Positions 1 to 64,000 of a stretch of DNA of 64,000 nucleotides are shown piece by piece. How positions within the stretch are numbered: the stretch's first letter is position 1; each line of letters starts with the position of its first letter. Made by a program: the position numbers and the translations under genes. Source of the DNA: Actinomycetota bacterium (GTDB taxonomy: Bacteria; Actinomycetota; Thermoleophilia; Gaiellales; Gaiellaceae); NCBI GenBank assembly GCA_004366385.1, contig SIRU01000058.1:1-64000 (forward strand), written 5' to 3'. Under the pieces are notes generated by a model. The model worked only from the letters and a program-made list of their open reading frames with translations. It did not search any database and was not told the DNA's origin.

Positions 1-93
1 TGTAGGCTGCCCCGATCCAAGTGACACGAACGGGCCGCGCGTTGTGGCCCGCGCCCCTGTCCTCGGCGTTCTACTGCGACTGGGAGGTGCATC

Positions 94-723
94 CTGAGAG
101 CCCTATTCGTCGGCCTGTGCCTGCTCGTGCTGGTACTGGCCCCTGCGGCAGCGAACGGGGAGCCTGCGGCCCAGGCTTCACCCCAGGAGAAGCGAGCGAG
201 CTCGGGCAAGCGCTCCGTCTCGCTCTCCCTCGACCAGCGCCTCGACCGTGTGCAGCGGAAGGCGCGGAAGCACCGGACGACGGTGCGGTTCTACGAGCGG
301 AACGGCCACTACCTGCGGTCCGGAAAGCACGCGCCACGCGCGATGACGCGTCTGCGCACGGCCCGGCGCGAGCTCGCGCAGGCCACGCGCTCCGAGCGGC
401 AGCTTCGGCGCTCGGTCGCCCGGCGCAACGCGCGGGCCCAGGCCCGGCGCCTCGCGAAGGCGCCTCCGAAGACGGTGATCTGCCACGTCTTCGGCCGGCG
501 CTACTGCCGGCAGGCGCTCGCAGTCGCCTGGTGCGAGTCGCGGTTCTCGACTCGAGCCCGGAACGGCCAGTACCTCGGGCTCTTCCAGATGGGGTCGTAC
601 GAGCGGCAGCGCTTCGGCCACGGAGAGACCGCCCACGCGCAGACGGTCGCAGCACACCGCTACTTCGTCCTCTCCGGGCGGGACTGGAGCCCGTGGGGCT
701 GCAAGCCCTGGTACGCGATGTAG
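94..723 (+). CDS. secreted transglycosylase-like protein (SLT/Rpf-type lysozyme fold)
   Basis: Frame-1 ORF ending TAG 721-723. C-terminal AWCESRFSTRARNGQYLGLFQMG resembles the catalytic-Glu region of transglycosylase-like domains. N-terminus RALFVGLCLLVLVLAPAAA-NG is a complete signal peptide only if initiation is at CTG94, 6 nt after GGGAGG 82-87. First canonical start is GTG127. Confidence 0.7.
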   Translation: MRALFVGLCLLVLVLAPAAANGEPAAQASPQEKRASSGKRSVSLSLDQRLDRVQRKARKHRTTVRFYERNGHYLRSGKHAPRAMTRLRTARRELAQATRSERQLRRSVARRNARAQARRLAKAPPKTVICHVFGRRYCRQALAVAWCESRFSTRARNGQYLGLFQMGSYERQRFGHGETAHAQTVAAHRYFVLSGRDWSPWGCKPWYAM

Positions 724-803
724 CGCCTTTTGGTGCAAAGTGCGCACCGGGCGCGCGCGCGGGGGTTTCCTTTCACGCGCGGTTCTAGTAAAGGTTCAGG
801 GAC

Positions 804-1019
804 GTGTGGGGTCAGCGGAAGCGCGAGCGGCTGCGCTCGTTCGACGAGGCGACCGCCTATGCCCGCTGCCACGGCGAGCGGGACGAGAACGTGCGCCTCG
901 TGAAGCTGCCCCCGCGCCGCGCCCGCTTCGAGGACGTGCTCTCGAGCGGGGAGAGCCTGCGCCAGGAGTTCGAGGCCCGGCTCGACGGGCGCGAGCCGGA
1001 GCCCGAGCCCGCCTCGTAG
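804..1019 (+). CDS. small hypothetical protein (71 aa)
   Basis: GTG start. Third codon positions are almost all G/C, as in the confident genes. Charged, non-repetitive sequence. No family recognised. Confidence 0.5.
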   Translation: MWGQRKRERLRSFDEATAYARCHGERDENVRLVKLPPRRARFEDVLSSGESLRQEFEARLDGREPEPEPAS

Positions 1020-1060
1020 CCGGCCTCCCTCGGCGGCGCGTGCGCTACCCTTCCGCCCTC

Positions 1061-1133
1061 GGCCCATTCGTCTAGCGGCCTAGGACACCGCCCTCTCACG
1101 GCGGCGGCACGGGTTCGAATCCCGTATGGGCCT
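1061..1133 (+). tRNA. tRNA-Glu (anticodon CUC)
   Basis: Cloverleaf folded by hand: acceptor GGCCCAT/ATGGGCC, D stem GTCT/GGAC, anticodon stem CCGCC/GGCGG with loop CTCTCAC (CTC at 1095-1097), T arm ACGGG-TTCGAAT-CCCGT, discriminator T. CCA is not encoded. Confidence 0.93.
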
Positions 1134-1288
1134 TCACGAAGCCCCGCTCGACGCGCGTCGTTCCGCACGGTTGAGTGGGGCGACCGTGCGCAACGCATCC
1201 TTAGCCCCTTCTTAGCCTCCCCGCCTTTAGCTGCGCACGCGCGCGGGTACGCGGTACCCGTACGCGGAAGCGAACCCAAGGAGGACAC

Positions 1289-1675
1289 ATGCAGCAGACC
1301 ACACATGCGGTGTGGGCATATCGCGACGCCGACCTCGGCCAGCGCATCGCCCCCACGAGCGTCGTCGGCTTCGAGGTCGAGGCGATCGACGGCTCGATCG
1401 GCAAGGTCGACGACGCCACGTTCGACGCCGGCGGCGGCCTGATCGTCGTCGACACGGGACCGTGGATCTTCGGGAAGAAGGTCATGCTCCCGGCCGGTGT
1501 CATCCGGGAGGTCGACCACGACGAGGAGACGATCTTCGTCCACCGCACGAAGGACGAGATCAAGAACGCGCCGGAGTTCGACGAGTCCATGTTCGAGGAC
1601 GAGTCGTACCGGAGCGATCTGGGCTCGTACTACGGCGAGGGCGGCCGCGGCCACCGCGGCTGGGACACCGTCTAG
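1289..1675 (+). CDS. PRC-barrel domain protein
   Basis: ATG preceded by AAGGAGG. VVGFEVEAIDGSIGKVDD...VMLPAGVI pattern is typical of PRC-barrel proteins. Confidence 0.85.
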   Translation: MQQTTHAVWAYRDADLGQRIAPTSVVGFEVEAIDGSIGKVDDATFDAGGGLIVVDTGPWIFGKKVMLPAGVIREVDHDEETIFVHRTKDEIKNAPEFDESMFEDESYRSDLGSYYGEGGRGHRGWDTV

Positions 1676-1706
1676 GCACCTTCGACCCGAGCTCGAAGCA
1701 CGATCC

Positions 1707-1735
1707 GGTGAGGGCGGCCGCGAGGCCGCCTCACC
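1707..1735. terminator. GC-rich hairpin between convergent genes (possible bidirectional terminator)
   Basis: GGTGAGGGCGGCC-GCGA-GGCCGCCTCACC: 12-bp stem with one bulged G. Lies between the PRC-barrel stop (1675) and the MaoC stop (1742). No U-tract. Confidence 0.45.
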
Positions 1736-1741
1736 GCTCTC

Positions 1742-2188
1742 TCAGGGACGGCGTGCTCGAGCGAGCTCGAGGACGACGAGCTCGGCGACGCAGACCGGCT
1801 TGTCGACGCCCTCGCACTCGACCGTGGCCTCGATGGTGCCGCGGCGGCCGAGCGGGCTCTCCTCCACCGACAGAACTCTGAAGCGACCCCGGACGCGGCG
1901 GCCCGACGGGACCGCGGCCGGGAACCGGACGCGGTTCACGCCGTAGTTCACCGTCGCGCTCTCGGACGGCGGGAGGAGCTCGTACAGCATCGGGACGCAC
2001 AGCGAGAGCGTGAGGAAGCCGTGCGCGATCGTCGTCCCGAACGGGCCCTCCGCCGCGCGCACGGGGTCGACGTGGATCCACCCCCCCCCCTCGCTCGCGT
2101 CCGCGAACGTGTCGATCCGCTCCTGCGTCACGTCGATCCACGACGTGGGGCCGAGCTCCTGGCCGACGAGGTCGTCGAGCGCCGTCAC
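1742..2188 (-). CDS. MaoC-like (R)-specific enoyl-CoA hydratase, hotdog fold
   Basis: 148 aa from GTG2188, which forms a GTGA overlap with the gltX stop. IHVDPVRAAEGPFGTTIAHGFLTLSL is the MaoC dehydratase signature region. Confidence 0.85.
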   Translation of the reverse strand: MTALDDLVGQELGPTSWIDVTQERIDTFADASEGGGWIHVDPVRAAEGPFGTTIAHGFLTLSLCVPMLYELLPPSESATVNYGVNRVRFPAAVPSGRRVRGRFRVLSVEESPLGRRGTIEATVECEGVDKPVCVAELVVLELARARRP

Positions 2189-3435
2189 GCCGTCGTCCTT
2201 CGAATGCGCGCGAGCGACTCCTCCCTGCCGAGGAGCTCGAGCGACTCGTACAGCCCCGGCGAGACGCGGGAGCCCGTGACCGCGACCCGGATCGGGAGAT
2301 ACACCGCGCGCGGCTTCTCCCCCAGCTCCTCGCAGAGCGCCTTCAGCGCAACCTCGATCTCCGCGGCCGCCCACGGCTCGACCCGCTCCAGCGCGCCGGC
2401 CGCCGCCTCCAGGATCCGCGCGTCCAGCAGCTCGGGGTCCGGCTCGACATCGTGGAAGAGGAACCCCGCGAAGCTCTCGAACTCGCTCAGCTTCCCGATC
2501 TTCTCCTGCACGATCGCTGCGGCCGCGCGCACGCGCTGCTCGTCCCAGTCGACCCCCCGCTCGCGCAGGTACGCGACGAGCCGGTCTGCGAACTCCTCGA
2601 GCGGGAGCGCGCGCAGGTACACGCCGTTCATCCAGTCGAGCTTCGCGTAGTCGAACGTCGCCGGGCTCGAGCCGACGCGCTCGAGCGAGAAACGCTCGAT
2701 CAGCTCGTCGCGCGACATGATCGTCGTCTCCCCGTCCGGCGCCCACCCGAGCAGCGCGAGGAAGTTCATCAGCGCCTCGGGCAGGTAGCCGGCCTTGCGG
2801 AACTCGTCCACCGACACCGCGCCGTGGCGCTTCGAGAGCTTCTTCCCGTCCTCGCCGAAGACGTTCGGAACGTGCGCGTACACCGGCAGCTCGGCCCCGA
2901 GCGCGCGGAGCACGTTGATCTGCTTGGGCGTGTTCGAGACGTGGTCGTCGCCGCGGATCACGTGCGTGATCCCCTCCAGCGAGTCCTCGAGCGGCGAGGC
3001 GAAGTTGTAGGTCGGCCGGCCGTCCGAGCGGACGAGCACGAGGTCCTCCAGCTCCTCGTTCGGGAACTCGATCCGGCCCTTGATCGCGTCGTCCCAGCCC
3101 GTGACGCCCTCGTCGGGCATGCGGATCCGGATCGCGCCCTCGTCCTCGTACGCCGTGCCCTCGGCCACGAGCCGCTGCGCCTCCCCCTTCGCGCGCTCCA
3201 TGACGTCGAGCTGGAACGTCGTCTCGCCGTCCCAGTCGATGCCGAGCCAGCGCAGCGAGCGCTCGATCTGCTCGACGGACTCCTCCACCTCGCGGCTCGT
3301 GTCCGTGTTCTCGATGCGCAGCCGGCACTCGCCGCCGCGCCCGCGCGCGAACAGCCAGTTGAAGAGGAACGTGCGCACGCCGCCGATGTGCAAGAGGCCG
3401 GTCGGGGACGGAGCCATGCGAACGCGGACGGACAC
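2185..3435 (-). CDS. gltX: glutamate--tRNA ligase
   Basis: Class I motifs PSPTGLLHIGG (HIGH) and KLSKR (KMSKS). Start set at GTG3435 (VSVRVRMAPSPTG, the usual GltX N-terminus), 8 nt after a TACGCT -10-like box. The alternative ATG3456 would overlap the nfo start. Confidence 0.93.
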   Translation of the reverse strand: MSVRVRMAPSPTGLLHIGGVRTFLFNWLFARGRGGECRLRIENTDTSREVEESVEQIERSLRWLGIDWDGETTFQLDVMERAKGEAQRLVAEGTAYEDEGAIRIRMPDEGVTGWDDAIKGRIEFPNEELEDLVLVRSDGRPTYNFASPLEDSLEGITHVIRGDDHVSNTPKQINVLRALGAELPVYAHVPNVFGEDGKKLSKRHGAVSVDEFRKAGYLPEALMNFLALLGWAPDGETTIMSRDELIERFSLERVGSSPATFDYAKLDWMNGVYLRALPLEEFADRLVAYLRERGVDWDEQRVRAAAAIVQEKIGKLSEFESFAGFLFHDVEPDPELLDARILEAAAGALERVEPWAAAEIEVALKALCEELGEKPRAVYLPIRVAVTGSRVSPGLYESLELLGREESLARIRRTTA

Positions 3436-3442
3436 GACGGCG

Positions 3443-3449
3443 TAGCGTA
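3443..3449. promoter_or_regulatory. overlapping back-to-back -10-like boxes (nfo TAGCGT / gltX TACGCT)
   Basis: Plus-strand TAGCGT 3443-3448 lies 6 nt before ATG3455. Minus-strand TACGCT (3449-3444) lies 8 nt before GTG3435. Confidence 0.4.
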
Positions 3450-3454
3450 GTCGC

Positions 3455-4315
3455 ATGCTCTTCGGCGCCCACGTGTCCGCGGCCGGCGGGATCTCGAAGG
3501 CGATCGACCGCGTACAGGAGATCCGCGGGAACGCGGTGCAGGTGTTCACACAGAGCCCGCGCATGTGGAGGCCGACCGAGCACGCGCCGGAGGAGCTCGA
3601 GCGCTTCCGCGCACGGCGGCGGCAGGCGCGCGTCAAGCACGTCTCCTGTCACGCGCTCTACCTCGTCAACCTCGCAAGCAGGGACCGCACGATCCGGCGG
3701 CAGTCGTTCGCGGCGCTGCACGCGACGCTGGACACGGCGCGCGGGATCGACGCGGACGCGGTGGTCTTCCACGTCGGCTCGCACCTCGGCTACGGGTTCC
3801 GCGAGGCGGTGAAGAGAGTCGCGCCGATGCTGCGCGACCTGCTCGAGCTCACCACCGACGATCTCTGGCTGTGCATGGAGAACACCGCGGGCGCCGGCGG
3901 GACGATCGGGCGCGGGATCGACGAGCTCGAGGCGCTGTGCGACGCGGTCGGCGGGCACCCGCGACTGGGCGTCTGCATCGACTCGTGCCACTGGTGGGCG
4001 TCCGGCGTCGACGTTTCGGACCCGGACGCGCTCGACACGGCGGTCGCGGAGCTCGACGCTGGTCTCGGGCTCGAGCGGCTCCGCTGCCTGCACGTGAACG
4101 ACTCGAAGACGCCGCTCGGGTCGAACCGCGACCGGCACGACTACGTCGGGCGGGGGCTGATCGGGGACGGGCTCGCGACGTTCCTCTCGCACCCCGCGTT
4201 CGCGCAGCTCCCCGCGCTCGTGGAGACCTGGGAGAGCGCCGACGACCTCGAGCGGATGCGCGCGCTGCGCCGGCGCGGGAGGCGAAGGCGAGCCGCTCTC
4301 AGCCGGAGTCGGTGA
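3455..4315 (+). CDS. nfo: deoxyribonuclease IV (endonuclease IV)
   Basis: 286 aa. GAHVSAAGG N-terminus, FHVGSH, ENTAG and HVNDSK metal-ligand motifs of the AP endonuclease 2 family. Confidence 0.93.
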   Translation: MLFGAHVSAAGGISKAIDRVQEIRGNAVQVFTQSPRMWRPTEHAPEELERFRARRRQARVKHVSCHALYLVNLASRDRTIRRQSFAALHATLDTARGIDADAVVFHVGSHLGYGFREAVKRVAPMLRDLLELTTDDLWLCMENTAGAGGTIGRGIDELEALCDAVGGHPRLGVCIDSCHWWASGVDVSDPDALDTAVAELDAGLGLERLRCLHVNDSKTPLGSNRDRHDYVGRGLIGDGLATFLSHPAFAQLPALVETWESADDLERMRALRRRGRRRRAALSRSR

Positions 4316-4709
4316 CGCGGGCGAAGACCCGGAAGGTCGTGCGCTGGCGCGGGAGCTCGTAGAACTCCGGGTTGCGGCAGCCGAGCTCGTCCGCGCGGGC
4401 GGCGTACGTCGCGACGACGTCGGTGTCGCACATCGGCAGCGGGGCCTTGCGTGCGCGCACCGCGCCGAAGCCGCCGCGCTCGGACTCGGCCGCCTCGAGC
4501 AGCTCGAGGTCGATCTCGACGTCGAACACCTTCTGGAGGCAGCCGACGTAGGTCCTCCCCCACGCCTCGTACGCGTACACGAACGGGCAGCCCATCCGCA
4601 CGCACGAGCCGGGGTGCACGACCTTCTCGCAGTGCACCTCGCAGTGCCGGCACTCGACCTCGTCCTGGGCCCGGAGAGGGAGACCGACAGCCGCCGCCGT
4701 TTCGCTCAT
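4299..4709 (-). CDS. cysteine-rich hypothetical protein (136 aa)
   Basis: ATG4709 lies 6 nt after CACAAT. Contains the cluster CRHCEVHCEKVVHPGSCVRMGCPF plus three more Cys. High GC3. The 3' end overlaps the nfo 3' end by 17 nt. Confidence 0.6.
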   Translation of the reverse strand: MSETAAAVGLPLRAQDEVECRHCEVHCEKVVHPGSCVRMGCPFVYAYEAWGRTYVGCLQKVFDVEIDLELLEAAESERGGFGAVRARKAPLPMCDTDVVATYAARADELGCRNPEFYELPRQRTTFRVFARVTDSG

Positions 4710-4843
4710 GTACCGATTGTGTGCCTCTCGCGCCCTCGGCCGCAAGACTTGACAAGCGCGCGCGTTTCAGGCAGGAGCCGGGAGCGTCGCGGCACGCACG
4801 GTCGTGCTCGGCCCTCCGCAGGTGCCGGATAGGTTTCCCGATC

Positions 4844-5887
4844 GTGGTCCGGCGGATCATCTTCGGGACGCTCGCGCTCGCGCCGCTCGTCATCGCCCTG
4901 CACTACCTCGTGCATCCGGACGAGTCGGTCGAGTTCGTGCTCGCGGCGCTCGCGCTCGTCCCGCTGGCGTGGCTGATCGGCGAGGCGACCGAGCACGCCG
5001 CGGAGCACACCGGCCCGGGAATCGGCGGCTTCCTGAATGCGACCTTCGGGAACGCGCCCGAGCTGATCATCGCGCTGATCGCCGTGAACCAGGGGCTGAC
5101 GGAGGTCGTGCGCGGGTCGCTCACGGGAAGCGTGATCGGCAACCTCCTGCTCGTGCTCGGCGCCTCGCTCGTGGCCGGCGGCCGCGGGCAGCTCGACCGC
5201 TACTCGAGCTTCATCGCGTTCGGGATCCTCGCCTTCGCCACCGTCATGTTCCTGATCCCGGCGATCCCGAGCTGGGAAGGCGACCCCGACCGCGCGTCGC
5301 TCGCGCGGCTGACGGTGCCGGTCGCGATCGTGCTCCTGCTCGTGTACGTCGGCGTGACCTGGTACTCGCTGCGGCGGCATCACACCCTGCACGTCGCGAG
5401 CGACGAGGAGATCCGCGCGTGGTCGTTGCGGAGGGCGATCGTCGCGCTCGCCCTCGCGACCGTGACGACGGCGCTCGTCGCCGAGATCCTCGTCGGCTCG
5501 CTCGAGGTGTTCGCGGAGCGCGTCGGCCTCTCCCAGTTCTTCGTCGCGGCCGTGATCGTCGCGATCGTGGGGAACGCGGCCGAGCACGGCGGAGCGGTGG
5601 TCGTCGCATTCCGCGGCAAGATCGCGCTCGCAGGCGAGATCGCGCTCGCATCGGCGGCCCAAGTCGCCGTCTTCCTCATCCCGGCGGTGGCGCTCCTCTC
5701 GTGGCTCATCGACCCGCTCGCGCTGAGCTTCCGCCCCGTGGAGATCGCGGCGCTCGCGGGCTCGATCGTGTACACGGCGATCGTGCTCTTCGACGGCCAC
5801 TCGAGCCGGCTCCGCGGCGGCCTCCTGCTCGGAGGCTACGGCGTGATCGTGATCGCGTTCTTCCTCGCCGGGGACCGGACGTTCTGA
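4844..5887 (+). CDS. Ca2+/H+ exchanger (CaCA family, ChaA/Cax type)
   Basis: 347 aa from GTG4844, 8 nt after TAGGTT. Duplicated alpha-repeat motifs GNAPELIIA and GNAAEHG. About 11 hydrophobic segments. Confidence 0.9.
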   Translation: MVRRIIFGTLALAPLVIALHYLVHPDESVEFVLAALALVPLAWLIGEATEHAAEHTGPGIGGFLNATFGNAPELIIALIAVNQGLTEVVRGSLTGSVIGNLLLVLGASLVAGGRGQLDRYSSFIAFGILAFATVMFLIPAIPSWEGDPDRASLARLTVPVAIVLLLVYVGVTWYSLRRHHTLHVASDEEIRAWSLRRAIVALALATVTTALVAEILVGSLEVFAERVGLSQFFVAAVIVAIVGNAAEHGGAVVVAFRGKIALAGEIALASAAQVAVFLIPAVALLSWLIDPLALSFRPVEIAALAGSIVYTAIVLFDGHSSRLRGGLLLGGYGVIVIAFFLAGDRTF

Positions 5888-5910
5888 TGCAGGCCGCCGC
5901 GCCGCCGCCC

Positions 5911-5930
5911 CGTCGCCGGAGGAGGCGACG
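5911..5930 (+). terminator. hairpin after the exchanger gene
   Basis: CGTCGCC-GGAGGA-GGCGACG: 7-bp stem, 24 nt after the stop. Weak T content downstream. Confidence 0.35.
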
Positions 5931-5959
5931 CAGCGCTTCTGTAAGGAAGCTCTGAAGAG

Positions 5960-7243
5960 GTGGATTGCGCGCCGGCCATGCGTGGTACTCGTATGCCAGT
6001 GCGGATCGTCGTCGCCGTCGTCGTGCTCTGCTGTGCGCTGCTCGTGGCTCCGTCCGCGGGCGCCGCTCCGGGCGTCCAGTTCGGGATCCAGGACGACGCC
6101 TGGCTCGAGTACGGCCCGGGAACGCTCGCCCAGCGCGTCGCCCGGCTCGACCGGATGGGCTTCGACGCCGTCCGCGTCACGCTCGCCTGGCACGAGATCG
6201 AGACGAGCCCGGGGACCTACCGCTGGGGCCGCAGCGACCGGCTGCTCGGCGCGCTCCGCGCCCGCGGGCTCCGGCCGATCGTCACGATCTGGGGGACGCC
6301 GCGGTGGGCGAACCGGGGCGGTCTGCCGAACGTCGCCCCCGCCGAGGGCCTCGAGTACCACTTCCAGAACTTCACTCGCACGGCCGCCACGCGGTACCAG
6401 TACGTCGACGCCTGGCTCATGTGGAACGAGCCGAACAAGCCGCTCTGGCTCAACCCCGCGTCGCCGCGGACGTACGTGCAGCAGATCCTGAACCCGGGCT
6501 ACCGGGGGATCAAGGCGGCCAACCCGAAGGCGAAGGTCGCGGGCGGGGTGACCGCGCCGACCGCGGGGCGGGGCGGCATCGCGCCGGTCGACTTCATCAA
6601 GCTGATGCGGGCGAACGGCGCGCTCCTCGACGTGTACGCGCACCACCCGTACCCGGTGTTCCCCGGCGACACTCCCTTCAAGGGCGGCTGCAAGTGCAAG
6701 ACGCTGACGATGGCGGAGCTCCACCGGCTGCTCCTGTTCGTGAACCGGAACTTCCCGAAGGCGCGCGTCTGGCTCACCGAGTACGGCTACCAGACGAACC
6801 CGCCCGACCGGTTCGGCGTCTCGCCCGAGCTCCAGGCCCGCTACATCGGCGAGGCCGCGCGGCGCGTGTACCTGGCGCCGAAGGTCGACCTTCTCATCCA
6901 CTACCTGTACCGCGACGAGCCGAACCTCGCGCGCTGGCAGAGCGGCCTCGAGAACGTCCGCGGGCAGCCGAAGCTCGGGCTGAGGGCGTCGATGCTGCCG
7001 CTCGCGCAGGTCTCGCGGCGCGGGACGAGGACGACGCTCTGGGGTCAGGTGCGACCCGGCGCCGGGCGCCGGTCCTACGTGGTCGAGCGGAAGATCGCGG
7101 GTCGCTGGGTGCAGCTCGGCAGGCCAGGCCGGACGAACGCCCGCGGCTACTTCAAGCGGACGATCGCCGCGCCGAAGGGCTCCCAGGTCCGGCTCCGGTT
7201 CCCGGCCGGCAAGGTCGCGGGCCCGCCGCTCAGAGTCCGCTAG
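5960..7243 (+). CDS. secreted glycoside hydrolase (clan GH-A, TIM barrel)
   Basis: Signal peptide VRIVVAVVVLCCALLVAPSAGAAP. WNEPN (acid/base Glu) and LTEYG (nucleophile Glu) motifs. Start is uncertain: GTG5960, ATG5978 or ATG5993. Confidence 0.8.
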   Translation: MDCAPAMRGTRMPVRIVVAVVVLCCALLVAPSAGAAPGVQFGIQDDAWLEYGPGTLAQRVARLDRMGFDAVRVTLAWHEIETSPGTYRWGRSDRLLGALRARGLRPIVTIWGTPRWANRGGLPNVAPAEGLEYHFQNFTRTAATRYQYVDAWLMWNEPNKPLWLNPASPRTYVQQILNPGYRGIKAANPKAKVAGGVTAPTAGRGGIAPVDFIKLMRANGALLDVYAHHPYPVFPGDTPFKGGCKCKTLTMAELHRLLLFVNRNFPKARVWLTEYGYQTNPPDRFGVSPELQARYIGEAARRVYLAPKVDLLIHYLYRDEPNLARWQSGLENVRGQPKLGLRASMLPLAQVSRRGTRTTLWGQVRPGAGRRSYVVERKIAGRWVQLGRPGRTNARGYFKRTIAAPKGSQVRLRFPAGKVAGPPLRVR

Positions 7244-8286
7244 ACGCTCGCGATGCCCGCGCCGAGCGCGGCCGGGATCAGCTCGAGCGCGCGGTCGACG
7301 TCCTCGTCCGTGACGTCGAGGTGCGTCACGGCACGGACGACCGTCGGGTGGATCGTCGAGGAGAGGCCCACGCCTGCCTCGGCGAGGCGCGCGAGCGCGT
7401 CGGCGCGGTCGAGGCCGAGGAGCGAGACGTCGAGCTGGACGAAGTTCGTCTCCACGCGCTCGAGGTCGACGGGAAGGCCCGCGGCGACCAGGCCCTCGGC
7501 AAGCCGGCGCGCGCGGGCGTTGTCGTCCGCGAGCCGCTCGACGTGGTGGTCGAGCGCGTAGACCCCGGCGGCGGCGACGATCCCGGCCTGGCGCATCGCG
7601 CCGCCGAAGAGGTGCTTCTCGCGCCACGCGCGGTCGATCAGCTCGCGTGAGCCGGCCAGGAGCGCGCCGAGCGGGCAGCCGAGGCCCTTCGAGAGGCAGA
7701 TCGTCGCGGTGTCGAAACGTCCGGCGATCTCGGCGGGCGCGACCCGCTGCGCCGCCGCCGCGTTGAGGATGCGCGCGCCGTCGAGGTGCACCGCGAGGCC
7801 GGCCTCGCGCGCGGCCGAGACGACGCCCTCCAGCTCGGCGAGCGGCCACACGCGCCCGCCCGCGTTGTTGTGCGTGTCCTCGAGCGAGAGCACGGCTGCG
7901 CGCTGGTCGGCGACCTTCGAGCTCGGCGCCGCTGCCTCGCGCACCTGATCTCCCGACAGCCGGCCTCCGTTCCCGGCCAGCACGCGCGTCATGAGCCCTG
8001 CGTGCGCGGCGGCGCCGCCGTACTCGTAGACGACGACGTGCGAGTGCTCCTCGGCGAGCAGGACGTCGCCCGGGCGCGAGTGGAGCTTGAGCGCGATCTG
8101 GTTCGCCATCGTCGCGGTAGGGACGAAAACGGCGGCCTCCTGCCCGAGTAGCTCCGCGACGCGCCGCTCGAGCTCGAGCACGGACGGGTCCTCGCGCTTC
8201 TGCTCGTCGCCGACCACGGCCTCGGCGATCGCCTTGCGCATTCCGGGCGTGGGCTGCGTGACGGTGTCGGAGCGGAGGTCGATCAC
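7240..8286 (-). CDS. ltaE: low-specificity L-threonine aldolase
   Basis: 348 aa from GTG8286. N-terminal IDLRSDTVTQPT and PLP-lysine region ICLSKGLGCPLG. Confidence 0.9.
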   Translation of the reverse strand: MIDLRSDTVTQPTPGMRKAIAEAVVGDEQKREDPSVLELERRVAELLGQEAAVFVPTATMANQIALKLHSRPGDVLLAEEHSHVVVYEYGGAAAHAGLMTRVLAGNGGRLSGDQVREAAAPSSKVADQRAAVLSLEDTHNNAGGRVWPLAELEGVVSAAREAGLAVHLDGARILNAAAAQRVAPAEIAGRFDTATICLSKGLGCPLGALLAGSRELIDRAWREKHLFGGAMRQAGIVAAAGVYALDHHVERLADDNARARRLAEGLVAAGLPVDLERVETNFVQLDVSLLGLDRADALARLAEAGVGLSSTIHPTVVRAVTHLDVTDEDVDRALELIPAALGAGIASV

Positions 8287-8293
8287 GCGCGGC

Positions 8294-8303
8294 ACGGTAC
8301 CGT
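8294..8303. promoter_or_regulatory. palindrome ACGGTACCGT giving TACCGT -10-like boxes on both strands
   Basis: Plus-strand TACCGT 8298-8303 lies 7 nt before rlmN GTG8311. Minus-strand TACCGT 8299-8294 lies 7 nt before ltaE GTG8286. The whole intergenic region is 24 bp. Confidence 0.45.
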
Positions 8304-8310
8304 CAGGCGC

Positions 8311-9302
<992 letters not shown>

Positions 9303-9306
<4 letters not shown>

Positions 9307-9530
9307 ACGTGAGGCGTCTCGGCTGCCTCGTCCGCCTGGGCCGGCATGACTGGCTGACCGAGTCGGACCCCTGGGGCGACGTGGACGTGCTGCGCGCGCT
9401 GCGGGCGCATCCTCCGATCCGGCTGGAGCGGCCGGTCGAGGTCGGGTACCTCGACGTCACGCCCGGAGCCGGCGGTGGGCGAGTGGGCGGACGCATGGGC
9501 ACGCCTCCTGCGTCGCGTCGCGAGGGTTGA
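9303..9530 (+). CDS. possible small protein (75 aa) coupled to rlmN
   Basis: GTG9303 overlaps the rlmN TGA (GTGA). About 85% G/C at third positions over the first 45 codons. No family recognised, and the C-terminus is Gly/Arg-rich. Confidence 0.35.
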
Positions 9531-9542
9531 CGAGCGCGTAGC

Positions 9543-9905
9543 GTGGAGCGCGTCACGGGCATCGGCGGCGTGTTCTTCCGCGCGCAGGACCCCGAGGCGC
9601 TGCAACAGTGGTACGTCGAGCACCTCGGCGTGCCGCTGCTCGACGGGTACGTCGTGTTCCAGGGCGCGAACGCGAACTACGTGTGGGCGCCGTTCCGCGA
9701 GGACACGGACTACTGGCCGGCGGAGAAGGGCGCGATGGTGAACTTCACCGTCTCGGACTTGGACGCGATGCGCGCGCAGCTGACCGAAGCGGGCGTCGAG
9801 GTCGACGAGCGCGTCGAGCTCCTCGAAGGGATCGGCCGCTTCGGGTGGGCCGTTGACCCAGAGGGCAACCGCTTCGAGCTCTGGGAGCCGGCCGCGCAGG
9901 AGTAG
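9543..9905 (+). CDS. VOC family (glyoxalase/bleomycin-resistance fold) protein
   Basis: 120 aa. GIGGVFFRAQDPEAL ... GRFGWAVDPEGNRFELWEP is the typical VOC beta-alpha-beta-beta-beta pattern. Confidence 0.85.
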   Translation: MERVTGIGGVFFRAQDPEALQQWYVEHLGVPLLDGYVVFQGANANYVWAPFREDTDYWPAEKGAMVNFTVSDLDAMRAQLTEAGVEVDERVELLEGIGRFGWAVDPEGNRFELWEPAAQE

Positions 9906-9921
9906 GAGGCGGCGCGCGGCG

Positions 9922-10209
9922 TCAGTACGCGTGCGTCTCGACGACCTCGATCACGCGAGCGCTCGGGCTCTCGAGGCCGAGGCGCGGCCCGGCCTCGGCC
10001 CAGATCGCGCGCAGCCGGTCACCGAACGCCCCGGCCGCAGCCGCCGAGTCGAACTCGAGGTCGACGAGCACGTGGTTCGGGTCATCGGGCGAGCGGCCGA
10101 CGCGGTATGCGCGCACACCGCCGGCCTCGCGTCCGGCGGGATCGGAGTCGAACGCCTGCTTCCACGCGTCGAAGTCGCGGACGCGGTGGTCGATGCGCAG
10201 TACGTGCAG
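9922..10209 (-). CDS. small alpha+beta (ferredoxin-like?) hypothetical protein, probable CTG start
   Basis: The open frame continues upstream of the first canonical start (GTG10116) as LHVLRIDHRVRDFDAWKQAFDSDPAGREAGG. AGGAGG (10221-10216) lies 6 nt before CTG10209 and right after the gcvPB stop. Confidence 0.6.
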   Translation of the reverse strand: MHVLRIDHRVRDFDAWKQAFDSDPAGREAGGVRAYRVGRSPDDPNHVLVDLEFDSAAAAGAFGDRLRAIWAEAGPRLGLESPSARVIEVVETHAY

Positions 10210-10222
10210 CGCAAGCCTCCTC

Positions 10223-11722
10223 TCAGCCGACGAGCGCCGGGTCGTCGTCGAACGAGTATCGCACGACCGGCTGCTTCGCGGCCCGCACCTCGTCGAGCCG
10301 GCGCACGGGCCGGCCGTGCGGCGCCTCGTGCAGCACGTCGGGTGACTCCGCCGCCTCGCGGGCGATCGCGCGCATCGCGTCGACGAACTCGTCGAGCCGC
10401 TCCTTCGGCTCCGTCTCGGTCGGCTCGATCATCAGCGCCTCGGGCACTACGAGCGGGAAGTAGATCGTCGGCGGGTGGATCCCGTAGTCCATGAGCCGCT
10501 TCGCGACGTCGAGCGCCGTGACGCCGTGCTCGCGCTTCAGCCCGCGTGCGGAGAGCACGAACTCGTGCATGCAGTGCCGGTCGTACGGGAGGTCGTACAC
10601 GTCCTTCAGGCGCGCGAGGACGTAGTTGGCGTTCAGCACCGCGGTCTCGGACATCTCGCGGAGCGCCGGGCCGTACGCGCGCATGTACGCGTACGAGCGC
10701 ACGAAGACGCCGAACGGCCCGGCGAAGCCGCGAACGCGGCCGATCGTCTTCGGGTGGTCGGAGTCGAGGCGGAACGCGTCGCCGTCGCGGACCACGCGGG
10801 GCACCGGGAGGAACGGCTCGATCGTGTCGCGCACCGCCACCGGCCCGCCGCCGGGCCCGCCGCCGCCGTGCGGCTGCGAGAAGGTCTTGTGCAGGTTGTA
10901 GTGGACGATGTCGAAGCCCATGTCGCCGGGCCGCGAGCGGCCGACGACGGCGTTCAGGTTCGCGCCGTCGTAGTAGAGGAGCGCGCCGGCGTCGTGGAAG
11001 ATCCGTGCGACCTCCTCGATCCCCTCGTCGAAGAGCCCGAGCGTCGAGGGGTTCGTGAGCATGAGGCCGGCCGTGCGCTCGTCGACCTTGCCGCGCAGGT
11101 CGTCGAGGTCGAGGTTCCCGCGCGCGTCCGTCTCGACCTTCTCCAGCTTGTACCCGGCCATCGTCACGCTGGCGGGGTTCGTGCCGTGCGCGGTGTCGGC
11201 GGTGATGATCGTGTCCCGCTCCTCCCCGCGGTCGGCGAAGTACGCGCGCATGAGCATGAGGCCGGTGAGCTCGCCCTGCGACCCCGCGGCCGGCTGCAGC
11301 GTCACCGCGGGCAGCCCGGCGATCTCGGCGAGGATCTCCTGGAGTCGCCACATGAGCTCGAGCGCGCCCTGCGCGGCCTCGTCCTCCTGGTGCGGGTGCA
11401 GGTCGCGGAAGCCGGGGAGTGAGGCGAGTCGCTCGTGGACGCGCGGGTTGTGCTTCATGGTGCAGGAGCCGAGCGGGTAGAAGCCCGTGTCGACGCCGAA
11501 GGTGCGGTCGGCGAGCGCCGTGAAGTGGCGGACGAGCTCGGGCTCCGAGAGCTCGGGGAGACGCGGCGGCCGCTTGCGGCGCAGGCCGTCGGGGAGCTCG
11601 GGCACGGGGAGATCGGGCCGCGGCGGCCGCCCCGCCCGGCGACCGGAGCGCGAGCGCTCGAAGATCAGCGGCGCCGGCGGCCAGGCGCGCCCCGGCTCGT
11701 GGAACGGCAGCTCGGCGCTCAT
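10223..11722 (-). CDS. gcvPB: glycine dehydrogenase (aminomethyl-transferring) subunit 2
   Basis: 499 aa. FYPLGSCTMKHNP and the rest are typical of the P-protein beta subunit. GGAGG lies 8 nt before ATG11722. Confidence 0.93.
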   Translation of the reverse strand: MSAELPFHEPGRAWPPAPLIFERSRSGRRAGRPPRPDLPVPELPDGLRRKRPPRLPELSEPELVRHFTALADRTFGVDTGFYPLGSCTMKHNPRVHERLASLPGFRDLHPHQEDEAAQGALELMWRLQEILAEIAGLPAVTLQPAAGSQGELTGLMLMRAYFADRGEERDTIITADTAHGTNPASVTMAGYKLEKVETDARGNLDLDDLRGKVDERTAGLMLTNPSTLGLFDEGIEEVARIFHDAGALLYYDGANLNAVVGRSRPGDMGFDIVHYNLHKTFSQPHGGGGPGGGPVAVRDTIEPFLPVPRVVRDGDAFRLDSDHPKTIGRVRGFAGPFGVFVRSYAYMRAYGPALREMSETAVLNANYVLARLKDVYDLPYDRHCMHEFVLSARGLKREHGVTALDVAKRLMDYGIHPPTIYFPLVVPEALMIEPTETEPKERLDEFVDAMRAIAREAAESPDVLHEAPHGRPVRRLDEVRAAKQPVVRYSFDDDPALVG

Positions 11723-11894
11723 GACCGCCCCTCCGTTGCACTCGCTCCCCCATCCACAGAAACCGTCGCGCTATCGGCGGAGAAATGTGACCCACGCGTG
11801 ACGACTTCGCCGCTAGGCTCGAAAGCGGGGGCAGGGCGCGAGAGCGCCCCCGGGGGGAGGAAACGGAGGGAGTGGCGACGCCCGAGCGGGCTCC

Positions 11895-13226
11895 TCACGA
11901 GCACACCTCCTCGAGCACCTCCGCGAGGCGGTCGACGTCCTCGACCGTCCGCCTCTCCGTCACGGAGACGAGCAGGACGTCGTCCATCCCCTGGTAGTCG
12001 CGGCCGAGCGCGTAGCCGGGATGCACGCCGCGCTCGCGCGCGCGGCGGACGACCTCGCGCGCCGGCATCGGCGTCCGGAACGCGACCTCCTTGAACGCGG
12101 GCGCGTCGAACGCGGGCTCGAGCGGGACCCGCTCGTGCGCGTAGGCCGCGAGCGCGAGGCAGCTCTCCCCCACCTCGCGCAGCCCGGCCGGACCGAGCCA
12201 CGACAGCGTCGCGAGCCCGGCGAGGCCGAGCAGCGTCTGGTTGGTCGTGATGTTCGAGGTCGCCTTCTCGCGGCGGATGTGCTGCTCGCGCGTCTGGAGC
12301 GTGAGTACGAACGCACGGCGGTCGTCCGCGTCGAGGGTCTCGCCGACGATGCGGCCGGGCATGCGGCGGATGAAGTCGGAGCGCGCGGCGAGGAAACCGT
12401 AGTGCGGCCCCCCGTACGACGGCCAGTTCCCCGCCGCCTGGCCCTCGCCGATCGCGATCGACGCCCCGTACGCACCCGGCGCCTCGAGGACGCCGAGCGA
12501 CATCGGGTCGACGTGCGCGATCGCGAGCGCGCCGGCCTCGGTCGCCGCCTCGGCGAGCTCCGGTGCAGGCTCGAGGCAGCCGAGGAAGCTCGGCTGCTGG
12601 AAGAGCACGGCCGCCGCGTCCTGCGCGGCCGCCGCGACGCGGTCCGGGTCGGTCGTGCCGCCGTCGTGCGGCACCTCCACGACCTCGAGCCCGAAGCCGC
12701 GCGCGTACGTCTTCACGACCTGGCGCACCTGCGGGCTCACGGTCTCCGCAAGGACGACGCGCGTGCGATCGGGCCGCGCGTGCTTCGCCATGAACGTCGC
12801 GTCCGCGGCCACGGTGCAGCCGTCGTAGCCCGACGCGTTGGACACGTCCATCCCGGTCAGCTCGCAGATCACGGTCTGGTACTCGAAGATCGCCTGGAGC
12901 ACGCCCTGGCTCATCTCCGGCTGGTACGGCGTGTACGCGGTGAGGAACTCGCCGCGCGAGAGCACGACGTCGACGACTGCCGGGACGTAGTGGTCGTAGA
13001 CGCCCGCACCGAGAAAGGAGAGCTCCGCGCCCGTGTGGACGTTGCGCGCCGCCAACTCCTCGACGTGACGCGCCAGCTCGGCCTCGCCGAGCGCAGGCGG
13101 CACGTCGAGCTCGCGGCCGAGGCGGACGCCCGGCGGCACCTGCTCGAAGAGCTCGTCGACCGACGAGACGCCGATCGCCTCGAGCATCGCCTCCCGGTCG
13201 GCGTCGGTGATCGAGAGGTAGCTCAC
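11895..13226 (-). CDS. gcvPA: glycine dehydrogenase (aminomethyl-transferring) subunit 1
   Basis: 443 aa from GTG13226, which forms a GTGA overlap with the gcvH stop. TAYTPYQPEMSQG motif. Confidence 0.93.
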   Translation of the reverse strand: MSYLSITDADREAMLEAIGVSSVDELFEQVPPGVRLGRELDVPPALGEAELARHVEELAARNVHTGAELSFLGAGVYDHYVPAVVDVVLSRGEFLTAYTPYQPEMSQGVLQAIFEYQTVICELTGMDVSNASGYDGCTVAADATFMAKHARPDRTRVVLAETVSPQVRQVVKTYARGFGLEVVEVPHDGGTTDPDRVAAAAQDAAAVLFQQPSFLGCLEPAPELAEAATEAGALAIAHVDPMSLGVLEAPGAYGASIAIGEGQAAGNWPSYGGPHYGFLAARSDFIRRMPGRIVGETLDADDRRAFVLTLQTREQHIRREKATSNITTNQTLLGLAGLATLSWLGPAGLREVGESCLALAAYAHERVPLEPAFDAPAFKEVAFRTPMPAREVVRRARERGVHPGYALGRDYQGMDDVLLVSVTERRTVEDVDRLAEVLEEVCS

Positions 13227-13618
13227 TGCTCCGCGACGTGCGCCTTGTACGCCTCGGCGTCCATGAGCGCGTCGACCTCGACCGCGTCCGACATGCGAAT
13301 CCGGATCAGCCAGCCGTCGCCGTACGGATCCTCGTTCACGATCTCGGGCTCCTCGACCGCGCGCGCGTTCACCTCGAGCACCTCGCCGGAGAGCGGCGCG
13401 ACGATGTCGGACACGGCCTTCACGGACTCGACCTCGCCGTACGACGCGTCTTTCGAGATCGAGGAGCCCACCTCGGGCGCCTCGTAGTGCACGAGCTCGC
13501 CGAGCGCGTCCTGCGCGAACCAGGTGACGCCCAGCGTGGCCTCGTCCCCGTCGATGCGGGCCCAGTCGTGCTCGGGGTGGTACTTGAGGTCGTCGGGGTA
13601 GCTCTCGGCGGCTGCCAC
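13223..13618 (-). CDS. gcvH: glycine cleavage system H protein
   Basis: 131 aa. Lipoyl-lysine motif GEVESVKAVSD. The start abuts the gcvT stop (TGAGTG). Confidence 0.95.
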   Translation of the reverse strand: MAAAESYPDDLKYHPEHDWARIDGDEATLGVTWFAQDALGELVHYEAPEVGSSISKDASYGEVESVKAVSDIVAPLSGEVLEVNARAVEEPEIVNEDPYGDGWLIRIRMSDAVEVDALMDAEAYKAHVAEQ

Positions 13619-14674
13619 TCACTGCTCCTTCCGGTAGATCGGCTTCGTCACGACCCGCGCGCGCCGCGGCCTGCCGCGGACGTCGATCACGAGCTCGGTG
13701 TCGGGGGCGGCGCTCCCGGCCGGCACGTAGCCCAGGCCGATGCCGCGGTCGAGCATCGGAGAGTGCGTCCCGGACGTCACCTCGCCGCCGCCCTCGATCT
13801 GCATGCCCTGGCGCGGAACCGCTCTCTCCTCCATCACGAAGGGGACGAGGCGGCGCGCAGGCCCCTGCTCCTTGATCCGGCGGAGCGCCTGCGCGCCGGT
13901 GAAGTCGGTGTCGAGCGCGCAGGCCCAGCCGAGGCCGGCGGAGATCGCGTCCGTCTCGGGCGTGATGTCGTTCCCGTGCAGCGGGTAGCAGACCTCGAGG
14001 CGGAGCGTGTCGCGCGCGCCGAGACCGCACGGGACCGCGCCGCGCGCGAGGACGGCGTCCCACAGCGCCTCGGCGTCCTCGGCGGCGCAGCAGAGCTCGA
14101 CGCCCTGCTCGCCCGTGTAGCCCGTGCGCGAGACCATCACCTCGATCCCGTCCAGCTCCCCCAGCTCGTGCGTGAACGCGGGCTTGTCCTCGAGGCCGAG
14201 CCGCTCGAACGCGCGCGGCCCCTGGACCGCGACGAGCCCGTACTCGTCGGACGCGTCACGCACCTCGCACCCGCGCGGCTCGCGCTCCTTCAGCCACTCG
14301 TACACGGGGGCGCGATTGGACGCGTTGCAGACGACGAGGTACGCGCCGTGGCCGAGGCGGTAGACGATGACGTCGTCCACGATCCCGCCCAGCTCGTTCG
14401 TCAGCAGCGTGTACTGCGCGTCGCCGTCGGAGAGCTTGTCGAGGTCGTTGGAGAGCATCTCCTGGAGGAACGCGTGCGCGGTCGGGCCGTCCACGTGGAT
14501 CTCGCCCATGTGCGACACGTCGAACGCGCCGCAGTCCGTTCGGACGGCTCGATGCTCCTCGATCACGCCCGCGTACTGGACGGGCATCTCCCAGCCGGCG
14601 AAGGGCACCATCCGCGCCCCGAGCGCGACGTGGCGCGCATACAGAGGCGTGCGCGAGAGCGACGTGGCCTCCAC
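13619..14674 (-). CDS. gcvT: aminomethyltransferase (glycine cleavage T protein)
   Basis: 351 aa. RTPLYARHVALGARMVPFAGWEMPVQY N-terminus. Confidence 0.95.
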   Translation of the reverse strand: MEATSLSRTPLYARHVALGARMVPFAGWEMPVQYAGVIEEHRAVRTDCGAFDVSHMGEIHVDGPTAHAFLQEMLSNDLDKLSDGDAQYTLLTNELGGIVDDVIVYRLGHGAYLVVCNASNRAPVYEWLKEREPRGCEVRDASDEYGLVAVQGPRAFERLGLEDKPAFTHELGELDGIEVMVSRTGYTGEQGVELCCAAEDAEALWDAVLARGAVPCGLGARDTLRLEVCYPLHGNDITPETDAISAGLGWACALDTDFTGAQALRRIKEQGPARRLVPFVMEERAVPRQGMQIEGGGEVTSGTHSPMLDRGIGLGYVPAGSAAPDTELVIDVRGRPRRARVVTKPIYRKEQ

Positions 14675-14698
14675 GGGACGCGACTCTAGCCATTCGCA

Positions 14699-14714
14699 GG
14701 GGCCGCGCGGCCCC
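14699..14714 (-). terminator. GC hairpin between ftsZ and gcvT
   Basis: GGGGCC-GCGC-GGCCCC in the 47-nt ftsZ-gcvT spacer. No U-tract, so it may be only an attenuator or stability element. Confidence 0.35.
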
Positions 14715-14721
14715 GGAAGGG

Positions 14722-15795
14722 TCAGTCGTCCTTGAGGAAGCTCGGGATGTCGATCTCGACGTCCGAGACGCTCGGCGCGGTGACGGGCGGGCGCTCCCGC
14801 TCCCGCTCGCGGTCCTCCGCAGGGATCTCGACGCGGCGGCGGCGCTGACGTCCGCCGAAGCCGGTGGCGATCACGGTGACGCGGACGTGGTCGCCCATCG
14901 CGTCGTCGATGACCGCGCCGAAGATGACATTCGCGTTCGGGTCGGCGGACGCGGTCACGACCTGCGCCGCCTCGTCCGCCTCCGCGAGCCCGAGGTCGGG
15001 GCCGCCGGTGATGTTGAGCAGGATCCCGGTCGCGCCGTCGAGCGAGGTCTCCAGGAGCGGCGAGGAGATCGCAGAGCGGGCCGCCTCGAGCGCGCGGTTC
15101 TCGCCCTGCGCGATGCCGATGCCCATGAGCGCCGAGCCCGCCTCGCGCATGATCGTGCGCACGTCCGCGAAGTCGAGGTTGATGAGGCCCGGGACGGTGA
15201 TGAGGTCGGTGATCCCCTGCACGCCCTGGCGGAGGATGTCGTCCACCATCCGGAACGCCTCGGTCACGGGCGTCGAGCGCTCGACGATCTGGAGCAGGCG
15301 GTCGTTCTCGATCACGATCAGCGTGTCCACGTTGTCGGCGAGGCTCTGCACGCCCTGCTCCGCCTGGAGTGCGCGCAGCCGGCCCTCGAACCCGAACGGA
15401 CGCGTGACGACGCCGACGGTGAGCGCGCCGAGCTCGCGGCCGATCTCGGCGACGACGGGGGCGCCGCCGGTGCCGGTCCCGCCGCCCTCGCCGGCGGTGA
15501 CGAAGATCATGTCCGCGCCCTTCAGCGCCTCCTTCAGCTCGTCGCGGCTCTCCTGCGCGGCGGCGAGGCCGACCTTCGGGTCGGCACCGGCGCCGAGGCC
15601 ACGCGTCGCCTGCGAGCCGATGTGGATCTTCACGTCCGCCTCGGTCATGAGCAGCGCCTGCGCGTCCGTGTTCACCGCCACGAACTCGACGCCGGAGACG
15701 CCGGCCTCGACCATGCGGCTGACGGCGTTGGAGCCGCCGCCGCCGATGCCGACGACTTTGATCACGGCGAGGTAGGAACCTGGCTGGCTACTCAT
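14722..15795 (-). CDS. ftsZ: cell division GTPase FtsZ
   Basis: 357 aa. Tubulin signature [27 protein letters not shown]. Conserved C-terminal peptide DIPSFL. Confidence 0.97.
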
Positions 15796-15860
15796 GTCTC
15801 GACCACCTTCGAGGTGAAGCTCTCGTTGAACGTGCGACTAGCAGGGACGATTCGTCTCCG

Positions 15861-15889
15861 AGAGTACGGTTCCTGCGCGCTCGTGTCAA
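15861..15889 (-). promoter_or_regulatory. sigma-70-type promoter upstream of ftsZ
   Basis: Minus-strand TTGACA (15889-15884), 17-nt spacer, TACTCT (15866-15861), in the lower-GC 116-nt ftsQ-ftsZ spacer. GAAGGTGG SD-like element near ATG15795. Confidence 0.55.
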
Positions 15890-15911
15890 TCGGCACACCT
15901 TCAACCTCAAC

Positions 15912-16733
15912 CTAAGGGTTGAGACTCGTGCCGGCGACCGGTCGCTCCGGAACGCTGACGTCGAGATAGGCGGTGCCGTCCGCGAGGAGCGGGAACACGC
16001 GCTTGGCCACGGCCAGCTTGAGCACGAGGTCGCGCGAGGCGCCGAGCCGGATCTCCGGCCCGCGGCGGAGGACGAGCGTGAGCTGGCCGTCGGCGAAGCG
16101 CACCGCCTGGACGCGGCGCGGCAGCTTGACGTCGCGGGCCGCCGCCAGCGCCCGGGTGGGGGTCGTCAGGTCACCCGGCAGACGTCGCCCGAGCTCGACC
16201 GGGACGTCGCCCTTGAGCCAGAGCCGCGGGAACCAGCGGTGCGTGCCGGGCTCGATCTCCCGGACGATCTCGCCGGAGCCGGCCGCGAGCCAGGCCGAGC
16301 TGCCGCGGCGGACGACCGCGACCGGGCGCTGCGGGGAGACCTTGACGACGAGCGTGCTCGGGAACGCACGGTCGACCGACGCGCCCGCGACCATCGGCAG
16401 CGCGCGCACCGACGCGGCCAGAGCCGGCGCGTCGATCTCGAGCAGGCTGCGGCCGAGGGCGTCGCGGGTCGCGGCGCGGACCTCGCGGTCTACGAGCGGC
16501 CCGGCGCCGATCACCTCGATGCGCTCGACTGCGAAGAGCGACGACGCGCGCGCGCCCCAGAACGCCGCGAGCACACCCGCGACGAGCGCGGCGGCGAGCA
16601 GGAGGAAGCGGCCGGAGGGGACGAGCCCGGCGAGATCCAGGCGATCGCCGGCGGCGCTCCGCGGAAACGGGACGACGACGCTTGCCGCGCGCGTCCGCCG
16701 GCGCGATCCGCGCCCGGTTCGTCCCCCGGCCAT
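15912..16733 (-). CDS. ftsQ: cell division protein FtsQ (POTRA domain)
   Basis: 273 aa. Arg-rich N-tail, one TM (FLLLAAALVAGVLAAFW), POTRA-like VERIEVIGAGPL. Sits between murB and ftsZ. Confidence 0.85.
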   Translation of the reverse strand: MAGGRTGRGSRRRTRAASVVVPFPRSAAGDRLDLAGLVPSGRFLLLAAALVAGVLAAFWGARASSLFAVERIEVIGAGPLVDREVRAATRDALGRSLLEIDAPALAASVRALPMVAGASVDRAFPSTLVVKVSPQRPVAVVRRGSSAWLAAGSGEIVREIEPGTHRWFPRLWLKGDVPVELGRRLPGDLTTPTRALAAARDVKLPRRVQAVRFADGQLTLVLRRGPEIRLGASRDLVLKLAVAKRVFPLLADGTAYLDVSVPERPVAGTSLNP

Positions 16734-16765
16734 GGAAACTGGGTTCGCCGCGCGGCGCGCAGGTC

Positions 16766-17656
16766 CTACGTCTCGAGCGGGGGGAGCTCCATGCCGCCGA
16801 CGAGCACGACCTCGCGCTCCAGCGTGACGCCGAACCGCTCACGCGCGCGCCGCCGCGCCTCGACCATGAGCGCGAGGCAGTCCTCGCTCGTCGCCCCGTC
16901 CGCGTTCTCGATGAAGTTCGCGTGCTTCGGCGAGATCATCGCGCCGCCGCTGCGGTGGCCCTTGAGCCCGCACTCCTCGAGCATCCTCCCCGCCCCCAGC
17001 TCGCCCGGCGGGTTCTTGAAGACGCTTCCGAAGGTGCGCTTGTTCGTCGGCTGCGTGGCCTTCCTCTGCGCGATGAGCTCGGCCACTGTCGCCTTGATCG
17101 CCTCCGGCGAGCTCGCCTGGAGGCGGTACTCGACCCGAGCCACGACCTGCCCCGGCGCCAGCCCCGAGTGGCGGTACGAGAGCCCGAGCTCGCCCGCGTC
17201 GAGCCAGCCCGCGCCGTCCGCGGTGACGACGAGCGCGCGGGTGAGAATCTGCTGCCAGTCGCGCCCGTACGCGCCCGCGTTCATCTTCACGCCGCCGCCG
17301 GCAGTCCCGGGGATCGCGCACGCGAACTCGAAGCCGCCGAGGCCCGCAGCGCGGGCGCGGTGCAGGCAGACGGCGTTCGTCGCGCCGCCGCCCGCGCGCA
17401 GCGTCTCGCCCTCGATCTCCACTTCCGCGAGCTCGCCTTCGAGCTTGAGCACGAGCGCGTCGACGCCCTCGTCTGCGGCGAGCAGGTTCGAGCCGAGCCC
17501 GACGACGACGGCCTCGAGCCCCTCACCGGCGGCGTAGCGTAGGGCGTCCGCGAGCTCCTTCTCGGTGGCCGGGCGGGCGAACGCGCGCGCCGGCCCGCCG
17601 GTGCCGATCGTCGTCAGCCGCGAGAGCGGAAAGCCGTGCTCGATCGCCACCGTCAC
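16766..17656 (-). CDS. murB: UDP-N-acetylenolpyruvoylglucosamine reductase
   Basis: 296 aa from GTG17656, which forms a GTGA overlap with the murC stop. LSRLTTIGTGGPA, GTAGGGVKMNAGAYG, FKNPPG motifs. Confidence 0.93.
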   Translation of the reverse strand: MTVAIEHGFPLSRLTTIGTGGPARAFARPATEKELADALRYAAGEGLEAVVVGLGSNLLAADEGVDALVLKLEGELAEVEIEGETLRAGGGATNAVCLHRARAAGLGGFEFACAIPGTAGGGVKMNAGAYGRDWQQILTRALVVTADGAGWLDAGELGLSYRHSGLAPGQVVARVEYRLQASSPEAIKATVAELIAQRKATQPTNKRTFGSVFKNPPGELGAGRMLEECGLKGHRSGGAMISPKHANFIENADGATSEDCLALMVEARRRARERFGVTLEREVVLVGGMELPPLET

Positions 17657-18834
17657 TCGGGCAGCCCCTCGGCGATCGCGCGGGCGACGCGCCACGGCTC
17701 ACCCACGCCCAGCGTGACGACAACGTCGCCCGGCCGCGCCCAGGCGAGCGCGAGCCGCGCCGCGTCGTCGAGGGTCGGCGTCCACCCGCGGCGGACGCCC
17801 CGCGGGACGCTGTCGAGGACGAGCCTGCCGCCGACGCCGGGGCGCGGGGCGTCGCGGCCGTCGACGATCTCCGTCACGATTGCCGCGTCCGCGATCCCGA
17901 GCGCCTCGCCGAGCTCCCGGTGGAGATGTCGCGTGCGCTCGTGGACGTGCGGCAGGTAGACGGCGACGAGGCTTCGCTGCGTCCGCTCGCGCGCCGTCCG
18001 GAGAGCGGCTGCGATCTCGGTCGGGTTGTGGCCGTAGTCGTCGTACACAGCGACGCCGCCGCGCTCCCCGACGAGCTGGAAGCGGCGGTCGACGCCTGCG
18101 AACGACCCGAGCGCGCGCTCGGCGCCCGCGCGCGCGACCCCGGCGAGCTCGAGCGCGGCGAGCGCCGCGGCGGCGTTCCAGCGGTTGTGCTCGCCGGGAA
18201 CGGCGAGCTCGAACGAGACGGGCTCGAGCTCCCAGCCGCGGACGACCTGCGGCACGCCTGCCGTCCACTCGTCGAAGAACGCGCGCAGCTCGGCGTCCGA
18301 GCCGAAGGTCGCGTGATGGTCGAGCTCGACGTTCGTGACCACGGCGATCTCGGGCCGGAGGAGCGCGATCGAGCGGTCGGACTCGTCGCCCTCGACCACG
18401 AGCCAGCCCGAGCCGGTTCCCGCGTTGCCCCCGAGCTGCGGGACGACGCCGCCGACGATCCAGGCCGGGTCGTGGCCGAGCTCGCGAAGCGCGAACGCGG
18501 CCATCGCAGCCGTCGTCGTCTTGCCGTGCGCGCCGCCGACCACGATCGCGCGCCGCAGGGACACGAGCTCGGCCAGGAGCTCGGCACGCGGCCGGCCCTG
18601 GACGCGGCCGGCGTGGGCCGTCGAGACGACGACCTCGAAGCCCGGCGGCGGCTGCGGCTCGCCGCCGACGTCGATCTCGATCCCCTCGAGCGTCTCCATG
18701 AAGATCGTCTCGCGCACGTCCCAGCCGCGCGCCTCGGCCCCCCAGCCGCGGACGACATTCGCGTACGCCGAGAGGCCGGCGCCGCCGATGCCGACGAAGT
18801 AGAAGCGCCGGCCCGCCAGCGGCTGGTCGCTCAC
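17653..18834 (-). CDS. murC: UDP-N-acetylmuramate--L-alanine ligase
   Basis: 393 aa from GTG18834, which forms a GTGA overlap with the thrB stop. FVGIGGAGLSAYA and GAHGKTTT P-loop. Confidence 0.93.
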   Translation of the reverse strand: MSDQPLAGRRFYFVGIGGAGLSAYANVVRGWGAEARGWDVRETIFMETLEGIEIDVGGEPQPPPGFEVVVSTAHAGRVQGRPRAELLAELVSLRRAIVVGGAHGKTTTAAMAAFALRELGHDPAWIVGGVVPQLGGNAGTGSGWLVVEGDESDRSIALLRPEIAVVTNVELDHHATFGSDAELRAFFDEWTAGVPQVVRGWELEPVSFELAVPGEHNRWNAAAALAALELAGVARAGAERALGSFAGVDRRFQLVGERGGVAVYDDYGHNPTEIAAALRTARERTQRSLVAVYLPHVHERTRHLHRELGEALGIADAAIVTEIVDGRDAPRPGVGGRLVLDSVPRGVRRGWTPTLDDAARLALAWARPGDVVVTLGVGEPWRVARAIAEGLPE

Positions 18835-19646
18835 GCGTGCGCTCCTCGCGGCGAGACGGCGAGGGGGAGGACGCGGTGGTCGGGGTAGCGCGCGGCGAGG
18901 GCCGCTGAGCAGGTGCTCGCGTCCTCGGCCCACACGACGACGGCCGGGCCGGAGCCCGAGAGCGTCGCTCCGCGCGCGCCGGCGGGCAGCGACTCCCGCA
19001 GCTCTCGCACGAGCGCGCTCCCGCGGTACGGCTCGTGGACGCGGTCGTCGAGCGCCGCCGCGAAGAGGTCGGCATCGCCGGCGACCGCGGCGGCGCCGAG
19101 CAGCGCGGCACGCGCGAGCGAGAACGCGGCGTCGCCGTGGGAGATCTCGGCAGGGAGCGCGTCCCGGGCCGCGTCGGTGGAGACGCGCGCGGGCGGGATC
19201 ACGGCGACCGGCTCGAGCGGAAGGGTGTCCGCGACGCGTGCGATCCGCCCGTCCCACGCGAGCGTCACGCCTCCGGCGAGCGCGGCCGCGAGGTTGTCCG
19301 CGTGCGGCTCCAGCGTGAGCCCGAGCGCGAGCAGCTCCTCGTCCGGCGCCTCGGGCGCGGCGGCACGGAGCCCGAGCGCGATCGCGGCGGCGCTCGAGCC
19401 GAGGCCGCTCTCGAGCGGGATGCGGTTCACGAAACGGAAGCGCTTGCCGGCCGGGTCGGCGAGGAGCGCGTACGCGCGCACGGCGAGGTTCGTCGCGTCC
19501 TCGGGCAGCTCGCCCGCGCCCTCGCCCTCGACGGCGACACCCTCGCCCTCGCTCACCTCCACCTCGTTCCAGAGGTCGAGCGCGACACCCGCGCAGTCGA
19601 AGCCCGGCCCGAGGTTCGCGGAGGTCGCCGGCGCGCGGGCGATCAC
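18831..19646 (-). CDS. thrB: homoserine kinase
   Basis: 271 aa from GTG19646, which forms a GTGA overlap with the thrC stop. APATSANLGPGFD and GHMP motif PLESGLGSSAAA. Confidence 0.92.
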   Translation of the reverse strand: MIARAPATSANLGPGFDCAGVALDLWNEVEVSEGEGVAVEGEGAGELPEDATNLAVRAYALLADPAGKRFRFVNRIPLESGLGSSAAAIALGLRAAAPEAPDEELLALGLTLEPHADNLAAALAGGVTLAWDGRIARVADTLPLEPVAVIPPARVSTDAARDALPAEISHGDAAFSLARAALLGAAAVAGDADLFAAALDDRVHEPYRGSALVRELRESLPAGARGATLSGSGPAVVVWAEDASTCSAALAARYPDHRVLPLAVSPRGAHA

Positions 19647-20605
19647 CGCGCGGCCTCGGCGATCGCGTCCGGGTCGGGATCGACCGTGCCGACGGGCGGC
19701 GCGTGCCGGTCGGCGGCGACGACGTCCTTCAGCCCGTGGCCGGTCAGCGTGACGACGACGCGCCCGACGGCGGCGCCGCGCGCCACGGCGGCGAGCCCGG
19801 CGGCCGACGACGGCTCGCAGAAGACGCCTTCGAGCTCGGCCAGCGAGCGCCACGCGGCGACGATCTCCTCGTCGCTGACGGTCACGACACGGGCCCCGGA
19901 GGACGCGACCTTCGGCGCGTGCACCGGCTCGGCGATGCGGATCGCGGACGCGAGCGTGCGAGCGCGGTCGGCGGCCTCGACCGAGACGATCGGGGTGTCG
20001 AGCCCTAGCTCGGCGAGCGCCGCGGCGTACGCGGTCGTGTTGCCGCCCCCGCCGTACGGGATCGCGAACGCGTCCGGCGCACCGCCGAGCTCCTCCACGA
20101 TCTCGTGCACCGCGGTCTTCTGCCCGGCGACGCGGTACGGGTTGAGCGAGTTGACGAGGACGTGCGTCCCGCGCTCCGCGAGCACGCGGGCCGCGCCGAG
20201 CGCCTCGTCGAAGCTCCCACGCACCTCGAGCACGCGCGCGCCGAGCATCCGCGTCTGCGCGAGCTTCGCGGCCGCGACCGCGCCCTCCGGCACCAGCACG
20301 ACCGCCCGCAGCCCGGCCCGCGCCGCGTAGGCGGCGGCGGACGCAGCGGTGTTCCCGGTCGACGCGCAGATGACCGCCTCCGCGCCCTCCTCGACCGCCT
20401 TCGACACCGCCACCGTCATCCCGCGGTCCTTGTAGCTCCCCGTCGGGTTCGCGCCCTCCCACTTCAGCCACAGCTCGACGCCGTGGCGCTCGGACAGCCT
20501 CGGCGCCGGGAGTAACGGCGTCGAGCCCTCGCCGAGCGAGACGACGGGTGTCGCGTCGCCCACCGGCAGCAGCGACCGGTACCGCTCGATCAGCGCGAGG
20601 CTCAC
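19643..20605 (-). CDS. thrC: threonine synthase
   Basis: 320 aa. PLP-lysine motif NPTGSYKDRG. GTG20605 overlaps the hom stop (GTGA). Confidence 0.93.
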   Translation of the reverse strand: MSLALIERYRSLLPVGDATPVVSLGEGSTPLLPAPRLSERHGVELWLKWEGANPTGSYKDRGMTVAVSKAVEEGAEAVICASTGNTAASAAAYAARAGLRAVVLVPEGAVAAAKLAQTRMLGARVLEVRGSFDEALGAARVLAERGTHVLVNSLNPYRVAGQKTAVHEIVEELGGAPDAFAIPYGGGGNTTAYAAALAELGLDTPIVSVEAADRARTLASAIRIAEPVHAPKVASSGARVVTVSDEEIVAAWRSLAELEGVFCEPSSAAGLAAVARGAAVGRVVVTLTGHGLKDVVAADRHAPPVGTVDPDPDAIAEAAR

Positions 20606-21912
20606 GTCCAGCCGAGCTCCTCGACGCCGCGTGAGGAGACGACCGGCAACGCGCTCGCGTCGCCGCGGGACTCGGGGAGCGCGCGGATTGCCCGCAGCGC
20701 CGCCTCCACGCGCCCGGCCGGCGCCTCGTGCGTCACCACGTGGAGCACGGCGTGGCCGTCACCCGGCTGCTGCACGAGCCTCGCCACGGAGACGCCTTCG
20801 CTCGCGAGCTCCTGGGCGAGCCGCGCGAGCACGCCGGCGCGGTCCTCGACCTCGAGCCGGAGGTAGTACGGCGACGGCAGCTCGCCGTGCGGGAGCGCGC
20901 CGAGCGAGCGCCAGACGGGGTCGTCGCGGAGAAAGCCCGCCTCCGACGCGCCGAGCACCGACACGAGGTCGGCCACGATCGCCGACGCCGTCTCCGTCCC
21001 GCCCGCGCCCGGCCCTTCGAGCGTGAGCTCGCGGATCGCGTCGCCCTGGAGCATGACCGCGTTGAACGCGCCCTCGATCGACGCGAGCGGATGATGGGCG
21101 TCCACGAAGGCCGGCCCGACCCGCACGCCGACCCTCTCCCCAACGAGCACCGCCTCGCCGACGAGCTTCACGCGCATCTCGAGCGCGCGCGCGGCGGCCA
21201 CGTGCTCGTCGCGCAGTGCGTCGATCCCGGCGACCTCGACGCCTTCGAGCGCGACGCGAGACCCGAACGCGACCGTCGCGAGGATCGCCATCTTCGCTGC
21301 CGCGTCGAGCCCCGAGACATCCTCGGTTGGATCGGCCTCCGCGTACCCGAGCCGCTGCGCCTCCGCAAGCGCGTCCGCGTACGTGCTTCCTGCCTCCATC
21401 TCGCCGAGGACGAAGTTCGTCGTCCCGTTCACGATCCCGAGCACGCGGTGGACGTTCGTGACCACCAGCGACTCGCGCAGCAGCTTGATCACGGGGATGG
21501 CAGCGCAGACGGAGGCCTCGAAGCGGAGCTGCGCGCCGCCCTCGGCCGCGGCCTCGAAGAGCTCGGGGCCGTGGCGGGCGACGAGCTGCTTGTTCGCGGT
21601 CACGACCGGGATGCCGCGACGCAGGAGCTCGGCGACGTACTCGCCCGTCGGCTCCACGCCGCCCATGACCTCGGCGACGAGCGCCACTCCTCCGTCGTCG
21701 ACGATGCGGCGGAAGTCGCCGGTGAGAACGCCGTGCGCCGGCGCGTGCTCGCGTTCTCTCCCCGGGTCGCGGACGAGCGCGCGGACGACGCGCAGCCGAT
21801 GGCCGGTGGCGCGCGCGATGTCCTCGGCGCCGTCCTCGAGCAGCCGGTGCACCGCGGATCCCACCGTGCCGTAGCCGAGGAGCGCGACCGGGACGTCGAC
21901 CGGCGCGCTCAC
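20602..21912 (-). CDS. hom: homoserine dehydrogenase (with C-terminal ACT domain)
   Basis: 436 aa from GTG21912, which forms a GTGA overlap with the murG stop. LLGYGTVG NAD motif, VVTANKQL, GIVNGTTNF. ACT-like tail YYLRLEVEDRAGVLA. Confidence 0.93.
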   Translation of the reverse strand: MSAPVDVPVALLGYGTVGSAVHRLLEDGAEDIARATGHRLRVVRALVRDPGREREHAPAHGVLTGDFRRIVDDGGVALVAEVMGGVEPTGEYVAELLRRGIPVVTANKQLVARHGPELFEAAAEGGAQLRFEASVCAAIPVIKLLRESLVVTNVHRVLGIVNGTTNFVLGEMEAGSTYADALAEAQRLGYAEADPTEDVSGLDAAAKMAILATVAFGSRVALEGVEVAGIDALRDEHVAAARALEMRVKLVGEAVLVGERVGVRVGPAFVDAHHPLASIEGAFNAVMLQGDAIRELTLEGPGAGGTETASAIVADLVSVLGASEAGFLRDDPVWRSLGALPHGELPSPYYLRLEVEDRAGVLARLAQELASEGVSVARLVQQPGDGHAVLHVVTHEAPAGRVEAALRAIRALPESRGDASALPVVSSRGVEELGWT

Positions 21913-22982
21913 CCGCGGCCTGCCAGCGCGAGCAGCTCGTCGGCGATCTCGTCCGCGGCCTCCGGCTTCGCGAGCGCGCGCATCGCCTCGCCCATCCCGC
22001 GCAGGCGCTCCGGGTCGGCGAGCAGCTCGTCGACGAGAGCGGGGACGCGCTCCAGCTCCTCCTGCCGCATAGTGACCGCGCCACCCCCGTCGGCGAAGTA
22101 GCGCGCGTTCAGCGCCTGGTGGTCGGCGGTCGCGTACGGGTACGGGACGAGGATCGCGGGCGTCCCGGTGGCGGCGAGCTCCCAGACCGTGCCGCCGGCG
22201 CGCGAGATGGCGAGATCGGTGGCGGCGAGCGCGTCGCCGAAGCTCTCCGCGACCGCGACGAGGACGTAGTCGGGCCTGGTCACGCGCGGGCGAAGCTCGG
22301 TGAAGTCCCGCTCGCCGGCAATGTGGAGGACCGTCGGCCCGCTCTCGCCCCACGTGTCGACCGCGAAGCGGTTGAGGGCCTGCGCTCCCGCGAGGCCGCC
22401 GAAGACGCCGACCACCGGCCCCTCCGCGGGCAGCCCGAGGCGCGCTCGGGCTTCCTCCCGGTCGCCGCCGAGATGCGCCTGCGGCACCGGCCGCCCGACG
22501 ACGCGGTACTTCGCGCCGTCCCGCCCGGGGATGCCGTACGCGAGGAAGACGCGGCGCGCGAAGGGCGCGGCGAGGCGGTTCGCGAGCCCGAGGTGCGCGT
22601 CCGCCTCCGTCAGCGCGGCCGGGATCCCGCGCAGCCGGGCCGCGAGCACCATCGGGCCGGCGACGTAGCCGCCGCCGCCGAGGACGACGTCCGGCCGCCG
22701 CCGCGAGAGGATCCGCGCGCACGCGAACGGCGCGCGCACCGCTCGCGCGAGCGCACGCACGAGCGCCACCCCCGGCCGGCGCGGGAAGCCCGAGATCGGG
22801 AACGTGTCCAGCTCGTAGCCGGCCTCAGGTACCAGCTGCGACTCGACGCGATCTGGCGACCCGGCCCACGTCACGCTGACTCCGCGCTCGCGCAGCGCCT
22901 CCGCGACTGCGAGCGCCGGCCGCACGTGCCCGGCCGTTCCCCCGGCGGCGATCAGGCACGCGAGCTTCGACGACCCGTTCAT
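21909..22982 (-). CDS. murG: UDP-N-acetylglucosamine--lipid I GlcNAc transferase
   Basis: 357 aa. N-terminal G-loop AAGGTAGHVRPALA. GT28 C-terminal half. Confidence 0.93.
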   Translation of the reverse strand: MNGSSKLACLIAAGGTAGHVRPALAVAEALRERGVSVTWAGSPDRVESQLVPEAGYELDTFPISGFPRRPGVALVRALARAVRAPFACARILSRRRPDVVLGGGGYVAGPMVLAARLRGIPAALTEADAHLGLANRLAAPFARRVFLAYGIPGRDGAKYRVVGRPVPQAHLGGDREEARARLGLPAEGPVVGVFGGLAGAQALNRFAVDTWGESGPTVLHIAGERDFTELRPRVTRPDYVLVAVAESFGDALAATDLAISRAGGTVWELAATGTPAILVPYPYATADHQALNARYFADGGGAVTMRQEELERVPALVDELLADPERLRGMGEAMRALAKPEAADEIADELLALAGRG

Positions 22983-24063
22983 TGACGGCGATGTTAAGGA
23001 GAATCCCCACGCCCGCGAGCAGGACGACGAGGCTCGACCCGCCGTAGGAGACGAACGGCAGCGGGATCCCGGTCAACGGCGCGAGCCCGAGCACGGCCGC
23101 GAGGTTGATCGCCGCCTGGCCGCACACGAGCGCCGTGACCCCGGCCGCGAGCAGCTTCCCGAACGGGTCCTTGCAGCGGAGCGCGATCCGGAAGCCGACG
23201 ACCGTGAACGCCGCGAACGCGCCGATGACGAGCACGGAGCCGACGAAGCCGAGCTCCTCCCCGACGACCGCGAAGATCATGTCGTTGTGCGCCTCGGGGA
23301 GGTAGAGCACCTTCTGGACGCTCTCCCCCAGCCCCTCGCCGGTGATCCCGCCCGACCCGATCCCGATCAGCGCCTGCACGATCTGGAAGCCGGAGTCCTC
23401 CGCGTCGCTCCACGGGTCGAGGAAGCTGAACACGCGCTCGCGCCGGTACGGCTCGACCCAGATCGCAAGCAGCCCGACCCCCACGGCGAGCAGCGACGCG
23501 CCGGCGAGCGGGAGGAACGGGACGCCCGCGACCAGGAAGATCGCGAGCATCGTCCCGCAGAGCGTGACCGTCGTCCCCAGGTCGGGCTCGAGCAGGATGA
23601 GCGCGCAGAAGATCGCGGTGAGGATGCCCAGCGGGCGCGCGAGCTCGCCGAGCGTCCGCGGCGGGCGGCGGCGCGCGAGCCAGACGGCCGCGAAGAGGCA
23701 GAGCGAGAGCTTGGCGAGCTCGGACGGCTGAAAGCTGGCGGGACCGAGGATGAACCAGCGGCGCGCCCCGTTGATCTCGGGTCCGACGACGAGCACCGCG
23801 GCGCAGAGGGCGAGCGAGCCGAGCAGGAGCGGTGCGGCCAGGTAGCGGAGGCGGTGGTAGTCGAAGCGCGCGACGAGCAGCATGAGGGCGACGCCGAGGA
23901 GCGCGTACACGCTCTGGCGCTTGAGGTAGCTCATCGGGTCGCCGTTCCCGAGCGCGGCGGACGCCGACGTCGCGCTGTACACCATCACGAGGCCGAACGC
24001 CACCAGCGCGAGCGTGACGAAGGCGAGGACCCGCTGGTCGACGCGGCCGTCGGCGGCTCTCAT
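22825..24063 (-). CDS. ftsW: SEDS-family peptidoglycan polymerase/lipid II flippase FtsW
   Basis: 412 aa. Polytopic. PEAHNDMIF and PLPFVSYGGSS motifs. ATG24063 overlaps the murD stop (ATGA). The first in-frame stop is at 22825, so a 52-aa Arg-rich tail overlaps murG by 158 nt. Confidence 0.9.
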   Translation of the reverse strand: MRAADGRVDQRVLAFVTLALVAFGLVMVYSATSASAALGNGDPMSYLKRQSVYALLGVALMLLVARFDYHRLRYLAAPLLLGSLALCAAVLVVGPEINGARRWFILGPASFQPSELAKLSLCLFAAVWLARRRPPRTLGELARPLGILTAIFCALILLEPDLGTTVTLCGTMLAIFLVAGVPFLPLAGASLLAVGVGLLAIWVEPYRRERVFSFLDPWSDAEDSGFQIVQALIGIGSGGITGEGLGESVQKVLYLPEAHNDMIFAVVGEELGFVGSVLVIGAFAAFTVVGFRIALRCKDPFGKLLAAGVTALVCGQAAINLAAVLGLAPLTGIPLPFVSYGGSSLVVLLAGVGILLNIAVNERVVEARVPDRRRGNGRARAAGARSRGGAARARSQRDVGRVARSRRVAAGT

Positions 24064-25334
24064 GCGAGCGCCTCCACGAGGCGGCGGAACTCGTCCCCGC
24101 GGTCCTCGAAGTCGCGGAACTGGTCGAAGGACGCGCACGCGGGCGAGAGCAGGACGACGTCGCCGGGGCCGGCAGCAGCATGGGCGGCGCCCAGCGCGGT
24201 CTCGAGGTCGCCGCCGTGGGTGAAGGGGACGTCCGCTCGGTCGAGCGCGGCCGCGATCTCCGGCGCGGCGCGGCCGATCAGATACGCGCGGTCGCCGGGC
24301 TCGAAGGCGGCGGCGAGCGGGTTGTAGCTCTCGTTCTTCCCGAGCCCGCCGAGGACGACGTGCAGCCGCGCCGGGCGCAGGGCGGCGAGCGCGCGGAGGG
24401 CGGCGGCCACGTTCGTCGCCTTCGAGTCGTTCACGTAGCGGACGCCGTGGAGCTCGCGCACGGGCTCGACGCGATGCGGGACACCTGGGAACGTGCGCAG
24501 CGCCTCCGCGATCGCGTCGTCTCGGAGGCCCGCCGCCCGGGCCGCCGCGGTAGCGGCCGCCGCGTTCTCCCGGTTGTGCTCGCCCGGGATCAGCGGCTCG
24601 GCGGGCAGTGGGTCGTCGCCGGAGAACTCGACGCGCGCGGCGCCGCCCGGGATCGCGCCGAAGCCGCGCGGGACGATCGCGACGTCGTCCTCGGTCTGCT
24701 GCTCGAAGAGCCGGAGCTTCGTGTCCGCATACCACTCGAACGTCGGGTAGAGGTCGAGGTGGTCCGGCGCGAGATTGAGGAGGACGGCGATGCGCGGCCG
24801 GAACGTGTCCACGTCGTCGAGCTGCTGGACGCCGACCTCGCACACGACCCAGGCGTCGTCGGCGACCGTGCCTGCGAGGGACGTGACCGCGCGGCCGATG
24901 TTCCCGGCGACCTCCGCCGGCACGCGCGCGGCCCGGAACATCTCCCCGAGAAGCGCGGTCGTCGTCGTCTTCCCGTTCGACCCGGTGATCCCGACGAACG
25001 GGTTCGGGAGGAGCCGCGCGCCGAGCTCGAGCTCGCTCCAGACCGGGATCGCGCGCGCGTTCGCGGCCGCGACCAGCGGCGTCGAGCCAGGCACGCCCGG
25101 GCTCTTCACGACGAGATCAGTCCCCTGTAGCAGCACGTCCAGCGCGTCCTCCTCGCCTCCGAGGCGGACTTCGACGCCGAGGTCGCGGAGCCTCCCCGCG
25201 TCGAGCTCCTCGTTCACGTCGAACGCGACGACACGCGCGCCGCGCGCGACGAGCGCTTCGGACGCCGCGAGCCCGGAGCGCGCGAGCCCGATCACGAGCA
25301 CACGCCGGCCCGAGAGCTCCGGCCCGCCGGTCAT
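24060..25334 (-). CDS. murD: UDP-N-acetylmuramoylalanine--D-glutamate ligase
   Basis: 424 aa from ATG25334, which forms an ATGA overlap with the mraY stop. GITGSNGKTTTT P-loop. Confidence 0.93.
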   Translation of the reverse strand: MTGGPELSGRRVLVIGLARSGLAASEALVARGARVVAFDVNEELDAGRLRDLGVEVRLGGEEDALDVLLQGTDLVVKSPGVPGSTPLVAAANARAIPVWSELELGARLLPNPFVGITGSNGKTTTTALLGEMFRAARVPAEVAGNIGRAVTSLAGTVADDAWVVCEVGVQQLDDVDTFRPRIAVLLNLAPDHLDLYPTFEWYADTKLRLFEQQTEDDVAIVPRGFGAIPGGAARVEFSGDDPLPAEPLIPGEHNRENAAAATAAARAAGLRDDAIAEALRTFPGVPHRVEPVRELHGVRYVNDSKATNVAAALRALAALRPARLHVVLGGLGKNESYNPLAAAFEPGDRAYLIGRAAPEIAAALDRADVPFTHGGDLETALGAAHAAAGPGDVVLLSPACASFDQFRDFEDRGDEFRRLVEALA

Positions 25335-26347
25335 GGCCCGATGATCTGGAGGAAGTCGCGGTAGAAGAGCGCGAAGCCGGACGCGCACAGGATCGCGCAG
25401 ACGATCCAGAAGCGGACCATGATCTTCGTCTCCGACCACGCCTTCATCTCGAAGTGGTGGTGGATCGGGGCCATGAGGAACACGCGCTTCCCCGTCCGCT
25501 TGAAGCCGACGACCTGGATGATCAGCGAGAGCACCTCGATCACGAAGATGCCGCCGATCAGGAGCAGCAGGAGCTCGGTGCGCGTCACGATCGCGAAGCC
25601 GGCGATCGCGCCCCCGAGCGCCATCGAGCCGGTGTCGCCCATGAAGACCTCCGCGGGGTGGGCGTTGTACCAGAGGAACCCGATCGTGCCTCCGATGAGC
25701 GCCGCAGCCAGCGTCGTGAGGTCGAGGTAGACGTCGCTGCGCTCTCCCGGCGCCCCCGAGCGGAGCCAGGCGATCCCCGCGATCGCGAGGAACGTCAGCA
25801 GCATGATCGTGGCCGTTCCGGCCGCGAGGCCGTCGATCCCGTCCGTCAGGTTCGCGCCGTTCACCGTGCCGGCGATGACGAGGAAGAGGAAGGGGTAGAA
25901 GAGGTAGCCGAGGTCGATGTTCCAGCCGGCGAGCGGCACGTAGATCTCGGTCGAGAACGTGCTGGTCTGGTGCAGGAGGATCGCCGCGCCGACGGTGACG
26001 GCAGCGAGGAGGAGCATCTTCCAGCGCCCGGGGAGCCCGAGCGACCGGCCCTGGCGGAGCTTGAGGTAGTCGTCCGTGAACCCGATCGCGGCGCAGCCGA
26101 GCACGATGAAGAGGACGGTGAGCCCCTCGGCGGTGTACTGCGAGAGCACGAGGAAGGGGAGCGCCGAGCAGGTGACGATCAGCAGCCCGCCCATCGTGGG
26201 CGTTCCCTGCTTCACGACGTGCGCGGCCGGGCCCTCGGCGCGGATCTGCTGCCCGAGGTTGCGCGCGCGGAGCGTCTCGATGAACCTCGGCCCGAGGACG
26301 ACGCCGGCGATCATCGCCAGCAGGCCGGCGATCAGGACTGGGACCAT
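25331..26347 (-). CDS. mraY: phospho-N-acetylmuramoyl-pentapeptide transferase
   Basis: 338 aa. Polytopic. GTPTMGG, DDYLKL and NLTDGIDGLA motifs. 16-nt overlap with the murF 3' end. Confidence 0.95.
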   Translation of the reverse strand: MVPVLIAGLLAMIAGVVLGPRFIETLRARNLGQQIRAEGPAAHVVKQGTPTMGGLLIVTCSALPFLVLSQYTAEGLTVLFIVLGCAAIGFTDDYLKLRQGRSLGLPGRWKMLLLAAVTVGAAILLHQTSTFSTEIYVPLAGWNIDLGYLFYPFLFLVIAGTVNGANLTDGIDGLAAGTATIMLLTFLAIAGIAWLRSGAPGERSDVYLDLTTLAAALIGGTIGFLWYNAHPAEVFMGDTGSMALGGAIAGFAIVTRTELLLLLIGGIFVIEVLSLIIQVVGFKRTGKRVFLMAPIHHHFEMKAWSETKIMVRFWIVCAILCASGFALFYRDFLQIIGP

Positions 26348-27663
26348 GCTCCGGCGATGTTCGCGATCTCGTCGGCGATGCCTTCGAGCCCGACCGCTCT
26401 CGAGGCCTTGACCAGGACGGCGTCACCGGGCCGGAGGTGGGCGCGGGCGGCCTCGACGGCGGCCTCCGCGTCCGGCGCCCAGACGGTCGGTGCGTACAGG
26501 CGCGCCGGCTCCCCGACGCCGACGACCTCGATGCCGCGCGTGCGCGCGAGCTCGCCGATCTCCTCGTGGAAGCGCGGAGCTGCGTCTCCGAGCTCGGCCA
26601 TCTCGCCGAGGATCGCGACCTTGCGCCGGCCCCCGCCGGCACGCTCGGCGAGGTGCTCGAGTGCGGCGCGCATCGAGTCCGGGTTCGCGTTGTAGGCGTC
26701 GTTCACGACGAAGCCGCCGCCGGGAAGCTCGAGCTCCTCACCGCGCCAGGGGCTGAGGCAGATGGCCGCGGCACCCTCGTGCGCACGGTCGAGCGGGAGG
26801 CCGAGCGCGTCGTAGGCGTGGAGCGCGGCGAGCGCGTTCACGGCGAGGTGGCGCTGGGTGAACGGGAGCTCGAGCGTCAGCTCGCGGCCGTCGATCCGGA
26901 AGTGGCCCGTGCGCCCGTTCAGGTGCGCGTCGGCGGGGTCGAAGCGGCGGAAGACCACGTCGTCGCGCGCGAGGTGCGGCTCGAGCGCAGGCGCATGCGC
27001 CGGGACGACGGCGACACCGCCCGGCGGGAGCGCCGCGATCGCCTCGGCGTTCGCGGCGGCGACGTTCTCGACCGTGCCGAGGAGCTCGAGGTGCTCAGGG
27101 CCGATGTGCGAGACGAGGACGAGGTCGGGCCGGGCGATCGCGCAGAGCTCGGCGATCTCGCCGAGCCCGCGCATCCCCATCTCGGTGACCAGGATCTCCG
27201 TGGCCGGCTCGAGGCGGCAGACGGTGAGCGGGAGCCCGAGCTCGTTGTTCAGGCTCTTGTCGGCGGCGATCGTGTGCGCGTGCGGAGCGCAGAGCGCGGC
27301 GAGGATGTCCTTCGTCGTGGTCTTGCCGGCGGAGCCGACCACCGCGACGACGCGCGCGCTCGACTTCGAGCGGACGAGGAGGGCGAGGGCGGCGAGCGCG
27401 GCCTCCTGGTCGTCGGGGACGAGCGTGGCGGCGCCGCGCGCGCGGGCGGCGCCGACGTAGCGGGTGCCGGTGTTCAGCGCGACGAACAGGTCTCCGGGAC
27501 CGGCGTCCCGCGAGTCCGCGACGATCCGGGAGACGTCCCGTCCGGGCTCGTCCGCCTCGAGCCGGCCCAGCCCGAGCGCCTCGACCTCGGCCCAGCGGAG
27601 CACGATCACCCGCTGCACCCCACAGCAGCAGCCGGCGGCCACGTTGCGGCCGACCTGTGCCAA
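26332..27663 (-). CDS. murF: UDP-N-acetylmuramoyl-tripeptide--D-alanyl-D-alanine ligase
   Basis: GSAGKTTTKD P-loop and DAYNANP motif. Start uncertain: TTG27663 is the longest, but GTG27618, GTG27609 or GTG27603 fit the usual MurF N-terminus better. Confidence 0.9.
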   Translation of the reverse strand: MAQVGRNVAAGCCCGVQRVIVLRWAEVEALGLGRLEADEPGRDVSRIVADSRDAGPGDLFVALNTGTRYVGAARARGAATLVPDDQEAALAALALLVRSKSSARVVAVVGSAGKTTTKDILAALCAPHAHTIAADKSLNNELGLPLTVCRLEPATEILVTEMGMRGLGEIAELCAIARPDLVLVSHIGPEHLELLGTVENVAAANAEAIAALPPGGVAVVPAHAPALEPHLARDDVVFRRFDPADAHLNGRTGHFRIDGRELTLELPFTQRHLAVNALAALHAYDALGLPLDRAHEGAAAICLSPWRGEELELPGGGFVVNDAYNANPDSMRAALEHLAERAGGGRRKVAILGEMAELGDAAPRFHEEIGELARTRGIEVVGVGEPARLYAPTVWAPDAEAAVEAARAHLRPGDAVLVKASRAVGLEGIADEIANIAGAWSQS

Positions 27664-27686
27664 GAGCGCAACGATCTCTCCCCACC

Positions 27687-27733
27687 GACATGTCCCAGGG
27701 TCAGACCCTCGACACGTCCGCAGCGGACACGTC
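27687..27733. promoter_or_regulatory. three GACAYGTC palindromic boxes in the murE-murF spacer
   Basis: GACATGTC 27687-27694, GACACGTC 27711-27718 and 27726-27733, plus palindrome GGGTC-A-GACCC 27698-27708. This is the only sizeable gap inside the mur gene block. Confidence 0.35.
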
Positions 27734-27777
27734 GCGCGTTACGAGTGTGCGCCGATCCGTCCACAGGCATCGTCGAG

Positions 27778-29286
27778 TCAGCGGGACGCGCCCAGCGCCG
27801 CCAGCGCCTCGCGAGCGACGACGCGGTCGTCGAAGGGAAGGACGACGCCGCCGGCCTCTTGCCCTTGCTCGTGCCCCTTCCCCGCGATCAGGACGACGTC
27901 CCCGGGCTCGGCGAGCCCGATCGCCCGCTCGATCGCCGAGCGCCGGTCGGGGTCGATCTCGACGTCCAACCCTGCCCCCTGGAGGACGTCCTGGATGATC
28001 GCGAGCGGATCCTCGGAGCGCGGGTTGTCGGAGGTCACGATGGCGACGTCCGCGAGCTGGACTGCGATCCGCCCCATCAGCGGCCGCTTGCCACGGTCGC
28101 GGTCCCCGCCCGCGCCGAAGACGACGAGCACGCGCCCCTCCGCGAGGTCACGCGCTGCCCGCAGCGCGGTCTCGAGAGAGTCGGGCGTGTGCGAATAGTC
28201 CACGATCACCGCGAACGGCTGCCCGGCGTCGACCGGCTCGAACCGCCCCGGCACCGAGGCCACCGACGCCACCCCCTCGACGATCGCCTCCTCCGGAAGG
28301 TCGATCAGCAGCGCAGCCGCCACCGCCCCGAGCGCGTTCTCGACGTTGAACCGCCCGCGGAGCGGCGTCTCCAGCTCGAGCCCCGCGGCCCGGAACCGGC
28401 TCCCGTCGGGCCGCACCTCGAGCCCTTCCGCCCATACCTCCGCCCCGGCCTCGAGCCCGAACGTGATGAGCGGCGCGCGGTGCGACTCGGCGAGCTCGGC
28501 CGCCAGCCGGCGTCCCCACTCGTCCCCGATGCACACCACCGCCGGCGGCGGCTGCGCCCCCGAGAAGAGCCGCCGCTTCGCCTGGAAGTACGCCTCCATC
28601 GATCCGTGCAGGTCGAGGTGGTCCTGGCTGAGGTTCGTGAACACGAGCGCGGCGAAGCGCACCCGCTCGAGCCGCCCGAGCGCCGACCCGTGCGACGAGG
28701 CCTCCACCGCCGCGCTGCGATCCCCCGCGTCGAGCATCGCGCGGAAGAGCCGCTGGAGCTCGATCGCCTCCGGCGTCGTGAACGGCGCCGGCCGCCGCTC
28801 GCCGCCGACGATCCACTCCACGGTGCCGACCAGCCCCGGCGCGCGTCCGGCGGCCTGCAGCATCGCGTGCAGCAGGTACGTCGTCGTCGTCTTGCCATTC
28901 GTCCCGGTGACGCCCACGACCTCGAGCTCCTTCGTCGGCTCCCCGAAGAAGGCGTCCGCCGCGACCGCCATCGCCGAACGCGCGTCGGGCACCACGAGCT
29001 GCGGCACGTCTGCCTCCACGGGACGCTCGACCACGAGCGCGGCCGCTCCCCGCCTCACCGCAGCCCCTGCCAGCTCGTGCCCGTCCACCCGCGACCCGGG
29101 CACGCAGAAGAAGAGGGCGCCGTCGCCCACCGCGCGCGTGTCGTGTGCGAGGTCGCCGATCTCGACCGGCCGGGCTCCGATCACCTCGCTCGGGGCGAGC
29201 GCCCGGATCAGGGCCTCGAGCTCCACGGGCGGAACGGTAACGAAACGGCCTGCGCGCTCAGCCCGCAGCGGGCCGGCGCGGAGCAT
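27778..29286 (-). CDS. murE: UDP-N-acetylmuramoyl-L-alanyl-D-glutamate--2,6-diaminopimelate ligase
   Basis: 502 aa. GVTGTNGKTTTT P-loop. DNPR motif (SDNPRSEDP) typical of meso-DAP-adding MurE. ATG29286 overlaps the ftsI 3' end by 29 nt (alternative GTG29226). Confidence 0.93.
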   Translation of the reverse strand: MLRAGPLRAERAGRFVTVPPVELEALIRALAPSEVIGARPVEIGDLAHDTRAVGDGALFFCVPGSRVDGHELAGAAVRRGAAALVVERPVEADVPQLVVPDARSAMAVAADAFFGEPTKELEVVGVTGTNGKTTTTYLLHAMLQAAGRAPGLVGTVEWIVGGERRPAPFTTPEAIELQRLFRAMLDAGDRSAAVEASSHGSALGRLERVRFAALVFTNLSQDHLDLHGSMEAYFQAKRRLFSGAQPPPAVVCIGDEWGRRLAAELAESHRAPLITFGLEAGAEVWAEGLEVRPDGSRFRAAGLELETPLRGRFNVENALGAVAAALLIDLPEEAIVEGVASVASVPGRFEPVDAGQPFAVIVDYSHTPDSLETALRAARDLAEGRVLVVFGAGGDRDRGKRPLMGRIAVQLADVAIVTSDNPRSEDPLAIIQDVLQGAGLDVEIDPDRRSAIERAIGLAEPGDVVLIAGKGHEQGQEAGGVVLPFDDRVVAREALAALGASR

Positions 29287-30946
29287 CGGGCGGCACCTCG
29301 AGGTGCTGGAGGTTGAAGCGCGCCATCTCGCGGAACGCAGGCGCCGCCACGACGCCGCCGTAGATGGCGCCGGCGGGCTCGTCGACCATGACCATGATCA
29401 CGACCCGCGGCTTCGTCGCCGGCACGAGCCCGACGAACGAGGCCACGTAGCGCGAGCGCGAGTAGCGGCCGGTGCGCGGGTCGATCTTGGCCGCGGTGCC
29501 CGTCTTGCCCGCGACCGTGTAGCCGGGGATCGCGGCCTCGGTGCCCGTGCCCTCGATCACCACGCCGCGCAGCATCGAGAGCATCTGGGCCGACACCGCC
29601 TTCGAGACGATCCGCTTGCCGCGCGCGCGCTCGACCCGCTTGCCCGCGATGCTGTCGACGAGGTGCGGTGTCACGAGCACGCCGCCGTTCGCGATGGCGG
29701 CGTACGCCCGCGCCATCTGGACGGGCGTGACGGCGATCCCGTGCCCGATCGGCACGGTCCCGATGGTGGAGCCCGACCACTCCTCGGGCGGCAGAGCGAA
29801 CCCGGCCGACTCGCCCGGGAAGTCGATGCCCGTCCTCTTCCCGAAGCCGAAGCGGTCGATCCAGTGCGCCAGCCGTCCTTCCCCGAGCCGCTGCGCGATC
29901 GTGATCGTCCCCACGTTCGACGAGTGCTCGACGATGCCGCGCACGGTCATGTGCTGCGTCGGGCGCGGGTGCGCCTCGTGGATCATGCGGTCCGCGACCT
30001 TGATCGTCGGCGGGAGGCGGAAGGACGACCCCGGCGCCACGATCCCCTCCTCGAGAGCTGCGCCGATCGTCACGAGCTTGAACGTGGAACCGGGCTCGTA
30101 GGTGTCCGTGACCGCCCGGTTCCGCCGCCGGTCCGCCCGCGTCTTCGGGAAGCGGTTCGCGTTGAAGCCCGGAGCGACCGCCATGGCCAGGATCGCCCCC
30201 GTGTACGGGTCCATCACGATCGCCGACGCCGAACGCGCCCCGAAGCGCTGCACCGTCTGCTTGAGGACGTCCTCGGCGTTCGCCTGGATCTGATGGTCGA
30301 GCGTCACGCGCACGTTCCTGCCGTGCGACTCGGGCCGCGTCGAGACGATGTCGAGCGTGCGCCCGGTCGCATCCTTCACGATCGTCCGGCTCCCGGGCCG
30401 CCCAGCCAGGCTCTTCTCCAGCGACCGCTCGAGGCCCTCGAGGCCCTTGTTGTCGGTGCCGGCGTAGCCGAGCACCTGGGCGGCGACAGGCCCCTGTGGG
30501 TACGTGCGCAGCTCCTCGGGGAAGAAGCCGAGCCCGGCGAGGGCGAGCTGCTCGAGACGCTCGGCGGCGAGCGGCTCCGCCTTGCGCGCGACGTACACGA
30601 AGCCGCGCGAGCGGTCCTCCAGCTGCTCGAACACCTCCGCCGGCTGGAGGCGGAGGGTCCTGCCCACGGCGAGCGCGACTTCGCGCGGCCGCTCGACCTG
30701 CTGCGGGTTGGCGTACACGGTGGTGGTCCGGCGGCCGATCGCGAGCGGCTCCCCGTTCCGGTCGAGGATCGTCCCGCGTGCGGCCGGCACGACGACCGTC
30801 TCCCGGTGTTGCTTCACGGCCATCGCCGCGTAGGCCTTGCCGTTCACGCCCTGGAGCCAGAAGGCGCGGCCGAGCGCGACGGCGAGCAGGGTCACGAACA
30901 GCGCCGCGAGGACGATGATCCGGCGGTTCGTGGCCGCGCGCGTCAC
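29258..30946 (-). CDS. ftsI: class B penicillin-binding protein (FtsI-type transpeptidase)
   Basis: 562 aa. N-terminal TM. STFK (GSTFKLV), SSN (HSSNVG) and KTGT (GKTGTA) motifs. Confidence 0.93.
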   Translation of the reverse strand: MTRAATNRRIIVLAALFVTLLAVALGRAFWLQGVNGKAYAAMAVKQHRETVVVPAARGTILDRNGEPLAIGRRTTTVYANPQQVERPREVALAVGRTLRLQPAEVFEQLEDRSRGFVYVARKAEPLAAERLEQLALAGLGFFPEELRTYPQGPVAAQVLGYAGTDNKGLEGLERSLEKSLAGRPGSRTIVKDATGRTLDIVSTRPESHGRNVRVTLDHQIQANAEDVLKQTVQRFGARSASAIVMDPYTGAILAMAVAPGFNANRFPKTRADRRRNRAVTDTYEPGSTFKLVTIGAALEEGIVAPGSSFRLPPTIKVADRMIHEAHPRPTQHMTVRGIVEHSSNVGTITIAQRLGEGRLAHWIDRFGFGKRTGIDFPGESAGFALPPEEWSGSTIGTVPIGHGIAVTPVQMARAYAAIANGGVLVTPHLVDSIAGKRVERARGKRIVSKAVSAQMLSMLRGVVIEGTGTEAAIPGYTVAGKTGTAAKIDPRTGRYSRSRYVASFVGLVPATKPRVVIMVMVDEPAGAIYGGVVAAPAFREMARFNLQHLEVPPDAPRRPAAG

Positions 30947-31299
30947 CGGCGAATCCGGACGTAGACCGTGTCCGACGGATCGGCCTGCGCGAGCCCGAGC
31001 TCCGTTGTCGCGACCCGCTCGATGCGCGCCGTCGCGGACGCGCTCGAGAGCTCGGATCGCAGGCGGGCGAGGTCGGACTCGAGCTCGGTCCGCTCCCGGC
31101 CGACGCCGTCGAGCTCGAGGTTCAGCTCGAGCACGGCCACGTTGACTGCGACGACTCCGGCGAGCAGCACGGCGAAGAGGAGGATCCAGAGCACGCCCCC
31201 GCCCAGGCCGCGCGCCTTCGTCTCCGGCCGTGATCGGCGCGCCGACTGCCGGCGCGGACGGCCCCGCGCGACACTCGCGCCCTGGGCGACGCTCGACAC
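30943..31299 (-). CDS. ftsL: FtsL-like cell division protein
   Basis: 118 aa from GTG31299, 2 nt after the rsmH stop. Basic N-tail, one TM (VLWILLFAVLLAGVVAVNVAVL), then a coiled-coil. The stop overlaps the ftsI start (GTGA). The call rests on position and architecture. Confidence 0.75.
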   Translation of the reverse strand: MSSVAQGASVARGRPRRQSARRSRPETKARGLGGGVLWILLFAVLLAGVVAVNVAVLELNLELDGVGRERTELESDLARLRSELSSASATARIERVATTELGLAQADPSDTVYVRIRR

Positions 31300-31301
31300 C
31301 G

Positions 31302-32261
31302 CTAGACCTTGACCGCCGCGCGCAGCCGCGCCGACGCCGCGCGCGGGTTGAGGTCGGTCTCGGAGCGCGACGGCCGCACCGCCTTCGTGGTCAGGAGCCG
31401 CAGCTCCGGCTCCTTCCCGCACACGCACACCGGGAAGTCGGGCGGGCACGTGCAGCCGCGCGCTCGCTCGCGGAGGAAGCGCTTCACGATCCGGTCCTCG
31501 AGCGAGTGGAAGCTGATGACGGCCAGCCGCCCGCCGGGCCGAAGCATCTCGAAGGCCGCGGGCAGGCCGGCCGCGAGCGACTCGAGCTCGTGGTTCACCT
31601 CGATGCGCAGCGCCTGGAAGACGCGCTTGGCGGGGTGGCCCTCGCCGAAGCGCGCAGGCGCCGGGATCGAGGCGCGCACGACGTCCACCAGCTGGCCGGT
31701 GCGCTCGATCGGCTCCTGCTCGCGACGCCGCACGATCCCGCGCGCGATCTGCCGCGCGTACCGCTCCTCGCCGTAGCGGCGGAAGACGTCCGCCAGCTCG
31801 CGCTCGCCCCACGTCCCAACGATGTCGGCCGCGCTCGGCTCGTCCGAGGGGTCCATGCGCATGTCGAGCGGCGCGTCGGCGGCGTACGAGAACCCGCGCT
31901 CGTGCCTGTCGACCTGCATCGACGACAGGCCGAGGTCGAGCAGCACCGCGTCGGCCTTCACGTCGTTCGCGGCGAGCTGCGAGAGGACGACGGCGTAGTC
32001 GCCGCGAAGGAAGCGGAGCTGCGCCCCACGCGCGGAGGCCTTCAGGCGATCGAAGTACGGGCGCACACTCGGATCGCGGTCGATCGCGGTGAGCTTCCCG
32101 CGCCCGCCGAGATCCTCGAGCAGGAGACGGGAGTGCCCTCCCGCTCCGAAGGTCGCGTCGACGACGCTCTCGCCCGGGCGCACGGCGAGGAGCTCCCGCA
32201 CCTCGTCCGCGAGGACCGGGACGTGATCAGCTGCGTTGGGCCGCAAGACGTTCGGCAACAT
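31302..32261 (-). CDS. rsmH: 16S rRNA (cytosine1402-N4)-methyltransferase
   Basis: 319 aa. HVPVLADEV and SAM motif DATFGAGGHS. The start overlaps the mraZ 3' end by 35 nt. Confidence 0.93.
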   Translation of the reverse strand: MLPNVLRPNAADHVPVLADEVRELLAVRPGESVVDATFGAGGHSRLLLEDLGGRGKLTAIDRDPSVRPYFDRLKASARGAQLRFLRGDYAVVLSQLAANDVKADAVLLDLGLSSMQVDRHERGFSYAADAPLDMRMDPSDEPSAADIVGTWGERELADVFRRYGEERYARQIARGIVRRREQEPIERTGQLVDVVRASIPAPARFGEGHPAKRVFQALRIEVNHELESLAAGLPAAFEMLRPGGRLAVISFHSLEDRIVKRFLRERARGCTCPPDFPVCVCGKEPELRLLTTKAVRPSRSETDLNPRAASARLRAAVKV

Positions 32262-32658
32262 CGCCCGCCCTCCCTTTCATCTCGGTCAGCTGCGTCTCCC
32301 ACTCCGCCCGATCCCAGATCTCCAGGTGATCGCTGACGCCGGCGAGCACCACGTCCTTGCCCAGGCCCGCGTGCTCCGCGAGGTGCGGCGGGACGATCAC
32401 GCGCCCCTGCCGGTCCGGCTCGACCACCGCCGCGCTGGAGAACACGAAGCGCTTCAGCAGGCGGCCCTCGCTGGTGAGCTGGTCGAGCTCCGAGATCCGC
32501 GCCATCCGCTCGTCCCACGTGTCCCGCGGATACACGTCGACCTGCCCCTCGAGGCCGCGCGTGAGCACGACGCCGCCGGCCAGGGCAGGCCGGAAGCGAG
32601 CCGGGAGCGTGATCCGGCTCTTCTCGTCGATCGTGTGCACGTACTGGCCGTGGAACAT
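32227..32658 (-). CDS. mraZ: transcriptional regulator MraZ
   Basis: 143 aa from ATG32658. Two SpoVT/AbrB-like halves (DEKSRITLP and DRQGRVIVP). Confidence 0.93.
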   Translation of the reverse strand: MFHGQYVHTIDEKSRITLPARFRPALAGGVVLTRGLEGQVDVYPRDTWDERMARISELDQLTSEGRLLKRFVFSSAAVVEPDRQGRVIVPPHLAEHAGLGKDVVLAGVSDHLEIWDRAEWETQLTEMKGRAGDVAERLAAQRS

Positions 32659-32680
32659 GGGCTCGGGTGGGATCGATTCC

Positions 32681-32714
32681 CCACGATGCCCCACCTTACT
32701 CCACTTTCCACCAC
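32681..32714 (-). promoter_or_regulatory. MraZ-type operator: four GTGG boxes at exact 10-bp phasing
   Basis: Plus-strand CCAC at 32681, 32691, 32701 and 32711 (minus-strand GTGG(G) direct repeats). A fifth CCAC at 32732. Located 23-56 nt upstream of the mraZ ATG. Confidence 0.6.
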
Positions 32715-32721
32715 TTCGCAA
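32693..32721 (-). promoter_or_regulatory. candidate Pmra promoter
   Basis: Minus-strand TTGCGA (32721-32716), 17-nt spacer, TAAGGT (32698-32693). The GTGG boxes cover the spacer, the -10 and the predicted start site. Confidence 0.5.
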
Positions 32722-32793
32722 CCCTCGCACTCCACCGACTGCTGCACCCGTGGCAACGAGAGAGCGACTCCTTCTCCGTGGGAGGGGCGTGTC

Positions 32794-33615
32794 CTAGATG
32801 GGCACGCGCTCGGCGTGCACGCCCGGGCCGGCCATCGCGCCGGCGCCGCAGCGGGCGGCGAAGGCGAGCGCGTCCTGCGTCTCGAGCCCCGCGGCGAGCG
32901 CGAACGTGAGCCCCGCCGCGAAGCAGTCGCCCGCACCGTACGCGTCCGCCCGGCTCTCGGGCGGCGGCGCGGCGGTGAAGGGGCCGCCCGGCTGCGCCCA
33001 GCCGCCGAGGGCGCCCGACGTCGTCACCACGAGCTTCGGCTCGGGATCGAGGGCGCCGGGGCGATACATCTCCGCCTCGTCCTTGCCGCTCCCGACGAGC
33101 ACGTCGAGCTCGACGGAGCCGCGCTCGAGCGTGCCGAGCTCCCGGGCGGTCGCGCACAGGACCCGTCCGCGCCGCGCGGCCACGAGCGCGTCCACATCGC
33201 CCGCGCAGAAGTACACCGCGTCGCAGCGCGCCAGTTCGTGCCAGGGGAGAGAGTCGTCGTGCCCGCGCGGGCCGAGCTTCGGGCCGATCGTCGTGATCGT
33301 GCGCTCGCCGGCCTCGTCCACGTACGTGATCCCTCTGCGCTGAGGCGTCTCGACGAGCGACGCGTGCACCTCGATCCCCCGCTCCTCGAGCTCCGCGCGC
33401 GCCCTCTGCCCCAGCTCGTCGACTCCGAGCGTGGTGAAGAACAGCACCGAGTCGGCGAGCAGCGAGAGCTGGATCGCGGCCACGGAGCCCCCTCCGCCGG
33501 CCTGCTCCCACGACTCCAGCGTCCCCACGATCTCGCCCGGACGGGGGACACGCTCGACCGGGAGGAACTCGATCCACTCGACGTGTCCGACCACTGCCGC
33601 GTGCACGGCCGACAT
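32794..33615 (-). CDS. PfkB-family carbohydrate kinase
   Basis: 273 aa from ATG33615. C-terminal DAYGAGDCFAAG matches the ribokinase-family DxxGAGDxF motif. Confidence 0.85.
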   Translation of the reverse strand: MSAVHAAVVGHVEWIEFLPVERVPRPGEIVGTLESWEQAGGGGSVAAIQLSLLADSVLFFTTLGVDELGQRARAELEERGIEVHASLVETPQRRGITYVDEAGERTITTIGPKLGPRGHDDSLPWHELARCDAVYFCAGDVDALVAARRGRVLCATARELGTLERGSVELDVLVGSGKDEAEMYRPGALDPEPKLVVTTSGALGGWAQPGGPFTAAPPPESRADAYGAGDCFAAGLTFALAAGLETQDALAFAARCGAGAMAGPGVHAERVPI

Positions 33616-33650
33616 GCTCACAGATCGGCCCCACCTGCCGTTTGAGGGTG

Positions 33651-34115
33651 ATGATGCAGGACGTGGCGATCCCGCCCTTCGAGCACTTCTACGAGCAGCA
33701 CCGCGGCGAGGTGCTCGGCCTCCTCCGCAGGCGGCTCGGCCGCGAGCGCGCCGAGGACGCCTTCCAGGAGACGTTCCTGCGCGCGCTCCAGGCGTACCGG
33801 CGGCTCGAGCACGGCGAGCACCTGCGCGCATGGGTGCTCACGATCGCCAGGAACGTCGCGATCGACACGCTGCGCCGGTCGCGGCCCGCGAGCGAGCTCG
33901 TCGAGACGGGCGCCGAGGACTCGCGGCCGGCCTACGAGGAGCTCGCGCCGCTCACCGACGGCCTCCCGCCCAAGGAGCGCGCCGCCGTCGTGCTCCGCTT
34001 CGGCTACGACCTCCCCTACGACCAGATCGCGGCCGCGCTCGGCTCGAGCGAGGACGCCGCCAGGCAGGCGGCCTCGACCGGCGTGCGCAAGCTGCGCGAA
34101 AGGACCTCGACATGA
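33651..34115 (+). CDS. ECF-type RNA polymerase sigma factor
   Basis: Region 2 (AEDAFQETFLRAL ... LRAWVLTIARNVAID) and region 4 HTH (LPPKERAAVVLRFGYDLPYDQIAAALG). Start is ATG33651 or ATG33654, after GAGG. The longest ORF starts at TTG33642. Confidence 0.88.
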   Translation: MMQDVAIPPFEHFYEQHRGEVLGLLRRRLGRERAEDAFQETFLRALQAYRRLEHGEHLRAWVLTIARNVAIDTLRRSRPASELVETGAEDSRPAYEELAPLTDGLPPKERAAVVLRFGYDLPYDQIAAALGSSEDAARQAASTGVRKLRERTST

Positions 34116-34672
34116 CCGTCTCTCCCGATCTCGACCGCCGCTTCCGCGACGCTGCCGCGACGCTCGGACTGCTCGACGTCGGCTTCGACGTCGTCGAGAC
34201 GCCGCTCGGCCGGCTCCTCGTCGCCGCCTCCGACCGCGGCCTCGCGTCCATCTCGTTCGACGCGGAGCCCGAGGAGCAGCTCGAGCGGCTCGCGCGCATC
34301 GCCGGGCCACGCGTCCTCCGCGCGCCGCGGTCGGTGGACGAGGCCCGCCGCGAGCTCGGCGAGTACTTCGAGGGCCGGCGGCACGCGTTCGACCTCGCGC
34401 TCGACCTGCGCGCGCTCCCGCAATTCACCGTGTCCGTCCTCGAGGAGCTCGCGCAGGTCCCGTACGGCGAGACGACGACGTACGGCGCCCTCGCCGCCCG
34501 CGTCGGCCGCCCGCGCGCGGCGCGGGCCGTCGGGACGGTGATGAACCGGAACCGCATCCCCATCGTCCTCCCGTGCCACCGCGTCGTGGGGTCGACCGGG
34601 AGCCTCGTCGGCTACGCCGGCGGGCTCGACCGCAAGACCGCGCTGCTCCGGCTCGAGGGCGCGATGCTGTAA
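34112..34672 (+). CDS. ogt: methylated-DNA--protein-cysteine methyltransferase
   Basis: 186 aa. ATG34112 overlaps the sigma-factor TGA (ATGA). Active-site IPIVLPCHRVV and YGETTTYG helix-turn-wing region. Confidence 0.9.
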   Translation: MTVSPDLDRRFRDAAATLGLLDVGFDVVETPLGRLLVAASDRGLASISFDAEPEEQLERLARIAGPRVLRAPRSVDEARRELGEYFEGRRHAFDLALDLRALPQFTVSVLEELAQVPYGETTTYGALAARVGRPRAARAVGTVMNRNRIPIVLPCHRVVGSTGSLVGYAGGLDRKTALLRLEGAML

Positions 34673-34686
34673 GGCGAGGCTCGCCT

Positions 34687-35358
34687 CTACTCCAGCAACC
34701 GGTACCCGACGCCCCAGACGTTCACGACGAAGTCGTCGTCCGGCCCGACGCGCAGCTTCTTGCGTAGGCGCGAGGCGTGCGACTCGAGCGTCCGCGTGCG
34801 CCCCACGGCGCGGTAGCCCCAAACCTCCCGCAGGAGCTCCTCCTTCGTGAACACGCGGTACGGCTCGGATGCGAGGCGGAGGAGGAGCTCGAACTCCCTC
34901 GCCGAGAGCGCCACGAGCGCGTCCCGGACGGCGACGCGCCGCGTGCGCCGGTCGACGACGATGTCGCCTGCCACGACGAGCTCCGTCGCCGACGCGGTGC
35001 TGCGGCGCAGGAGCGCGCGGATGCGCGCGAGCAGCTCCTCGTACGCGAACGGCCGCCCGACGGCGTCGTCGGCGCCGCGCTCGAGCGCGCGCACGCGCTC
35101 GTCCGGGTCCGAGGTCGGCGCGAGCAGGATGACCGGGACGTTGCGATCCCACGTGCGCCCGGGCTCGCCGCGACGCAGGCGCTGGCAGAGGTCGAGCTCC
35201 CCGAGCAGCACGAGGTCGGGGCGGACGCGCTCGGCGAGCTCGAGCGCCTCGCTGCGGCGCGCGGTGTCGAGGACGTCGAACCCGTCCACCCGCAGCTGCC
35301 TGCCGAGGTACTCCCTGGTCTCGGGCTCCGGCTCCGCGACGAGGACGGCGCTCTGCAT
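34687..35358 (-). CDS. OmpR-family winged-helix regulator with degenerate (pseudo-)receiver domain
   Basis: 223 aa from ATG35358, 7 nt after TAGCGT. C-terminal trans_reg_C region (LSAREFELLLRLA ... VWGVGYRL). Receiver positions differ from consensus: LVAEPE for the acidic pair, LVLLGEL for the phospho-Asp, VGRPF for the Lys. Confidence 0.85.
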   Translation of the reverse strand: MQSAVLVAEPEPETREYLGRQLRVDGFDVLDTARRSEALELAERVRPDLVLLGELDLCQRLRRGEPGRTWDRNVPVILLAPTSDPDERVRALERGADDAVGRPFAYEELLARIRALLRRSTASATELVVAGDIVVDRRTRRVAVRDALVALSAREFELLLRLASEPYRVFTKEELLREVWGYRAVGRTRTLESHASRLRKKLRVGPDDDFVVNVWGVGYRLLE

Positions 35359-35502
35359 GCCCTCGACGCTAGCCGTGCGACCTGCGCCGCGCCAGATGTC
35401 CTTTCCGGCGATTTCGCAACAAGGAGTCCCCAGCCGTCCGGAGCAGCCATGGCCGTTTCCGAGCGGCCGAAGCGGGCGAAGCGGACGAGGCAAGCCTCGC
35501 CC

Positions 35503-37173
35503 CTACAGCCTCCCGTGCCGGATCACGCCCCATACGAGCCAGAGCCCGAACGCGCCGGAGAGCACGAACCCGACGAACGAGAGAGCGTGCAGGCCCATGA
35601 TCCTGGGCCCCTCCTCGGCGAAGACCCCGACGATCGACGAGCCGAGCAGCCCGCCGAGCACGATGAGCGCGACGGACAGCCGGTTCGACGCGCGGTCGAG
35701 GTGCTCGTCGAGCTCGTCCAGCCCCGGGTTCTCGAACTGGATGCGGATCGTCCCGTCGCGCATCCGCTCGAGCACGTCGTGCGCCTGGTACGGCAGCTCG
35801 CGCGCGACGTCTCCGAGCGCGAGCGCCTCGCTCCACGTCCGCTGCGCGAGCACGCGAGGCTGGAAGCGCTCGGTGAGCAGCCCACGCGCGTACGGCCGTG
35901 CGACCTCGAAGACGTTGAAGTCGGGGTACACCTCGGCACCGACCGACGCCAGGGTCGCGATCGCCTTGTCCAGCATCACGAACCGCGACGGGAGCCGCAG
36001 GTTCATGGCGTAGATGAGCCCGAACGCCTCGCGGATGACCTGGAGCGGGTCGATGTCCGACAGCCGCAGGCCGTAGTAGCGGTCGAACAGCACGCGGATC
36101 TCCCCGCGGAACTCGTCCTCGCGGGCGGGGTCGTAGCGCACGCCGAGGTCGCGCAGCCGCCGCGGGATCGCGTCCACGTTCTCCGAGGCGGCGTCGAGGA
36201 ACAGCCGCGTCAGCTTGGCCATGTCCTCGTCGGTGAGCTTCCCCGCCTGCCCGAAGTCGACGAGGCCGAGCTCGCCGGGCTCCAGCACGAAGATGTTCGC
36301 CGGGTGCGGGTCGGAGTGGAAGAACCCGTGGCGGAAGACCATGGTCATCCACGCGTCGGCCATCCGATACGCGATGTCGCGGCGCTGCTCGGGCGGGAGC
36401 GCCTCGAGGTCGAGCTCCGCGACCTTCGTGCCGTGGAGGAACTCGAGCGTGAGCACGCGCCCGGTCGAGTACGCGTGGATCACGCGCGGGACGACGACGC
36501 CCGGCTCGTGCGCGAAGTTCCGGTGGAACGCGTCCGCGTTCCGCGCCTCGTGGCCGTAGTCGAGCTCGAGCCTGATCGAGCGGGCGAACTCGTCGACGAG
36601 CTCACGCGGATCCATGAACTCGAGCGCGCGCACGCGCTCCTGCAGCAGCTTCGCGGCCTGGTACAGGAGCCCGAGGTCGGCCTCGACCTGCCGCTCGGCC
36701 GCGGGCCGCTGCACCTTCACGGCGACCTCGCGCCCGTCCGGGAGAACGGCGCGGTGCACCTGGCCGATCGACGCCGACGCGATCGGGAGCTCGTCGAGCT
36801 CCAGGAACGCTCGCTCGACGGTCAGGCCGAGCTCCTCCTCGACGACCTCCCGCACCTGCTCGAACGGGAACGGCGTGACGTCGTCCTGGAGCCCGCGCAA
36901 CTCCACGACGATGTCGGGCGGGACCACGTCCGGCCGCGTCGAGAGCAGCTGGCCGAACTTCACGAAGGTCGGGCCGAGCTCGTCCAGCATCTCCCGCAGC
37001 CGGCGGCCGCGGTCGGAGGCGGTGACGTCCTCCTCGCGCCCGTCCCGTCCCGGCAGCAGGTCTCCGAGGCGGTTCCGGCGGAGGACGTACCCGAAACCGT
37101 GGCGCGCTGCGACCTGCGCGATCTCGGACAGGCGCACGAGGTTCCGCGACGGCCCTGCCTGGCGCGTGGCCAT
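35503..37173 (-). CDS. ABC1/UbiB-family atypical protein kinase
   Basis: 556 aa. GPTFVKFGQLLSTRPD, ASIGQVHRA and VAVKVQRP motifs. Two C-terminal TM segments. Confidence 0.9.
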   Translation of the reverse strand: MATRQAGPSRNLVRLSEIAQVAARHGFGYVLRRNRLGDLLPGRDGREEDVTASDRGRRLREMLDELGPTFVKFGQLLSTRPDVVPPDIVVELRGLQDDVTPFPFEQVREVVEEELGLTVERAFLELDELPIASASIGQVHRAVLPDGREVAVKVQRPAAERQVEADLGLLYQAAKLLQERVRALEFMDPRELVDEFARSIRLELDYGHEARNADAFHRNFAHEPGVVVPRVIHAYSTGRVLTLEFLHGTKVAELDLEALPPEQRRDIAYRMADAWMTMVFRHGFFHSDPHPANIFVLEPGELGLVDFGQAGKLTDEDMAKLTRLFLDAASENVDAIPRRLRDLGVRYDPAREDEFRGEIRVLFDRYYGLRLSDIDPLQVIREAFGLIYAMNLRLPSRFVMLDKAIATLASVGAEVYPDFNVFEVARPYARGLLTERFQPRVLAQRTWSEALALGDVARELPYQAHDVLERMRDGTIRIQFENPGLDELDEHLDRASNRLSVALIVLGGLLGSSIVGVFAEEGPRIMGLHALSFVGFVLSGAFGLWLVWGVIRHGRL

Positions 37174-37281
37174 GCGCGGATTGTAGGGGTGAGACTCCCT
37201 CGCCCCGGCACGCGGCTCTCTGCGCCGCGATCGCGGCCGCGCGCAGCCGTCCGCCTTCAGGCCCCTCGCTCCTTCGCACGG

Positions 37282-37309
37282 CCGGGGATCCCCACTCGGG
37301 GATCCCCGG
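37282..37309 (-). terminator. perfect 12-bp GC hairpin after the small coiled-coil gene
   Basis: CCGGGGATCCCC-ACTC-GGGGATCCCCGG, 9 nt downstream of the stop at 37318. No U-tract. Confidence 0.5.
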
Positions 37310-37317
37310 TCTGCGCA

Positions 37318-37650
37318 CTACGAGCGCTCGAGCAGCTTCACGCGGTGCTCGAGCTGGGCGACGCGGAGCTCCAGCCCCTCGACCGCCTCGCGCGAGGCGA
37401 CGCCGAGCTCGGAGCCGAGTCGCGAAGCCGTGCTCCCGGTCGACTCTCCGAGCCGCTGCGCCTCGCGCCGCCAGGCGGCGACGACGTCCGCCAGCGCCGC
37501 CCGCAGCTCGTCGCGCTCGACGCCGACCCGGGCCGCGAGCTCGTCCGCCAGCTCGTCCCCACGCCGCGCTGCGAGGGCGAACGCGCCCAGGCCGGCGAGG
37601 GTGACCGTCTCGAGGGAGCCGCGCTCTCGGGCGCTACCGCGTCCGGCCAT
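37318..37650 (-). CDS. small coiled-coil hypothetical protein (110 aa)
   Basis: ATG37650 overlaps the secDF 3' end by 17 nt. Heptad-like C-terminus EGLELRVAQLEHRVKLLE. High GC3. Confidence 0.5.
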   Translation of the reverse strand: MAGRGSARERGSLETVTLAGLGAFALAARRGDELADELAARVGVERDELRAALADVVAAWRREAQRLGESTGSTASRLGSELGVASREAVEGLELRVAQLEHRVKLLERS

Positions 37651-40399
37651 GTGGCCTCGACGCACGTCGCTGGCGGCGCCGCTCCCGCTTCGAGGCCGGC
37701 TTCGCCGACGGCGGCGGAGTCGCCGCGCCGCCTGCGGCGACGGGCTCGGCGGCCTCCTCCTCGTCCTCCTCGGCAACCGGCACGTCGAGCACCTTGACGT
37801 CGCGCTGCGCGTCCCCGAGACCGCCGCCGACCGACTGCACGCCCGCGAGGGCGGGAACGGCGTCGCGGCGGCGGCGCCACTCGGGATGGCGCTCCATGAG
37901 CGTCGCCAGCAGCGGCGTCGCGACGAAGATCGTCGAGACCGCGCCGACGAGGATGCCCACGATGATCGCGAACGCGAAGTCCTGGAGCGTCGCACCGCCG
38001 AAGAAGTAGAGCGCGGCGATCGGGAGCAGCGTGCTGAACGTCGTCACCATCGAGCGGCGCAGCACCTCCCACAGCGACACGTTGGCGATGGTCGCGAAGG
38101 GCGCGCGCGGCATCAGCTTCATGTTCTCGCGCACGCGGTCGAACACGATGATCGTGTCGTAGACCGAGTAGCCGAGGATGGCGAGGATCGCGGCGACGGT
38201 TCCCGCGCTCACCTCCCGGTCCGACACCGAGTAGATCCCGAGCGTGATCACGACGTCGTTGAAGAGCGTGCGCAGGATCGGGAGCGCGAACCGCCACTCG
38301 TAGCGCGCCGTCACGTAGATCGAGATGAGCGCGAACGACACGATGATCGCGAGGATCGCCCCGCTCAGGATCTGTCGGCTGAAGCTCGCAGAGACGTTGC
38401 GGATGTTCTCGACCGTCGCTCCGAGCTCTTCGGTCAGCGCGCGGGTCAGCTGGTTCTGCTCCGCCTCGGTGAGCGCCATCGTGCGCACCTGGAAGTTCGT
38501 GTACGAGTCGGGGCCCTGCGCCTCGCCGCGGCCCTGCACGATCGCGCCCTCCTGCCCGATCTGCGCCACCTGCTCCCGGACGGTGGCGAGCGCAGCGGGC
38601 TGCTCCGTCGTGAAGCGCACCTGCGTGCCGCCCTCGAAGTCGATGCCGAGGTTCAGCCCGTTGACGACGAGGGTGAGCACGCTGAGCCCGATCGCGACGA
38701 GCGAGACGATGAACCAGAGGCGCCGCCGGCCGACGACGTCGATCCGCTGCCAGCGCGGGATCTCACGCGCGGTCGCACCCATGAACGAGGGCCTGTCGAA
38801 CCACGAGAAGCCCGACAACAGCGTCAGCAGCGCGCGGGTCGCGAGCACCGCAGTGAGCATCGAGAGCGCGGTCCCGATGAGGAGCATGAGCGCGAACCCG
38901 CGGACGCTGGAGGTCGCGACGACGAAGAGGACCGCGGCCGTGATCATCGTCACGACGTTCGCGTCCACGATCGTGTGGAAGCCTCTCCGGTACCCCGTCG
39001 TGATCGCGGCGCGCACGGATCTCCCGGCGCGCACCTCTTCCTTGATGCGTTCGAAGATGACGATGTTCGCGTCGGCCGCCACCCCGAATGTGAGCACCAG
39101 GCCGGCGAAGCCCGGCAGCGTCAGCGTCACGTTGAAGAGCAGGATCGCCGCGTACAGGAACGCGGCGTAGATCCCGAGCCCGAGCACGGCGACGACGCCG
39201 AGGAAGCGGTAGAAGATCAGGAGGAAGATGGCGACCAGCAGCAGGCCCGCGAGCGCGGCCTGCTTCGCCTCCGCGAGCGAGTCCTTCCCGAGCGTCGCCG
39301 AGACGTCGGTGCGGTCGAGGGTCTCGAACTTGACCGGGAGTGCTCCGGTCTGGAGGACGATCGCGATGTCCTTCGCCTCGCCGATCGACTCGAGCCCCTG
39401 GATCTGCGCGCGCCCGCCGCCGATGCCGCCCGACAGGCTGCCGTCGGTGTAGTCGATCATCGGGAACGTCCGGATCTCCCGGTCGAGGACGATCGCGAAG
39501 TGCTGCGGCGCGTTGCGGAGCTTCCCGCGGATCCACTCGGCGCGCGTGATCTCCTGGAACCGGTCCGCGCCGCGGTCGGTGAACTCCATGGTCACGATCG
39601 GCCGGTTGCCGCCGCCCGGGCTCGTGTCGAAGTCCGCTCGCGTGCCGTCGAGCTTCAGGTCCTCGCCGGTCATCTGCGGGATGTCCGGCGGCTCGTAGCG
39701 GAAGAGGTAGTAGTACGTGCGCGTGGACGGGACGCCGCTCCCCTCCGGCCCGCCGGGGCAGACGACCGCCGACTCGCCGCAGGTGATCACGACCATCTTC
39801 TCCGGCACCTTGAAGATCGCCTGGTTCGGGCCCAGCTTGCCGTCCGCCTTCCGCAGCGCCTCGCGCTCGGTCCCGAAGGGGCCGGCGACGACGCGCTCCC
39901 GCTTCGTGTTCACGAGGTAGTACGCGTCCGACTTGCCGTCCTGCGCCTGGGCCTGCACGCGCTTCAGGAGGTCGTAGAGCGACGTCGTCTCGACCGGGTA
40001 GCCCTGGACGGAGATCGACGGGCCCGTGAGCGAGGTCTCGAGGTCGTAGAGCTCGAGCTGCGCCGTCGTCCCGATGATCTCGGCAGCGGCCGCGGGGTCT
40101 CTCACGCCGGGGAGCTGGATCGAGATCTGGTCCGAGCCCTGCTTCCGGATCTCGGGCTCCGTCACACCGAGCTTGTCGACGCGGTTCCGCATGATCTCGA
40201 CTGAGCGGTCGAGGTCCTCCTCGGTCAGCTCGCGGTCGGGCGGCGGAATCGCCTGGAGGGTGACCTCGAGGCCGCCCTGGAGGTCGAGCCCGAGCGTCGG
40301 CTGCTGGCGGAGCGGCGAGCTCGGCACGGCGAGAAGCGCGACGCCAACGAGCGCCGCAACGAGGAAACCGACGACGATGAGGGATGAGCGTCGAGTCAC
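37634..40399 (-). CDS. secDF: fused protein translocase subunit SecDF
   Basis: 921 aa. SecD N-terminus LGLDLQGG and periplasmic domain, followed by SecF (LGIDFEGGTQV). 12 TM in total. Acidic/Pro-Ala-rich, then basic, C-tail. Confidence 0.93.
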   Translation of the reverse strand: MTRRSSLIVVGFLVAALVGVALLAVPSSPLRQQPTLGLDLQGGLEVTLQAIPPPDRELTEEDLDRSVEIMRNRVDKLGVTEPEIRKQGSDQISIQLPGVRDPAAAAEIIGTTAQLELYDLETSLTGPSISVQGYPVETTSLYDLLKRVQAQAQDGKSDAYYLVNTKRERVVAGPFGTEREALRKADGKLGPNQAIFKVPEKMVVITCGESAVVCPGGPEGSGVPSTRTYYYLFRYEPPDIPQMTGEDLKLDGTRADFDTSPGGGNRPIVTMEFTDRGADRFQEITRAEWIRGKLRNAPQHFAIVLDREIRTFPMIDYTDGSLSGGIGGGRAQIQGLESIGEAKDIAIVLQTGALPVKFETLDRTDVSATLGKDSLAEAKQAALAGLLLVAIFLLIFYRFLGVVAVLGLGIYAAFLYAAILLFNVTLTLPGFAGLVLTFGVAADANIVIFERIKEEVRAGRSVRAAITTGYRRGFHTIVDANVVTMITAAVLFVVATSSVRGFALMLLIGTALSMLTAVLATRALLTLLSGFSWFDRPSFMGATAREIPRWQRIDVVGRRRLWFIVSLVAIGLSVLTLVVNGLNLGIDFEGGTQVRFTTEQPAALATVREQVAQIGQEGAIVQGRGEAQGPDSYTNFQVRTMALTEAEQNQLTRALTEELGATVENIRNVSASFSRQILSGAILAIIVSFALISIYVTARYEWRFALPILRTLFNDVVITLGIYSVSDREVSAGTVAAILAILGYSVYDTIIVFDRVRENMKLMPRAPFATIANVSLWEVLRRSMVTTFSTLLPIAALYFFGGATLQDFAFAIIVGILVGAVSTIFVATPLLATLMERHPEWRRRRDAVPALAGVQSVGGGLGDAQRDVKVLDVPVAEEDEEEAAEPVAAGGAATPPPSAKPASKRERRRQRRASRPHGRTR

Positions 40400-40414
40400 G
40401 GTCGGTGCGTCAGG

Positions 40415-41981
<1,567 letters not shown>

Positions 41982-42164
41982 AGCAGGCCCGCCTGCGGCC
42001 GACGAGCTCTCTGCTCCTGCCCGACCGGCACGCGCCGCAGTTTGCGCGAATCTCCAGGGGCCTCCCCTCGCCTCCACCCACCCTCGAGCCTACTGGGAAT
42101 TCGCGCACGCATGGGGAACGGCATCGTGCCGAATGTGTGCCGATTCGCCAGGCGGTTCGGGTGC

Positions 42165-43103
42165 TCAGAGCACGAGCATCGCGTCGCCGAACGAGTAGAA
42201 GCGGTAGCGCTCGGCGACGGCGACGCGGTACAGCTCGCGCGTCTCCTCCACGCCGGCGAACGCCATCACGAGCGCGAGCAGCGTCGAGCGGGGCAGGTGG
42301 AAGTTGGTGAGCAGCGCGTCGACGCGTTGGAACTCGAAGCCGGGCGTGACGAAGAGCGACGTGCGGCCGTCGAGCGGCGCTCCCCGGACCACCGTCTCGA
42401 GCACCCGCACCGTCGTGGTGCCGACCGCGAGCACGCGCTCGGCCGCCGCGATCCGCTCCCACGCCTCCGCCGCGACCGAGTACCGCTCGCCGTGAAGCTC
42501 GTGCTCCTCGAGCCGCGGCGCCGTCACGGGCCGGAACGTGTCGAGCCCGACGTGGAGCGTCACGCGCACGGGATCCAGCCGCTCGACGAGCTCCGGCGTG
42601 AGGTGCAGGCCCGCCGTCGGCGCGGCGGCCGAGCCGGCCTCGCGCGCGTAGACGGTCTGGTAGCGACCGGGGTCGCGCAGCGGCTCGTGGATGTACGGCG
42701 GCAGCGGCGCCTGCCCGTCCGGCTCACCCTCGAGCCGCACCGTCCAGCGTCCGGCGCCGAGCGGCTCGACGAGCTCGACCGGCCCGAGCCGCTCCCCGGG
42801 CCGCAGCCGGCCCGCCGGACGGGCAAGCGCCTCCCACGAGCCGTCGTCGAGCCTCTCGACCAGGAGGATCTCCACCGCGCCGCCCGTCTCGCGGCGGAGC
42901 CGCAGCCGGGCCGGGACGACACGCGTGTCGTTCACCACGACCAGCTCGCGCGAGAGCAGGCGCGGGAGCGCGGAGGCGAGGTGGTGCTCGATCGCGCCAC
43001 CCGCCCTCCGGTACACGAGCAGCCGCGAGGAGTCGCGTGGCTCGACCGGCGTCTGCGCGATCAGCTCGGGCGGCAGCTCGTAGTCGAGCTCGGCGATGTC
43101 CAT
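42165..43103 (-). CDS. queA: S-adenosylmethionine:tRNA ribosyltransferase-isomerase
   Basis: 312 aa from ATG43103. DYELPPELIAQ N-terminus, PPYI, AAPTAGLH, VGTTT motifs. Confidence 0.93.
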   Translation of the reverse strand: MDIAELDYELPPELIAQTPVEPRDSSRLLVYRRAGGAIEHHLASALPRLLSRELVVVNDTRVVPARLRLRRETGGAVEILLVERLDDGSWEALARPAGRLRPGERLGPVELVEPLGAGRWTVRLEGEPDGQAPLPPYIHEPLRDPGRYQTVYAREAGSAAAPTAGLHLTPELVERLDPVRVTLHVGLDTFRPVTAPRLEEHELHGERYSVAAEAWERIAAAERVLAVGTTTVRVLETVVRGAPLDGRTSLFVTPGFEFQRVDALLTNFHLPRSTLLALVMAFAGVEETRELYRVAVAERYRFYSFGDAMLVL

Positions 43104-43112
43104 CCGGCGCTG

Positions 43113-43122
43113 AGAGTAGCCT
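43113..43122. promoter_or_regulatory. overlapping back-to-back -10-like boxes (TAGCCT / TACTCT)
   Basis: Plus-strand TAGCCT 43117-43122 lies 7 nt before GTG43130. Minus-strand TACTCT 43118-43113 lies 9 nt before queA ATG43103. The intergenic region is 26 bp. Confidence 0.4.
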
Positions 43123-43129
43123 CGCGCCG

Positions 43130-43558
43130 GTGGACGAGTTGACCCTGGAGCGTGCGAAGCAGCGCATCGAGCAGGCGGCCGCCGGCCGCGCCGACCCGGC
43201 CCTCCTCGGCGCCGTCGTCGAGCGTGCCCGCGCCCAGGTCGAGGAGCTCGCCGCCGCGACGTCGGGCCTCGAGGCGTCGATCCCCGCACAGGTCGAGGCA
43301 GGCATCCGGGACGGCCTCCGCACCGAGGTCCTCCCCGTCGCGCGGCACATCGCCGAGGTCCGCGGGCTCCTGAACCAGGTGGTGAGGAGGCTCGAGCGGA
43401 TCGAGGGCGAGCTCGCGGCCGAGCGGCATGCCCGCGTGGACGACCTCGCGCTGCTGGTGGAGCTCATCAGCTCGGGCTGGCGCGGCGTCGACGCGCGGCT
43501 GGAGCGGCTCGAACGCCCGGCCGAGCCGGTCGTGCGCGCGCCCCGCGCCGTCGCGTAG
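43130..43558 (+). CDS. coiled-coil hypothetical protein (142 aa)
   Basis: GTG start. Ala/Glu/Arg-rich helical sequence. High GC3. No family recognised. Confidence 0.45.
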   Translation: MDELTLERAKQRIEQAAAGRADPALLGAVVERARAQVEELAAATSGLEASIPAQVEAGIRDGLRTEVLPVARHIAEVRGLLNQVVRRLERIEGELAAERHARVDDLALLVELISSGWRGVDARLERLERPAEPVVRAPRAVA

Positions 43559-43561
43559 CGC

Positions 43562-44962
43562 CTAGACCGGCGACTGCGCCGGGAGCACGAGCCGGAAGCG
43601 GCTCCCGCCGCCGTTCGCGCCCTCGAGCTCGATGCGCCCGCCGAGCGCGAGCGCGAGCTCGCGCGCGATCGGGAGCCCGAGGCCGGTCCCGTTCGCGTCG
43701 TTGGAGATGAACGGGTCGAAGATCCGCTCGCGCTCGCCCGGCGGGACACCCGGGCCGGAGTCGATCACGTCGACCCGCACCGTGCCGTTCGACGACGCGA
43801 GCCCGAGCGCGATGCGCCCGCCGTCGGGCGTCCAGCGGAACGCGTTCGAGAGCAGGTTCGAGATCACCTGGAGCACGCGGTCGCCGTCGGAGACGATCAC
43901 CGGCGCGTCGGTCACGTGCGCAGGGCGGTAGTCGATCTCGCGGCGGCGCGCCTCCTCGGTGAACGCGCGGTAGGCGTGGTCGAGCACGCGGCCGAGATCC
44001 ACCTCCTCGTGCCGGACCGTGAAGCGGTTCGCCTGGAGCTTGGCCAGGTCGAGCACGTCGCCGACCAGGCGCTCGAGGCGGTCCGTCTCCGCCGCGACGA
44101 TGTCCAGCGACGCTCGAACCTGCTGCGGCTCGCTGACGACGCCCTCGCGCACGGCCTCGACGTGGCCGCGGATCGCCGTCAGCGGCGTCCGCAGCTCGTG
44201 CGAGACGGACATGAGGAACGAGCGCTTGAGCTGCTCGGCCTCGGCGAGCTGCGTGACCATGCGCTCGAAGCGGTCGCTCAGCAGCGAGATCTCGTCGCTC
44301 CCCTTCGTGTGCGGGATCTCCACGTCGTAGTGGCCGGCCGCGACCAGCTGCGTCGCTCGCGTCAACGCCAGCACCGGCGCCGTGAGCCGGCGGGACAGCC
44401 ACCAGAAGAGGATCGCGCCGAGCCCGATGCCCACCGCGAGCGCGAACGCGAGCCGGCCGAGGAGCGTGACCCACTGCTCGCGGAGCTCCGTCACGGGCTT
44501 GGCGACCACGAGCCAGCCGAACGGCTCCGTCCCCTGGACGAGCTGCACCGGCTGCGCCGCCGCCAGGAGCTCGCGCGAGCTGTCCGGGGGCGTGAACTCG
44601 AACGTCACCACGGCCTCCGTGTCGAGCTCCACGTCGCCGAGCGCGGCGCGCGGCAGCTGCCTGAGCCCGAAGCGCTGGCCCGGGAACGGTGACAGGCCGA
44701 CGTAGAAGAGCTCGTCCCCCGTGGCGCGCTCGAGGTTGTCGGCGGCGAACTCGGGCGCCGCGGTTCCCTCGTCGCTCGAGCGCAGCGCCGCCTCGGCGTA
44801 CAGGCCGGCGAGCCCGGCGGCCTCGCGCTTGAGCTCGTTCACGGACTCGGCGTGCGTCACGTTCTGGAAGAGACGGACGGCGAGCGCGATCGAGACCAGC
44901 CCGAAGACGAGCACGACAGCGAGAAACAGGGCCGTCAGACGGAAGCGCAACGTCCCGAGCAT
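43562..44962 (-). CDS. sensor histidine kinase (2 TM, HAMP, HisKA, HATPase_c)
   Basis: 466 aa. H-box SHELRTPL, N-box SNLLSNAF, G1 DSGPGV, G2 GTGLGL. Confidence 0.92.
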   Translation of the reverse strand: MLGTLRFRLTALFLAVVLVFGLVSIALAVRLFQNVTHAESVNELKREAAGLAGLYAEAALRSSDEGTAAPEFAADNLERATGDELFYVGLSPFPGQRFGLRQLPRAALGDVELDTEAVVTFEFTPPDSSRELLAAAQPVQLVQGTEPFGWLVVAKPVTELREQWVTLLGRLAFALAVGIGLGAILFWWLSRRLTAPVLALTRATQLVAAGHYDVEIPHTKGSDEISLLSDRFERMVTQLAEAEQLKRSFLMSVSHELRTPLTAIRGHVEAVREGVVSEPQQVRASLDIVAAETDRLERLVGDVLDLAKLQANRFTVRHEEVDLGRVLDHAYRAFTEEARRREIDYRPAHVTDAPVIVSDGDRVLQVISNLLSNAFRWTPDGGRIALGLASSNGTVRVDVIDSGPGVPPGERERIFDPFISNDANGTGLGLPIARELALALGGRIELEGANGGGSRFRLVLPAQSPV

Positions 44963-44983
44963 CTCGGGCTCAAGGGTAGACGG

Positions 44984-45694
44984 CTACGCGGCCGAAGCGG
45001 GCGTGCGGTCGCTGGACACCTTGTACCCGACGCCCCACACGGTCACGATCGGCGACGCGTCCCCGAGCTTGCGCCGGATCTGGCGGACGTGCACGTCGAC
45101 CGTGCGCGTGTCGCCTGCGAACGTGTAGCCCCAGACGCGCTCGAGCAGCTGGTCGCGCGTGAGCACGATCCCGCGGTGGTCGAGAAGCTCCCAGAGGAGG
45201 TCGAACTCCTTCGGCGCGAGGCGGATCTCCTCGTCGCCGACGTGCACCTCGCGGCGGCCCGCGTTGATCACGAGGTCACCGTGGCGGAGCTCGTCCGAGT
45301 CGCTGCGCCGTCGCTCGCCCGGCGCCGCCCGCCGGAGGACGCTCTTCACGCGTGCGACGAGCTCGCGCGGGTTGAACGGCTTCGTCATGTAGTCGTCGGC
45401 GCCGACCTCCAGCCCGATGATCTTGTCCACGTCGTCGTCGCGCGCGGTGAGCATGAGGATCGGGACGTCGGAGCTACGGCGGATCCCGTGGCAGAGCTCG
45501 ACGCCGTCGCCGTCCGGGAGGTTCAGGTCGAGCACGATCAGGGCCGGCGGGTCACCCGCCAGCTCCGCGACGGCCTCGCTCGCCGTCGCGGCCGTGCGAA
45601 CGGCGAAGCCGGCGTTCTTCAGGTAGGCCGAGACGAAGGTCGCGATCGAGGCCTCGTCCTCGACCACGAGGATCGAGTGGGCCGAGCGGGTCAC
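44984..45694 (-). CDS. OmpR-family response regulator (canonical receiver)
   Basis: 236 aa from GTG45694. VVEDE, IVLDLNLPDGDG, MLTAR and TKPF receiver residues are all present. Winged-helix C-terminus. Confidence 0.93.
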   Translation of the reverse strand: MTRSAHSILVVEDEASIATFVSAYLKNAGFAVRTAATASEAVAELAGDPPALIVLDLNLPDGDGVELCHGIRRSSDVPILMLTARDDDVDKIIGLEVGADDYMTKPFNPRELVARVKSVLRRAAPGERRRSDSDELRHGDLVINAGRREVHVGDEEIRLAPKEFDLLWELLDHRGIVLTRDQLLERVWGYTFAGDTRTVDVHVRQIRRKLGDASPIVTVWGVGYKVSSDRTPASAA

Positions 45695-46227
45695 TTCGCC
45701 GCGCCCCGCCCCGGCACCGGCTTGGGCTTCTGCGGGCCGAGCACGTACCGCTCGGGCAGCTCCGGAAGCGGCGCGCACAACGTCACGTCGCTCTTGCAGT
45801 CCGCGCCGTCGAGCGAGTAGTAGCCGGTCACGTCGTCCACGAAGCGCGGGTCGCCGTCGAGGATCACCCAGCCGCGGCCGACCGCCGAGACCGAGATCCC
45901 GGAGCCCTTGATCACGAGCCTCGTGCCGCCGCCGAGCATCCGGAAGCGGAGCTCTTTGCCCTTGTAGAGGGTGGTCTTGGGGCCGAGCTTGGTCGTGGTC
46001 ATCCGCTTCCCGACGACGAACGGGACGAAGCGGTCCTTGGGCGTCTGGTCGACGACGCGGAGCGTGCCGTTCGCGAGCCGTCCGAGGATGCTCCCGCGGA
46101 CGTCGAGCGTGACTGTGCCCTTGCCTTGCTCGATCGAGAGGGTGCCCGCGTTCGGCCCCGCCGCACCGGCGGAGCCGACGACGGCCGCCGCAGCGACGGC
46201 GGCGCACAGGACGCCGAGTGCCCGCAT
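45691..46227 (-). CDS. secreted hypothetical protein, first gene of the RR/HK operon
   Basis: 178 aa. Signal peptide MRALGVLCAAVAAAAVVGSAGAAG. The stop overlaps the RR start (GTGA). Confidence 0.7.
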   Translation of the reverse strand: MRALGVLCAAVAAAAVVGSAGAAGPNAGTLSIEQGKGTVTLDVRGSILGRLANGTLRVVDQTPKDRFVPFVVGKRMTTTKLGPKTTLYKGKELRFRMLGGGTRLVIKGSGISVSAVGRGWVILDGDPRFVDDVTGYYSLDGADCKSDVTLCAPLPELPERYVLGPQKPKPVPGRGAAK

Positions 46228-46299
46228 CGTTCCAGGGGAAGTATCGACATCCGGCGTGAGTCCGCAATAAGCGGGCTGTAAGGAGACTGTTAGCGGCTC

Positions 46300-47238
46300 C
46301 TACTCACCGCGGCCGTTCACGAGCAGCAGCGCGACGACCGAGAGGCAGTAGAGGCCGACGAGCAAGAGCCCTCGTCTCCGCCCGAGCAGCGCGCTCGGAT
46401 ACGGGAGGACGGCCACGACGAGCGCCAGGCCGAACGCAAGGCTGACCGCGACCTCGGACCAGTCGAAGCGGAACGGCGAGATCAGCACGGCGAGCGGGAT
46501 GATCAGCGCGCCGTTGAAGACGTTGCTGCCGAGAACGGTGCCGAGGCCGATCTCGTCGTGGCCGCGAACGCGGGCGACCACCGCCGTGGCGATCTCGGGC
46601 ACCGACGTGCCGATGGCCACGAAGACGACGCCGACGACGAACGCGTCGAGCCCGAGCTCGGTGCCGATCCCCCTCGCTCCGACCACGATCAGCCGGCCGG
46701 CCGCGACGAGGACGACCAGCCCGGCACCGGAGACGAGCAGCGCGCGCGGGAGGGAGTGCTCCGCGAGCAGCTCCGCCGCCGCGCTCCGCTCCCTCCTGGC
46801 CGCCGAGACGGTCGTCACGAGCCAGATCGAGAATGCGAGCAGCAGGAGGCAGGCGTCGGCACGGGTCAGGCTCCCGTCAACGGCGACCGCCACCGTCAGG
46901 AGCGGGATCACGAGCGCTGCCGCGATGTCGCGGCGGATCGTGCCCCGGCCGACTCGAACGGGCCCCACGAGCAGCACGATCCCGAGAGCGAGCCCGACGT
47001 TGATGACGTTGCTACCCAGCGCGTCCCCGAACGACAGCGACGGCCTCCCGTCGAGCGCCGACGTGATCGCGACCGAGACCTCGGGGCTCGAGGTGGCGAA
47101 CGCCGCGACCGTCGCGCCGATGATCCCCGGAGGGATCCGCGCCGCCTCGGCGATCCCGACGACGCCTCGGACGAAGAGCTCGCCGCCGCCTGCGGCGCAG
47201 GCGAGGCCGACGGTGAGCAGCAGGGCGTCGGCGGTCAT
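46300..47238 (-). CDS. Na+/Ca2+ exchanger family (YrbG-like CaCA) membrane protein
   Basis: 312 aa. Alpha-repeat motifs GDALGSNVINV and GTSVPE ... GSNVFN. Confidence 0.88.
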   Translation of the reverse strand: MTADALLLTVGLACAAGGGELFVRGVVGIAEAARIPPGIIGATVAAFATSSPEVSVAITSALDGRPSLSFGDALGSNVINVGLALGIVLLVGPVRVGRGTIRRDIAAALVIPLLTVAVAVDGSLTRADACLLLLAFSIWLVTTVSAARRERSAAAELLAEHSLPRALLVSGAGLVVLVAAGRLIVVGARGIGTELGLDAFVVGVVFVAIGTSVPEIATAVVARVRGHDEIGLGTVLGSNVFNGALIIPLAVLISPFRFDWSEVAVSLAFGLALVVAVLPYPSALLGRRRGLLLVGLYCLSVVALLLVNGRGE

Positions 47239-47347
47239 GGCGCCGTTTCGCGCCGCTCTCGTCGCCTGCCCGCAGCCATGGCGCGAGACCGTATCGCCCC
47301 CTGACAGCCGGAGGCCGCTCCACGGGCGCCGATAGGCTCATTCGCGG

Positions 47348-48607
47348 ATGGCCACCCTCTCCGTCGTCATCTTCGTCTCCGCGCTCGCGCTCATCGCAGT
47401 CGAGTGGGTGCACCGGACAAAGGTCGCCCTGGCCGGCGCAGCCCTGATGGTGCTGACCGGCGCCGTCGATCAGGAGCACGCCATCGAGTCGATCGACTGG
47501 GCGACGCTCGGGCTGCTCGCGGGGATGATGGTGATCGTCGGGCTGACCGAGCCGACCGGCGTCTTCACCTTCCTCGCCCTGCGCGTCGCGCAATTGTCGA
47601 AGGGGAACCCGATCGCGCTCGTCTTCCTCCTCGCGCTCGTGACGGGGGTGCTGTCGGCCTTCCTGGACAACCTCACCGCGATCCTGCTCGTCGTCCCGAT
47701 CACGCTGCTGATCGCGGACATCCTGCGCATCTCGCCGATCCCGCTCGTCCTCGTGGAGATCCTGTCCTCGAACATCGGCGGGACGGCGACGCTCATCGGC
47801 GACCCGCCGAACATCATGATCGGCACCGCCAGGCCCGAGCTCTCGTTCCTGGACTTCATCGTGAACCTGGCACCCGTCGCGATCGTCACGCTGGTCGTCG
47901 TCACAGGCGGCCTCGCCCTCGTGTTCCGGAGCCAGCTGCGCGTGGACCCGGCACGGGCCCAGGAGATCGCAGCGCTGGACGCCGCGCGCGACATGCGCGA
48001 GGCGGACAAGGTCGGGAGGACGATGGCAGTGCTCATCGGCACGATCGTCGCCTTCTTCCTGCACACGCTGCTGCACCTCGAGCCCGCCGTGGTGGCCCTG
48101 ACCGGCGCGACGGTGATGCTGCTCGTCGCCGCCGACGACGTCGAGGCCGCCCTCGAGCGCATCGAGTGGTCGACGCTGTTCTTCTTCATCGGCCTGTTCG
48201 TCATGGTCGGGGGGCTCGAGGAACAGGGCGTGGTCGACAACGTCGCAGAGTGGCTCGCCGACCTCACGGGCGGCTCGTCGACCGCCGAAGGGCTGGTCGT
48301 GCTCTGGGGCTCCGCGGGCGGCTCCGCGCTCGTGGACAACATCCCGTTCACGGCCGCGATGATCCCGGTCGTGAGCAGCCTCCAGGGCACCGAGTTCGAC
48401 GACGGGCTCTGGTGGGCGCTCGCTCTCGGCGCCTGCTTCGGCGGCAACGCGACGATGATCGCGGCCGCCGCGAACGTCGCCGCGACGGGGATCCTCGACC
48501 GCAACGGGCAGCCGGTCTCGTTCGCGCGCTTCCTGGCCGTCGGGGTGCCGGTGACGTTCGTCTCCCTCGTCATCGCGACCGGGTACCTCCTGCTCTTCCA
48601 GCTCTGA
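47348..48607 (+). CDS. ArsB/NhaD-superfamily (citrate-transporter-like) permease
   Basis: 419 aa. Polytopic. LSAFLDNLTA and GGTATLIGDPPN motifs. ATG lies 9 nt after TAGGCT. Confidence 0.85.
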   Translation: MATLSVVIFVSALALIAVEWVHRTKVALAGAALMVLTGAVDQEHAIESIDWATLGLLAGMMVIVGLTEPTGVFTFLALRVAQLSKGNPIALVFLLALVTGVLSAFLDNLTAILLVVPITLLIADILRISPIPLVLVEILSSNIGGTATLIGDPPNIMIGTARPELSFLDFIVNLAPVAIVTLVVVTGGLALVFRSQLRVDPARAQEIAALDAARDMREADKVGRTMAVLIGTIVAFFLHTLLHLEPAVVALTGATVMLLVAADDVEAALERIEWSTLFFFIGLFVMVGGLEEQGVVDNVAEWLADLTGGSSTAEGLVVLWGSAGGSALVDNIPFTAAMIPVVSSLQGTEFDDGLWWALALGACFGGNATMIAAAANVAATGILDRNGQPVSFARFLAVGVPVTFVSLVIATGYLLLFQL

Positions 48608-49053
48608 TGCCCCGCCTCCGGGACCTGCCTCTCGTCGACGCGTCGATCCCCGACTCGGCGACCTTCGCCGATGCGGTCGCGCGACTGTTCGAGGCGAGGG
48701 TGCCCGCCCTCGCCGTGACCAGCGCCGACGGGCGGCTCGTCGGTGTCGTCTCCGAGCTCGACGTGCTGCGCGCGGTGTTCCCGCGCTACCTCGCAGAGCT
48801 GCGGCACACCGCGTTCCTCGAGGACGACCTCGCCGGGCTCGACGAGCGGGCGGACGCCGTGCGCGACAGACCCGTCGCGGAGCTGGCGCGCAGCGTCGCG
48901 GTGCTCGACGGCGGGGAGAGCGCGACGCACGCCGCCGAGCGCTTCCTCCACACCGGCGAGCAGGCGCTTCCCGTGGTCGAAGGCGGGCGCGTGCTGGGGA
49001 TGCTGTCGATCGCGGCGCTCTGCCACGCGCGCTTCGATCGCGTCGAGCGCTGA
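48607..49053 (+). CDS. CBS domain pair protein
   Basis: 148 aa. ATG overlaps the permease TGA (TGATG). Two CBS-like units (LAVTSADGRLVGVVSELDVL and LPVVEGGRVLGMLSIAAL). Confidence 0.8.
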   Translation: MPRLRDLPLVDASIPDSATFADAVARLFEARVPALAVTSADGRLVGVVSELDVLRAVFPRYLAELRHTAFLEDDLAGLDERADAVRDRPVAELARSVAVLDGGESATHAAERFLHTGEQALPVVEGGRVLGMLSIAALCHARFDRVER

Positions 49054-49914
49054 CTACTCGTACGTGTAGAAGCCGCGGCCGCTCTTGCGGCCGAGCAGCC
49101 CGGCGTTCCGCATCGCCACGATCCGCGGCGGCGGCGCCATCCGCGGCTCGCGCAGCTTCTCGTACAGGGCCTCGGACGCGTGGACGTGGACGTCGATCCC
49201 GACGAGGTCGACGAGCGTGCACGGCCCCATCGGCCACCCCGCCCCCGCCGTCATCGCGGTGTCGAGGTCCTCGGGCGTGACGCGCGCCTCGTCGAGCACG
49301 CGCAGGCAGTCGTTCAGCAGCGGGATGAGCACGCGGTTGACGACGAAGCCGGGCGTGTCGTGGCAGCGGATCGGGCGCTTCCCGAGCTTCTCCCCCACCC
49401 CGTACGCAGCCTCCACGGCCTCGTCGGACGAGAGCTCGGCCCGCACGATCTCGACGAGCGGCATCAGCGGCGCCGGGTTGAAGAAGTGCATGCCGACGAC
49501 GCGCTCCGGCGTCGAGGTCGCGGCGGCGATCTCGGTCACGGAGAGCGCGGACGTGTTCGTCGCCAGGATCGCGTCCGGGCGCACGAGGCGCTCGAGCTCC
49601 GCGAACAGCGCGCGCTTCGGCTCGAGCTCCTCGACGATCGCCTCGATCACGAGGTCGCAGCCGTCGAACGCGGCGAGGTCGGTCGTGAGCGAGAGCCGTC
49701 CGAGCGCGGCCTCACGCTCGTCGTCGGTCATTCGCTCCTTGTCGACCTTCCGCTGGAGGAAGTGCGCGATCCGGCCGCGGGCGGCCTCGCCCAGCTCGTC
49801 GCTGACCTCACGGCCGACCGTGTCGAAGCCGGCCTCGACCGCGAGCTGCGCGATGCCGGAGCCCATGGCGCCGAGGCCGACGACGCCGATCGTGCGGATG
49901 CCGGAGGCGCTCAC
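49054..49914 (-). CDS. 3-hydroxybutyryl-CoA / 3-hydroxyacyl-CoA dehydrogenase
   Basis: 286 aa. NAD motif VVGLGAMGSGIA, NTSALS, HFFNPAP. Confidence 0.93.
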   Translation of the reverse strand: MSASGIRTIGVVGLGAMGSGIAQLAVEAGFDTVGREVSDELGEAARGRIAHFLQRKVDKERMTDDEREAALGRLSLTTDLAAFDGCDLVIEAIVEELEPKRALFAELERLVRPDAILATNTSALSVTEIAAATSTPERVVGMHFFNPAPLMPLVEIVRAELSSDEAVEAAYGVGEKLGKRPIRCHDTPGFVVNRVLIPLLNDCLRVLDEARVTPEDLDTAMTAGAGWPMGPCTLVDLVGIDVHVHASEALYEKLREPRMAPPPRIVAMRNAGLLGRKSGRGFYTYE

Positions 49915-49956
49915 GACGCGCGATCCTAGCGACGTGAGCCGACCGGCGGGCGCGGG

Positions 49957-50073
49957 TCAGCCCGTGTAGTGGCGCAGGCGCTCGTTCTCGTCCACGCGAG
50001 AGTCGCGCCCTGCCATGACCGCGAGCGGGCCCACGAGCAGAATGAATGCGATGAGGAAGTAGGCGAACATCAT
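49957..50073 (-). CDS. unlisted small membrane peptide (38 aa)
   Basis: Hand translation of the minus strand gives MMFAYFLIAFILLVGPLAVMAGRDSRVDENERLRHYTG*: one TM helix plus a charged tail. Lies between thiolase and hbd. It is below the ORF-track size cut-off. No clear SD. Confidence 0.4.
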   Translation of the reverse strand: MMFAYFLIAFILLVGPLAVMAGRDSRVDENERLRHYTG

Positions 50074-50127
50074 GGGTACATGGTGCCTGGCCAACTAGAT
50101 CAGCACCAGTCGCGCTTTCTTCCTTTT

Positions 50128-50146
50128 CGATCAGTACGTCTGATCG
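50128..50146. other. 7-bp hairpin just downstream of the thiolase stop
   Basis: CGATCAG-TACGT-CTGATCG in a locally lower-GC stretch. On the plus strand it is preceded by CTTTCTTCCTTTT (A-rich downstream on the minus strand). Confidence 0.35.
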
Positions 50147-50159
50147 AGTTCGGGAATAG

Positions 50160-51326
50160 TCAGAGCCGCTCGAGGATGCCCGCGATCGCCTGTCCCTGGC
50201 CGATGCACATGGTCGCGATCCCGTAGCGGGCCTCGCGCCGGTCGAGCTCGTTCAGGAGCGTCGCGGTGATGCGCGCGCCGGTCGCGCCGAGCGGGTGCCC
50301 GAGCGAGATCCCGCCGCCGTTCGGGTTCACGTCGCCGGCCTCCCAGCGCTCGTGCAGGCCGGTGTCGGCGAGGAACTGGAGCACGACCGAGGCGAACGCC
50401 TCGTTGACCTCGATCACCGAGATCTCGTCCCAGGTGAGCCCTGCCTTGGCGAGCGCCGACGCGCACGCCTGCGGGTTCCCGTGGAGCATGCGGTAGGGGT
50501 CGACGCCGGAGAGCCCGAACGAGACCCAGCGTGCGCGGGGCTCGAGCCCGAGCCGCTCGACCGCCCCGGCGCTCGCGAGGAGCATCGCAGCCGAGCCGTC
50601 GACGATCGAGCTCGAGTTCCCCGCCGTGATCACGCCGTCGGGCTTGAACGCCGGCTGGAGCGACGCGAGCTTCTCGAGGGACGTGTCGCGTCGCGGCGTC
50701 TCGTCGACCGCGAACAGCACCGCCGCGCCGGCCGCATCGACTTCGATCGGGACGATCTCGTTCTCGAACCGGCCCTCGTCGCTCGCCGCCACCGCACGCC
50801 GGTGCGACTCGAGCGAGTACTCGTCGAGCTCGACGCGCGTCAGGCTCCACTCCTCGGCGAGCACCTCTGCTGAGATGCCCTGCGGCACGATCGGCCAGCG
50901 CTCGCCGATCTTCGCGTTCACCGCGCCCCAGCCGGCGTCGCCGAGGTTCGAGCCCATCGGCACGCGCGTCATGTGCTCGACGCCGGCCGCGACGACGAGG
51001 TCGAGATGACCCGCCTGGATCGCGGAGGCGCCGTTGAACGCCGCCTGCAGCGAGGAGCCGCACTGGCGGTCGATCGTCGAGGCGGCGACCGTCTCCGGCC
51101 AGCCGCCGACGAGCACCGCCTGCCGGCCGACGTTGAGCGCCTGCTCCCCCACCTGCGTCACGCAGCCCATCTGCACGTCCTCGACCTCGCCCGGGTCGAC
51201 GTCGAGCCGGTCGACGAGGCCGTTCATGACCTGCGCCGCGAGCTCCTCCGCCCGGATCCCGGCCAGCGAGCCGCCGCGCCTCCCGATCGGAGAGCGCACG
51301 GCGTCGATCACGAACGCGTCAGCCAT
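50160..51326 (-). CDS. acetyl-CoA C-acetyltransferase (thiolase)
   Basis: 388 aa from ATG51326 (MADAFVIDAVRSPIGRRGG). Active-site Cys region DRQCGSSLQA, and C-terminal NPNGGGISLGHPLGATG and MCIGQGQ. Confidence 0.93.
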   Translation of the reverse strand: MADAFVIDAVRSPIGRRGGSLAGIRAEELAAQVMNGLVDRLDVDPGEVEDVQMGCVTQVGEQALNVGRQAVLVGGWPETVAASTIDRQCGSSLQAAFNGASAIQAGHLDLVVAAGVEHMTRVPMGSNLGDAGWGAVNAKIGERWPIVPQGISAEVLAEEWSLTRVELDEYSLESHRRAVAASDEGRFENEIVPIEVDAAGAAVLFAVDETPRRDTSLEKLASLQPAFKPDGVITAGNSSSIVDGSAAMLLASAGAVERLGLEPRARWVSFGLSGVDPYRMLHGNPQACASALAKAGLTWDEISVIEVNEAFASVVLQFLADTGLHERWEAGDVNPNGGGISLGHPLGATGARITATLLNELDRREARYGIATMCIGQGQAIAGILERL

Positions 51327-52641
51327 CGGCGACAGCATAGAGACGCCAGCTCCCCGGGACGCCCTTCAGCTCGTGCTCGCCGCGGTCGTCGAACGAGAGC
51401 CCGGAGCCGGCGACGAGGTCCTTGACGGTCCCCGACGCGAGCACCTCGCCAGGGGCCGCCACCGAGGAGACACGCTCGCCGACGACGACGGCGAGGCCTC
51501 CCGGCTTTCCGTCGATGACCTCGCACTCACCGGTGTGCACGCCGGCACGAACCTCGAGGCCGAGACCCGACGTCGCGTCGGAGATGGCGCGCGCGCAGCG
51601 GATCGCCCGGGCCGGGCCGTCGAAGGAGGCGAAGAAGCCGTCCCCGGCGGTGTCGATCTCTGTTCCCCGGTACCGGGCGAGCAGCCGCCTGACGACCTCG
51701 TGGTGGCGCTCGACGAGCTCTCGCCACCGCGTGTCCCCGAGCTCTGCCAGCCTCTCGGTCGAGCTCACGAGATCCGTGAACAGCACCGTGACGAGCAGGC
51801 GATCCGGCTCCTCGTGCCACGGCACCGAGCGAAGGAACGGCTCGATCTCCCTCATCGGCTCGTCGAGGAAGATGCCGATGTAGTCCTCTCCGGGCAACTC
51901 GACCGAGCGCCCCTCCGGAATGAGGTCCGCGACGCGCGCGTACACCTCGCGAGCGTCCGGGCGGTAACGGCTGTAGAGCACGAGCGTGGGAACACGGATG
52001 GCGCGGTAGACGTCGGCGAAGTCGGACCCGAGCAGGGTCTCGACCATCATCCGGTTGAACGCGTAGGCGCCGCTCGGGCTCGCGCCCAGCCGGAGGAGAT
52101 TCACGAACCAGTCGCGGTACGCGTCGTCGGCCGCGAGCGTCGGGCTGACGGCGAGCATCTCGTCGGCATCGGCCGGCGTTCCCCATTGGTCGCGCACGTC
52201 CGTCAGGTCCCTCTCGACGTCGCGCATTCGATGATCCGCGCCTCCGAGCCACGGGTGGTAGAGGACGAGGCTGTGCGTCGCCTCCGGGTAGGTCGCGGCG
52301 AAGAGAGAGGCCATCCAGCAGCCCTCGTGGGAGGCGACGAGCGCGGCCCGCTCCGAGCCCACGGCTGCCAGGACCGATCGCACGTCGTCGATCCTCGTCT
52401 CGAGATCGGGGAAGAAGCGCGGCCGGTCGGAAAGGCCCGTTCCGCGCTTGTCGAACACGATCAGCCGCGAGAAGGACGCCATCCGCTCGTAGAAGCTCGT
52501 CCAGCGCGGCGACTGCCACTGCCAGACGAGATTCGACACCCACGAGGGCACGAGCACGACGTCGAGAGGCCCGTCCCCGACGACCTGGTAGGCGATCGCC
52601 ACGTCACCGCTCCACGCGTAGCGGATGTCGGGCATCTCCAT
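51319..52641 (-). CDS. alpha/beta-hydrolase-fold domain fused to class III nucleotidyl cyclase domain
   Basis: 440 aa from ATG52641. N-terminal half is alpha/beta-hydrolase-like (VLVPSW ... FDKRGTGLSD ... LVASHEGC). C-terminal half is a cyclase homology domain (VTVLFTDLVSST ... DTAGDGFFASF ... GVHTGE ... AAPGEVLAS). The stop overlaps the thiolase start by 8 nt. Confidence 0.85.
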   Translation of the reverse strand: MEMPDIRYAWSGDVAIAYQVVGDGPLDVVLVPSWVSNLVWQWQSPRWTSFYERMASFSRLIVFDKRGTGLSDRPRFFPDLETRIDDVRSVLAAVGSERAALVASHEGCWMASLFAATYPEATHSLVLYHPWLGGADHRMRDVERDLTDVRDQWGTPADADEMLAVSPTLAADDAYRDWFVNLLRLGASPSGAYAFNRMMVETLLGSDFADVYRAIRVPTLVLYSRYRPDAREVYARVADLIPEGRSVELPGEDYIGIFLDEPMREIEPFLRSVPWHEEPDRLLVTVLFTDLVSSTERLAELGDTRWRELVERHHEVVRRLLARYRGTEIDTAGDGFFASFDGPARAIRCARAISDATSGLGLEVRAGVHTGECEVIDGKPGGLAVVVGERVSSVAAPGEVLASGTVKDLVAGSGLSFDDRGEHELKGVPGSWRLYAVADG

Positions 52642-52671
52642 GGCCCCGAAGTCTCCCACTACACTCACCGC

Positions 52672-54099
52672 GTGGCCACCACCGCGATCGAACGCAGGCT
52701 CCTCGTCGGAGGCGAGTGGATCGAGACCGGTGACTGGATCGAGGTGCGCTCGCCCTACGACGGGTCGCCCGTCGGACGCGTGCCGAGCGCGGGCGCGGAG
52801 GAGACGAGACGGGCGCTCGACGCCGCGGAGAGCGCCATGAGCGAGCCGCTTCCCGCCCACGAGCGCGCCGCCATCCTCGACCGAGTCGCATCGGCTCTCG
52901 CCGAGTGCCACGACGAGGTCGCGCGCACGATCTCCGCCGAGGCCGGGAAGCCGCTGAAAGCAGCGCGGATCGAGGCCCAGCGCGCCGTCTCGACGTACAC
53001 GATGGCCGCGGTCGAGGCGCGGAAGCTCGCGGGCGAGGTGATCCCCATGGACGCGTCTCCCGCCGGCGAGGGCAAGATCGCCTTCACGCTGCGGCTGCCC
53101 GTCGGGATCGTCGGCGCGATCTCGCCGTTCAACTTCCCGCTGAACCTCGTCGCGCACAAGATCGCGCCCGCGCTCGCCGCCGGGTGCGCCGTCGTGCTCA
53201 AGCCCGCCTCGCAGACGCCGCTCTCGGCCCTCCTGCTCGCCGAGCTGGAGACGGAGGCGGGCCTGCCGCCCGGCTGGCTGAACGTCCTCTGCGGGCCGGC
53301 CGCCGAGATCGGCGACGTCCTCGTCGAGGACGAGCGCGTGAAGCTCATCACCTTCACCGGCTCGTCCGGCGTCGGCTGGAAGCTGCGCGAGCGGGCGGCT
53401 CGCAAGCGCGTGAGCCTCGAGCTCGGCAACGCGACCCCGGTCATCGTGGCGGCCGACGCGGACCTCGACGACGTCGCGGCGAGGCTGGCCGCGCACGCGT
53501 TCTCGTTCGCGGGCCAGAGCTGCATCTCGGTGCAGCGGATCTACATCGAGCGGAGCGCGTACGACGGTTTCCTCGAGCGCTTCCTGCCGCGCGTCGCGGC
53601 GCTCCAGGTCGGCGACCCTGCGGACGAGTCGACCGACGTCGGCCCGCTCATCTCGCAGCCCGAGCGCGACCGGGTGCTGTCGTGGATCGAGGAGGCGCGT
53701 GCGGCCGGAGCCGAAGTCCTCGCCGGCGGCGAGCTCGACGGGGAGCTGTTGCGACCGACTGTGATCGCGAGCGCGCCGCCGGACGCGAAGGTCTCGTGCG
53801 AGGAGGTGTTCGGGCCGCTGTGCACGGTCACGCCGTACGACACGCTCGACGACGCGATCGCGCTCGCGAACGGCACGCCGTTCGGGCTCCAGGCAGGCGT
53901 GTTCACGAACGACGTCAAGGCCGCGCTCCGGGCCGCCGGCGCGCTCGAGTTCGGCGGTGTCACGATCAACGAGGCGCCGACGTTCCGGGCCGACCAGATG
54001 CCGTACGGCGGGGTCAAGGACTCGGGGAACACGCGCGAGGGCCCCGCGTTCGCGGTGCGCGAGATGACCGAGGACCGCGTCGTCGTCTTCCAGCTCTAG
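52672..54099 (+). CDS. NAD(P)-dependent aldehyde dehydrogenase
   Basis: 475 aa from GTG52672, 6 nt after TACACT. LELGN catalytic Glu, FAGQSCIS catalytic Cys, and EEVFGP motifs. Confidence 0.92.
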   Translation: MATTAIERRLLVGGEWIETGDWIEVRSPYDGSPVGRVPSAGAEETRRALDAAESAMSEPLPAHERAAILDRVASALAECHDEVARTISAEAGKPLKAARIEAQRAVSTYTMAAVEARKLAGEVIPMDASPAGEGKIAFTLRLPVGIVGAISPFNFPLNLVAHKIAPALAAGCAVVLKPASQTPLSALLLAELETEAGLPPGWLNVLCGPAAEIGDVLVEDERVKLITFTGSSGVGWKLRERAARKRVSLELGNATPVIVAADADLDDVAARLAAHAFSFAGQSCISVQRIYIERSAYDGFLERFLPRVAALQVGDPADESTDVGPLISQPERDRVLSWIEEARAAGAEVLAGGELDGELLRPTVIASAPPDAKVSCEEVFGPLCTVTPYDTLDDAIALANGTPFGLQAGVFTNDVKAALRAAGALEFGGVTINEAPTFRADQMPYGGVKDSGNTREGPAFAVREMTEDRVVVFQL

Positions 54100-54110
54100 G
54101 GTTGACGCGG

Positions 54111-54500
54111 ATGGCGTCGAGCCCAAGCCAACGCCTCCCGGGGACCGAGCGCTCCGGCGCCCGCTACGTCGCGGCTCCCGCGCGCGAGCTTCGCCGCGAG
54201 CGCAAGGCGCTGCTCCAGGTGCGCGAGGAGCGCCTCCGCGACCTCGGCGGCCTCACGCTCGAGATGTACAAGCGCGACCGCTTCAGCGCGAGCCTCGTCG
54301 TGGAGCGCTGCGCCGAGCTCGTCGCCATCGAAGCGCGCATCCACGAGATCGACACCCTGCTCGACGGCACCGGCCGCCTGCGTCGCGAGGGAGCGGCCAC
54401 CTGCCCCTGCGGCGCGCCCCTGCTCCTCGGCGCGCGCTTCTGCGCGACCTGCGGCCGACCGGCGCCGCCGGGGCACGAGGCGCTCGGAGCGCCTGCATGA
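54111..54500 (+). CDS. coiled-coil protein with C-terminal zinc ribbon
   Basis: 129 aa. Helical middle. C-terminal CPCG-x10-CATCG. Confidence 0.65.
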   Translation: MASSPSQRLPGTERSGARYVAAPARELRRERKALLQVREERLRDLGGLTLEMYKRDRFSASLVVERCAELVAIEARIHEIDTLLDGTGRLRREGAATCPCGAPLLLGARFCATCGRPAPPGHEALGAPA

Positions 54501-55069
54501 ACGAGTGCCCGCGCTGCTCGGGGGCGGTCGCGGACGGACAGGAGTTCTGCCTCGAGTGCGGAGTCCGGCTCCCCGGCCCGGGCGCGATCGGCCGACCGCG
54601 GGACGCCGGGCAGGGCTGGGCGCTCCGCGCCGCCCTGGCGCTCGCCGCCGCGGCGATCGGCGCCGCCGCCGCGGTCGCCGCCACCGAGAGCGGCGCGAGC
54701 TCGCCCGAGGTCCTGACCGCCACGGGCGGCTTCGCCACGGTCCCGACCGTGACCTCCGACGGCCCGCCTTCGGACGACGTGCCGCTGGCCACGGTGGAGT
54801 GGCCGGCCGGCGACGACGGCTGGACGGTCGTGCTCGCGTCGCTGCCGCAGACCGAGGGCCGCCAGGCGGCGGCGCGCCGGGCCGCCGAGGCCCGCCGTGC
54901 AGGCCTGCGCTCGGTGGGCGTCCTCGACTCCTCGCAGTATGCGAGCCTCCACCCCGGGTACTGGATCGTCTTCACGGGCGTCTACGGGTCGGCGGCGGAG
55001 GCGACGAGCGCCCTCCCGGATGCTCGCCAGTTCGCACGGGCGGCCGCCGTGCGCCGCGTCGTCCCGTGA
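54497..55069 (+). CDS. zinc-ribbon / TM / SPOR-domain protein
   Basis: 190 aa. ATG overlaps the upstream TGA (ATGA). CPRC-x11-CLEC, one TM (ALRAALALAAAAIGAAAAVAA), and a SPOR-like C-terminus (GWTVVLASL ... GYWIVFTGVYGSAAEA). Confidence 0.75.
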   Translation: MNECPRCSGAVADGQEFCLECGVRLPGPGAIGRPRDAGQGWALRAALALAAAAIGAAAAVAATESGASSPEVLTATGGFATVPTVTSDGPPSDDVPLATVEWPAGDDGWTVVLASLPQTEGRQAAARRAAEARRAGLRSVGVLDSSQYASLHPGYWIVFTGVYGSAAEATSALPDARQFARAAAVRRVVP

Positions 55070-55239
55070 GCCCCGTTGCCCGGAGAGGCGATCCGGCCGC
55101 GACTTTGTAACAACCCCGGAAAGCCGCTACACTCCCCAGGCAGACGGTTTCACTTCGTCTCTTTTCCGCCCGGTAACAGGGTTCTCCCGACAGGACGAGC
55201 GTTCCGATAGACGATCACGCCGCACAGCTGCGCTCCTGC

Positions 55240-55653
55240 ATGTATCAATACTCTCGAGCGATCTACCGCTCGATCAAGAACCTGATCGACCCCTACGTCG
55301 ACCCCGAGACGCAGCTCGAGTACCGCCGCGCCGTCCTCGAGGAGTGCGAGCAGACGATGGAGCGGCTCGCCGCCGACCCGCACTACTTCGCGCGGCCGGA
55401 CCGCGCGCTGTTCGCCGACATTCGCCGGTACTTCCCGATCACCGCGCAGGCTCAGGTCGCGTGGGCGGTCGGCGAGGGTGTCGGCGCCGCGACGTCGTTC
55501 ATCGAGCAGCAGATCGAGGCCGGCCTCCTCGACGGGGGCGTCTCCCGCTGCCACGCGACGACGCGCAAGGGTAAGGCCTGCCAGCGCACGCCGCTGCCCG
55601 GCCGCGACTACTGCCCGTCGCACCAGCACCTCGAGCAGCCCGTCGCCGCCTGA
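55240..55653 (+). CDS. hypothetical protein with C-terminal Cys3-His knuckle
   Basis: 137 aa. ATG start. C-terminal CHATTRKGKACQRTPLPGRDYCPSH. Family not recognised with certainty. Confidence 0.65.
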   Translation: MYQYSRAIYRSIKNLIDPYVDPETQLEYRRAVLEECEQTMERLAADPHYFARPDRALFADIRRYFPITAQAQVAWAVGEGVGAATSFIEQQIEAGLLDGGVSRCHATTRKGKACQRTPLPGRDYCPSHQHLEQPVAA

Positions 55654-55704
55654 GCCCGTCCGCTTCCCAGCGGCCGAGGCTCATCGCTGTAAGCTCGGAG
55701 CCGC

Positions 55705-57714
55705 ATGTCGCACGACGCGGACAAACTGATCCGGCAGCTCTCGCTCGTCGCGTTCCTCATGGCCGAGCGGCGCCCGCTCACCGCACGCGACGTGAAGTCG
55801 AACGTGGAGGGCTACTCCGAGATGTCGGACGAGGCCTTCGCGCGCCGCTTCTACTCGGACCGCGCCGAGCTCACGGCGCTCGGTGTCCCGCTCCAGTCGC
55901 AGCGGGACGAGTTCACGGGCGAGGAGCTCTACACGCTGCGCTCCGAGCACTACTTCCTCGACCGGCTCGAGCTCGACGACGACGAGCTCGCCGCGCTCCA
56001 GACCGCTCTGTACTACCTGGAGGGCAAGTTCGCGTACGCCGAGCCCTTCCGGCTCGCGCTCCAGAACCTGGCGCTCGGTCGCTCCGGGTTCTCGGAGCCG
56101 CCGACCGAGACGGCGGAGCGGGTCCGCGTGAGTGCGCCCGACTACTCTCCCGAGCTCGCGGGCCGGCTCTCGAAGCTCGAGTCGGCGATCTCGAAGCAGC
56201 GCACGGTCAAGTTCGGCTACCTGAGCCCGCAGCGCACCCGCCGGACCGAGCGCACGCTGAACCCGTACGCGCTCAGGCTCGACGACGGCAACTGGTACGT
56301 CGTCGGCCACGACCTCGACCGGGACGGCGTGCGCACGTTCAAGGTGTCGAGGATCAGCGGGGACATCCGCTTCGCCACGCGCCGCGAGCGCGACTTCCGC
56401 GTGCCCGAGGACTTCGACGTCGAGGCCCACCGCGTACCGCGACCGTGGCAGATCGGAGAGAAGGTCGGCACGGCGCGCATCGCGGTCTCCGAGGATACGG
56501 CCTGGTGGGTCGAGCGCACGCTCGCGGACGCCGGCACGGTGGAGGACGGCGTCTTCGAGACCGACTTCGTGAGCGTCGAGCTGCTCGCCGGGTGGGTGCT
56601 CCGGCAGAACGGCCGCGCGACGCCGCTCGAGCCCGAGGAGCTGCGCACGGCGGTGGCGGAGGGTCTCAAGCGCATCGTCGACGGGCACACGGGCGAGCCG
56701 CCCGTCCCTGCCGGCGCACGGCGCACGGATCCGCGGCAGCCGTTGCCGGAGCGGCCCGTCGGCCCGGTGGCGCCGGAGCGCTTCGGCGTCCTCCAGGCGC
56801 TCCTCGCCCAGCTGCTGGCCGCATGCGGCGACGAGCGCGCCGCGGTCTTGGACGCCGCCGAGCTGGCGCAGCGCATCTCGATCCCCCTCGACGAGCTCCA
56901 GGACCACCTCTCGCTCCTCAACCTCGTCAACTTCGGCGGCGGCTGCTACGCCGTGTACGCCGTGCACGACGGCGACGTCGTCCGCGTCGACAAGGAGCTC
57001 TACGGCGACGTCTTCCGGCGTCCGCCGAAGCTGACCCCGCTCGAGGCGCGGGCGATCAGGCTCGCCATCGAGTACGTCGGGCCGACGATCGCCGCCGAGG
57101 CGCACACGCCGCTCGCGCGCGTCCGGCGAAAGCTCGAGGAGACCTTCGGCCGCTTCGACCTGGCGGCAACACCGGAGCCGCGACAGGCATCGGACGAGGA
57201 GCTTCTCGTTCGCGTGCTGAGCGAGGCGGCCGAGAAGCGCCGGATCGTCGAGCTCGAGTACTTGAAGGAGGGCGAGGAGACACCCTCGCTACGACGCGTC
57301 GAGCCGTACACGATCGAGCGCGAGCTCCCGGTCTGGCGCGTGCACACGTGGGACCTGACGGTCGACGCCGCGCGGACCTTCCGCCTCGACCGCATGCGCG
57401 CGGCTCGCATGACCGACGAGCGCTTCGAGCCGCGCGACGGCTTCGATCCGTCGTACCTCCGGAACCCGCGGGTGGCGCGACTCCTCCACTCCCCGGCGAT
57501 CGCCCGCTGGAAGCTCGAGCGCGGCGCCCGCTCGCTGACCGACCGGTCCGCGATCGCGGACGTGCCCTACAAGACGGAGGAGTGGCTGCTCTCCGAGGTG
57601 CTCGCCGACGTCGGCGAGACGGTCGTCCTCGGCCCGCAACGCCTCCGCGACGTCGTGGCGAAACGCGCTCGCAGGCTCCAGCGCGAGCTCGGCCGCGTGC
57701 CCAGCGGCCGGTAG
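55705..57714 (+). CDS. single-chain PafB-PafC-like transcriptional regulator (two HTH-WYL-WCX modules)
   Basis: 669 aa. Module 1: wHTH (LSLVAFLMAERRPLTARDV) and WYL (NWYVVGHDLDRDGVRTFKVSRI). Module 2: HTH-like (LAQRISIPLDELQDHLSLL) and WYL (VWRVHTWDLTVDAARTFRLDRM). Confidence 0.75.
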   Translation: MSHDADKLIRQLSLVAFLMAERRPLTARDVKSNVEGYSEMSDEAFARRFYSDRAELTALGVPLQSQRDEFTGEELYTLRSEHYFLDRLELDDDELAALQTALYYLEGKFAYAEPFRLALQNLALGRSGFSEPPTETAERVRVSAPDYSPELAGRLSKLESAISKQRTVKFGYLSPQRTRRTERTLNPYALRLDDGNWYVVGHDLDRDGVRTFKVSRISGDIRFATRRERDFRVPEDFDVEAHRVPRPWQIGEKVGTARIAVSEDTAWWVERTLADAGTVEDGVFETDFVSVELLAGWVLRQNGRATPLEPEELRTAVAEGLKRIVDGHTGEPPVPAGARRTDPRQPLPERPVGPVAPERFGVLQALLAQLLAACGDERAAVLDAAELAQRISIPLDELQDHLSLLNLVNFGGGCYAVYAVHDGDVVRVDKELYGDVFRRPPKLTPLEARAIRLAIEYVGPTIAAEAHTPLARVRRKLEETFGRFDLAATPEPRQASDEELLVRVLSEAAEKRRIVELEYLKEGEETPSLRRVEPYTIERELPVWRVHTWDLTVDAARTFRLDRMRAARMTDERFEPRDGFDPSYLRNPRVARLLHSPAIARWKLERGARSLTDRSAIADVPYKTEEWLLSEVLADVGETVVLGPQRLRDVVAKRARRLQRELGRVPSGR

Positions 57715-57814
57715 CGCAACAACTTCGCGCCGAGAGCGTGCCAACTTCCGCACGGCGCGCGCCGCCTGCGTCCGACGGCAGCTATGGTTGTCTCAATCGA
57801 CAACGGAGGCTCGC

Positions 57815-59218
57815 ATGGACGGACCGCACAGGGTGCACCGAGACCGCGTGGACAGACGTGCCGGCGCCGCCGGAATCGGGAGCGGCGCGCCGGCCGGGAT
57901 CCTCACCGTGATCCTCGCCGGGACGGCGGTGGCGCACCGAGTCGCGCCCTCCCCGCCGATCCCCGTGCTCGAGGCGACCCACCTTCCTCCGCTGCTCACC
58001 GCGGCGGGAGAGCGCGTGGAGCTGCGCTACGACGTGTTCTGCGCCGAAGCCGGCGCCGAACCGGACGGGCCGTGCCGGGCCTCGGGCTCGGTGTTCGTAC
58101 GCCCCGGGACGACGGGGCCGTTCCGCCGGCTGGCGCTGCGCGAGGAGCGAGGCGCCTCGGAGGGACGCTTCGCCACGCTCGTCCCCGACTCGATCGCGCA
58201 CGCGGAGTCCGGGTTCACCTACTACGCGGTGCTGGAGGCCGCGACCGGGACGATCACGCTCCCGGACGGCGGCGCCGCCGCGCCACAGCGGAGCCTCCCG
58301 CTCGGAACGCCTGTGCGCGTCGCGCTCGGGGCCCACGAGTTCGGGCGCACCGCGCGAGCGAGCGAGCGCGTGGCCGAGGCCGCGTGGGGCTCCGGGCCGG
58401 GCGAGGCCGGACTGGAGCAGGGCCGCAACCTGACGCCGATCGGCGGCGCGTCGTTCGACGTCTCGGGCGACGGAACCGTCCACGTGCTGGACGAGGCGAA
58501 CCGGCGCGTGCTGCGCTGGCGCCGCGGCTCACGCTCCGCCGACGCCGCCGTGCCGCTCGCGATCAACGGCACCCTCGCGGACATGGCCCTCGGCGCCGAC
58601 GGGACGATCCACGTCCTCGAGACGACGGACGGCGGCCGCGAGACCCAGCTCCTCCGCACCTTCGACGCGAGCGGCGCGGCGAGGGGCGTGGCGACGATCG
58701 CAGGACGCGCGTCGCAAGTCCGGATCGGCGCGGACGGCGCTCCGCTGACCCTCCAACAGCCTTCCGGGCAGTGGATGCGGGCAGCCGCGCAGGACGGGCG
58801 CGCGCTCGCTCCAGCTGCGCAGAGCCGGAGGGCGACGGCCGCCCGGCCCCTCGCGAGTGGCCACGAGGTCGTGGTGCTGCGGAAAGGCCCGGAGATCCGC
58901 GTGTCGTTGTCCGGCCCAGCCGGGGCACGCCGCAGCTGGCTGATCACGAGTGCGACACCGGTGGCGGAAGTGCAGCTCGCCGAAGTCTCCGCCGGCCGCC
59001 TCGTCGTGGTCGCCCGCCTCTACACGGACACGGAGGACGAGTTCGTCACCCTGACGCTCGGCCCGGACGGGCTCGAGCGCAAGCTGGCGCTCGACTCGGC
59101 CGACTGGGCGGAGACGGCGCCGCTCTCGCGCTTCCGCCTCCGCGGCTCCTCGCTGTACCAGCTGGGCTCGACGCCCGCAGGGCTGTTCGTCGACCGCTTC
59201 GATCTGGAGGTGAGCTGA
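57815..59218 (+). CDS. membrane-anchored hypothetical protein with beta-propeller-like repeats
   Basis: ATG57815 lies 5 nt after GGAGG. The longest ORF starts at TTG57788. N-terminal TM (GILTVILAGTAVA). Repeats DGTVHVLDEANRRVLRW and DGTIHVLETTDGG resemble NHL/propeller blades. Confidence 0.6.
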   Translation: MDGPHRVHRDRVDRRAGAAGIGSGAPAGILTVILAGTAVAHRVAPSPPIPVLEATHLPPLLTAAGERVELRYDVFCAEAGAEPDGPCRASGSVFVRPGTTGPFRRLALREERGASEGRFATLVPDSIAHAESGFTYYAVLEAATGTITLPDGGAAAPQRSLPLGTPVRVALGAHEFGRTARASERVAEAAWGSGPGEAGLEQGRNLTPIGGASFDVSGDGTVHVLDEANRRVLRWRRGSRSADAAVPLAINGTLADMALGADGTIHVLETTDGGRETQLLRTFDASGAARGVATIAGRASQVRIGADGAPLTLQQPSGQWMRAAAQDGRALAPAAQSRRATAARPLASGHEVVVLRKGPEIRVSLSGPAGARRSWLITSATPVAEVQLAEVSAGRLVVVARLYTDTEDEFVTLTLGPDGLERKLALDSADWAETAPLSRFRLRGSSLYQLGSTPAGLFVDRFDLEVS

Positions 59219-59853
59219 TGTCGGCTCCACGCTCATTCGTCGCCGGGCTGGTGGCCGCGTTCGCGCTCGCCGCGGCCGGAACGGCTGGCGCGTACCACAC
59301 GAACTTCGTCGCGTCGCGCTGCAACAGCAACCCCCCCACCGCGATCTCTCACATCACACGGGACGCCTCGACGACCGCCGCGCTCCGCGCGCGCTGGGAG
59401 GGCTACCAGTGGGCGGGCGGCTGCTGGAACGACAACGACGTCGACGACTCGCCCGGAGACCCTCCGGGCGTCGCCGGGACCGGCGGTGAGGGCGGCGACT
59501 GCTCGGGGTTCACGTTCAAGGTCTGGCGCGAGTCGGCGTCGACCTCGGACGGCGGCTACTACGAGTGGCACCCGCTCCGCTTCGTGCACGGCCCGTACAC
59601 CGCGGCGGACTTCAAGGCCGGCGTCGGCGCGCCCAACGCGACCATGTCCAAAGCGGACACGTCCCGAATGGACGCCTTGGCAAGCACGGACCACATCGGG
59701 ATGATCTATGCACGGAATGCCGACGGCTCGGACCTCATCATCGAAGCGAAGGGCGAGGCCTACGGCACGAACCTCTGGACCCGCACGTACCGCGGGAGCT
59801 CGAGCTACGGCGGCGTGCGGCGCCTCGGATGGGCATCCGTGCAACCGAACTGA
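59218..59853 (+). CDS. secreted NlpC/P60-like cysteine peptidase
   Basis: 211 aa. ATG overlaps the upstream TGA (TGATG), with GGAGG 7 nt upstream. Signal peptide. Catalytic-Cys context GGDCSGFTFKVW and His context TDHIGMIY. Confidence 0.7.
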   Translation: MSAPRSFVAGLVAAFALAAAGTAGAYHTNFVASRCNSNPPTAISHITRDASTTAALRARWEGYQWAGGCWNDNDVDDSPGDPPGVAGTGGEGGDCSGFTFKVWRESASTSDGGYYEWHPLRFVHGPYTAADFKAGVGAPNATMSKADTSRMDALASTDHIGMIYARNADGSDLIIEAKGEAYGTNLWTRTYRGSSSYGGVRRLGWASVQPN

Positions 59854-59869
59854 CGGGCTGGAACGCCGG

Positions 59870-60532
59870 ATGCTCCTGGTCGTCCTCGCCGCGGCGGTCC
59901 TTCTGGCGGGCTGCCTCGGCGAGGGCGACGACGCGTCGTGGACGCTCCTCGACGGCTCGGCGCCCGGCGAAGCCGTCGATCTCGAGGGTGTCGACGGCGA
60001 CGTTGTGGTCACATCGCACGTCGTCCTCGCCACGGCCTCCCTGACGTCGGAGTCGAAGGCGGGATCGTGCCTCGAGGAGCGGTTCGCAGAGCTCGAGGCC
60101 GGAGAGGAGGTCGTCGTCCGTACGGGCGTGGCCACAGAGAGCGTGACGGCCCTCGAACGCGGCGGCCACGCGGTCCTCGGATGCTCGAACAGTCCCGGGC
60201 TGCGCGAGGAGGGCCGGTGGTGCGGAAGCAGCTACGGGCAGTTCCGCTCGGGCTCGCTGACCGACCCACGGCTCGACATCGTCTGCCGAGCGCGGGACGG
60301 AGCCTCGATCGGGTTCGTCTGGGTCGAACCTGGCAGGGGCACGCGGTACGTCGCCGTCGAGCAGCCGGGCTACACGGAGGTGTACGAGGTCGCTGCGGGG
60401 CTGCCGGTGCGCATTGCGACCGTCTCCGGCGTCGACGTCGAGACCTCGAGCGCGACGTTCGAGATCTCCGAGCACGACGCGGACGGGCGCCTGCTCCGCG
60501 AGCAGACGCTCGAGGCACTCGTCGGCGGCTAG
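59870..60532 (+). CDS. lipoprotein, unknown function
   Basis: 220 aa. Lipobox LLAGC at residues 12-16. Confidence 0.65.
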   Translation: MLLVVLAAAVLLAGCLGEGDDASWTLLDGSAPGEAVDLEGVDGDVVVTSHVVLATASLTSESKAGSCLEERFAELEAGEEVVVRTGVATESVTALERGGHAVLGCSNSPGLREEGRWCGSSYGQFRSGSLTDPRLDIVCRARDGASIGFVWVEPGRGTRYVAVEQPGYTEVYEVAAGLPVRIATVSGVDVETSSATFEISEHDADGRLLREQTLEALVGG

Positions 60533-61158
60533 GGCCCTCCCGCTCCCATCGGGATGCCAAGCGTGAACGTGGCGCCCTCGCCCGGATGCGAGGCGACGGT
60601 CAGCGTGCCTCCGTGCGCCTCCGCAATCGCGCGCGCGAGCGCGAGCCCGAGCCCGGCCCCCGCGCTCTCGCCGAGTCGCACGCCGGCGTCGAAGATCCGC
60701 TCCTGATCCTCGCGCGCGATTCCCGACCCCCGATCCGACACGGCCACCTCGGCGAAGCCGTCCACGGTACGGACGCCGAGCATGACCTGCTCGCCCGGCG
60801 AGTGGCGTGCGGCGTTCGCCAGGAGGTTGTCGAGCGCCTGGCGCAGGCGCACCGGGTCGGCCGAGACCGGCGCCGTGTCCGGGGCCACCACCCGAACCGT
60901 CGATCCCTGGAGTCGCGCGCCGGCGGCCGCGTCCTGCGCAAGGCGCACAAGGTCGACGACCTCGCGCCTGATCGACGCGACGGAGGCGTCCACGACGACG
61001 CGCTCGATCCCGTCGCACGCGCCTGCGGCGAGATCCGCGAGCGAGCGCCTCTCCCCCGCGCTCGACCCTTCGAACGCGTCGGCGATCGCCGCGAGCGCCG
61101 CGACTGGGCTGCGCACCTCGTGCACGAGCACCGCGAGACGTTCGAGCTCCTCCGTCAC
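60529..61158 (-). CDS. minimal soluble histidine kinase (DHp + CA only)
   Basis: 209 aa from GTG61158, which forms a GTGA overlap with the queG stop. H-box VHEVRSPV, N-box DNLLANAARHS, G1 DRGSGI, G2 GAGLGLALA. No TM or sensor domain. Confidence 0.85.
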   Translation of the reverse strand: MTEELERLAVLVHEVRSPVAALAAIADAFEGSSAGERRSLADLAAGACDGIERVVVDASVASIRREVVDLVRLAQDAAAGARLQGSTVRVVAPDTAPVSADPVRLRQALDNLLANAARHSPGEQVMLGVRTVDGFAEVAVSDRGSGIAREDQERIFDAGVRLGESAGAGLGLALARAIAEAHGGTLTVASHPGEGATFTLGIPMGAGGP

Positions 61159-62165
61159 GCGGGCACGGCCCTCGCGTGCATTCGCTCGAGCGCCCACTCG
61201 GCGGTCTCACGCAGCATCGGATCGTCGCCCGAGGCAAGGCGCTCGACGACCGGCGCGAGCTCCGGCCCTCCGACGTTTCCCGCAGCGACGAGCGCGTTGC
61301 GGCGCAGCCAGCGCGCGTCCTTCCGGGGCACGTACAGGCGGTCGAGCTCGGCGACGAGCTCCTCCTCGTCGCGCTCCAGCCACTCGCGCAGCTCCACCGT
61401 CGGTGTCGACCCCTCGCGCGCCGACGACCCACGACGTCGCTTCTCGACTCCCCGGTTCCACGGGCACACGTCCTGGCAGATGTCGCAGCCGTACACGCTG
61501 TCGCCGAGCTCGGCGCGGTACTCCTCCGGAGTCGCGCGCGGCGCCTGTGTCCAGTAGGAGAGGCACTTCGTCGAGTCGAGCGTCCCGGGCGTGTCGAGCG
61601 CCCTCGTCGGGCAGGCGTCGATGCAGAGCCGGCAGGAGCCGCAGTCGAGCTCGAGCGCCGGCGTCGTCTCGACGTCGGCCGAGGTGACGAGCGTGCCGAG
61701 CACGACCCAGGACCCGTAGCGCCTCGTGATCGCCAGCGTGTTCTTCCCGTAGAACGCGATCCCGGCTCGCACGGCCGCCTCGCGGTCCACGTGGTCGTTC
61801 TCGTCGACGAGGACACGGTACGGGCCGCCGAGCCGTCGGCCGAGCTCGCCGAGCGCGGCGCGCAGCTCCGCGTAGGTGTCGCGCCACGTGTACCGGGCCA
61901 GCCGGCCCTCGCCCGGCCCCAGCCGCGGCGCCTCCTCGTAGTAGCAGAGCGCGGCAGAGACGACCGTCCGTGCGCCCTCGAAGAGCAGCTCCGGGTGACA
62001 GGACACCTCGGGCTTCGCCATCGTGAAGCGCATGTCGGCGAAGAGCCCTCGCTCGCGGCGGTCGCGTATGTGCGTCTCGGTCGCCTCGTAGGGCGCAGCC
62101 GGGGCGGCGCCGACGACGTCGAGGCCGAGCTCGACGGCCACCCGCTCGAGCTCGGCGGCAGTCAT
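61155..62165 (-). CDS. queG: epoxyqueuosine reductase
   Basis: 336 aa from ATG62165. Two 4Fe-4S motifs (CGSCRLCIDACP and CDICQDVCPWN). HEAT-like C-terminus (RRNALVAAGN). Confidence 0.9.
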   Translation of the reverse strand: MTAAELERVAVELGLDVVGAAPAAPYEATETHIRDRRERGLFADMRFTMAKPEVSCHPELLFEGARTVVSAALCYYEEAPRLGPGEGRLARYTWRDTYAELRAALGELGRRLGGPYRVLVDENDHVDREAAVRAGIAFYGKNTLAITRRYGSWVVLGTLVTSADVETTPALELDCGSCRLCIDACPTRALDTPGTLDSTKCLSYWTQAPRATPEEYRAELGDSVYGCDICQDVCPWNRGVEKRRRGSSAREGSTPTVELREWLERDEEELVAELDRLYVPRKDARWLRRNALVAAGNVGGPELAPVVERLASGDDPMLRETAEWALERMHARAVPA

Positions 62166-62180
62166 GGGAGGATTGTGCCC

Positions 62181-63170
62181 GTGAAGGCCGTGCGCATCCA
62201 CGAGGACGGTGGACCGGAGGTCCTCCGCTACGAGGACGTCCCCGACCCGACGCCGGGCGCGGGCGAGGCGCTCGTGGAGCTGCGCGCCGCGGGGCTGAAC
62301 CACCTCGACGTCTGGGTGCGGAAGGGCCTGCCGTCGGTCCCGAAGCCGCGCACCCTCGGCGCCGACGGCGCCGGTGTCGTCTCCGAGCTCGGCGAGGGTG
62401 TGACCGGGCTCTCGGTCGGCGACCGGGTCGTGATCAACCCCGGCATCGTCCACGACGGCCGTATCACCGTGATCGGCGAGCACACCGACGGCACGTGCTG
62501 CGAGCTGAAGGCCGTCCCGGCAGCGCAGCTCTACCCGCTCGACGAGTCGCTCTCGTTCGAAGAGGGCGCCGCGTTCCCGCTCGTGTTCGAGACCGCGTAC
62601 CGGATGCTGGTGACCAAAGCCGCCCTGCGGGATGGCGAGTGGGTGCTCGTCTGGGGGATCGGCGGTGGCGTCGCGCTCGCCGCGTTCGAGATCGCGCGTG
62701 CGCTCGGCGCGCGCACGATCGTCACCTCGTCGAGCGCCGAGAAGCTCGAGCGCGCCCGCGCGCTCGGCGCCGACCTCGCCGTGAACCACGCGGAGGGAGA
62801 CGTCGTCGAGGCAGTCCGCGAGGCGACGGGCGGCGCAGGCGCCGACGTCGTCGTGGAGACGGTCGGCGAGGCGACGTGGGAACGCTCGCTCGGGGCGGCC
62901 GCGCGCGGCGGTCGCATCGTCGTGTGCGGCGCGACGACCGGGCACAGCCCGCCCGCCCGCCTCTACCGACTGTGGTGGAAGGAGCTCGCGATCCTCGGCT
63001 CGACGATGGGCCTCCCGGAGGAGTTCGAGGCCGCGTACGGGCTGATCCGCTCCGGCCGGGCGCGCGTGCACGTGGACACCGTCTTCCCGCTCGCGGAGGC
63101 TGCGAAGGCGCACGAGCGCCTCGAGTCGGGCGCCCAGTTCGGGAAGGTCGTCCTGCGCATACCCACCTAG
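62181..63170 (+). CDS. zinc-type (MDR) alcohol dehydrogenase / quinone oxidoreductase family protein
   Basis: 329 aa. GTG62181 lies 9 nt after GGGAGG. GADGAGVV, the VWGIGGGVALAAFEIA nucleotide motif, and C-terminal GKVVL. Confidence 0.9.
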   Translation: MKAVRIHEDGGPEVLRYEDVPDPTPGAGEALVELRAAGLNHLDVWVRKGLPSVPKPRTLGADGAGVVSELGEGVTGLSVGDRVVINPGIVHDGRITVIGEHTDGTCCELKAVPAAQLYPLDESLSFEEGAAFPLVFETAYRMLVTKAALRDGEWVLVWGIGGGVALAAFEIARALGARTIVTSSSAEKLERARALGADLAVNHAEGDVVEAVREATGGAGADVVVETVGEATWERSLGAAARGGRIVVCGATTGHSPPARLYRLWWKELAILGSTMGLPEEFEAAYGLIRSGRARVHVDTVFPLAEAAKAHERLESGAQFGKVVLRIPT

Positions 63171-63203
63171 ATGGTTGATCGTCGAATCGGTCTCATCGCC
63201 GGA

Positions 63204-63220
63204 GGCCGGCTTGGCCGGCC
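63204..63220 (+). terminator. GC hairpin after the dehydrogenase gene
   Basis: GGCCGGC-TTG-GCCGGCC, 34 nt after the stop. No U-tract. Confidence 0.4.
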
Positions 63221-63270
63221 GGGAGGCTCACCACCGTCGACCGGTCGGAACGGCGAAGGAGGGAGCTCTC

Positions 63271-63296
63271 GTGGGGGAACCATGGGGGTCCCCCAC
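63271..63296 (-). terminator. hairpin immediately after the DUF59 gene
   Basis: GTGGGGGA-(10 nt)-TCCCCCAC, 5 nt downstream of the stop at 63301. Confidence 0.4.
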
Positions 63297-63300
63297 GCCA

Positions 63301-63600
63301 CTAACCGAAGCCGAGGATGAACTTCGCGTCGTCCGACATGCGGTCGGGAGTCCACGGCGGGTCGAACGTGAGCTCGGCCTCGACCTCCTCGACACCCGGG
63401 ACGGACCGCGCGGCGTCGACGATGCCGTCCTGGATGAGTGGGCCCGCCGGGCACCCCATGGAGGTCAGGCTGTAGAGGATCTTCACCCGCGGCCCGTCGA
63501 CCTCGACGTCGTACATGAGCCCGAGCTCGACGATGTCCATCCCGAGCTCGGGGTCCTCGACGCCGTGCAGCGCCTCGACGATGTCTTCCCGCACGACCAC
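63301..63600 (-). CDS. DUF59 / SufT-like Fe-S cluster assembly protein
   Basis: 99 aa. DPELGMDIVELGL and TSMGCPAG motifs of the MIP18/DUF59 family. Confidence 0.9.
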   Translation of the reverse strand: MVVREDIVEALHGVEDPELGMDIVELGLMYDVEVDGPRVKILYSLTSMGCPAGPLIQDGIVDAARSVPGVEEVEAELTFDPPWTPDRMSDDAKFILGFG

Positions 63601-63639
63601 GCGGCCATTGTAGGTGCCGGACGTGCCCGGCCCGCGCCG

Positions 63640-64000
63640 CTACGTCGAAGCGACGAGCTGCTCGGCGCGCCGCAGGACGAGATCCATGACGTCGCCGATC
63701 GCGCGGTCGAGCGAGTCGTTCACGATCACCGGCACGTCGTAGCGCCGCGCGCGGTCGACGAGGTAGTCCTGGATCTGGCGGATCTGCGGCAGGGACTCGA
63801 GGTACTTCTCGAGCGGCCGCAGTCCCTCGGTCGCGTACTCGCGCACCCAGAAGTGGCTGCGGTGGAGGTTCTCGTCCTCGATCGCGACGACGCACTGCAC
63901 GACGAACGCGCTCTTGAACGAGCTCGTCACCATGCCGGGGACAAGATGCACGCCCTCGAGCACCATCGACCAGTGCTCGGTCGCCGCCCGCTCGAGCGCG
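63640..64000 (-). CDS. 2-phosphoglycerate-kinase-like P-loop protein (5' end outside the window)
   Basis: The open frame runs to the window edge. VLEGVHLVPG ... VVQCVVAIEDENLHRSHF ... resembles the C-terminal half of 2-PGK-family ATPases. Confidence 0.55.
   Translation of the reverse strand, partial: ALERAATEHWSMVLEGVHLVPGMVTSSFKSAFVVQCVVAIEDENLHRSHFWVREYATEGLRPLEKYLESLPQIRQIQDYLVDRARRYDVPVIVNDSLDRAIGDVMDLVLRRAEQLVAST

Follow-up and report, generated by a model that had tools for sequence, protein, structure and literature searches.

Two divergent genes, one for an aldolase-like enzyme and the other for the methyltransferase RlmN, lie back to back across a gap of 24 bp (8287–8310, GCGCGGCACGGTACCGTCAGGCGC) in the window, the 64,000-nucleotide stretch of DNA analysed here, which corresponds to contig C49 of the metagenome-assembled genome (MAG; 2.73 Mb in 63 contigs, 72% G+C) of an uncultured, Solirubrobacterales/Gaiellaceae-like soil actinobacterium. 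The aldolase gene reads leftward from a GTG that appears on the plus strand as CAC (8284–8286), and rlmN reads rightward from the GTG at 8311–8313. The centre of the gap is occupied by ACGGTACCGT (8294–8303), a perfect 10-bp palindrome in which the hexamer TACCGT occurs once on each strand, with T8298 and A8299 common to both copies, and exactly 7 nt separate each hexamer from the GTG on its own strand (Table 1). GGAG, GAGG and AGGA are absent from 8287–8310 on either strand, so no Shine–Dalgarno (SD) site precedes either start. The original prediction, made from the letters of the window, had described the gap, the two GTG codons, the palindrome, both hexamers with their spacers and shared TA and the lack of an SD site exactly, and had read the arrangement as a symmetric bidirectional leaderless promoter.

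Table 1. Features at and around the 24-bp gap between the aldolase gene and rlmN (positions in the window)
Feature	Position	Strand	Remarks
Threonine-aldolase-family (GntG-subfamily/LtaE-like) PLP enzyme gene	7240..8286	-	GTG start 8286; NF041359, 343 bits
Spacer, minus-strand hexamer to aldolase start	8287..8293	-	7 nt; entropy 0.95–1.67 bit in the genus
-10 hexamer TACCGT, predicted aldolase promoter	8294..8299	-	Plus-strand reading ACGGTA; A8294 in 78/79, T8298/A8299 in 79/79 species
-10 hexamer TACCGT, predicted rlmN promoter	8298..8303	+	T8298/A8299 common with the minus-strand hexamer
11-bp core ACG(C/G)TACCGTC	8294..8304	.	Conserved, including N positions of both hexamers; column entropy <= 0.53 bit
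Spacer, plus-strand hexamer to rlmN start	8304..8310	+	7 nt; variable, with 1–2 nt indels among species
rlmN (radical-SAM 23S rRNA/tRNA A2503/A37 C2 methyltransferase)	8311..9306	+	GTG start 8311; TIGR00048, 303 bits

The rightward product (331 aa) exceeded the 290-bit cut-off of the RlmN model TIGR00048. For the leftward product (348 aa), the best NCBIfam model was that of the GntG-family aldolases, NF041359, while the LtaE model PRK10534 aligned from its profile position 1 with 260 bits, under its cut-off. The gene name rlmN proposed earlier therefore stands, and the name ltaE is right at the level of the threonine-aldolase family although the LtaE model itself stays below threshold. As the protein is above cut-off for the GntG-family model alone, threonine should not be assumed to be its substrate. 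Both start codons also held, by homology and by comparison of related genomes. The rlmN frame contains no ATG, GTG or TTG between the preceding stop codon and 8311, and tblastn matches to distant RlmN homologues start at residue 1. The minus-strand aldolase frame is open far upstream and contains an in-frame GTG at 8295, which was the choice of the first-pass gene finder; we rejected it as unconserved in the genus, since G rather than C stands at 8293 in 50 of 79 relatives. Because, in addition, a CAC/CAT column stands right before the codons for I-D-L-R-S-D-T in 77 of 80 species, 8286 is the conserved aldolase start, and the N-terminus of E. coli LtaE fits it as well.

The shared hexamers are the nearest signals of their kind for both genes. 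Besides the one at 8298, no plus-strand TANNNT occurs in 7900–8310, the 400 nt before rlmN, and besides the one at 8299–8294 no minus-strand TANNNT occurs within ~220 nt upstream of the aldolase start. A scan of 8000–8600 for E. coli-type sigma-70 promoters and terminators gave no match, and none is expected at 72% G+C; no Rfam family matched 7900–8700 at E <= 1.

The original prediction had proposed that a leaderless signal should show up genome-wide as positional enrichment of TANNNT before start codons. We called genes with a self-trained finder that scores dicodon log-odds against the five other frames and uses no upstream motif, which gave 2691 genes at a coding density of 91.8%, their starts being predictions. 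TANNNT with its first T at -12 to -16, that is, 6–10 nt before the start, precedes 572 of 2660 predicted starts (21.5%) and only 0.11% of internal in-frame ATG/GTG codons at the same distance (n = 28,764), so the enrichment is confirmed. The profile peaks at -12 (7.9%), followed by -13 (5.5%), over a background of ~0.2% per position, and both TACCGT hexamers of 8287–8310 stand at -13. Since SD-like motifs are enriched too, the genome uses both initiation modes, and in roughly half of the predicted genes the start is preceded by neither TANNNT nor an SD-like motif. When sequences were aligned on the hexamer genome-wide, neither a -35 nor an extended -10 element contributed information, and the logo of the hexamer itself holds only ~0.1 bit at the N positions. 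The choice of start codon varied with distance, GTG prevailing at -12 (150 of 211) and -13 (95 of 147) and ATG at -14 (57 of 101) and -15 (52 of 82), a trend that may reflect start-site selection or start-calling errors.

The two-way design recurs in this genome. Among 396 divergent gene pairs, 82 have a hexamer 6–10 nt from both starts; these pair counts, and those that follow, depend on a start set that was refined with the TANNNT signal itself. The shared-TA form, ANNNTANNNT, accounts for 10 pairs with gaps of 23–27 nt, including the 8287–8310 locus and the queA pair (43103/43130), and a second form, TANNNTA, for 4 pairs with gaps of 18–20 nt. These two are the only overlaps of opposite hexamers that need just four A/T bases, which would fit a genome in which A/T is scarce. 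Of the 22 divergent pairs with gaps of 22–28 nt, 10 contain ANNNTANNNT. The pattern occurs 104 times in the 2.73 Mb, as compared with 322 for the composition-matched TNNNATNNNA, and 43 of the 104 sites fall in divergent intergenic DNA, which makes up 2.3% of the genome. At a frequency of 3.8e-5 per position, and with ~3 allowed positions per divergent gap (n = 396), chance would give fewer than 0.1 such pairs, whereas 10 are observed. Promoter-like A/T patterns are strongly avoided within genes (28 genic ANNNTANNNT versus 201 genic TNNNATNNNA), and TANNNTA occurs 55 times genome-wide versus 420 for ATNNNAT.

The window holds two further ANNNTANNNT sites. At 43104–43129, the minus-strand queA and a small plus-strand coiled-coil gene lie 26 bp apart around AGAGTAGCCT (43113–43122), and an alignment of 30 genomes from the genus shows a variable plus-side spacer but an almost invariant core and queA-side spacer (9 nt). 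The third site, 15861–15870, lies in the ftsQ/ftsZ gap within a co-directional block and does not belong to a divergent pair; its minus-strand TACTCT is part of a TTGACA-17-TACTCT promoter.

We then compared the locus across the genus, where the divergent aldolase–rlmN pair is present in 94 of 108 species-level genomes, 80 of them parsed and about 10 more read by eye; as species of a single genus, these are non-independent samples for all counts given here. A plus-strand TANNNT precedes the rlmN ATG or GTG by 6 nt in 56 species, by 7 nt in 22 and by 8 nt in one, that is, in 79 of 80. The minus-strand hexamer with the shared TA is also present in 78 of these 79 species, with A8294 kept in 78 of 79 and T8298/A8299 in all 79; its minus-strand T is lost in L176. 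The spacers on both sides are nearly random (0.9–1.75 bit) and carry indels of 1–2 nt, not of triplets, so they are non-coding. The aldolase side is laxer than the rlmN side: among the 78 species with an anchor, its spacer measures 7–8 nt in 65, 10–12 nt in about 11 and 22 nt in two, and in the species with 10–12 or 22 nt the aldolase mRNA would have a short leader or come from another promoter. In three species (L097, L174 and L095) the usual aldolase start is a CTG, and an in-frame ATG or GTG further upstream lies 7, 7 and 10 nt from the hexamer, respectively; start codons thus track the hexamer.

Rearranged loci add to this picture. In L001, a more distant MAG, 64 bp separate the two genes and a copy of the core accompanies each of them at 6–7 nt (ACGCTACCG by the aldolase start and GCGCTACCGT by the rlmN start in L001:2880–3000), which looks like a duplication of the shared promoter or its resolution into two; in both L001 and L100 the aldolase gene retains a hexamer of its own at 7–8 nt. 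In genome G002 (locus L099, G002:C4), rlmN keeps the core, and an insertion of ~170 bp lies between the core and the aldolase gene; the insertion carries a GC-rich hairpin, CCCCGTAT...ATACGGGG, and the aldolase gene is then left with no hexamer at 6–10 nt.

Several other variants were seen. L136 and L143 show an apparent tandem duplication of 14–15 nt at the aldolase 5' end (CGGAGGTCG[A/G]TCAC twice), which brings the gap to 38 nt and places the copy nearer the hexamer out of frame. L170 (G098:C14) is a second copy of the locus within one genome, with a 20-nt gap and the TA lost (ACGCTTCC), and may be a degenerate paralogue or bin contamination. In G021, G088 and G086 the aldolase gene has no rlmN neighbour. 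In other families of the Solirubrobacterales (upstream of position 3001 in each of L005, L008, L014, L009 and L012), rlmN is divergent from a pseudouridine-synthase-like gene (N-terminus M-R-L-A-K-Y-L) across gaps of 19–24 nt, with CCACCATAGG or AACGATAGG as the conserved core. In these cores a minus-strand TATGGT or TATCGT overlaps a plus-strand CACCAT or AACGAT, which resembles the TANNNTA or "18-bp" form with a first base other than T.

Within the gap, conservation is not limited to the bases that TANNNT requires. The 11-bp core is conserved as a whole, with entropies of at most 0.53 bit versus 0.9–1.75 bit in the spacers; all 79 species share C8300 and C8301, and 78 of them share G8296, a near-invariance that the ~0.1 bit found at the N positions genome-wide does not predict. 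The mycobacterial CGN/SRN extended -10 (Cortes 2013) was considered as its cause and rejected: CGN stands before just 16.6% of leaderless-type hexamers, and positions -3 to -1 hold at most 0.05 bit. The perfect palindrome is found in some 7 of ~89 species, with ACGCTACCGT in the rest. Since 8297 is usually C and the perfect form is so confined, the palindrome is not the selected feature. The "palindromic" and "symmetric" character first ascribed to the core is thus incidental as far as the perfect palindrome is concerned, and the symmetry is restricted to A-N3-TA-N3-T.

Taken together, these data indicate that 8287–8310 is most probably a minimal bidirectional promoter of the sigma-A type that drives two leaderless mRNAs. 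The TA step at 8298/8299 would supply positions 1–2 of a TANNNT -10 hexamer on each strand. In one orientation, bound RNA polymerase would start the rlmN mRNA at G8311 or an adjacent base, and polymerase bound in the other orientation would start the aldolase mRNA at the G of the GTG at 8286 or an adjacent base. With starts at the GTG codons, both mRNAs would therefore have neither a 5' leader nor an SD site, and both would depend for translation on the leaderless pathway that is widespread among Actinomycetota; any upstream promoter contacts would fall within the first codons of the opposite gene. We infer the transcription start sites, the leaderless translation and the interplay of the two directions from these features. 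The reading as a bidirectional leaderless promoter around a shared TA is accordingly well supported, if indirectly, by the genome-wide enrichment, the recurrence of the design, its conservation and the tracking of the hexamer by the starts, and what does not survive of the earlier version is its perfect symmetry. That two polymerases compete for the one site, as had also been proposed, is sound sterically, the two binding modes being mutually exclusive, but there is no sign that it is of consequence. Competition at five bidirectional promoters of E. coli could be measured only once one direction had been strongly activated, the basal activity being too low for it (PMC12825309), and nothing suggests such activation for two housekeeping genes.

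Other explanations of the arrangement would have to account for the same features. The laxer aldolase side raises the possibility that rlmN alone is leaderless from this site, the aldolase mRNA having a short leader or another promoter and the reverse hexamer being weak or incidental. The spacing speaks for such a one-way promoter (6–8 nt before rlmN in 79 of 80 species, with 10–12 nt in about 11 and 22 nt in two on the aldolase side), as do L176, which lacks the minus-strand T, and G002, where the core remains with rlmN after the ~170-bp insertion. However, A8294, which the minus-strand hexamer alone requires, is kept in 78 of 79 species, and the 7–8 nt aldolase spacing in 65 of 78; the three relocated aldolase starts restore distances of 7, 7 and 10 nt, and in L001 and L100 the aldolase gene has its own hexamer at 7–8 nt, so we regard a one-way promoter as unlikely. 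It is less likely still that promoters within the adjacent coding regions give rise to leadered mRNAs lacking an SD site for both genes, with the core having another role or none. Other initiation modes do exist, given that about half of the genes have neither TANNNT nor an SD-like motif, yet no other TANNNT was found in the 400 nt before rlmN or the ~220 nt before the aldolase gene, nor was any sigma-70-type match, and the conserved distance from hexamer to start would go unexplained. Because TANNNT carries little information, A/T bases might fall into this pattern by accident where a gap is short, but with fewer than 0.1 ANNNTANNNT pairs expected against 10 seen, and with the four key bases kept in 78–79 of 79 species between randomised flanks, chance is scarcely credible.

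The near-invariant N positions bear on a different question, namely what else the core may encode. It might act chiefly as an operator through which a sequence-specific DNA-binding protein, such as a dimeric repressor of ACG-N4-CGT specificity, governs one or both genes, and its likeness to -10 elements would then be secondary. Conservation well beyond the four bases needed by TANNNT (C8300 and C8301 in 79 of 79 species, G8296 in 78 of 79) would agree with an operator, as would the outer arms of ACGnTAnCGT, which are symmetric in nearly all species. Yet the features by which an operator palindrome is known, a conserved repeat, recurrence at target genes and an adjoining regulator gene, were not found: the genome has a single ACGGTACCGT and 3 copies of ACGNTANCGT, and the 25 GCTACCGT sites lie mostly within genes and show no regulon pattern, so a regulon was rejected; nor does a regulator gene flank the aldolase–rlmN pair. 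The queA pair, which served as a control, has a core that differs in sequence (AGAGTAGCCT in the window, AGAGTAGCCTCG across 30 genomes) and shows the same invariance of the N positions, so the extra conservation appears to be general to shared cores and not the mark of one operator. An operator would also leave the strict distance of 6–8 nt to the start codon unexplained, and we consider it improbable. In a shared core each central base is read by two promoters, and the N positions may therefore tune promoter strength or the left/right ratio. As a tentative extension, to which we give only a small chance, shared cores (ACGCTACCGTC in ~80 species and AGAGTAGCCTCG in 30) could encode more than two generic -10 boxes, the central bases setting the ratio of leftward to rightward initiation at a single RNA-polymerase site or being read by a lineage-specific initiation factor. 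If so, an element of 10–11 bp would be a tuned two-gene expression unit in Thermoleophilia.

The promoter type is already known, and it recurs many times in this genome. The finding leaves the current understanding of promoters and of leaderless translation unchanged. On the preferred reading as a bidirectional leaderless promoter, a gap of 24 bp can suffice for initiating both the transcription and the translation of two genes in an uncultured lineage of the Actinomycetota, in a design that this 2.7-Mb genome employs again and again (no fewer than 10 shared-TA pairs and 4 TANNNTA pairs). Such elements may be of use in calling start codons and predicting promoters in high-G+C MAGs, in considering how genome compaction and the scarcity of A/T favour promoters that share few A/T bases, and as natural templates for very small bidirectional expression parts.

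On the side of leaderless initiation, the locus and its genome resemble what has been described in other Actinobacteria. In M. tuberculosis, the dominant promoter signal is TANNNT and a -35 consensus is lacking, 22% of the expressed genes are leaderless (transcription start within 5 bp of the start codon, ATG and GTG alike), closely juxtaposed divergent promoters are common, and prpD/Rv1129c is a divergent pair in which both genes are leaderless (PMC3898074). The present genome agrees with that system (Cortes et al. 2013, PMC3898074) in that TANNNT is the sole signal, no -35 element is seen, ATG or GTG would stand at the 5' end and 20–25% of genes are involved, and TANNNT ~6–7 nt before starts agrees with an in-silico survey of Actinobacteria (Zheng et al. 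2011, PMC3160421). At the locus itself we found TANNNT at 7 nt on both sides and no SD site, within a genome-wide enrichment of the same hexamer. In contrast to those systems, the genome is a MAG from the Thermoleophilia, and the support is statistical and comparative; we found no published map of transcription start sites for Thermoleophilia, and only partial mentions of double-leaderless bidirectional promoters in place of an explicit published description.

On the side of bidirectionality, the locus resembles promoters described by Warman, Forrest, Wade and Grainger (bioRxiv 10.1101/2020.01.31.928960; Nat Microbiol 2021), who showed that bacterial promoters are often bidirectional through symmetric -10 elements, with divergent start sites mostly 18 bp apart, 23 bp among the other preferred spacings, and similar results from actinobacterial start-site maps. 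Configurations of 18, 10 and 23 bp have been named, with small variation allowed (PMC12825309). Archaeal bidirectional promoters with a single TATA box (T. kodakarensis and H. volcanii) likewise have a symmetric core and two divergent, often leaderless transcripts, but they employ the TBP/TFB machinery at a spacing of ~52 bp and are comparable by analogy only. As in the 23-bp class, the -10 elements at 8287–8310 lie on opposite strands with base-paired key bases, TA positions 1–2 of one pairing with positions 2–1 of the other (T8298/A8299, 78–79 of 79 species). The geometry predicts start sites 25 bp apart here and 24 bp apart in most of the genus, as compared with distances of 7–25 bp for bidirectional promoters of this kind, and 6-nt spacers on both sides would give 23 bp. 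Because the shared-TA geometry yields 23–25 bp, the locus would belong with this known class, combined with actinobacterial leaderless initiation. It differs from the situation in E. coli, where 18 bp is the commonest spacing, in that the shared-TA form is commoner here than TANNNTA, the "18-bp" form (10 versus 4 short divergent pairs), and its start sites are predicted from sequence, unlike those of the Warman/Grainger class, which were mapped by experiment. It further differs from that class in that the predicted start sites coincide with the start codons, so that the 24-bp intergenic region would be the whole promoter.

Follow-up and report, generated by a model that had tools for sequence, protein, structure and literature searches.

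Three threonine-pathway genes, hom, thrC, and thrB, were found between murG and murC within the dcw cluster in one small branch of Gaiellaceae, a family of soil actinobacteria. It is a genuine, gap-free insertion that is conserved in this branch as a local variant of the gene order. The arrangement is best explained, with a probability that we put at roughly 70%, by a lineage-specific move of the hom-thrC-thrB cassette native to the family into the dcw cluster, after which the genes would have continued to encode ordinary enzymes, as part of one long message, with neutral or mildly beneficial consequences. The genomes carrying the insertion were read at the dcw locus only.

The window, i.e., the whole stretch of 64,000 nt that was analyzed, contains on its minus strand the gene order mraZ-rsmH-ftsL-ftsI-murE-murF-mraY-murD-ftsW-murG-[hom-thrC-thrB]-murC-murB-ftsQ-ftsZ. 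All of these genes were recognized as members of the cluster by Pfam and NCBIfam matches, and they extend over positions 14722–32658 on the same strand. The upstream part, from mraZ to ftsW, occupies 22825–32658 (Pfam and gene calls), and the downstream part, ftsQ and ftsZ, occupies 14722–16733 (Pfam POTRA_1, Tubulin, and FtsZ_C). An open reading frame at 22994–24181 that had been taken for ftsW lies in the wrong frame and has no Pfam match; the true ftsW is located at 22825–24063. No ftsA or ddl was present in the dcw cluster of the window, and an Rfam search of the whole window returned a tRNA only. MurG (21909–22982, minus strand, 357 aa) matched PF03033 and PF04101, scored 244.5 bits against TIGR01133 (cut-off 250.25), and has its N-terminal glycine-rich motif, AAGGTAGH, directly after the ATG at 22982. 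MurC (17653–18834, minus strand, 393 aa) matched PF08245 and PF02875, and TIGR01082 was by far its best match (260 bits, cut-off 335); it is a short form that is common to the aligned Gaiellales loci, and its N-terminus, VSDQPLAGRRFYF, agrees with those of the outgroup MurC proteins. MurB (16766–17656, minus strand, 296 aa) scored 280.9 bits against NF010480 (cut-off 259).

The three inserted genes look intact, and their products look like ordinary enzymes in their domain content. Homoserine dehydrogenase (hom, 20602–21912, minus strand, 436 aa) matched PF03447, PF00742, and PF01842, so that the NAD-binding, catalytic, and C-terminal ACT domains are all present, and it scored 442 bits against NF004976 (cut-off 205). 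Threonine synthase (thrC, 19643–20605, minus strand, 320 aa) matched PF00291 and scored 213.8 bits against TIGR00260 (cut-off 167.1). Homoserine kinase (thrB, 18831–19646, minus strand, 271 aa) has both the N- and C-terminal GHMP kinase domains, and its TIGR00191 score of 165.5 bits is just below the cut-off of 168.25. The cassette of Gaiella occulta (QQZY01000001) agrees with the insert in gene content and order, in its internal 4-nt overlaps, and in the ACT domain of Hom, and its proteins are 77% (Hom), 73–75% (ThrC), and 70% (ThrB) identical to those of the window. A preliminary description of this DNA had placed hom-thrC-thrB between murG and murC within the dcw cluster, and the Pfam and NCBIfam matches bear out both the order and the gene identities. 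The DNPR motif of the meso-DAP type that it had noted in MurE is also present, at residues 420–423.

The insert is joined to its neighbors by overlapping stop and start codons. All five GTGA overlaps that had been described from murG to murB were recovered at exactly the same positions on the minus strand: the two new junctions, murG/hom at 21909–21912 and thrB/murC at 18831–18834, the hom/thrC (20602–20605) and thrC/thrB (19643–19646) overlaps, which are inherited from the ancestral cassette, and the murC/murB overlap (17653–17656), which is an ordinary dcw junction. A composition-based gene caller that is blind to overlaps picked identical boundaries. At four of the five junctions, a GGAG or GAGG motif shortly precedes the overlapping start codon; at thrB/murC, the GGAG is 7 nt upstream of the GTG. 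Overlaps of 4 nt are typical of this genome, where about 10 pairs of same-strand genes within the window have them, murD/ftsW among them, so an RTGA at a stop codon is not improbable by itself. The overlaps are nevertheless considered to be real, because the ortholog alignments start at residues 1–5 there and because ATG and GTG alternate in relatives. Relative to their orthologs, none of the four protein ends at the new joints is truncated: the C-termini of MurG and ThrB and the N-termini of Hom and MurC are complete.

To establish how widely the arrangement is distributed, 80 representative species genomes of Gaiellales were compared, four of which had no usable murC match. The insert was present in only two of the 80, namely, the two closest to the window (L001 and L002; MAGs CAVXUY01 and CAWJBN01); this synteny comparison therefore indicates that the arrangement is not the norm of the clade. 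None of the other 78 has an insert between murG and murC/murB, and murG adjoins murC in nearly all of them, in agreement with the earlier statement that this adjacency is highly conserved. Together with further contigs, hom-thrC-thrB was found in the dcw cluster of eight assemblies besides the window (L001, L002, L081, L085, L168, L169, L170, and the P0002 contig), and in these eight, as in the window, the 3.08 kb of hom-thrC-thrB separates murG from murC. In L168, the C-terminus of MurG was identified upstream of hom. A 2,391-bp contig (P0011/P0141) suspected of carrying an ilvC-hom junction proved instead to have hom preceded by the 3′ end of murG.

These assemblies also bear on whether two loci were joined as a chimera during assembly or binning. 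The sequence is derived from a metagenome and has a high G+C content, and some related long-read contigs contain frameshifts. However, both junctions recur in nine assemblies that were produced independently, from different samples and with different technologies; the carriers come from four different samples and two MAGs, with both short-read and long-read data. Moreover, the junctions have diverged between ATGA and GTGA, with one or the other found at the matching junction positions in L001, L002, L081, L085, L169, and L170, and Hom is 82–95% identical among the six carrier loci compared. The murG/hom junction is GTGA in L001, L002, and L085, ATGA in L170, GTGATGA in L081, and TGAtATG in L168, and the thrB/murC junction is RTGA in all seven carrier loci that cover it (the window, L001, L002, L081, L085, L169, and L170). 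An artefact has a negligible probability and is already effectively refuted.

The probable source of the insert was found in other members of the family. In six other Gaiellaceae contigs (L082 from G. occulta, and L084, L166, L167, L171, and the P0134 contig), the same genes are part of an ilv/leu cluster with the order leuB-ilvBNC-hom-thrC-thrB-rhodanese-ilvD-leuCD, so that the neighbors of the cassette are ilvC and a rhodanese-domain gene there, in contrast to murG and murC here. The contigs P0125, P0132, P0234, and P0134, which were picked from the IlvC tree as candidate carrier lineages, were all of this ancestral type, with hom-thrC-thrB in place (4/4). When metagenome contigs were scanned with the L084 IlvC, 80 loci were retrieved, all ≤ 73% identical to a query whose patterns were universal IlvC motifs. 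The ilv-linked cassette of G. occulta also has the 4-nt hom/thrC overlap, and L166 has a GTGA stop context. In L084 and L166, two near outgroups, hom is preceded by a structured spacer of about 130 nt, which is absent at the dcw locus; an Rfam search of this ilvC-hom spacer gave no credible match.

Because relatives hold hom-thrC-thrB in the ilv/leu cluster, the cassette appears to have moved from start codon to stop codon. The genes are generally found, in Gaiellaceae, within a leuB-ilvB-ilvN-ilvC-hom-thrC-thrB-rhodanese-ilvD-...-leuC-leuD supercluster, and in the ancestor of the small subclade, a block bounded exactly by the start codon of hom and the stop codon of thrB would have been placed at the murG/murC junction. 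This target is already an RTGA overlap of 4 nt in many relatives (L010, L012, L014, and others), the ancestral thrB/rhodanese junction is also an RTGA overlap, and the new joints on both sides are RTGA again. The relocation was most likely neutral or only mildly beneficial, with neutrality being an assumption, and the insert has probably been kept in place because imprecise excision would harm the essential neighbors.

The Hom phylogeny is consistent with a single local event. All Hom sequences from the dcw context fall in one clade and all those from the ilv context fall outside it; identity between dcw-type and ilv-linked Gaiellaceae Hom was 75–82%, compared with 82–89% among the ilv-type sequences themselves. 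Horizontal transfer from outside the family was rejected, since the closest matches of Hom, ThrC, and ThrB are Gaiellaceae orthologs. The G+C content of the hom-thrC-thrB stretch matches that of the adjoining dcw genes. The dN/dS values were 0.07–0.22 for hom, thrC, and thrB and 0.12–0.23 for murC, which indicates that purifying selection on the moved genes is as strong as that on murC. The dcw-type Hom clade is on a rather long branch, which could mean that its sequences evolved faster once moved, that they descend from an older paralogue, or that they were transferred from a different lineage of Gaiellales. In neighbor-joining trees, a group without the insert (L003, CAWKLR01; L008, CAWIZT01; and L022, JALZOK01) falls inside the carrier clade, and the insert may therefore have been lost secondarily in that lineage; informative shared derived sites were too few to resolve the three-way split among this group and carrier groups A and B. 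A correct nested position would imply a loss in the history, and hence either a second copy at one time or a further move.

Such a loss, which would need another copy, is one of the observations favoring duplication over relocation, i.e., that the carriers keep an ilv-linked cassette and that the dcw copy is an extra, possibly specialized, set of paralogues. The long branch of the dcw-type Hom clade and the lack of an empty ilvC-rhodanese site in the six ilv loci examined point in the same direction, and one JGI sample (3300056388) has both dcw-type and ilv-type contigs, perhaps from different organisms. In contrast, no ilv locus could be assigned to a carrier genome, and the nine Hom sequences from the dcw context are spread over the major dcw-type subclades, with no ilv-linked sister lineage among those sampled. 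A dN/dS of the dcw copy as low as that of the essential murC would also be unusual for a redundant copy. We consider duplication to be unlikely.

The overlaps make it likely that hom-thrC-thrB is co-transcribed and translationally coupled with the dcw genes: the cassette would most likely be transcribed within an mraZ-to-ftsZ message, with ribosomes reinitiating at the overlaps. The genes hom, thrC, and thrB would most likely remain ordinary threonine-pathway genes, and short-term flux would probably be controlled through the ACT domain of Hom. The preliminary description had stated that there is no room for a promoter or terminator at these junctions. There is no intergenic space, but the statement goes too far as regards promoters, which may lie within coding sequence. 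A consensus promoter scan, which is uninformative at 73% G+C and unreliable for actinobacterial promoters, returned 0 promoter-like sites; the terminator scan returned five terminator-like sites against 2.4 ± 1.5 expected, i.e., chance level, and none was convincing. In the dcw clusters of Escherichia coli and Bacillus subtilis, promoters located inside coding sequence are a familiar feature, and for this reason we also weighed transcription of the cassette from its own promoter in the 3′ end of murG, with no regulatory coupling to the cluster. The limits of the promoter scan leave some room for this, but the absence of intergenic space, the conservation of the overlapping stop and start codons and of the upstream Shine–Dalgarno-like motifs, and the loss at the dcw locus of the spacer that precedes hom in the two near outgroups make it quite improbable.

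The preliminary description had also suggested that the arrangement may serve to divide aspartate semialdehyde between the threonine and DAP branches in growing cells, such that membership in the dcw cluster fixes the ratio of Hom to the DAP-consuming wall enzymes. In its favor, Hom and the DAP pathway draw on the same aspartate semialdehyde, the MurE here is of the DNPR type, conservation of the overlaps extends through the clade, and purifying selection acts on the genes. However, such selection is expected of any sole threonine pathway at any location, and 78 other species genomes have the same dcw genes without the insert, as do close relatives with the same type of MurE and one nested or sister lineage. 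The arrangement is, moreover, most probably a recent and local relocation from the ilv/leu cluster, and no ask, asd, or dap genes were found near hom-thrC-thrB. As the enzymes of the DAP branch are outside the operon, operon membership cannot set the ratio of Hom to DapA. The ACT domain of Hom in other bacteria mediates threonine feedback control, and since it is retained here, flux control need not be transcriptional. The suggested partitioning is not supported beyond gene adjacency, and we regard it as very doubtful. The same applies to a wider adaptive account, in which the relocated threonine branch, tied to a growth-coupled dcw transcript with a fixed translational stoichiometry, would match the use of aspartate semialdehyde for threonine to the meso-DAP demand of the cell wall, and the gain, and perhaps the loss in L003, L008, and L022, would track ecological shifts; this seems to us a very unlikely history.

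The dcw cluster is a textbook example of a gene order that resists change. The cluster in the window resembles the canonical actinobacterial one in having all of its genes on one strand, in the same order, and with mostly overlapping or very short junctions, and differs from it in the three unrelated amino-acid biosynthesis genes between murG and murC. Sporulation genes are part of the dcw clusters of Bacillus. Extra genes are also contained in the dcw clusters of Neisseriaceae (PMC9395523). Like these insertions, the present case illustrates that additional genes can be accommodated within the cluster in some lineages; unlike them, it involves a complete, co-oriented housekeeping biosynthetic cassette with start/stop overlaps on both sides. 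As the preliminary description had supposed, no account of this arrangement was found in the searchable literature, nor was any paper that pairs the dcw cluster with homoserine dehydrogenase.

The case suggests that a foreign insert of 3 kb can be tolerated between two essential genes of the dcw cluster, provided that polarity and coupling are preserved; the insert is joined from reading-frame boundary to reading-frame boundary and has persisted while the clade diversified. Sister lineages with the ilv-linked and the dcw-linked version of the genes would provide a dated “before and after” pair for the effects of operon relocation on regulation. If the adaptive reading were true, the locus would show, in a natural setting, how selection acts across pathways on which genes belong to an operon. 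The practical consequences are minor unless threonine and cell-wall synthesis can be shown to be physiologically linked. Separately, about 1.1 kb of extra sequence was observed between murB and ftsQ in the dcw cluster of L055.

A complete actinobacterial-type dcw (division and cell wall) cluster was identified with Pfam and NCBIfam models on the minus strand at 14.7–32.7 kb of the window, the G+C content of which is 71–77%. The cluster comprises mraZ (32227–32658), rsmH (31302–32261), an ORF with an FtsL domain (ending at 30943), ftsI (29258–30946), murE (27778–29226/29286), murF (26332–27618), mraY (25331–26347), murD (24060–25301), ftsW (22825–24063), murG (21909–22982), murC (17653–18834), murB (16766–17656), ftsQ (15912–16574/16733), and ftsZ (14722–15765/15795). 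Between murG and murC, on the same strand, lie hom for homoserine dehydrogenase (20602–21912; NAD-binding, catalytic, and ACT domains; NF004976, 442 bits, cut-off 205), thrC for threonine synthase (19643–20605; TIGR00260, 213.8 bits, cut-off 167.1), and thrB for homoserine kinase (18831–19646; GHMP kinase domains; TIGR00191, 165.5 bits, cut-off 168.25). All five junctions from murG to murB are coding-strand GTGA overlaps (21909–21912, 20602–20605, 19643–19646, 18831–18834, and 17653–17656). MurE carries DNPR at residues 420–423. The preliminary description, which had reported this cassette, its overlaps, and the DNPR motif of MurE, was correct in all details checked.

About 10 same-strand gene pairs in the window, including murD/ftsW, share a 4-nt overlap of the ATGA or GTGA (RTGA) type, so the overlaps alone are unremarkable. 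They are credible as real starts because orthologue alignments start exactly there, at residues 1–5, GGAG/GAGG motifs resembling SD sequences occur a few bases 5' of the overlapping start at four of the five junctions, and ATGA and GTGA interchange at the same junction positions among relatives. A positional-G+C gene caller blind to overlaps also chose the starts at all five. A longer overlap precedes the cassette: the ftsW frame stays open for 158 nt beyond the murG start codon (52 codons, 22825–22982, minus strand), where the third-position G+C fits the murG frame (0.87) but not the ftsW frame (0.60). An identical 158-nt overlap occurs in three related loci (L001, L002, and L003; 10001–10158).

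The murG-hom-thrC-thrB-murC order was found again in eight further assemblies: two GTDB species-representative MAGs (L001 and L002), a 60-kb JGI contig, three distinct long-read contigs of ENA sample ERZ25039541 (L081, L085, and L169), a short-read contig of ERZ27251540 (L170), and a 2.4-kb JGI contig (L168) that encodes a MurG C-terminus in the 50 residues before hom. Hom is 82–95% identical among the six carrier loci compared, which therefore represent different organisms; on these sequences, an assembly chimera is excluded. A MurG scan with one genome per GTDB species yielded 80 Gaiellales loci (67–83% identity), and with the window proteins as tblastn queries the insert was confined to L001 and L002, the two closest loci. 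It did not show up in the remaining 78, where every matched murC directly followed murG (in three of them no murC match was usable, and in one the contig stopped at murG). This synteny comparison, proposed in the preliminary description as a check, showed that the arrangement is not the norm of the family; the insert characterizes a small subclade. No paper treating the dcw cluster and homoserine dehydrogenase together was found in the literature searched, which did not extend to Megrian et al., reportedly the main recent survey of this cluster. Such a murG-murC insert is likewise unmentioned in a broad study of dcw order (PMC8871954) and in the dcw gene-order literature searched.

The source of the cassette appears to lie within the family. 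Hom of the window is 77% identical to that of Gaiella occulta, and the best 120 database matches are all 76–92% identical. Six Gaiellaceae contigs, among them that of G. occulta, have the order leuB-ilvB-ilvN-ilvC-hom-thrC-thrB-rhodanese-ilvD-PALP-leuC-leuD, and G. occulta already has 4-nt overlaps at hom/thrC, thrC/thrB, and thrB/rhodanese. In an NJ tree of Hom, the nine sequences with verified dcw context fall in one clade, which accounts for roughly 40 of the top 120 clusters, and are spread across its three main subclades, and all sequences with verified or inferred ilv context fall outside it. The G+C content of the insert matches that of the adjoining dcw genes. The simplest reading of these sequences is that the family's own cassette was relocated once. 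It may instead have been duplicated: the cassette is still present at all six ilv loci examined, and no ilv locus was assignable to a carrier. The gene-order variant itself is real, conserved, and clade-restricted, and, with relocation of a native threonine cassette as its simplest reading, it offers a clean natural example of an operon moving into a highly constrained cluster. The rhodanese-domain gene between thrB and ilvD (11079–11792 in G. occulta, and 13210–13938, 14260–14958, and 12534–13235 in the ilv-type loci L084, L166, and L171), which overlaps ilvD by 4 nt at most loci, stayed behind when the cassette moved.

Insert-free relatives often join murG and murC by RTGA (L010, L012, and L014, with candidate starts in L005, L015, L024, and L078), and their MurC N-terminus (VTDQPLAGRR...) matches that of the window (VSDQPLAGRR...). 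The first GTGA of the window has the full-length MurG C-terminus on its left and the first residues of Hom on its right (VSAPVDVPVA versus ancestral VASVDVPVA), and the last has the ThrB C-terminus on its left and MurC from residue 1 on its right. Since the flanking termini are intact, the moved block ran exactly from the hom start codon to the thrB stop codon, within an RTGA junction. An RTGA-bounded segment entering at an RTGA could have yielded the present joints directly by microhomology; alternatively, spacers may have been trimmed afterwards. The murG/hom joint is TGAtATG in L168 and GTGATGA in L081, indicating small drift. MurG of L001 and L002 has an 18-residue C-terminal extension (e.g., ...SRSAKVSVEKASA; 11063–11116) that is lacking in the window and runs up to the hom overlap (GTGA); this joint was therefore remodelled within the carrier clade.

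The carriers (the window, L001, L002, and L081, with L169 and L170) form one clade with the insert-free L003, L008, and L022 in 188–199 of 200 NJ bootstraps. The three insert-free loci are sister to L169/L170 in 175–197 of 200, a placement that would imply secondary loss of the insert; shared derived sites for the three possible groupings number 4, 2, and 1, too few to decide. L003 and L022 have a low-G+C murG-murC spacer of about 40 nt (11078–11117) in place of the ancestral RTGA overlap seen in other outgroups. It contains a near-perfect palindrome, CCAAGTAACAGaCTGTTACTTGG (imperfect in L022), which may represent either an operator or the scar of cassette loss and is compatible with the latter without proving it.

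Between carriers, dN/dS was 0.07–0.22 for hom, thrC, and thrB and 0.12–0.23 for murC; the moved genes are constrained as much as their essential neighbour. A consensus scan, which is weak evidence at this G+C content, detected no promoter-like sites, and its terminator-like sites were no evidence beyond what chance would give. We infer that dcw promoters now drive the cassette, that its translation is coupled, and that feedback rests with the ACT domain of Hom. Two near ilv-type outgroups share a conserved ilvC-hom spacer of about 130 nt (L084, 9873–10000; L166, 10988–11120) with two hairpins, CGGCCGC-GAAA-GCGGCCG and GGATCGGC-GCA-GCCGATCC versus GGATCCGC-GAA-GCGGATCC, the second with a compensatory G-C/C-G swap. 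The spacer had no Rfam match, and it is absent from the dcw version and from G. occulta and the ilv-type L167, in which ilvC directly adjoins hom. It could be a leader or attenuator of unknown type for hom-thrC-thrB; if it is regulatory, the move to the dcw cluster took it away. The preliminary description had also proposed that the insert may partition aspartate semialdehyde between threonine and DAP. Nothing other than adjacency supports this idea: the insert is missing from close relatives that share the cluster and the MurE type, the operon does not include the enzymes of the DAP branch, and ask, asd, and dap genes were not found in the window. There is no evidence for new biochemistry or for the proposed metabolic coupling.

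Directly after ftsZ lie gcvT-gcvH-gcvPA-gcvPB (10223–14674, minus strand), an adjacency also present in relatives without the insert, and about 2 kb further is a threonine-aldolase-family gene (7240–8295, minus strand; GntG-family PLP aldolase, 345.6 bits). Genes that make threonine, convert it to glycine, and cleave glycine thus lie within 15 kb. Elsewhere, a 669-aa protein (55705–57714, plus strand) has two WYL domains and a WCX domain and no NCBIfam match; several ORFs nearby (57908–59218 and 59870–60532) have no Pfam match. MurC of the window has 393 aa and scores 260 bits with TIGR01082 (cut-off 335), with a partial Mur_ligase_M match and no match to the N-terminal domain PF01225. MurC matches in related Gaiellales loci are of roughly equal length, and the short MurC looks like a family-wide trait rather than a result of the insertion. 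In the Thermoleophilia MAG L055, about 1.1–1.3 kb of extra sequence between murB and ftsQ (13154–14422), which holds an opposite-strand ORF of 325 aa lacking a Pfam match, looks like another lineage-specific dcw interruption.
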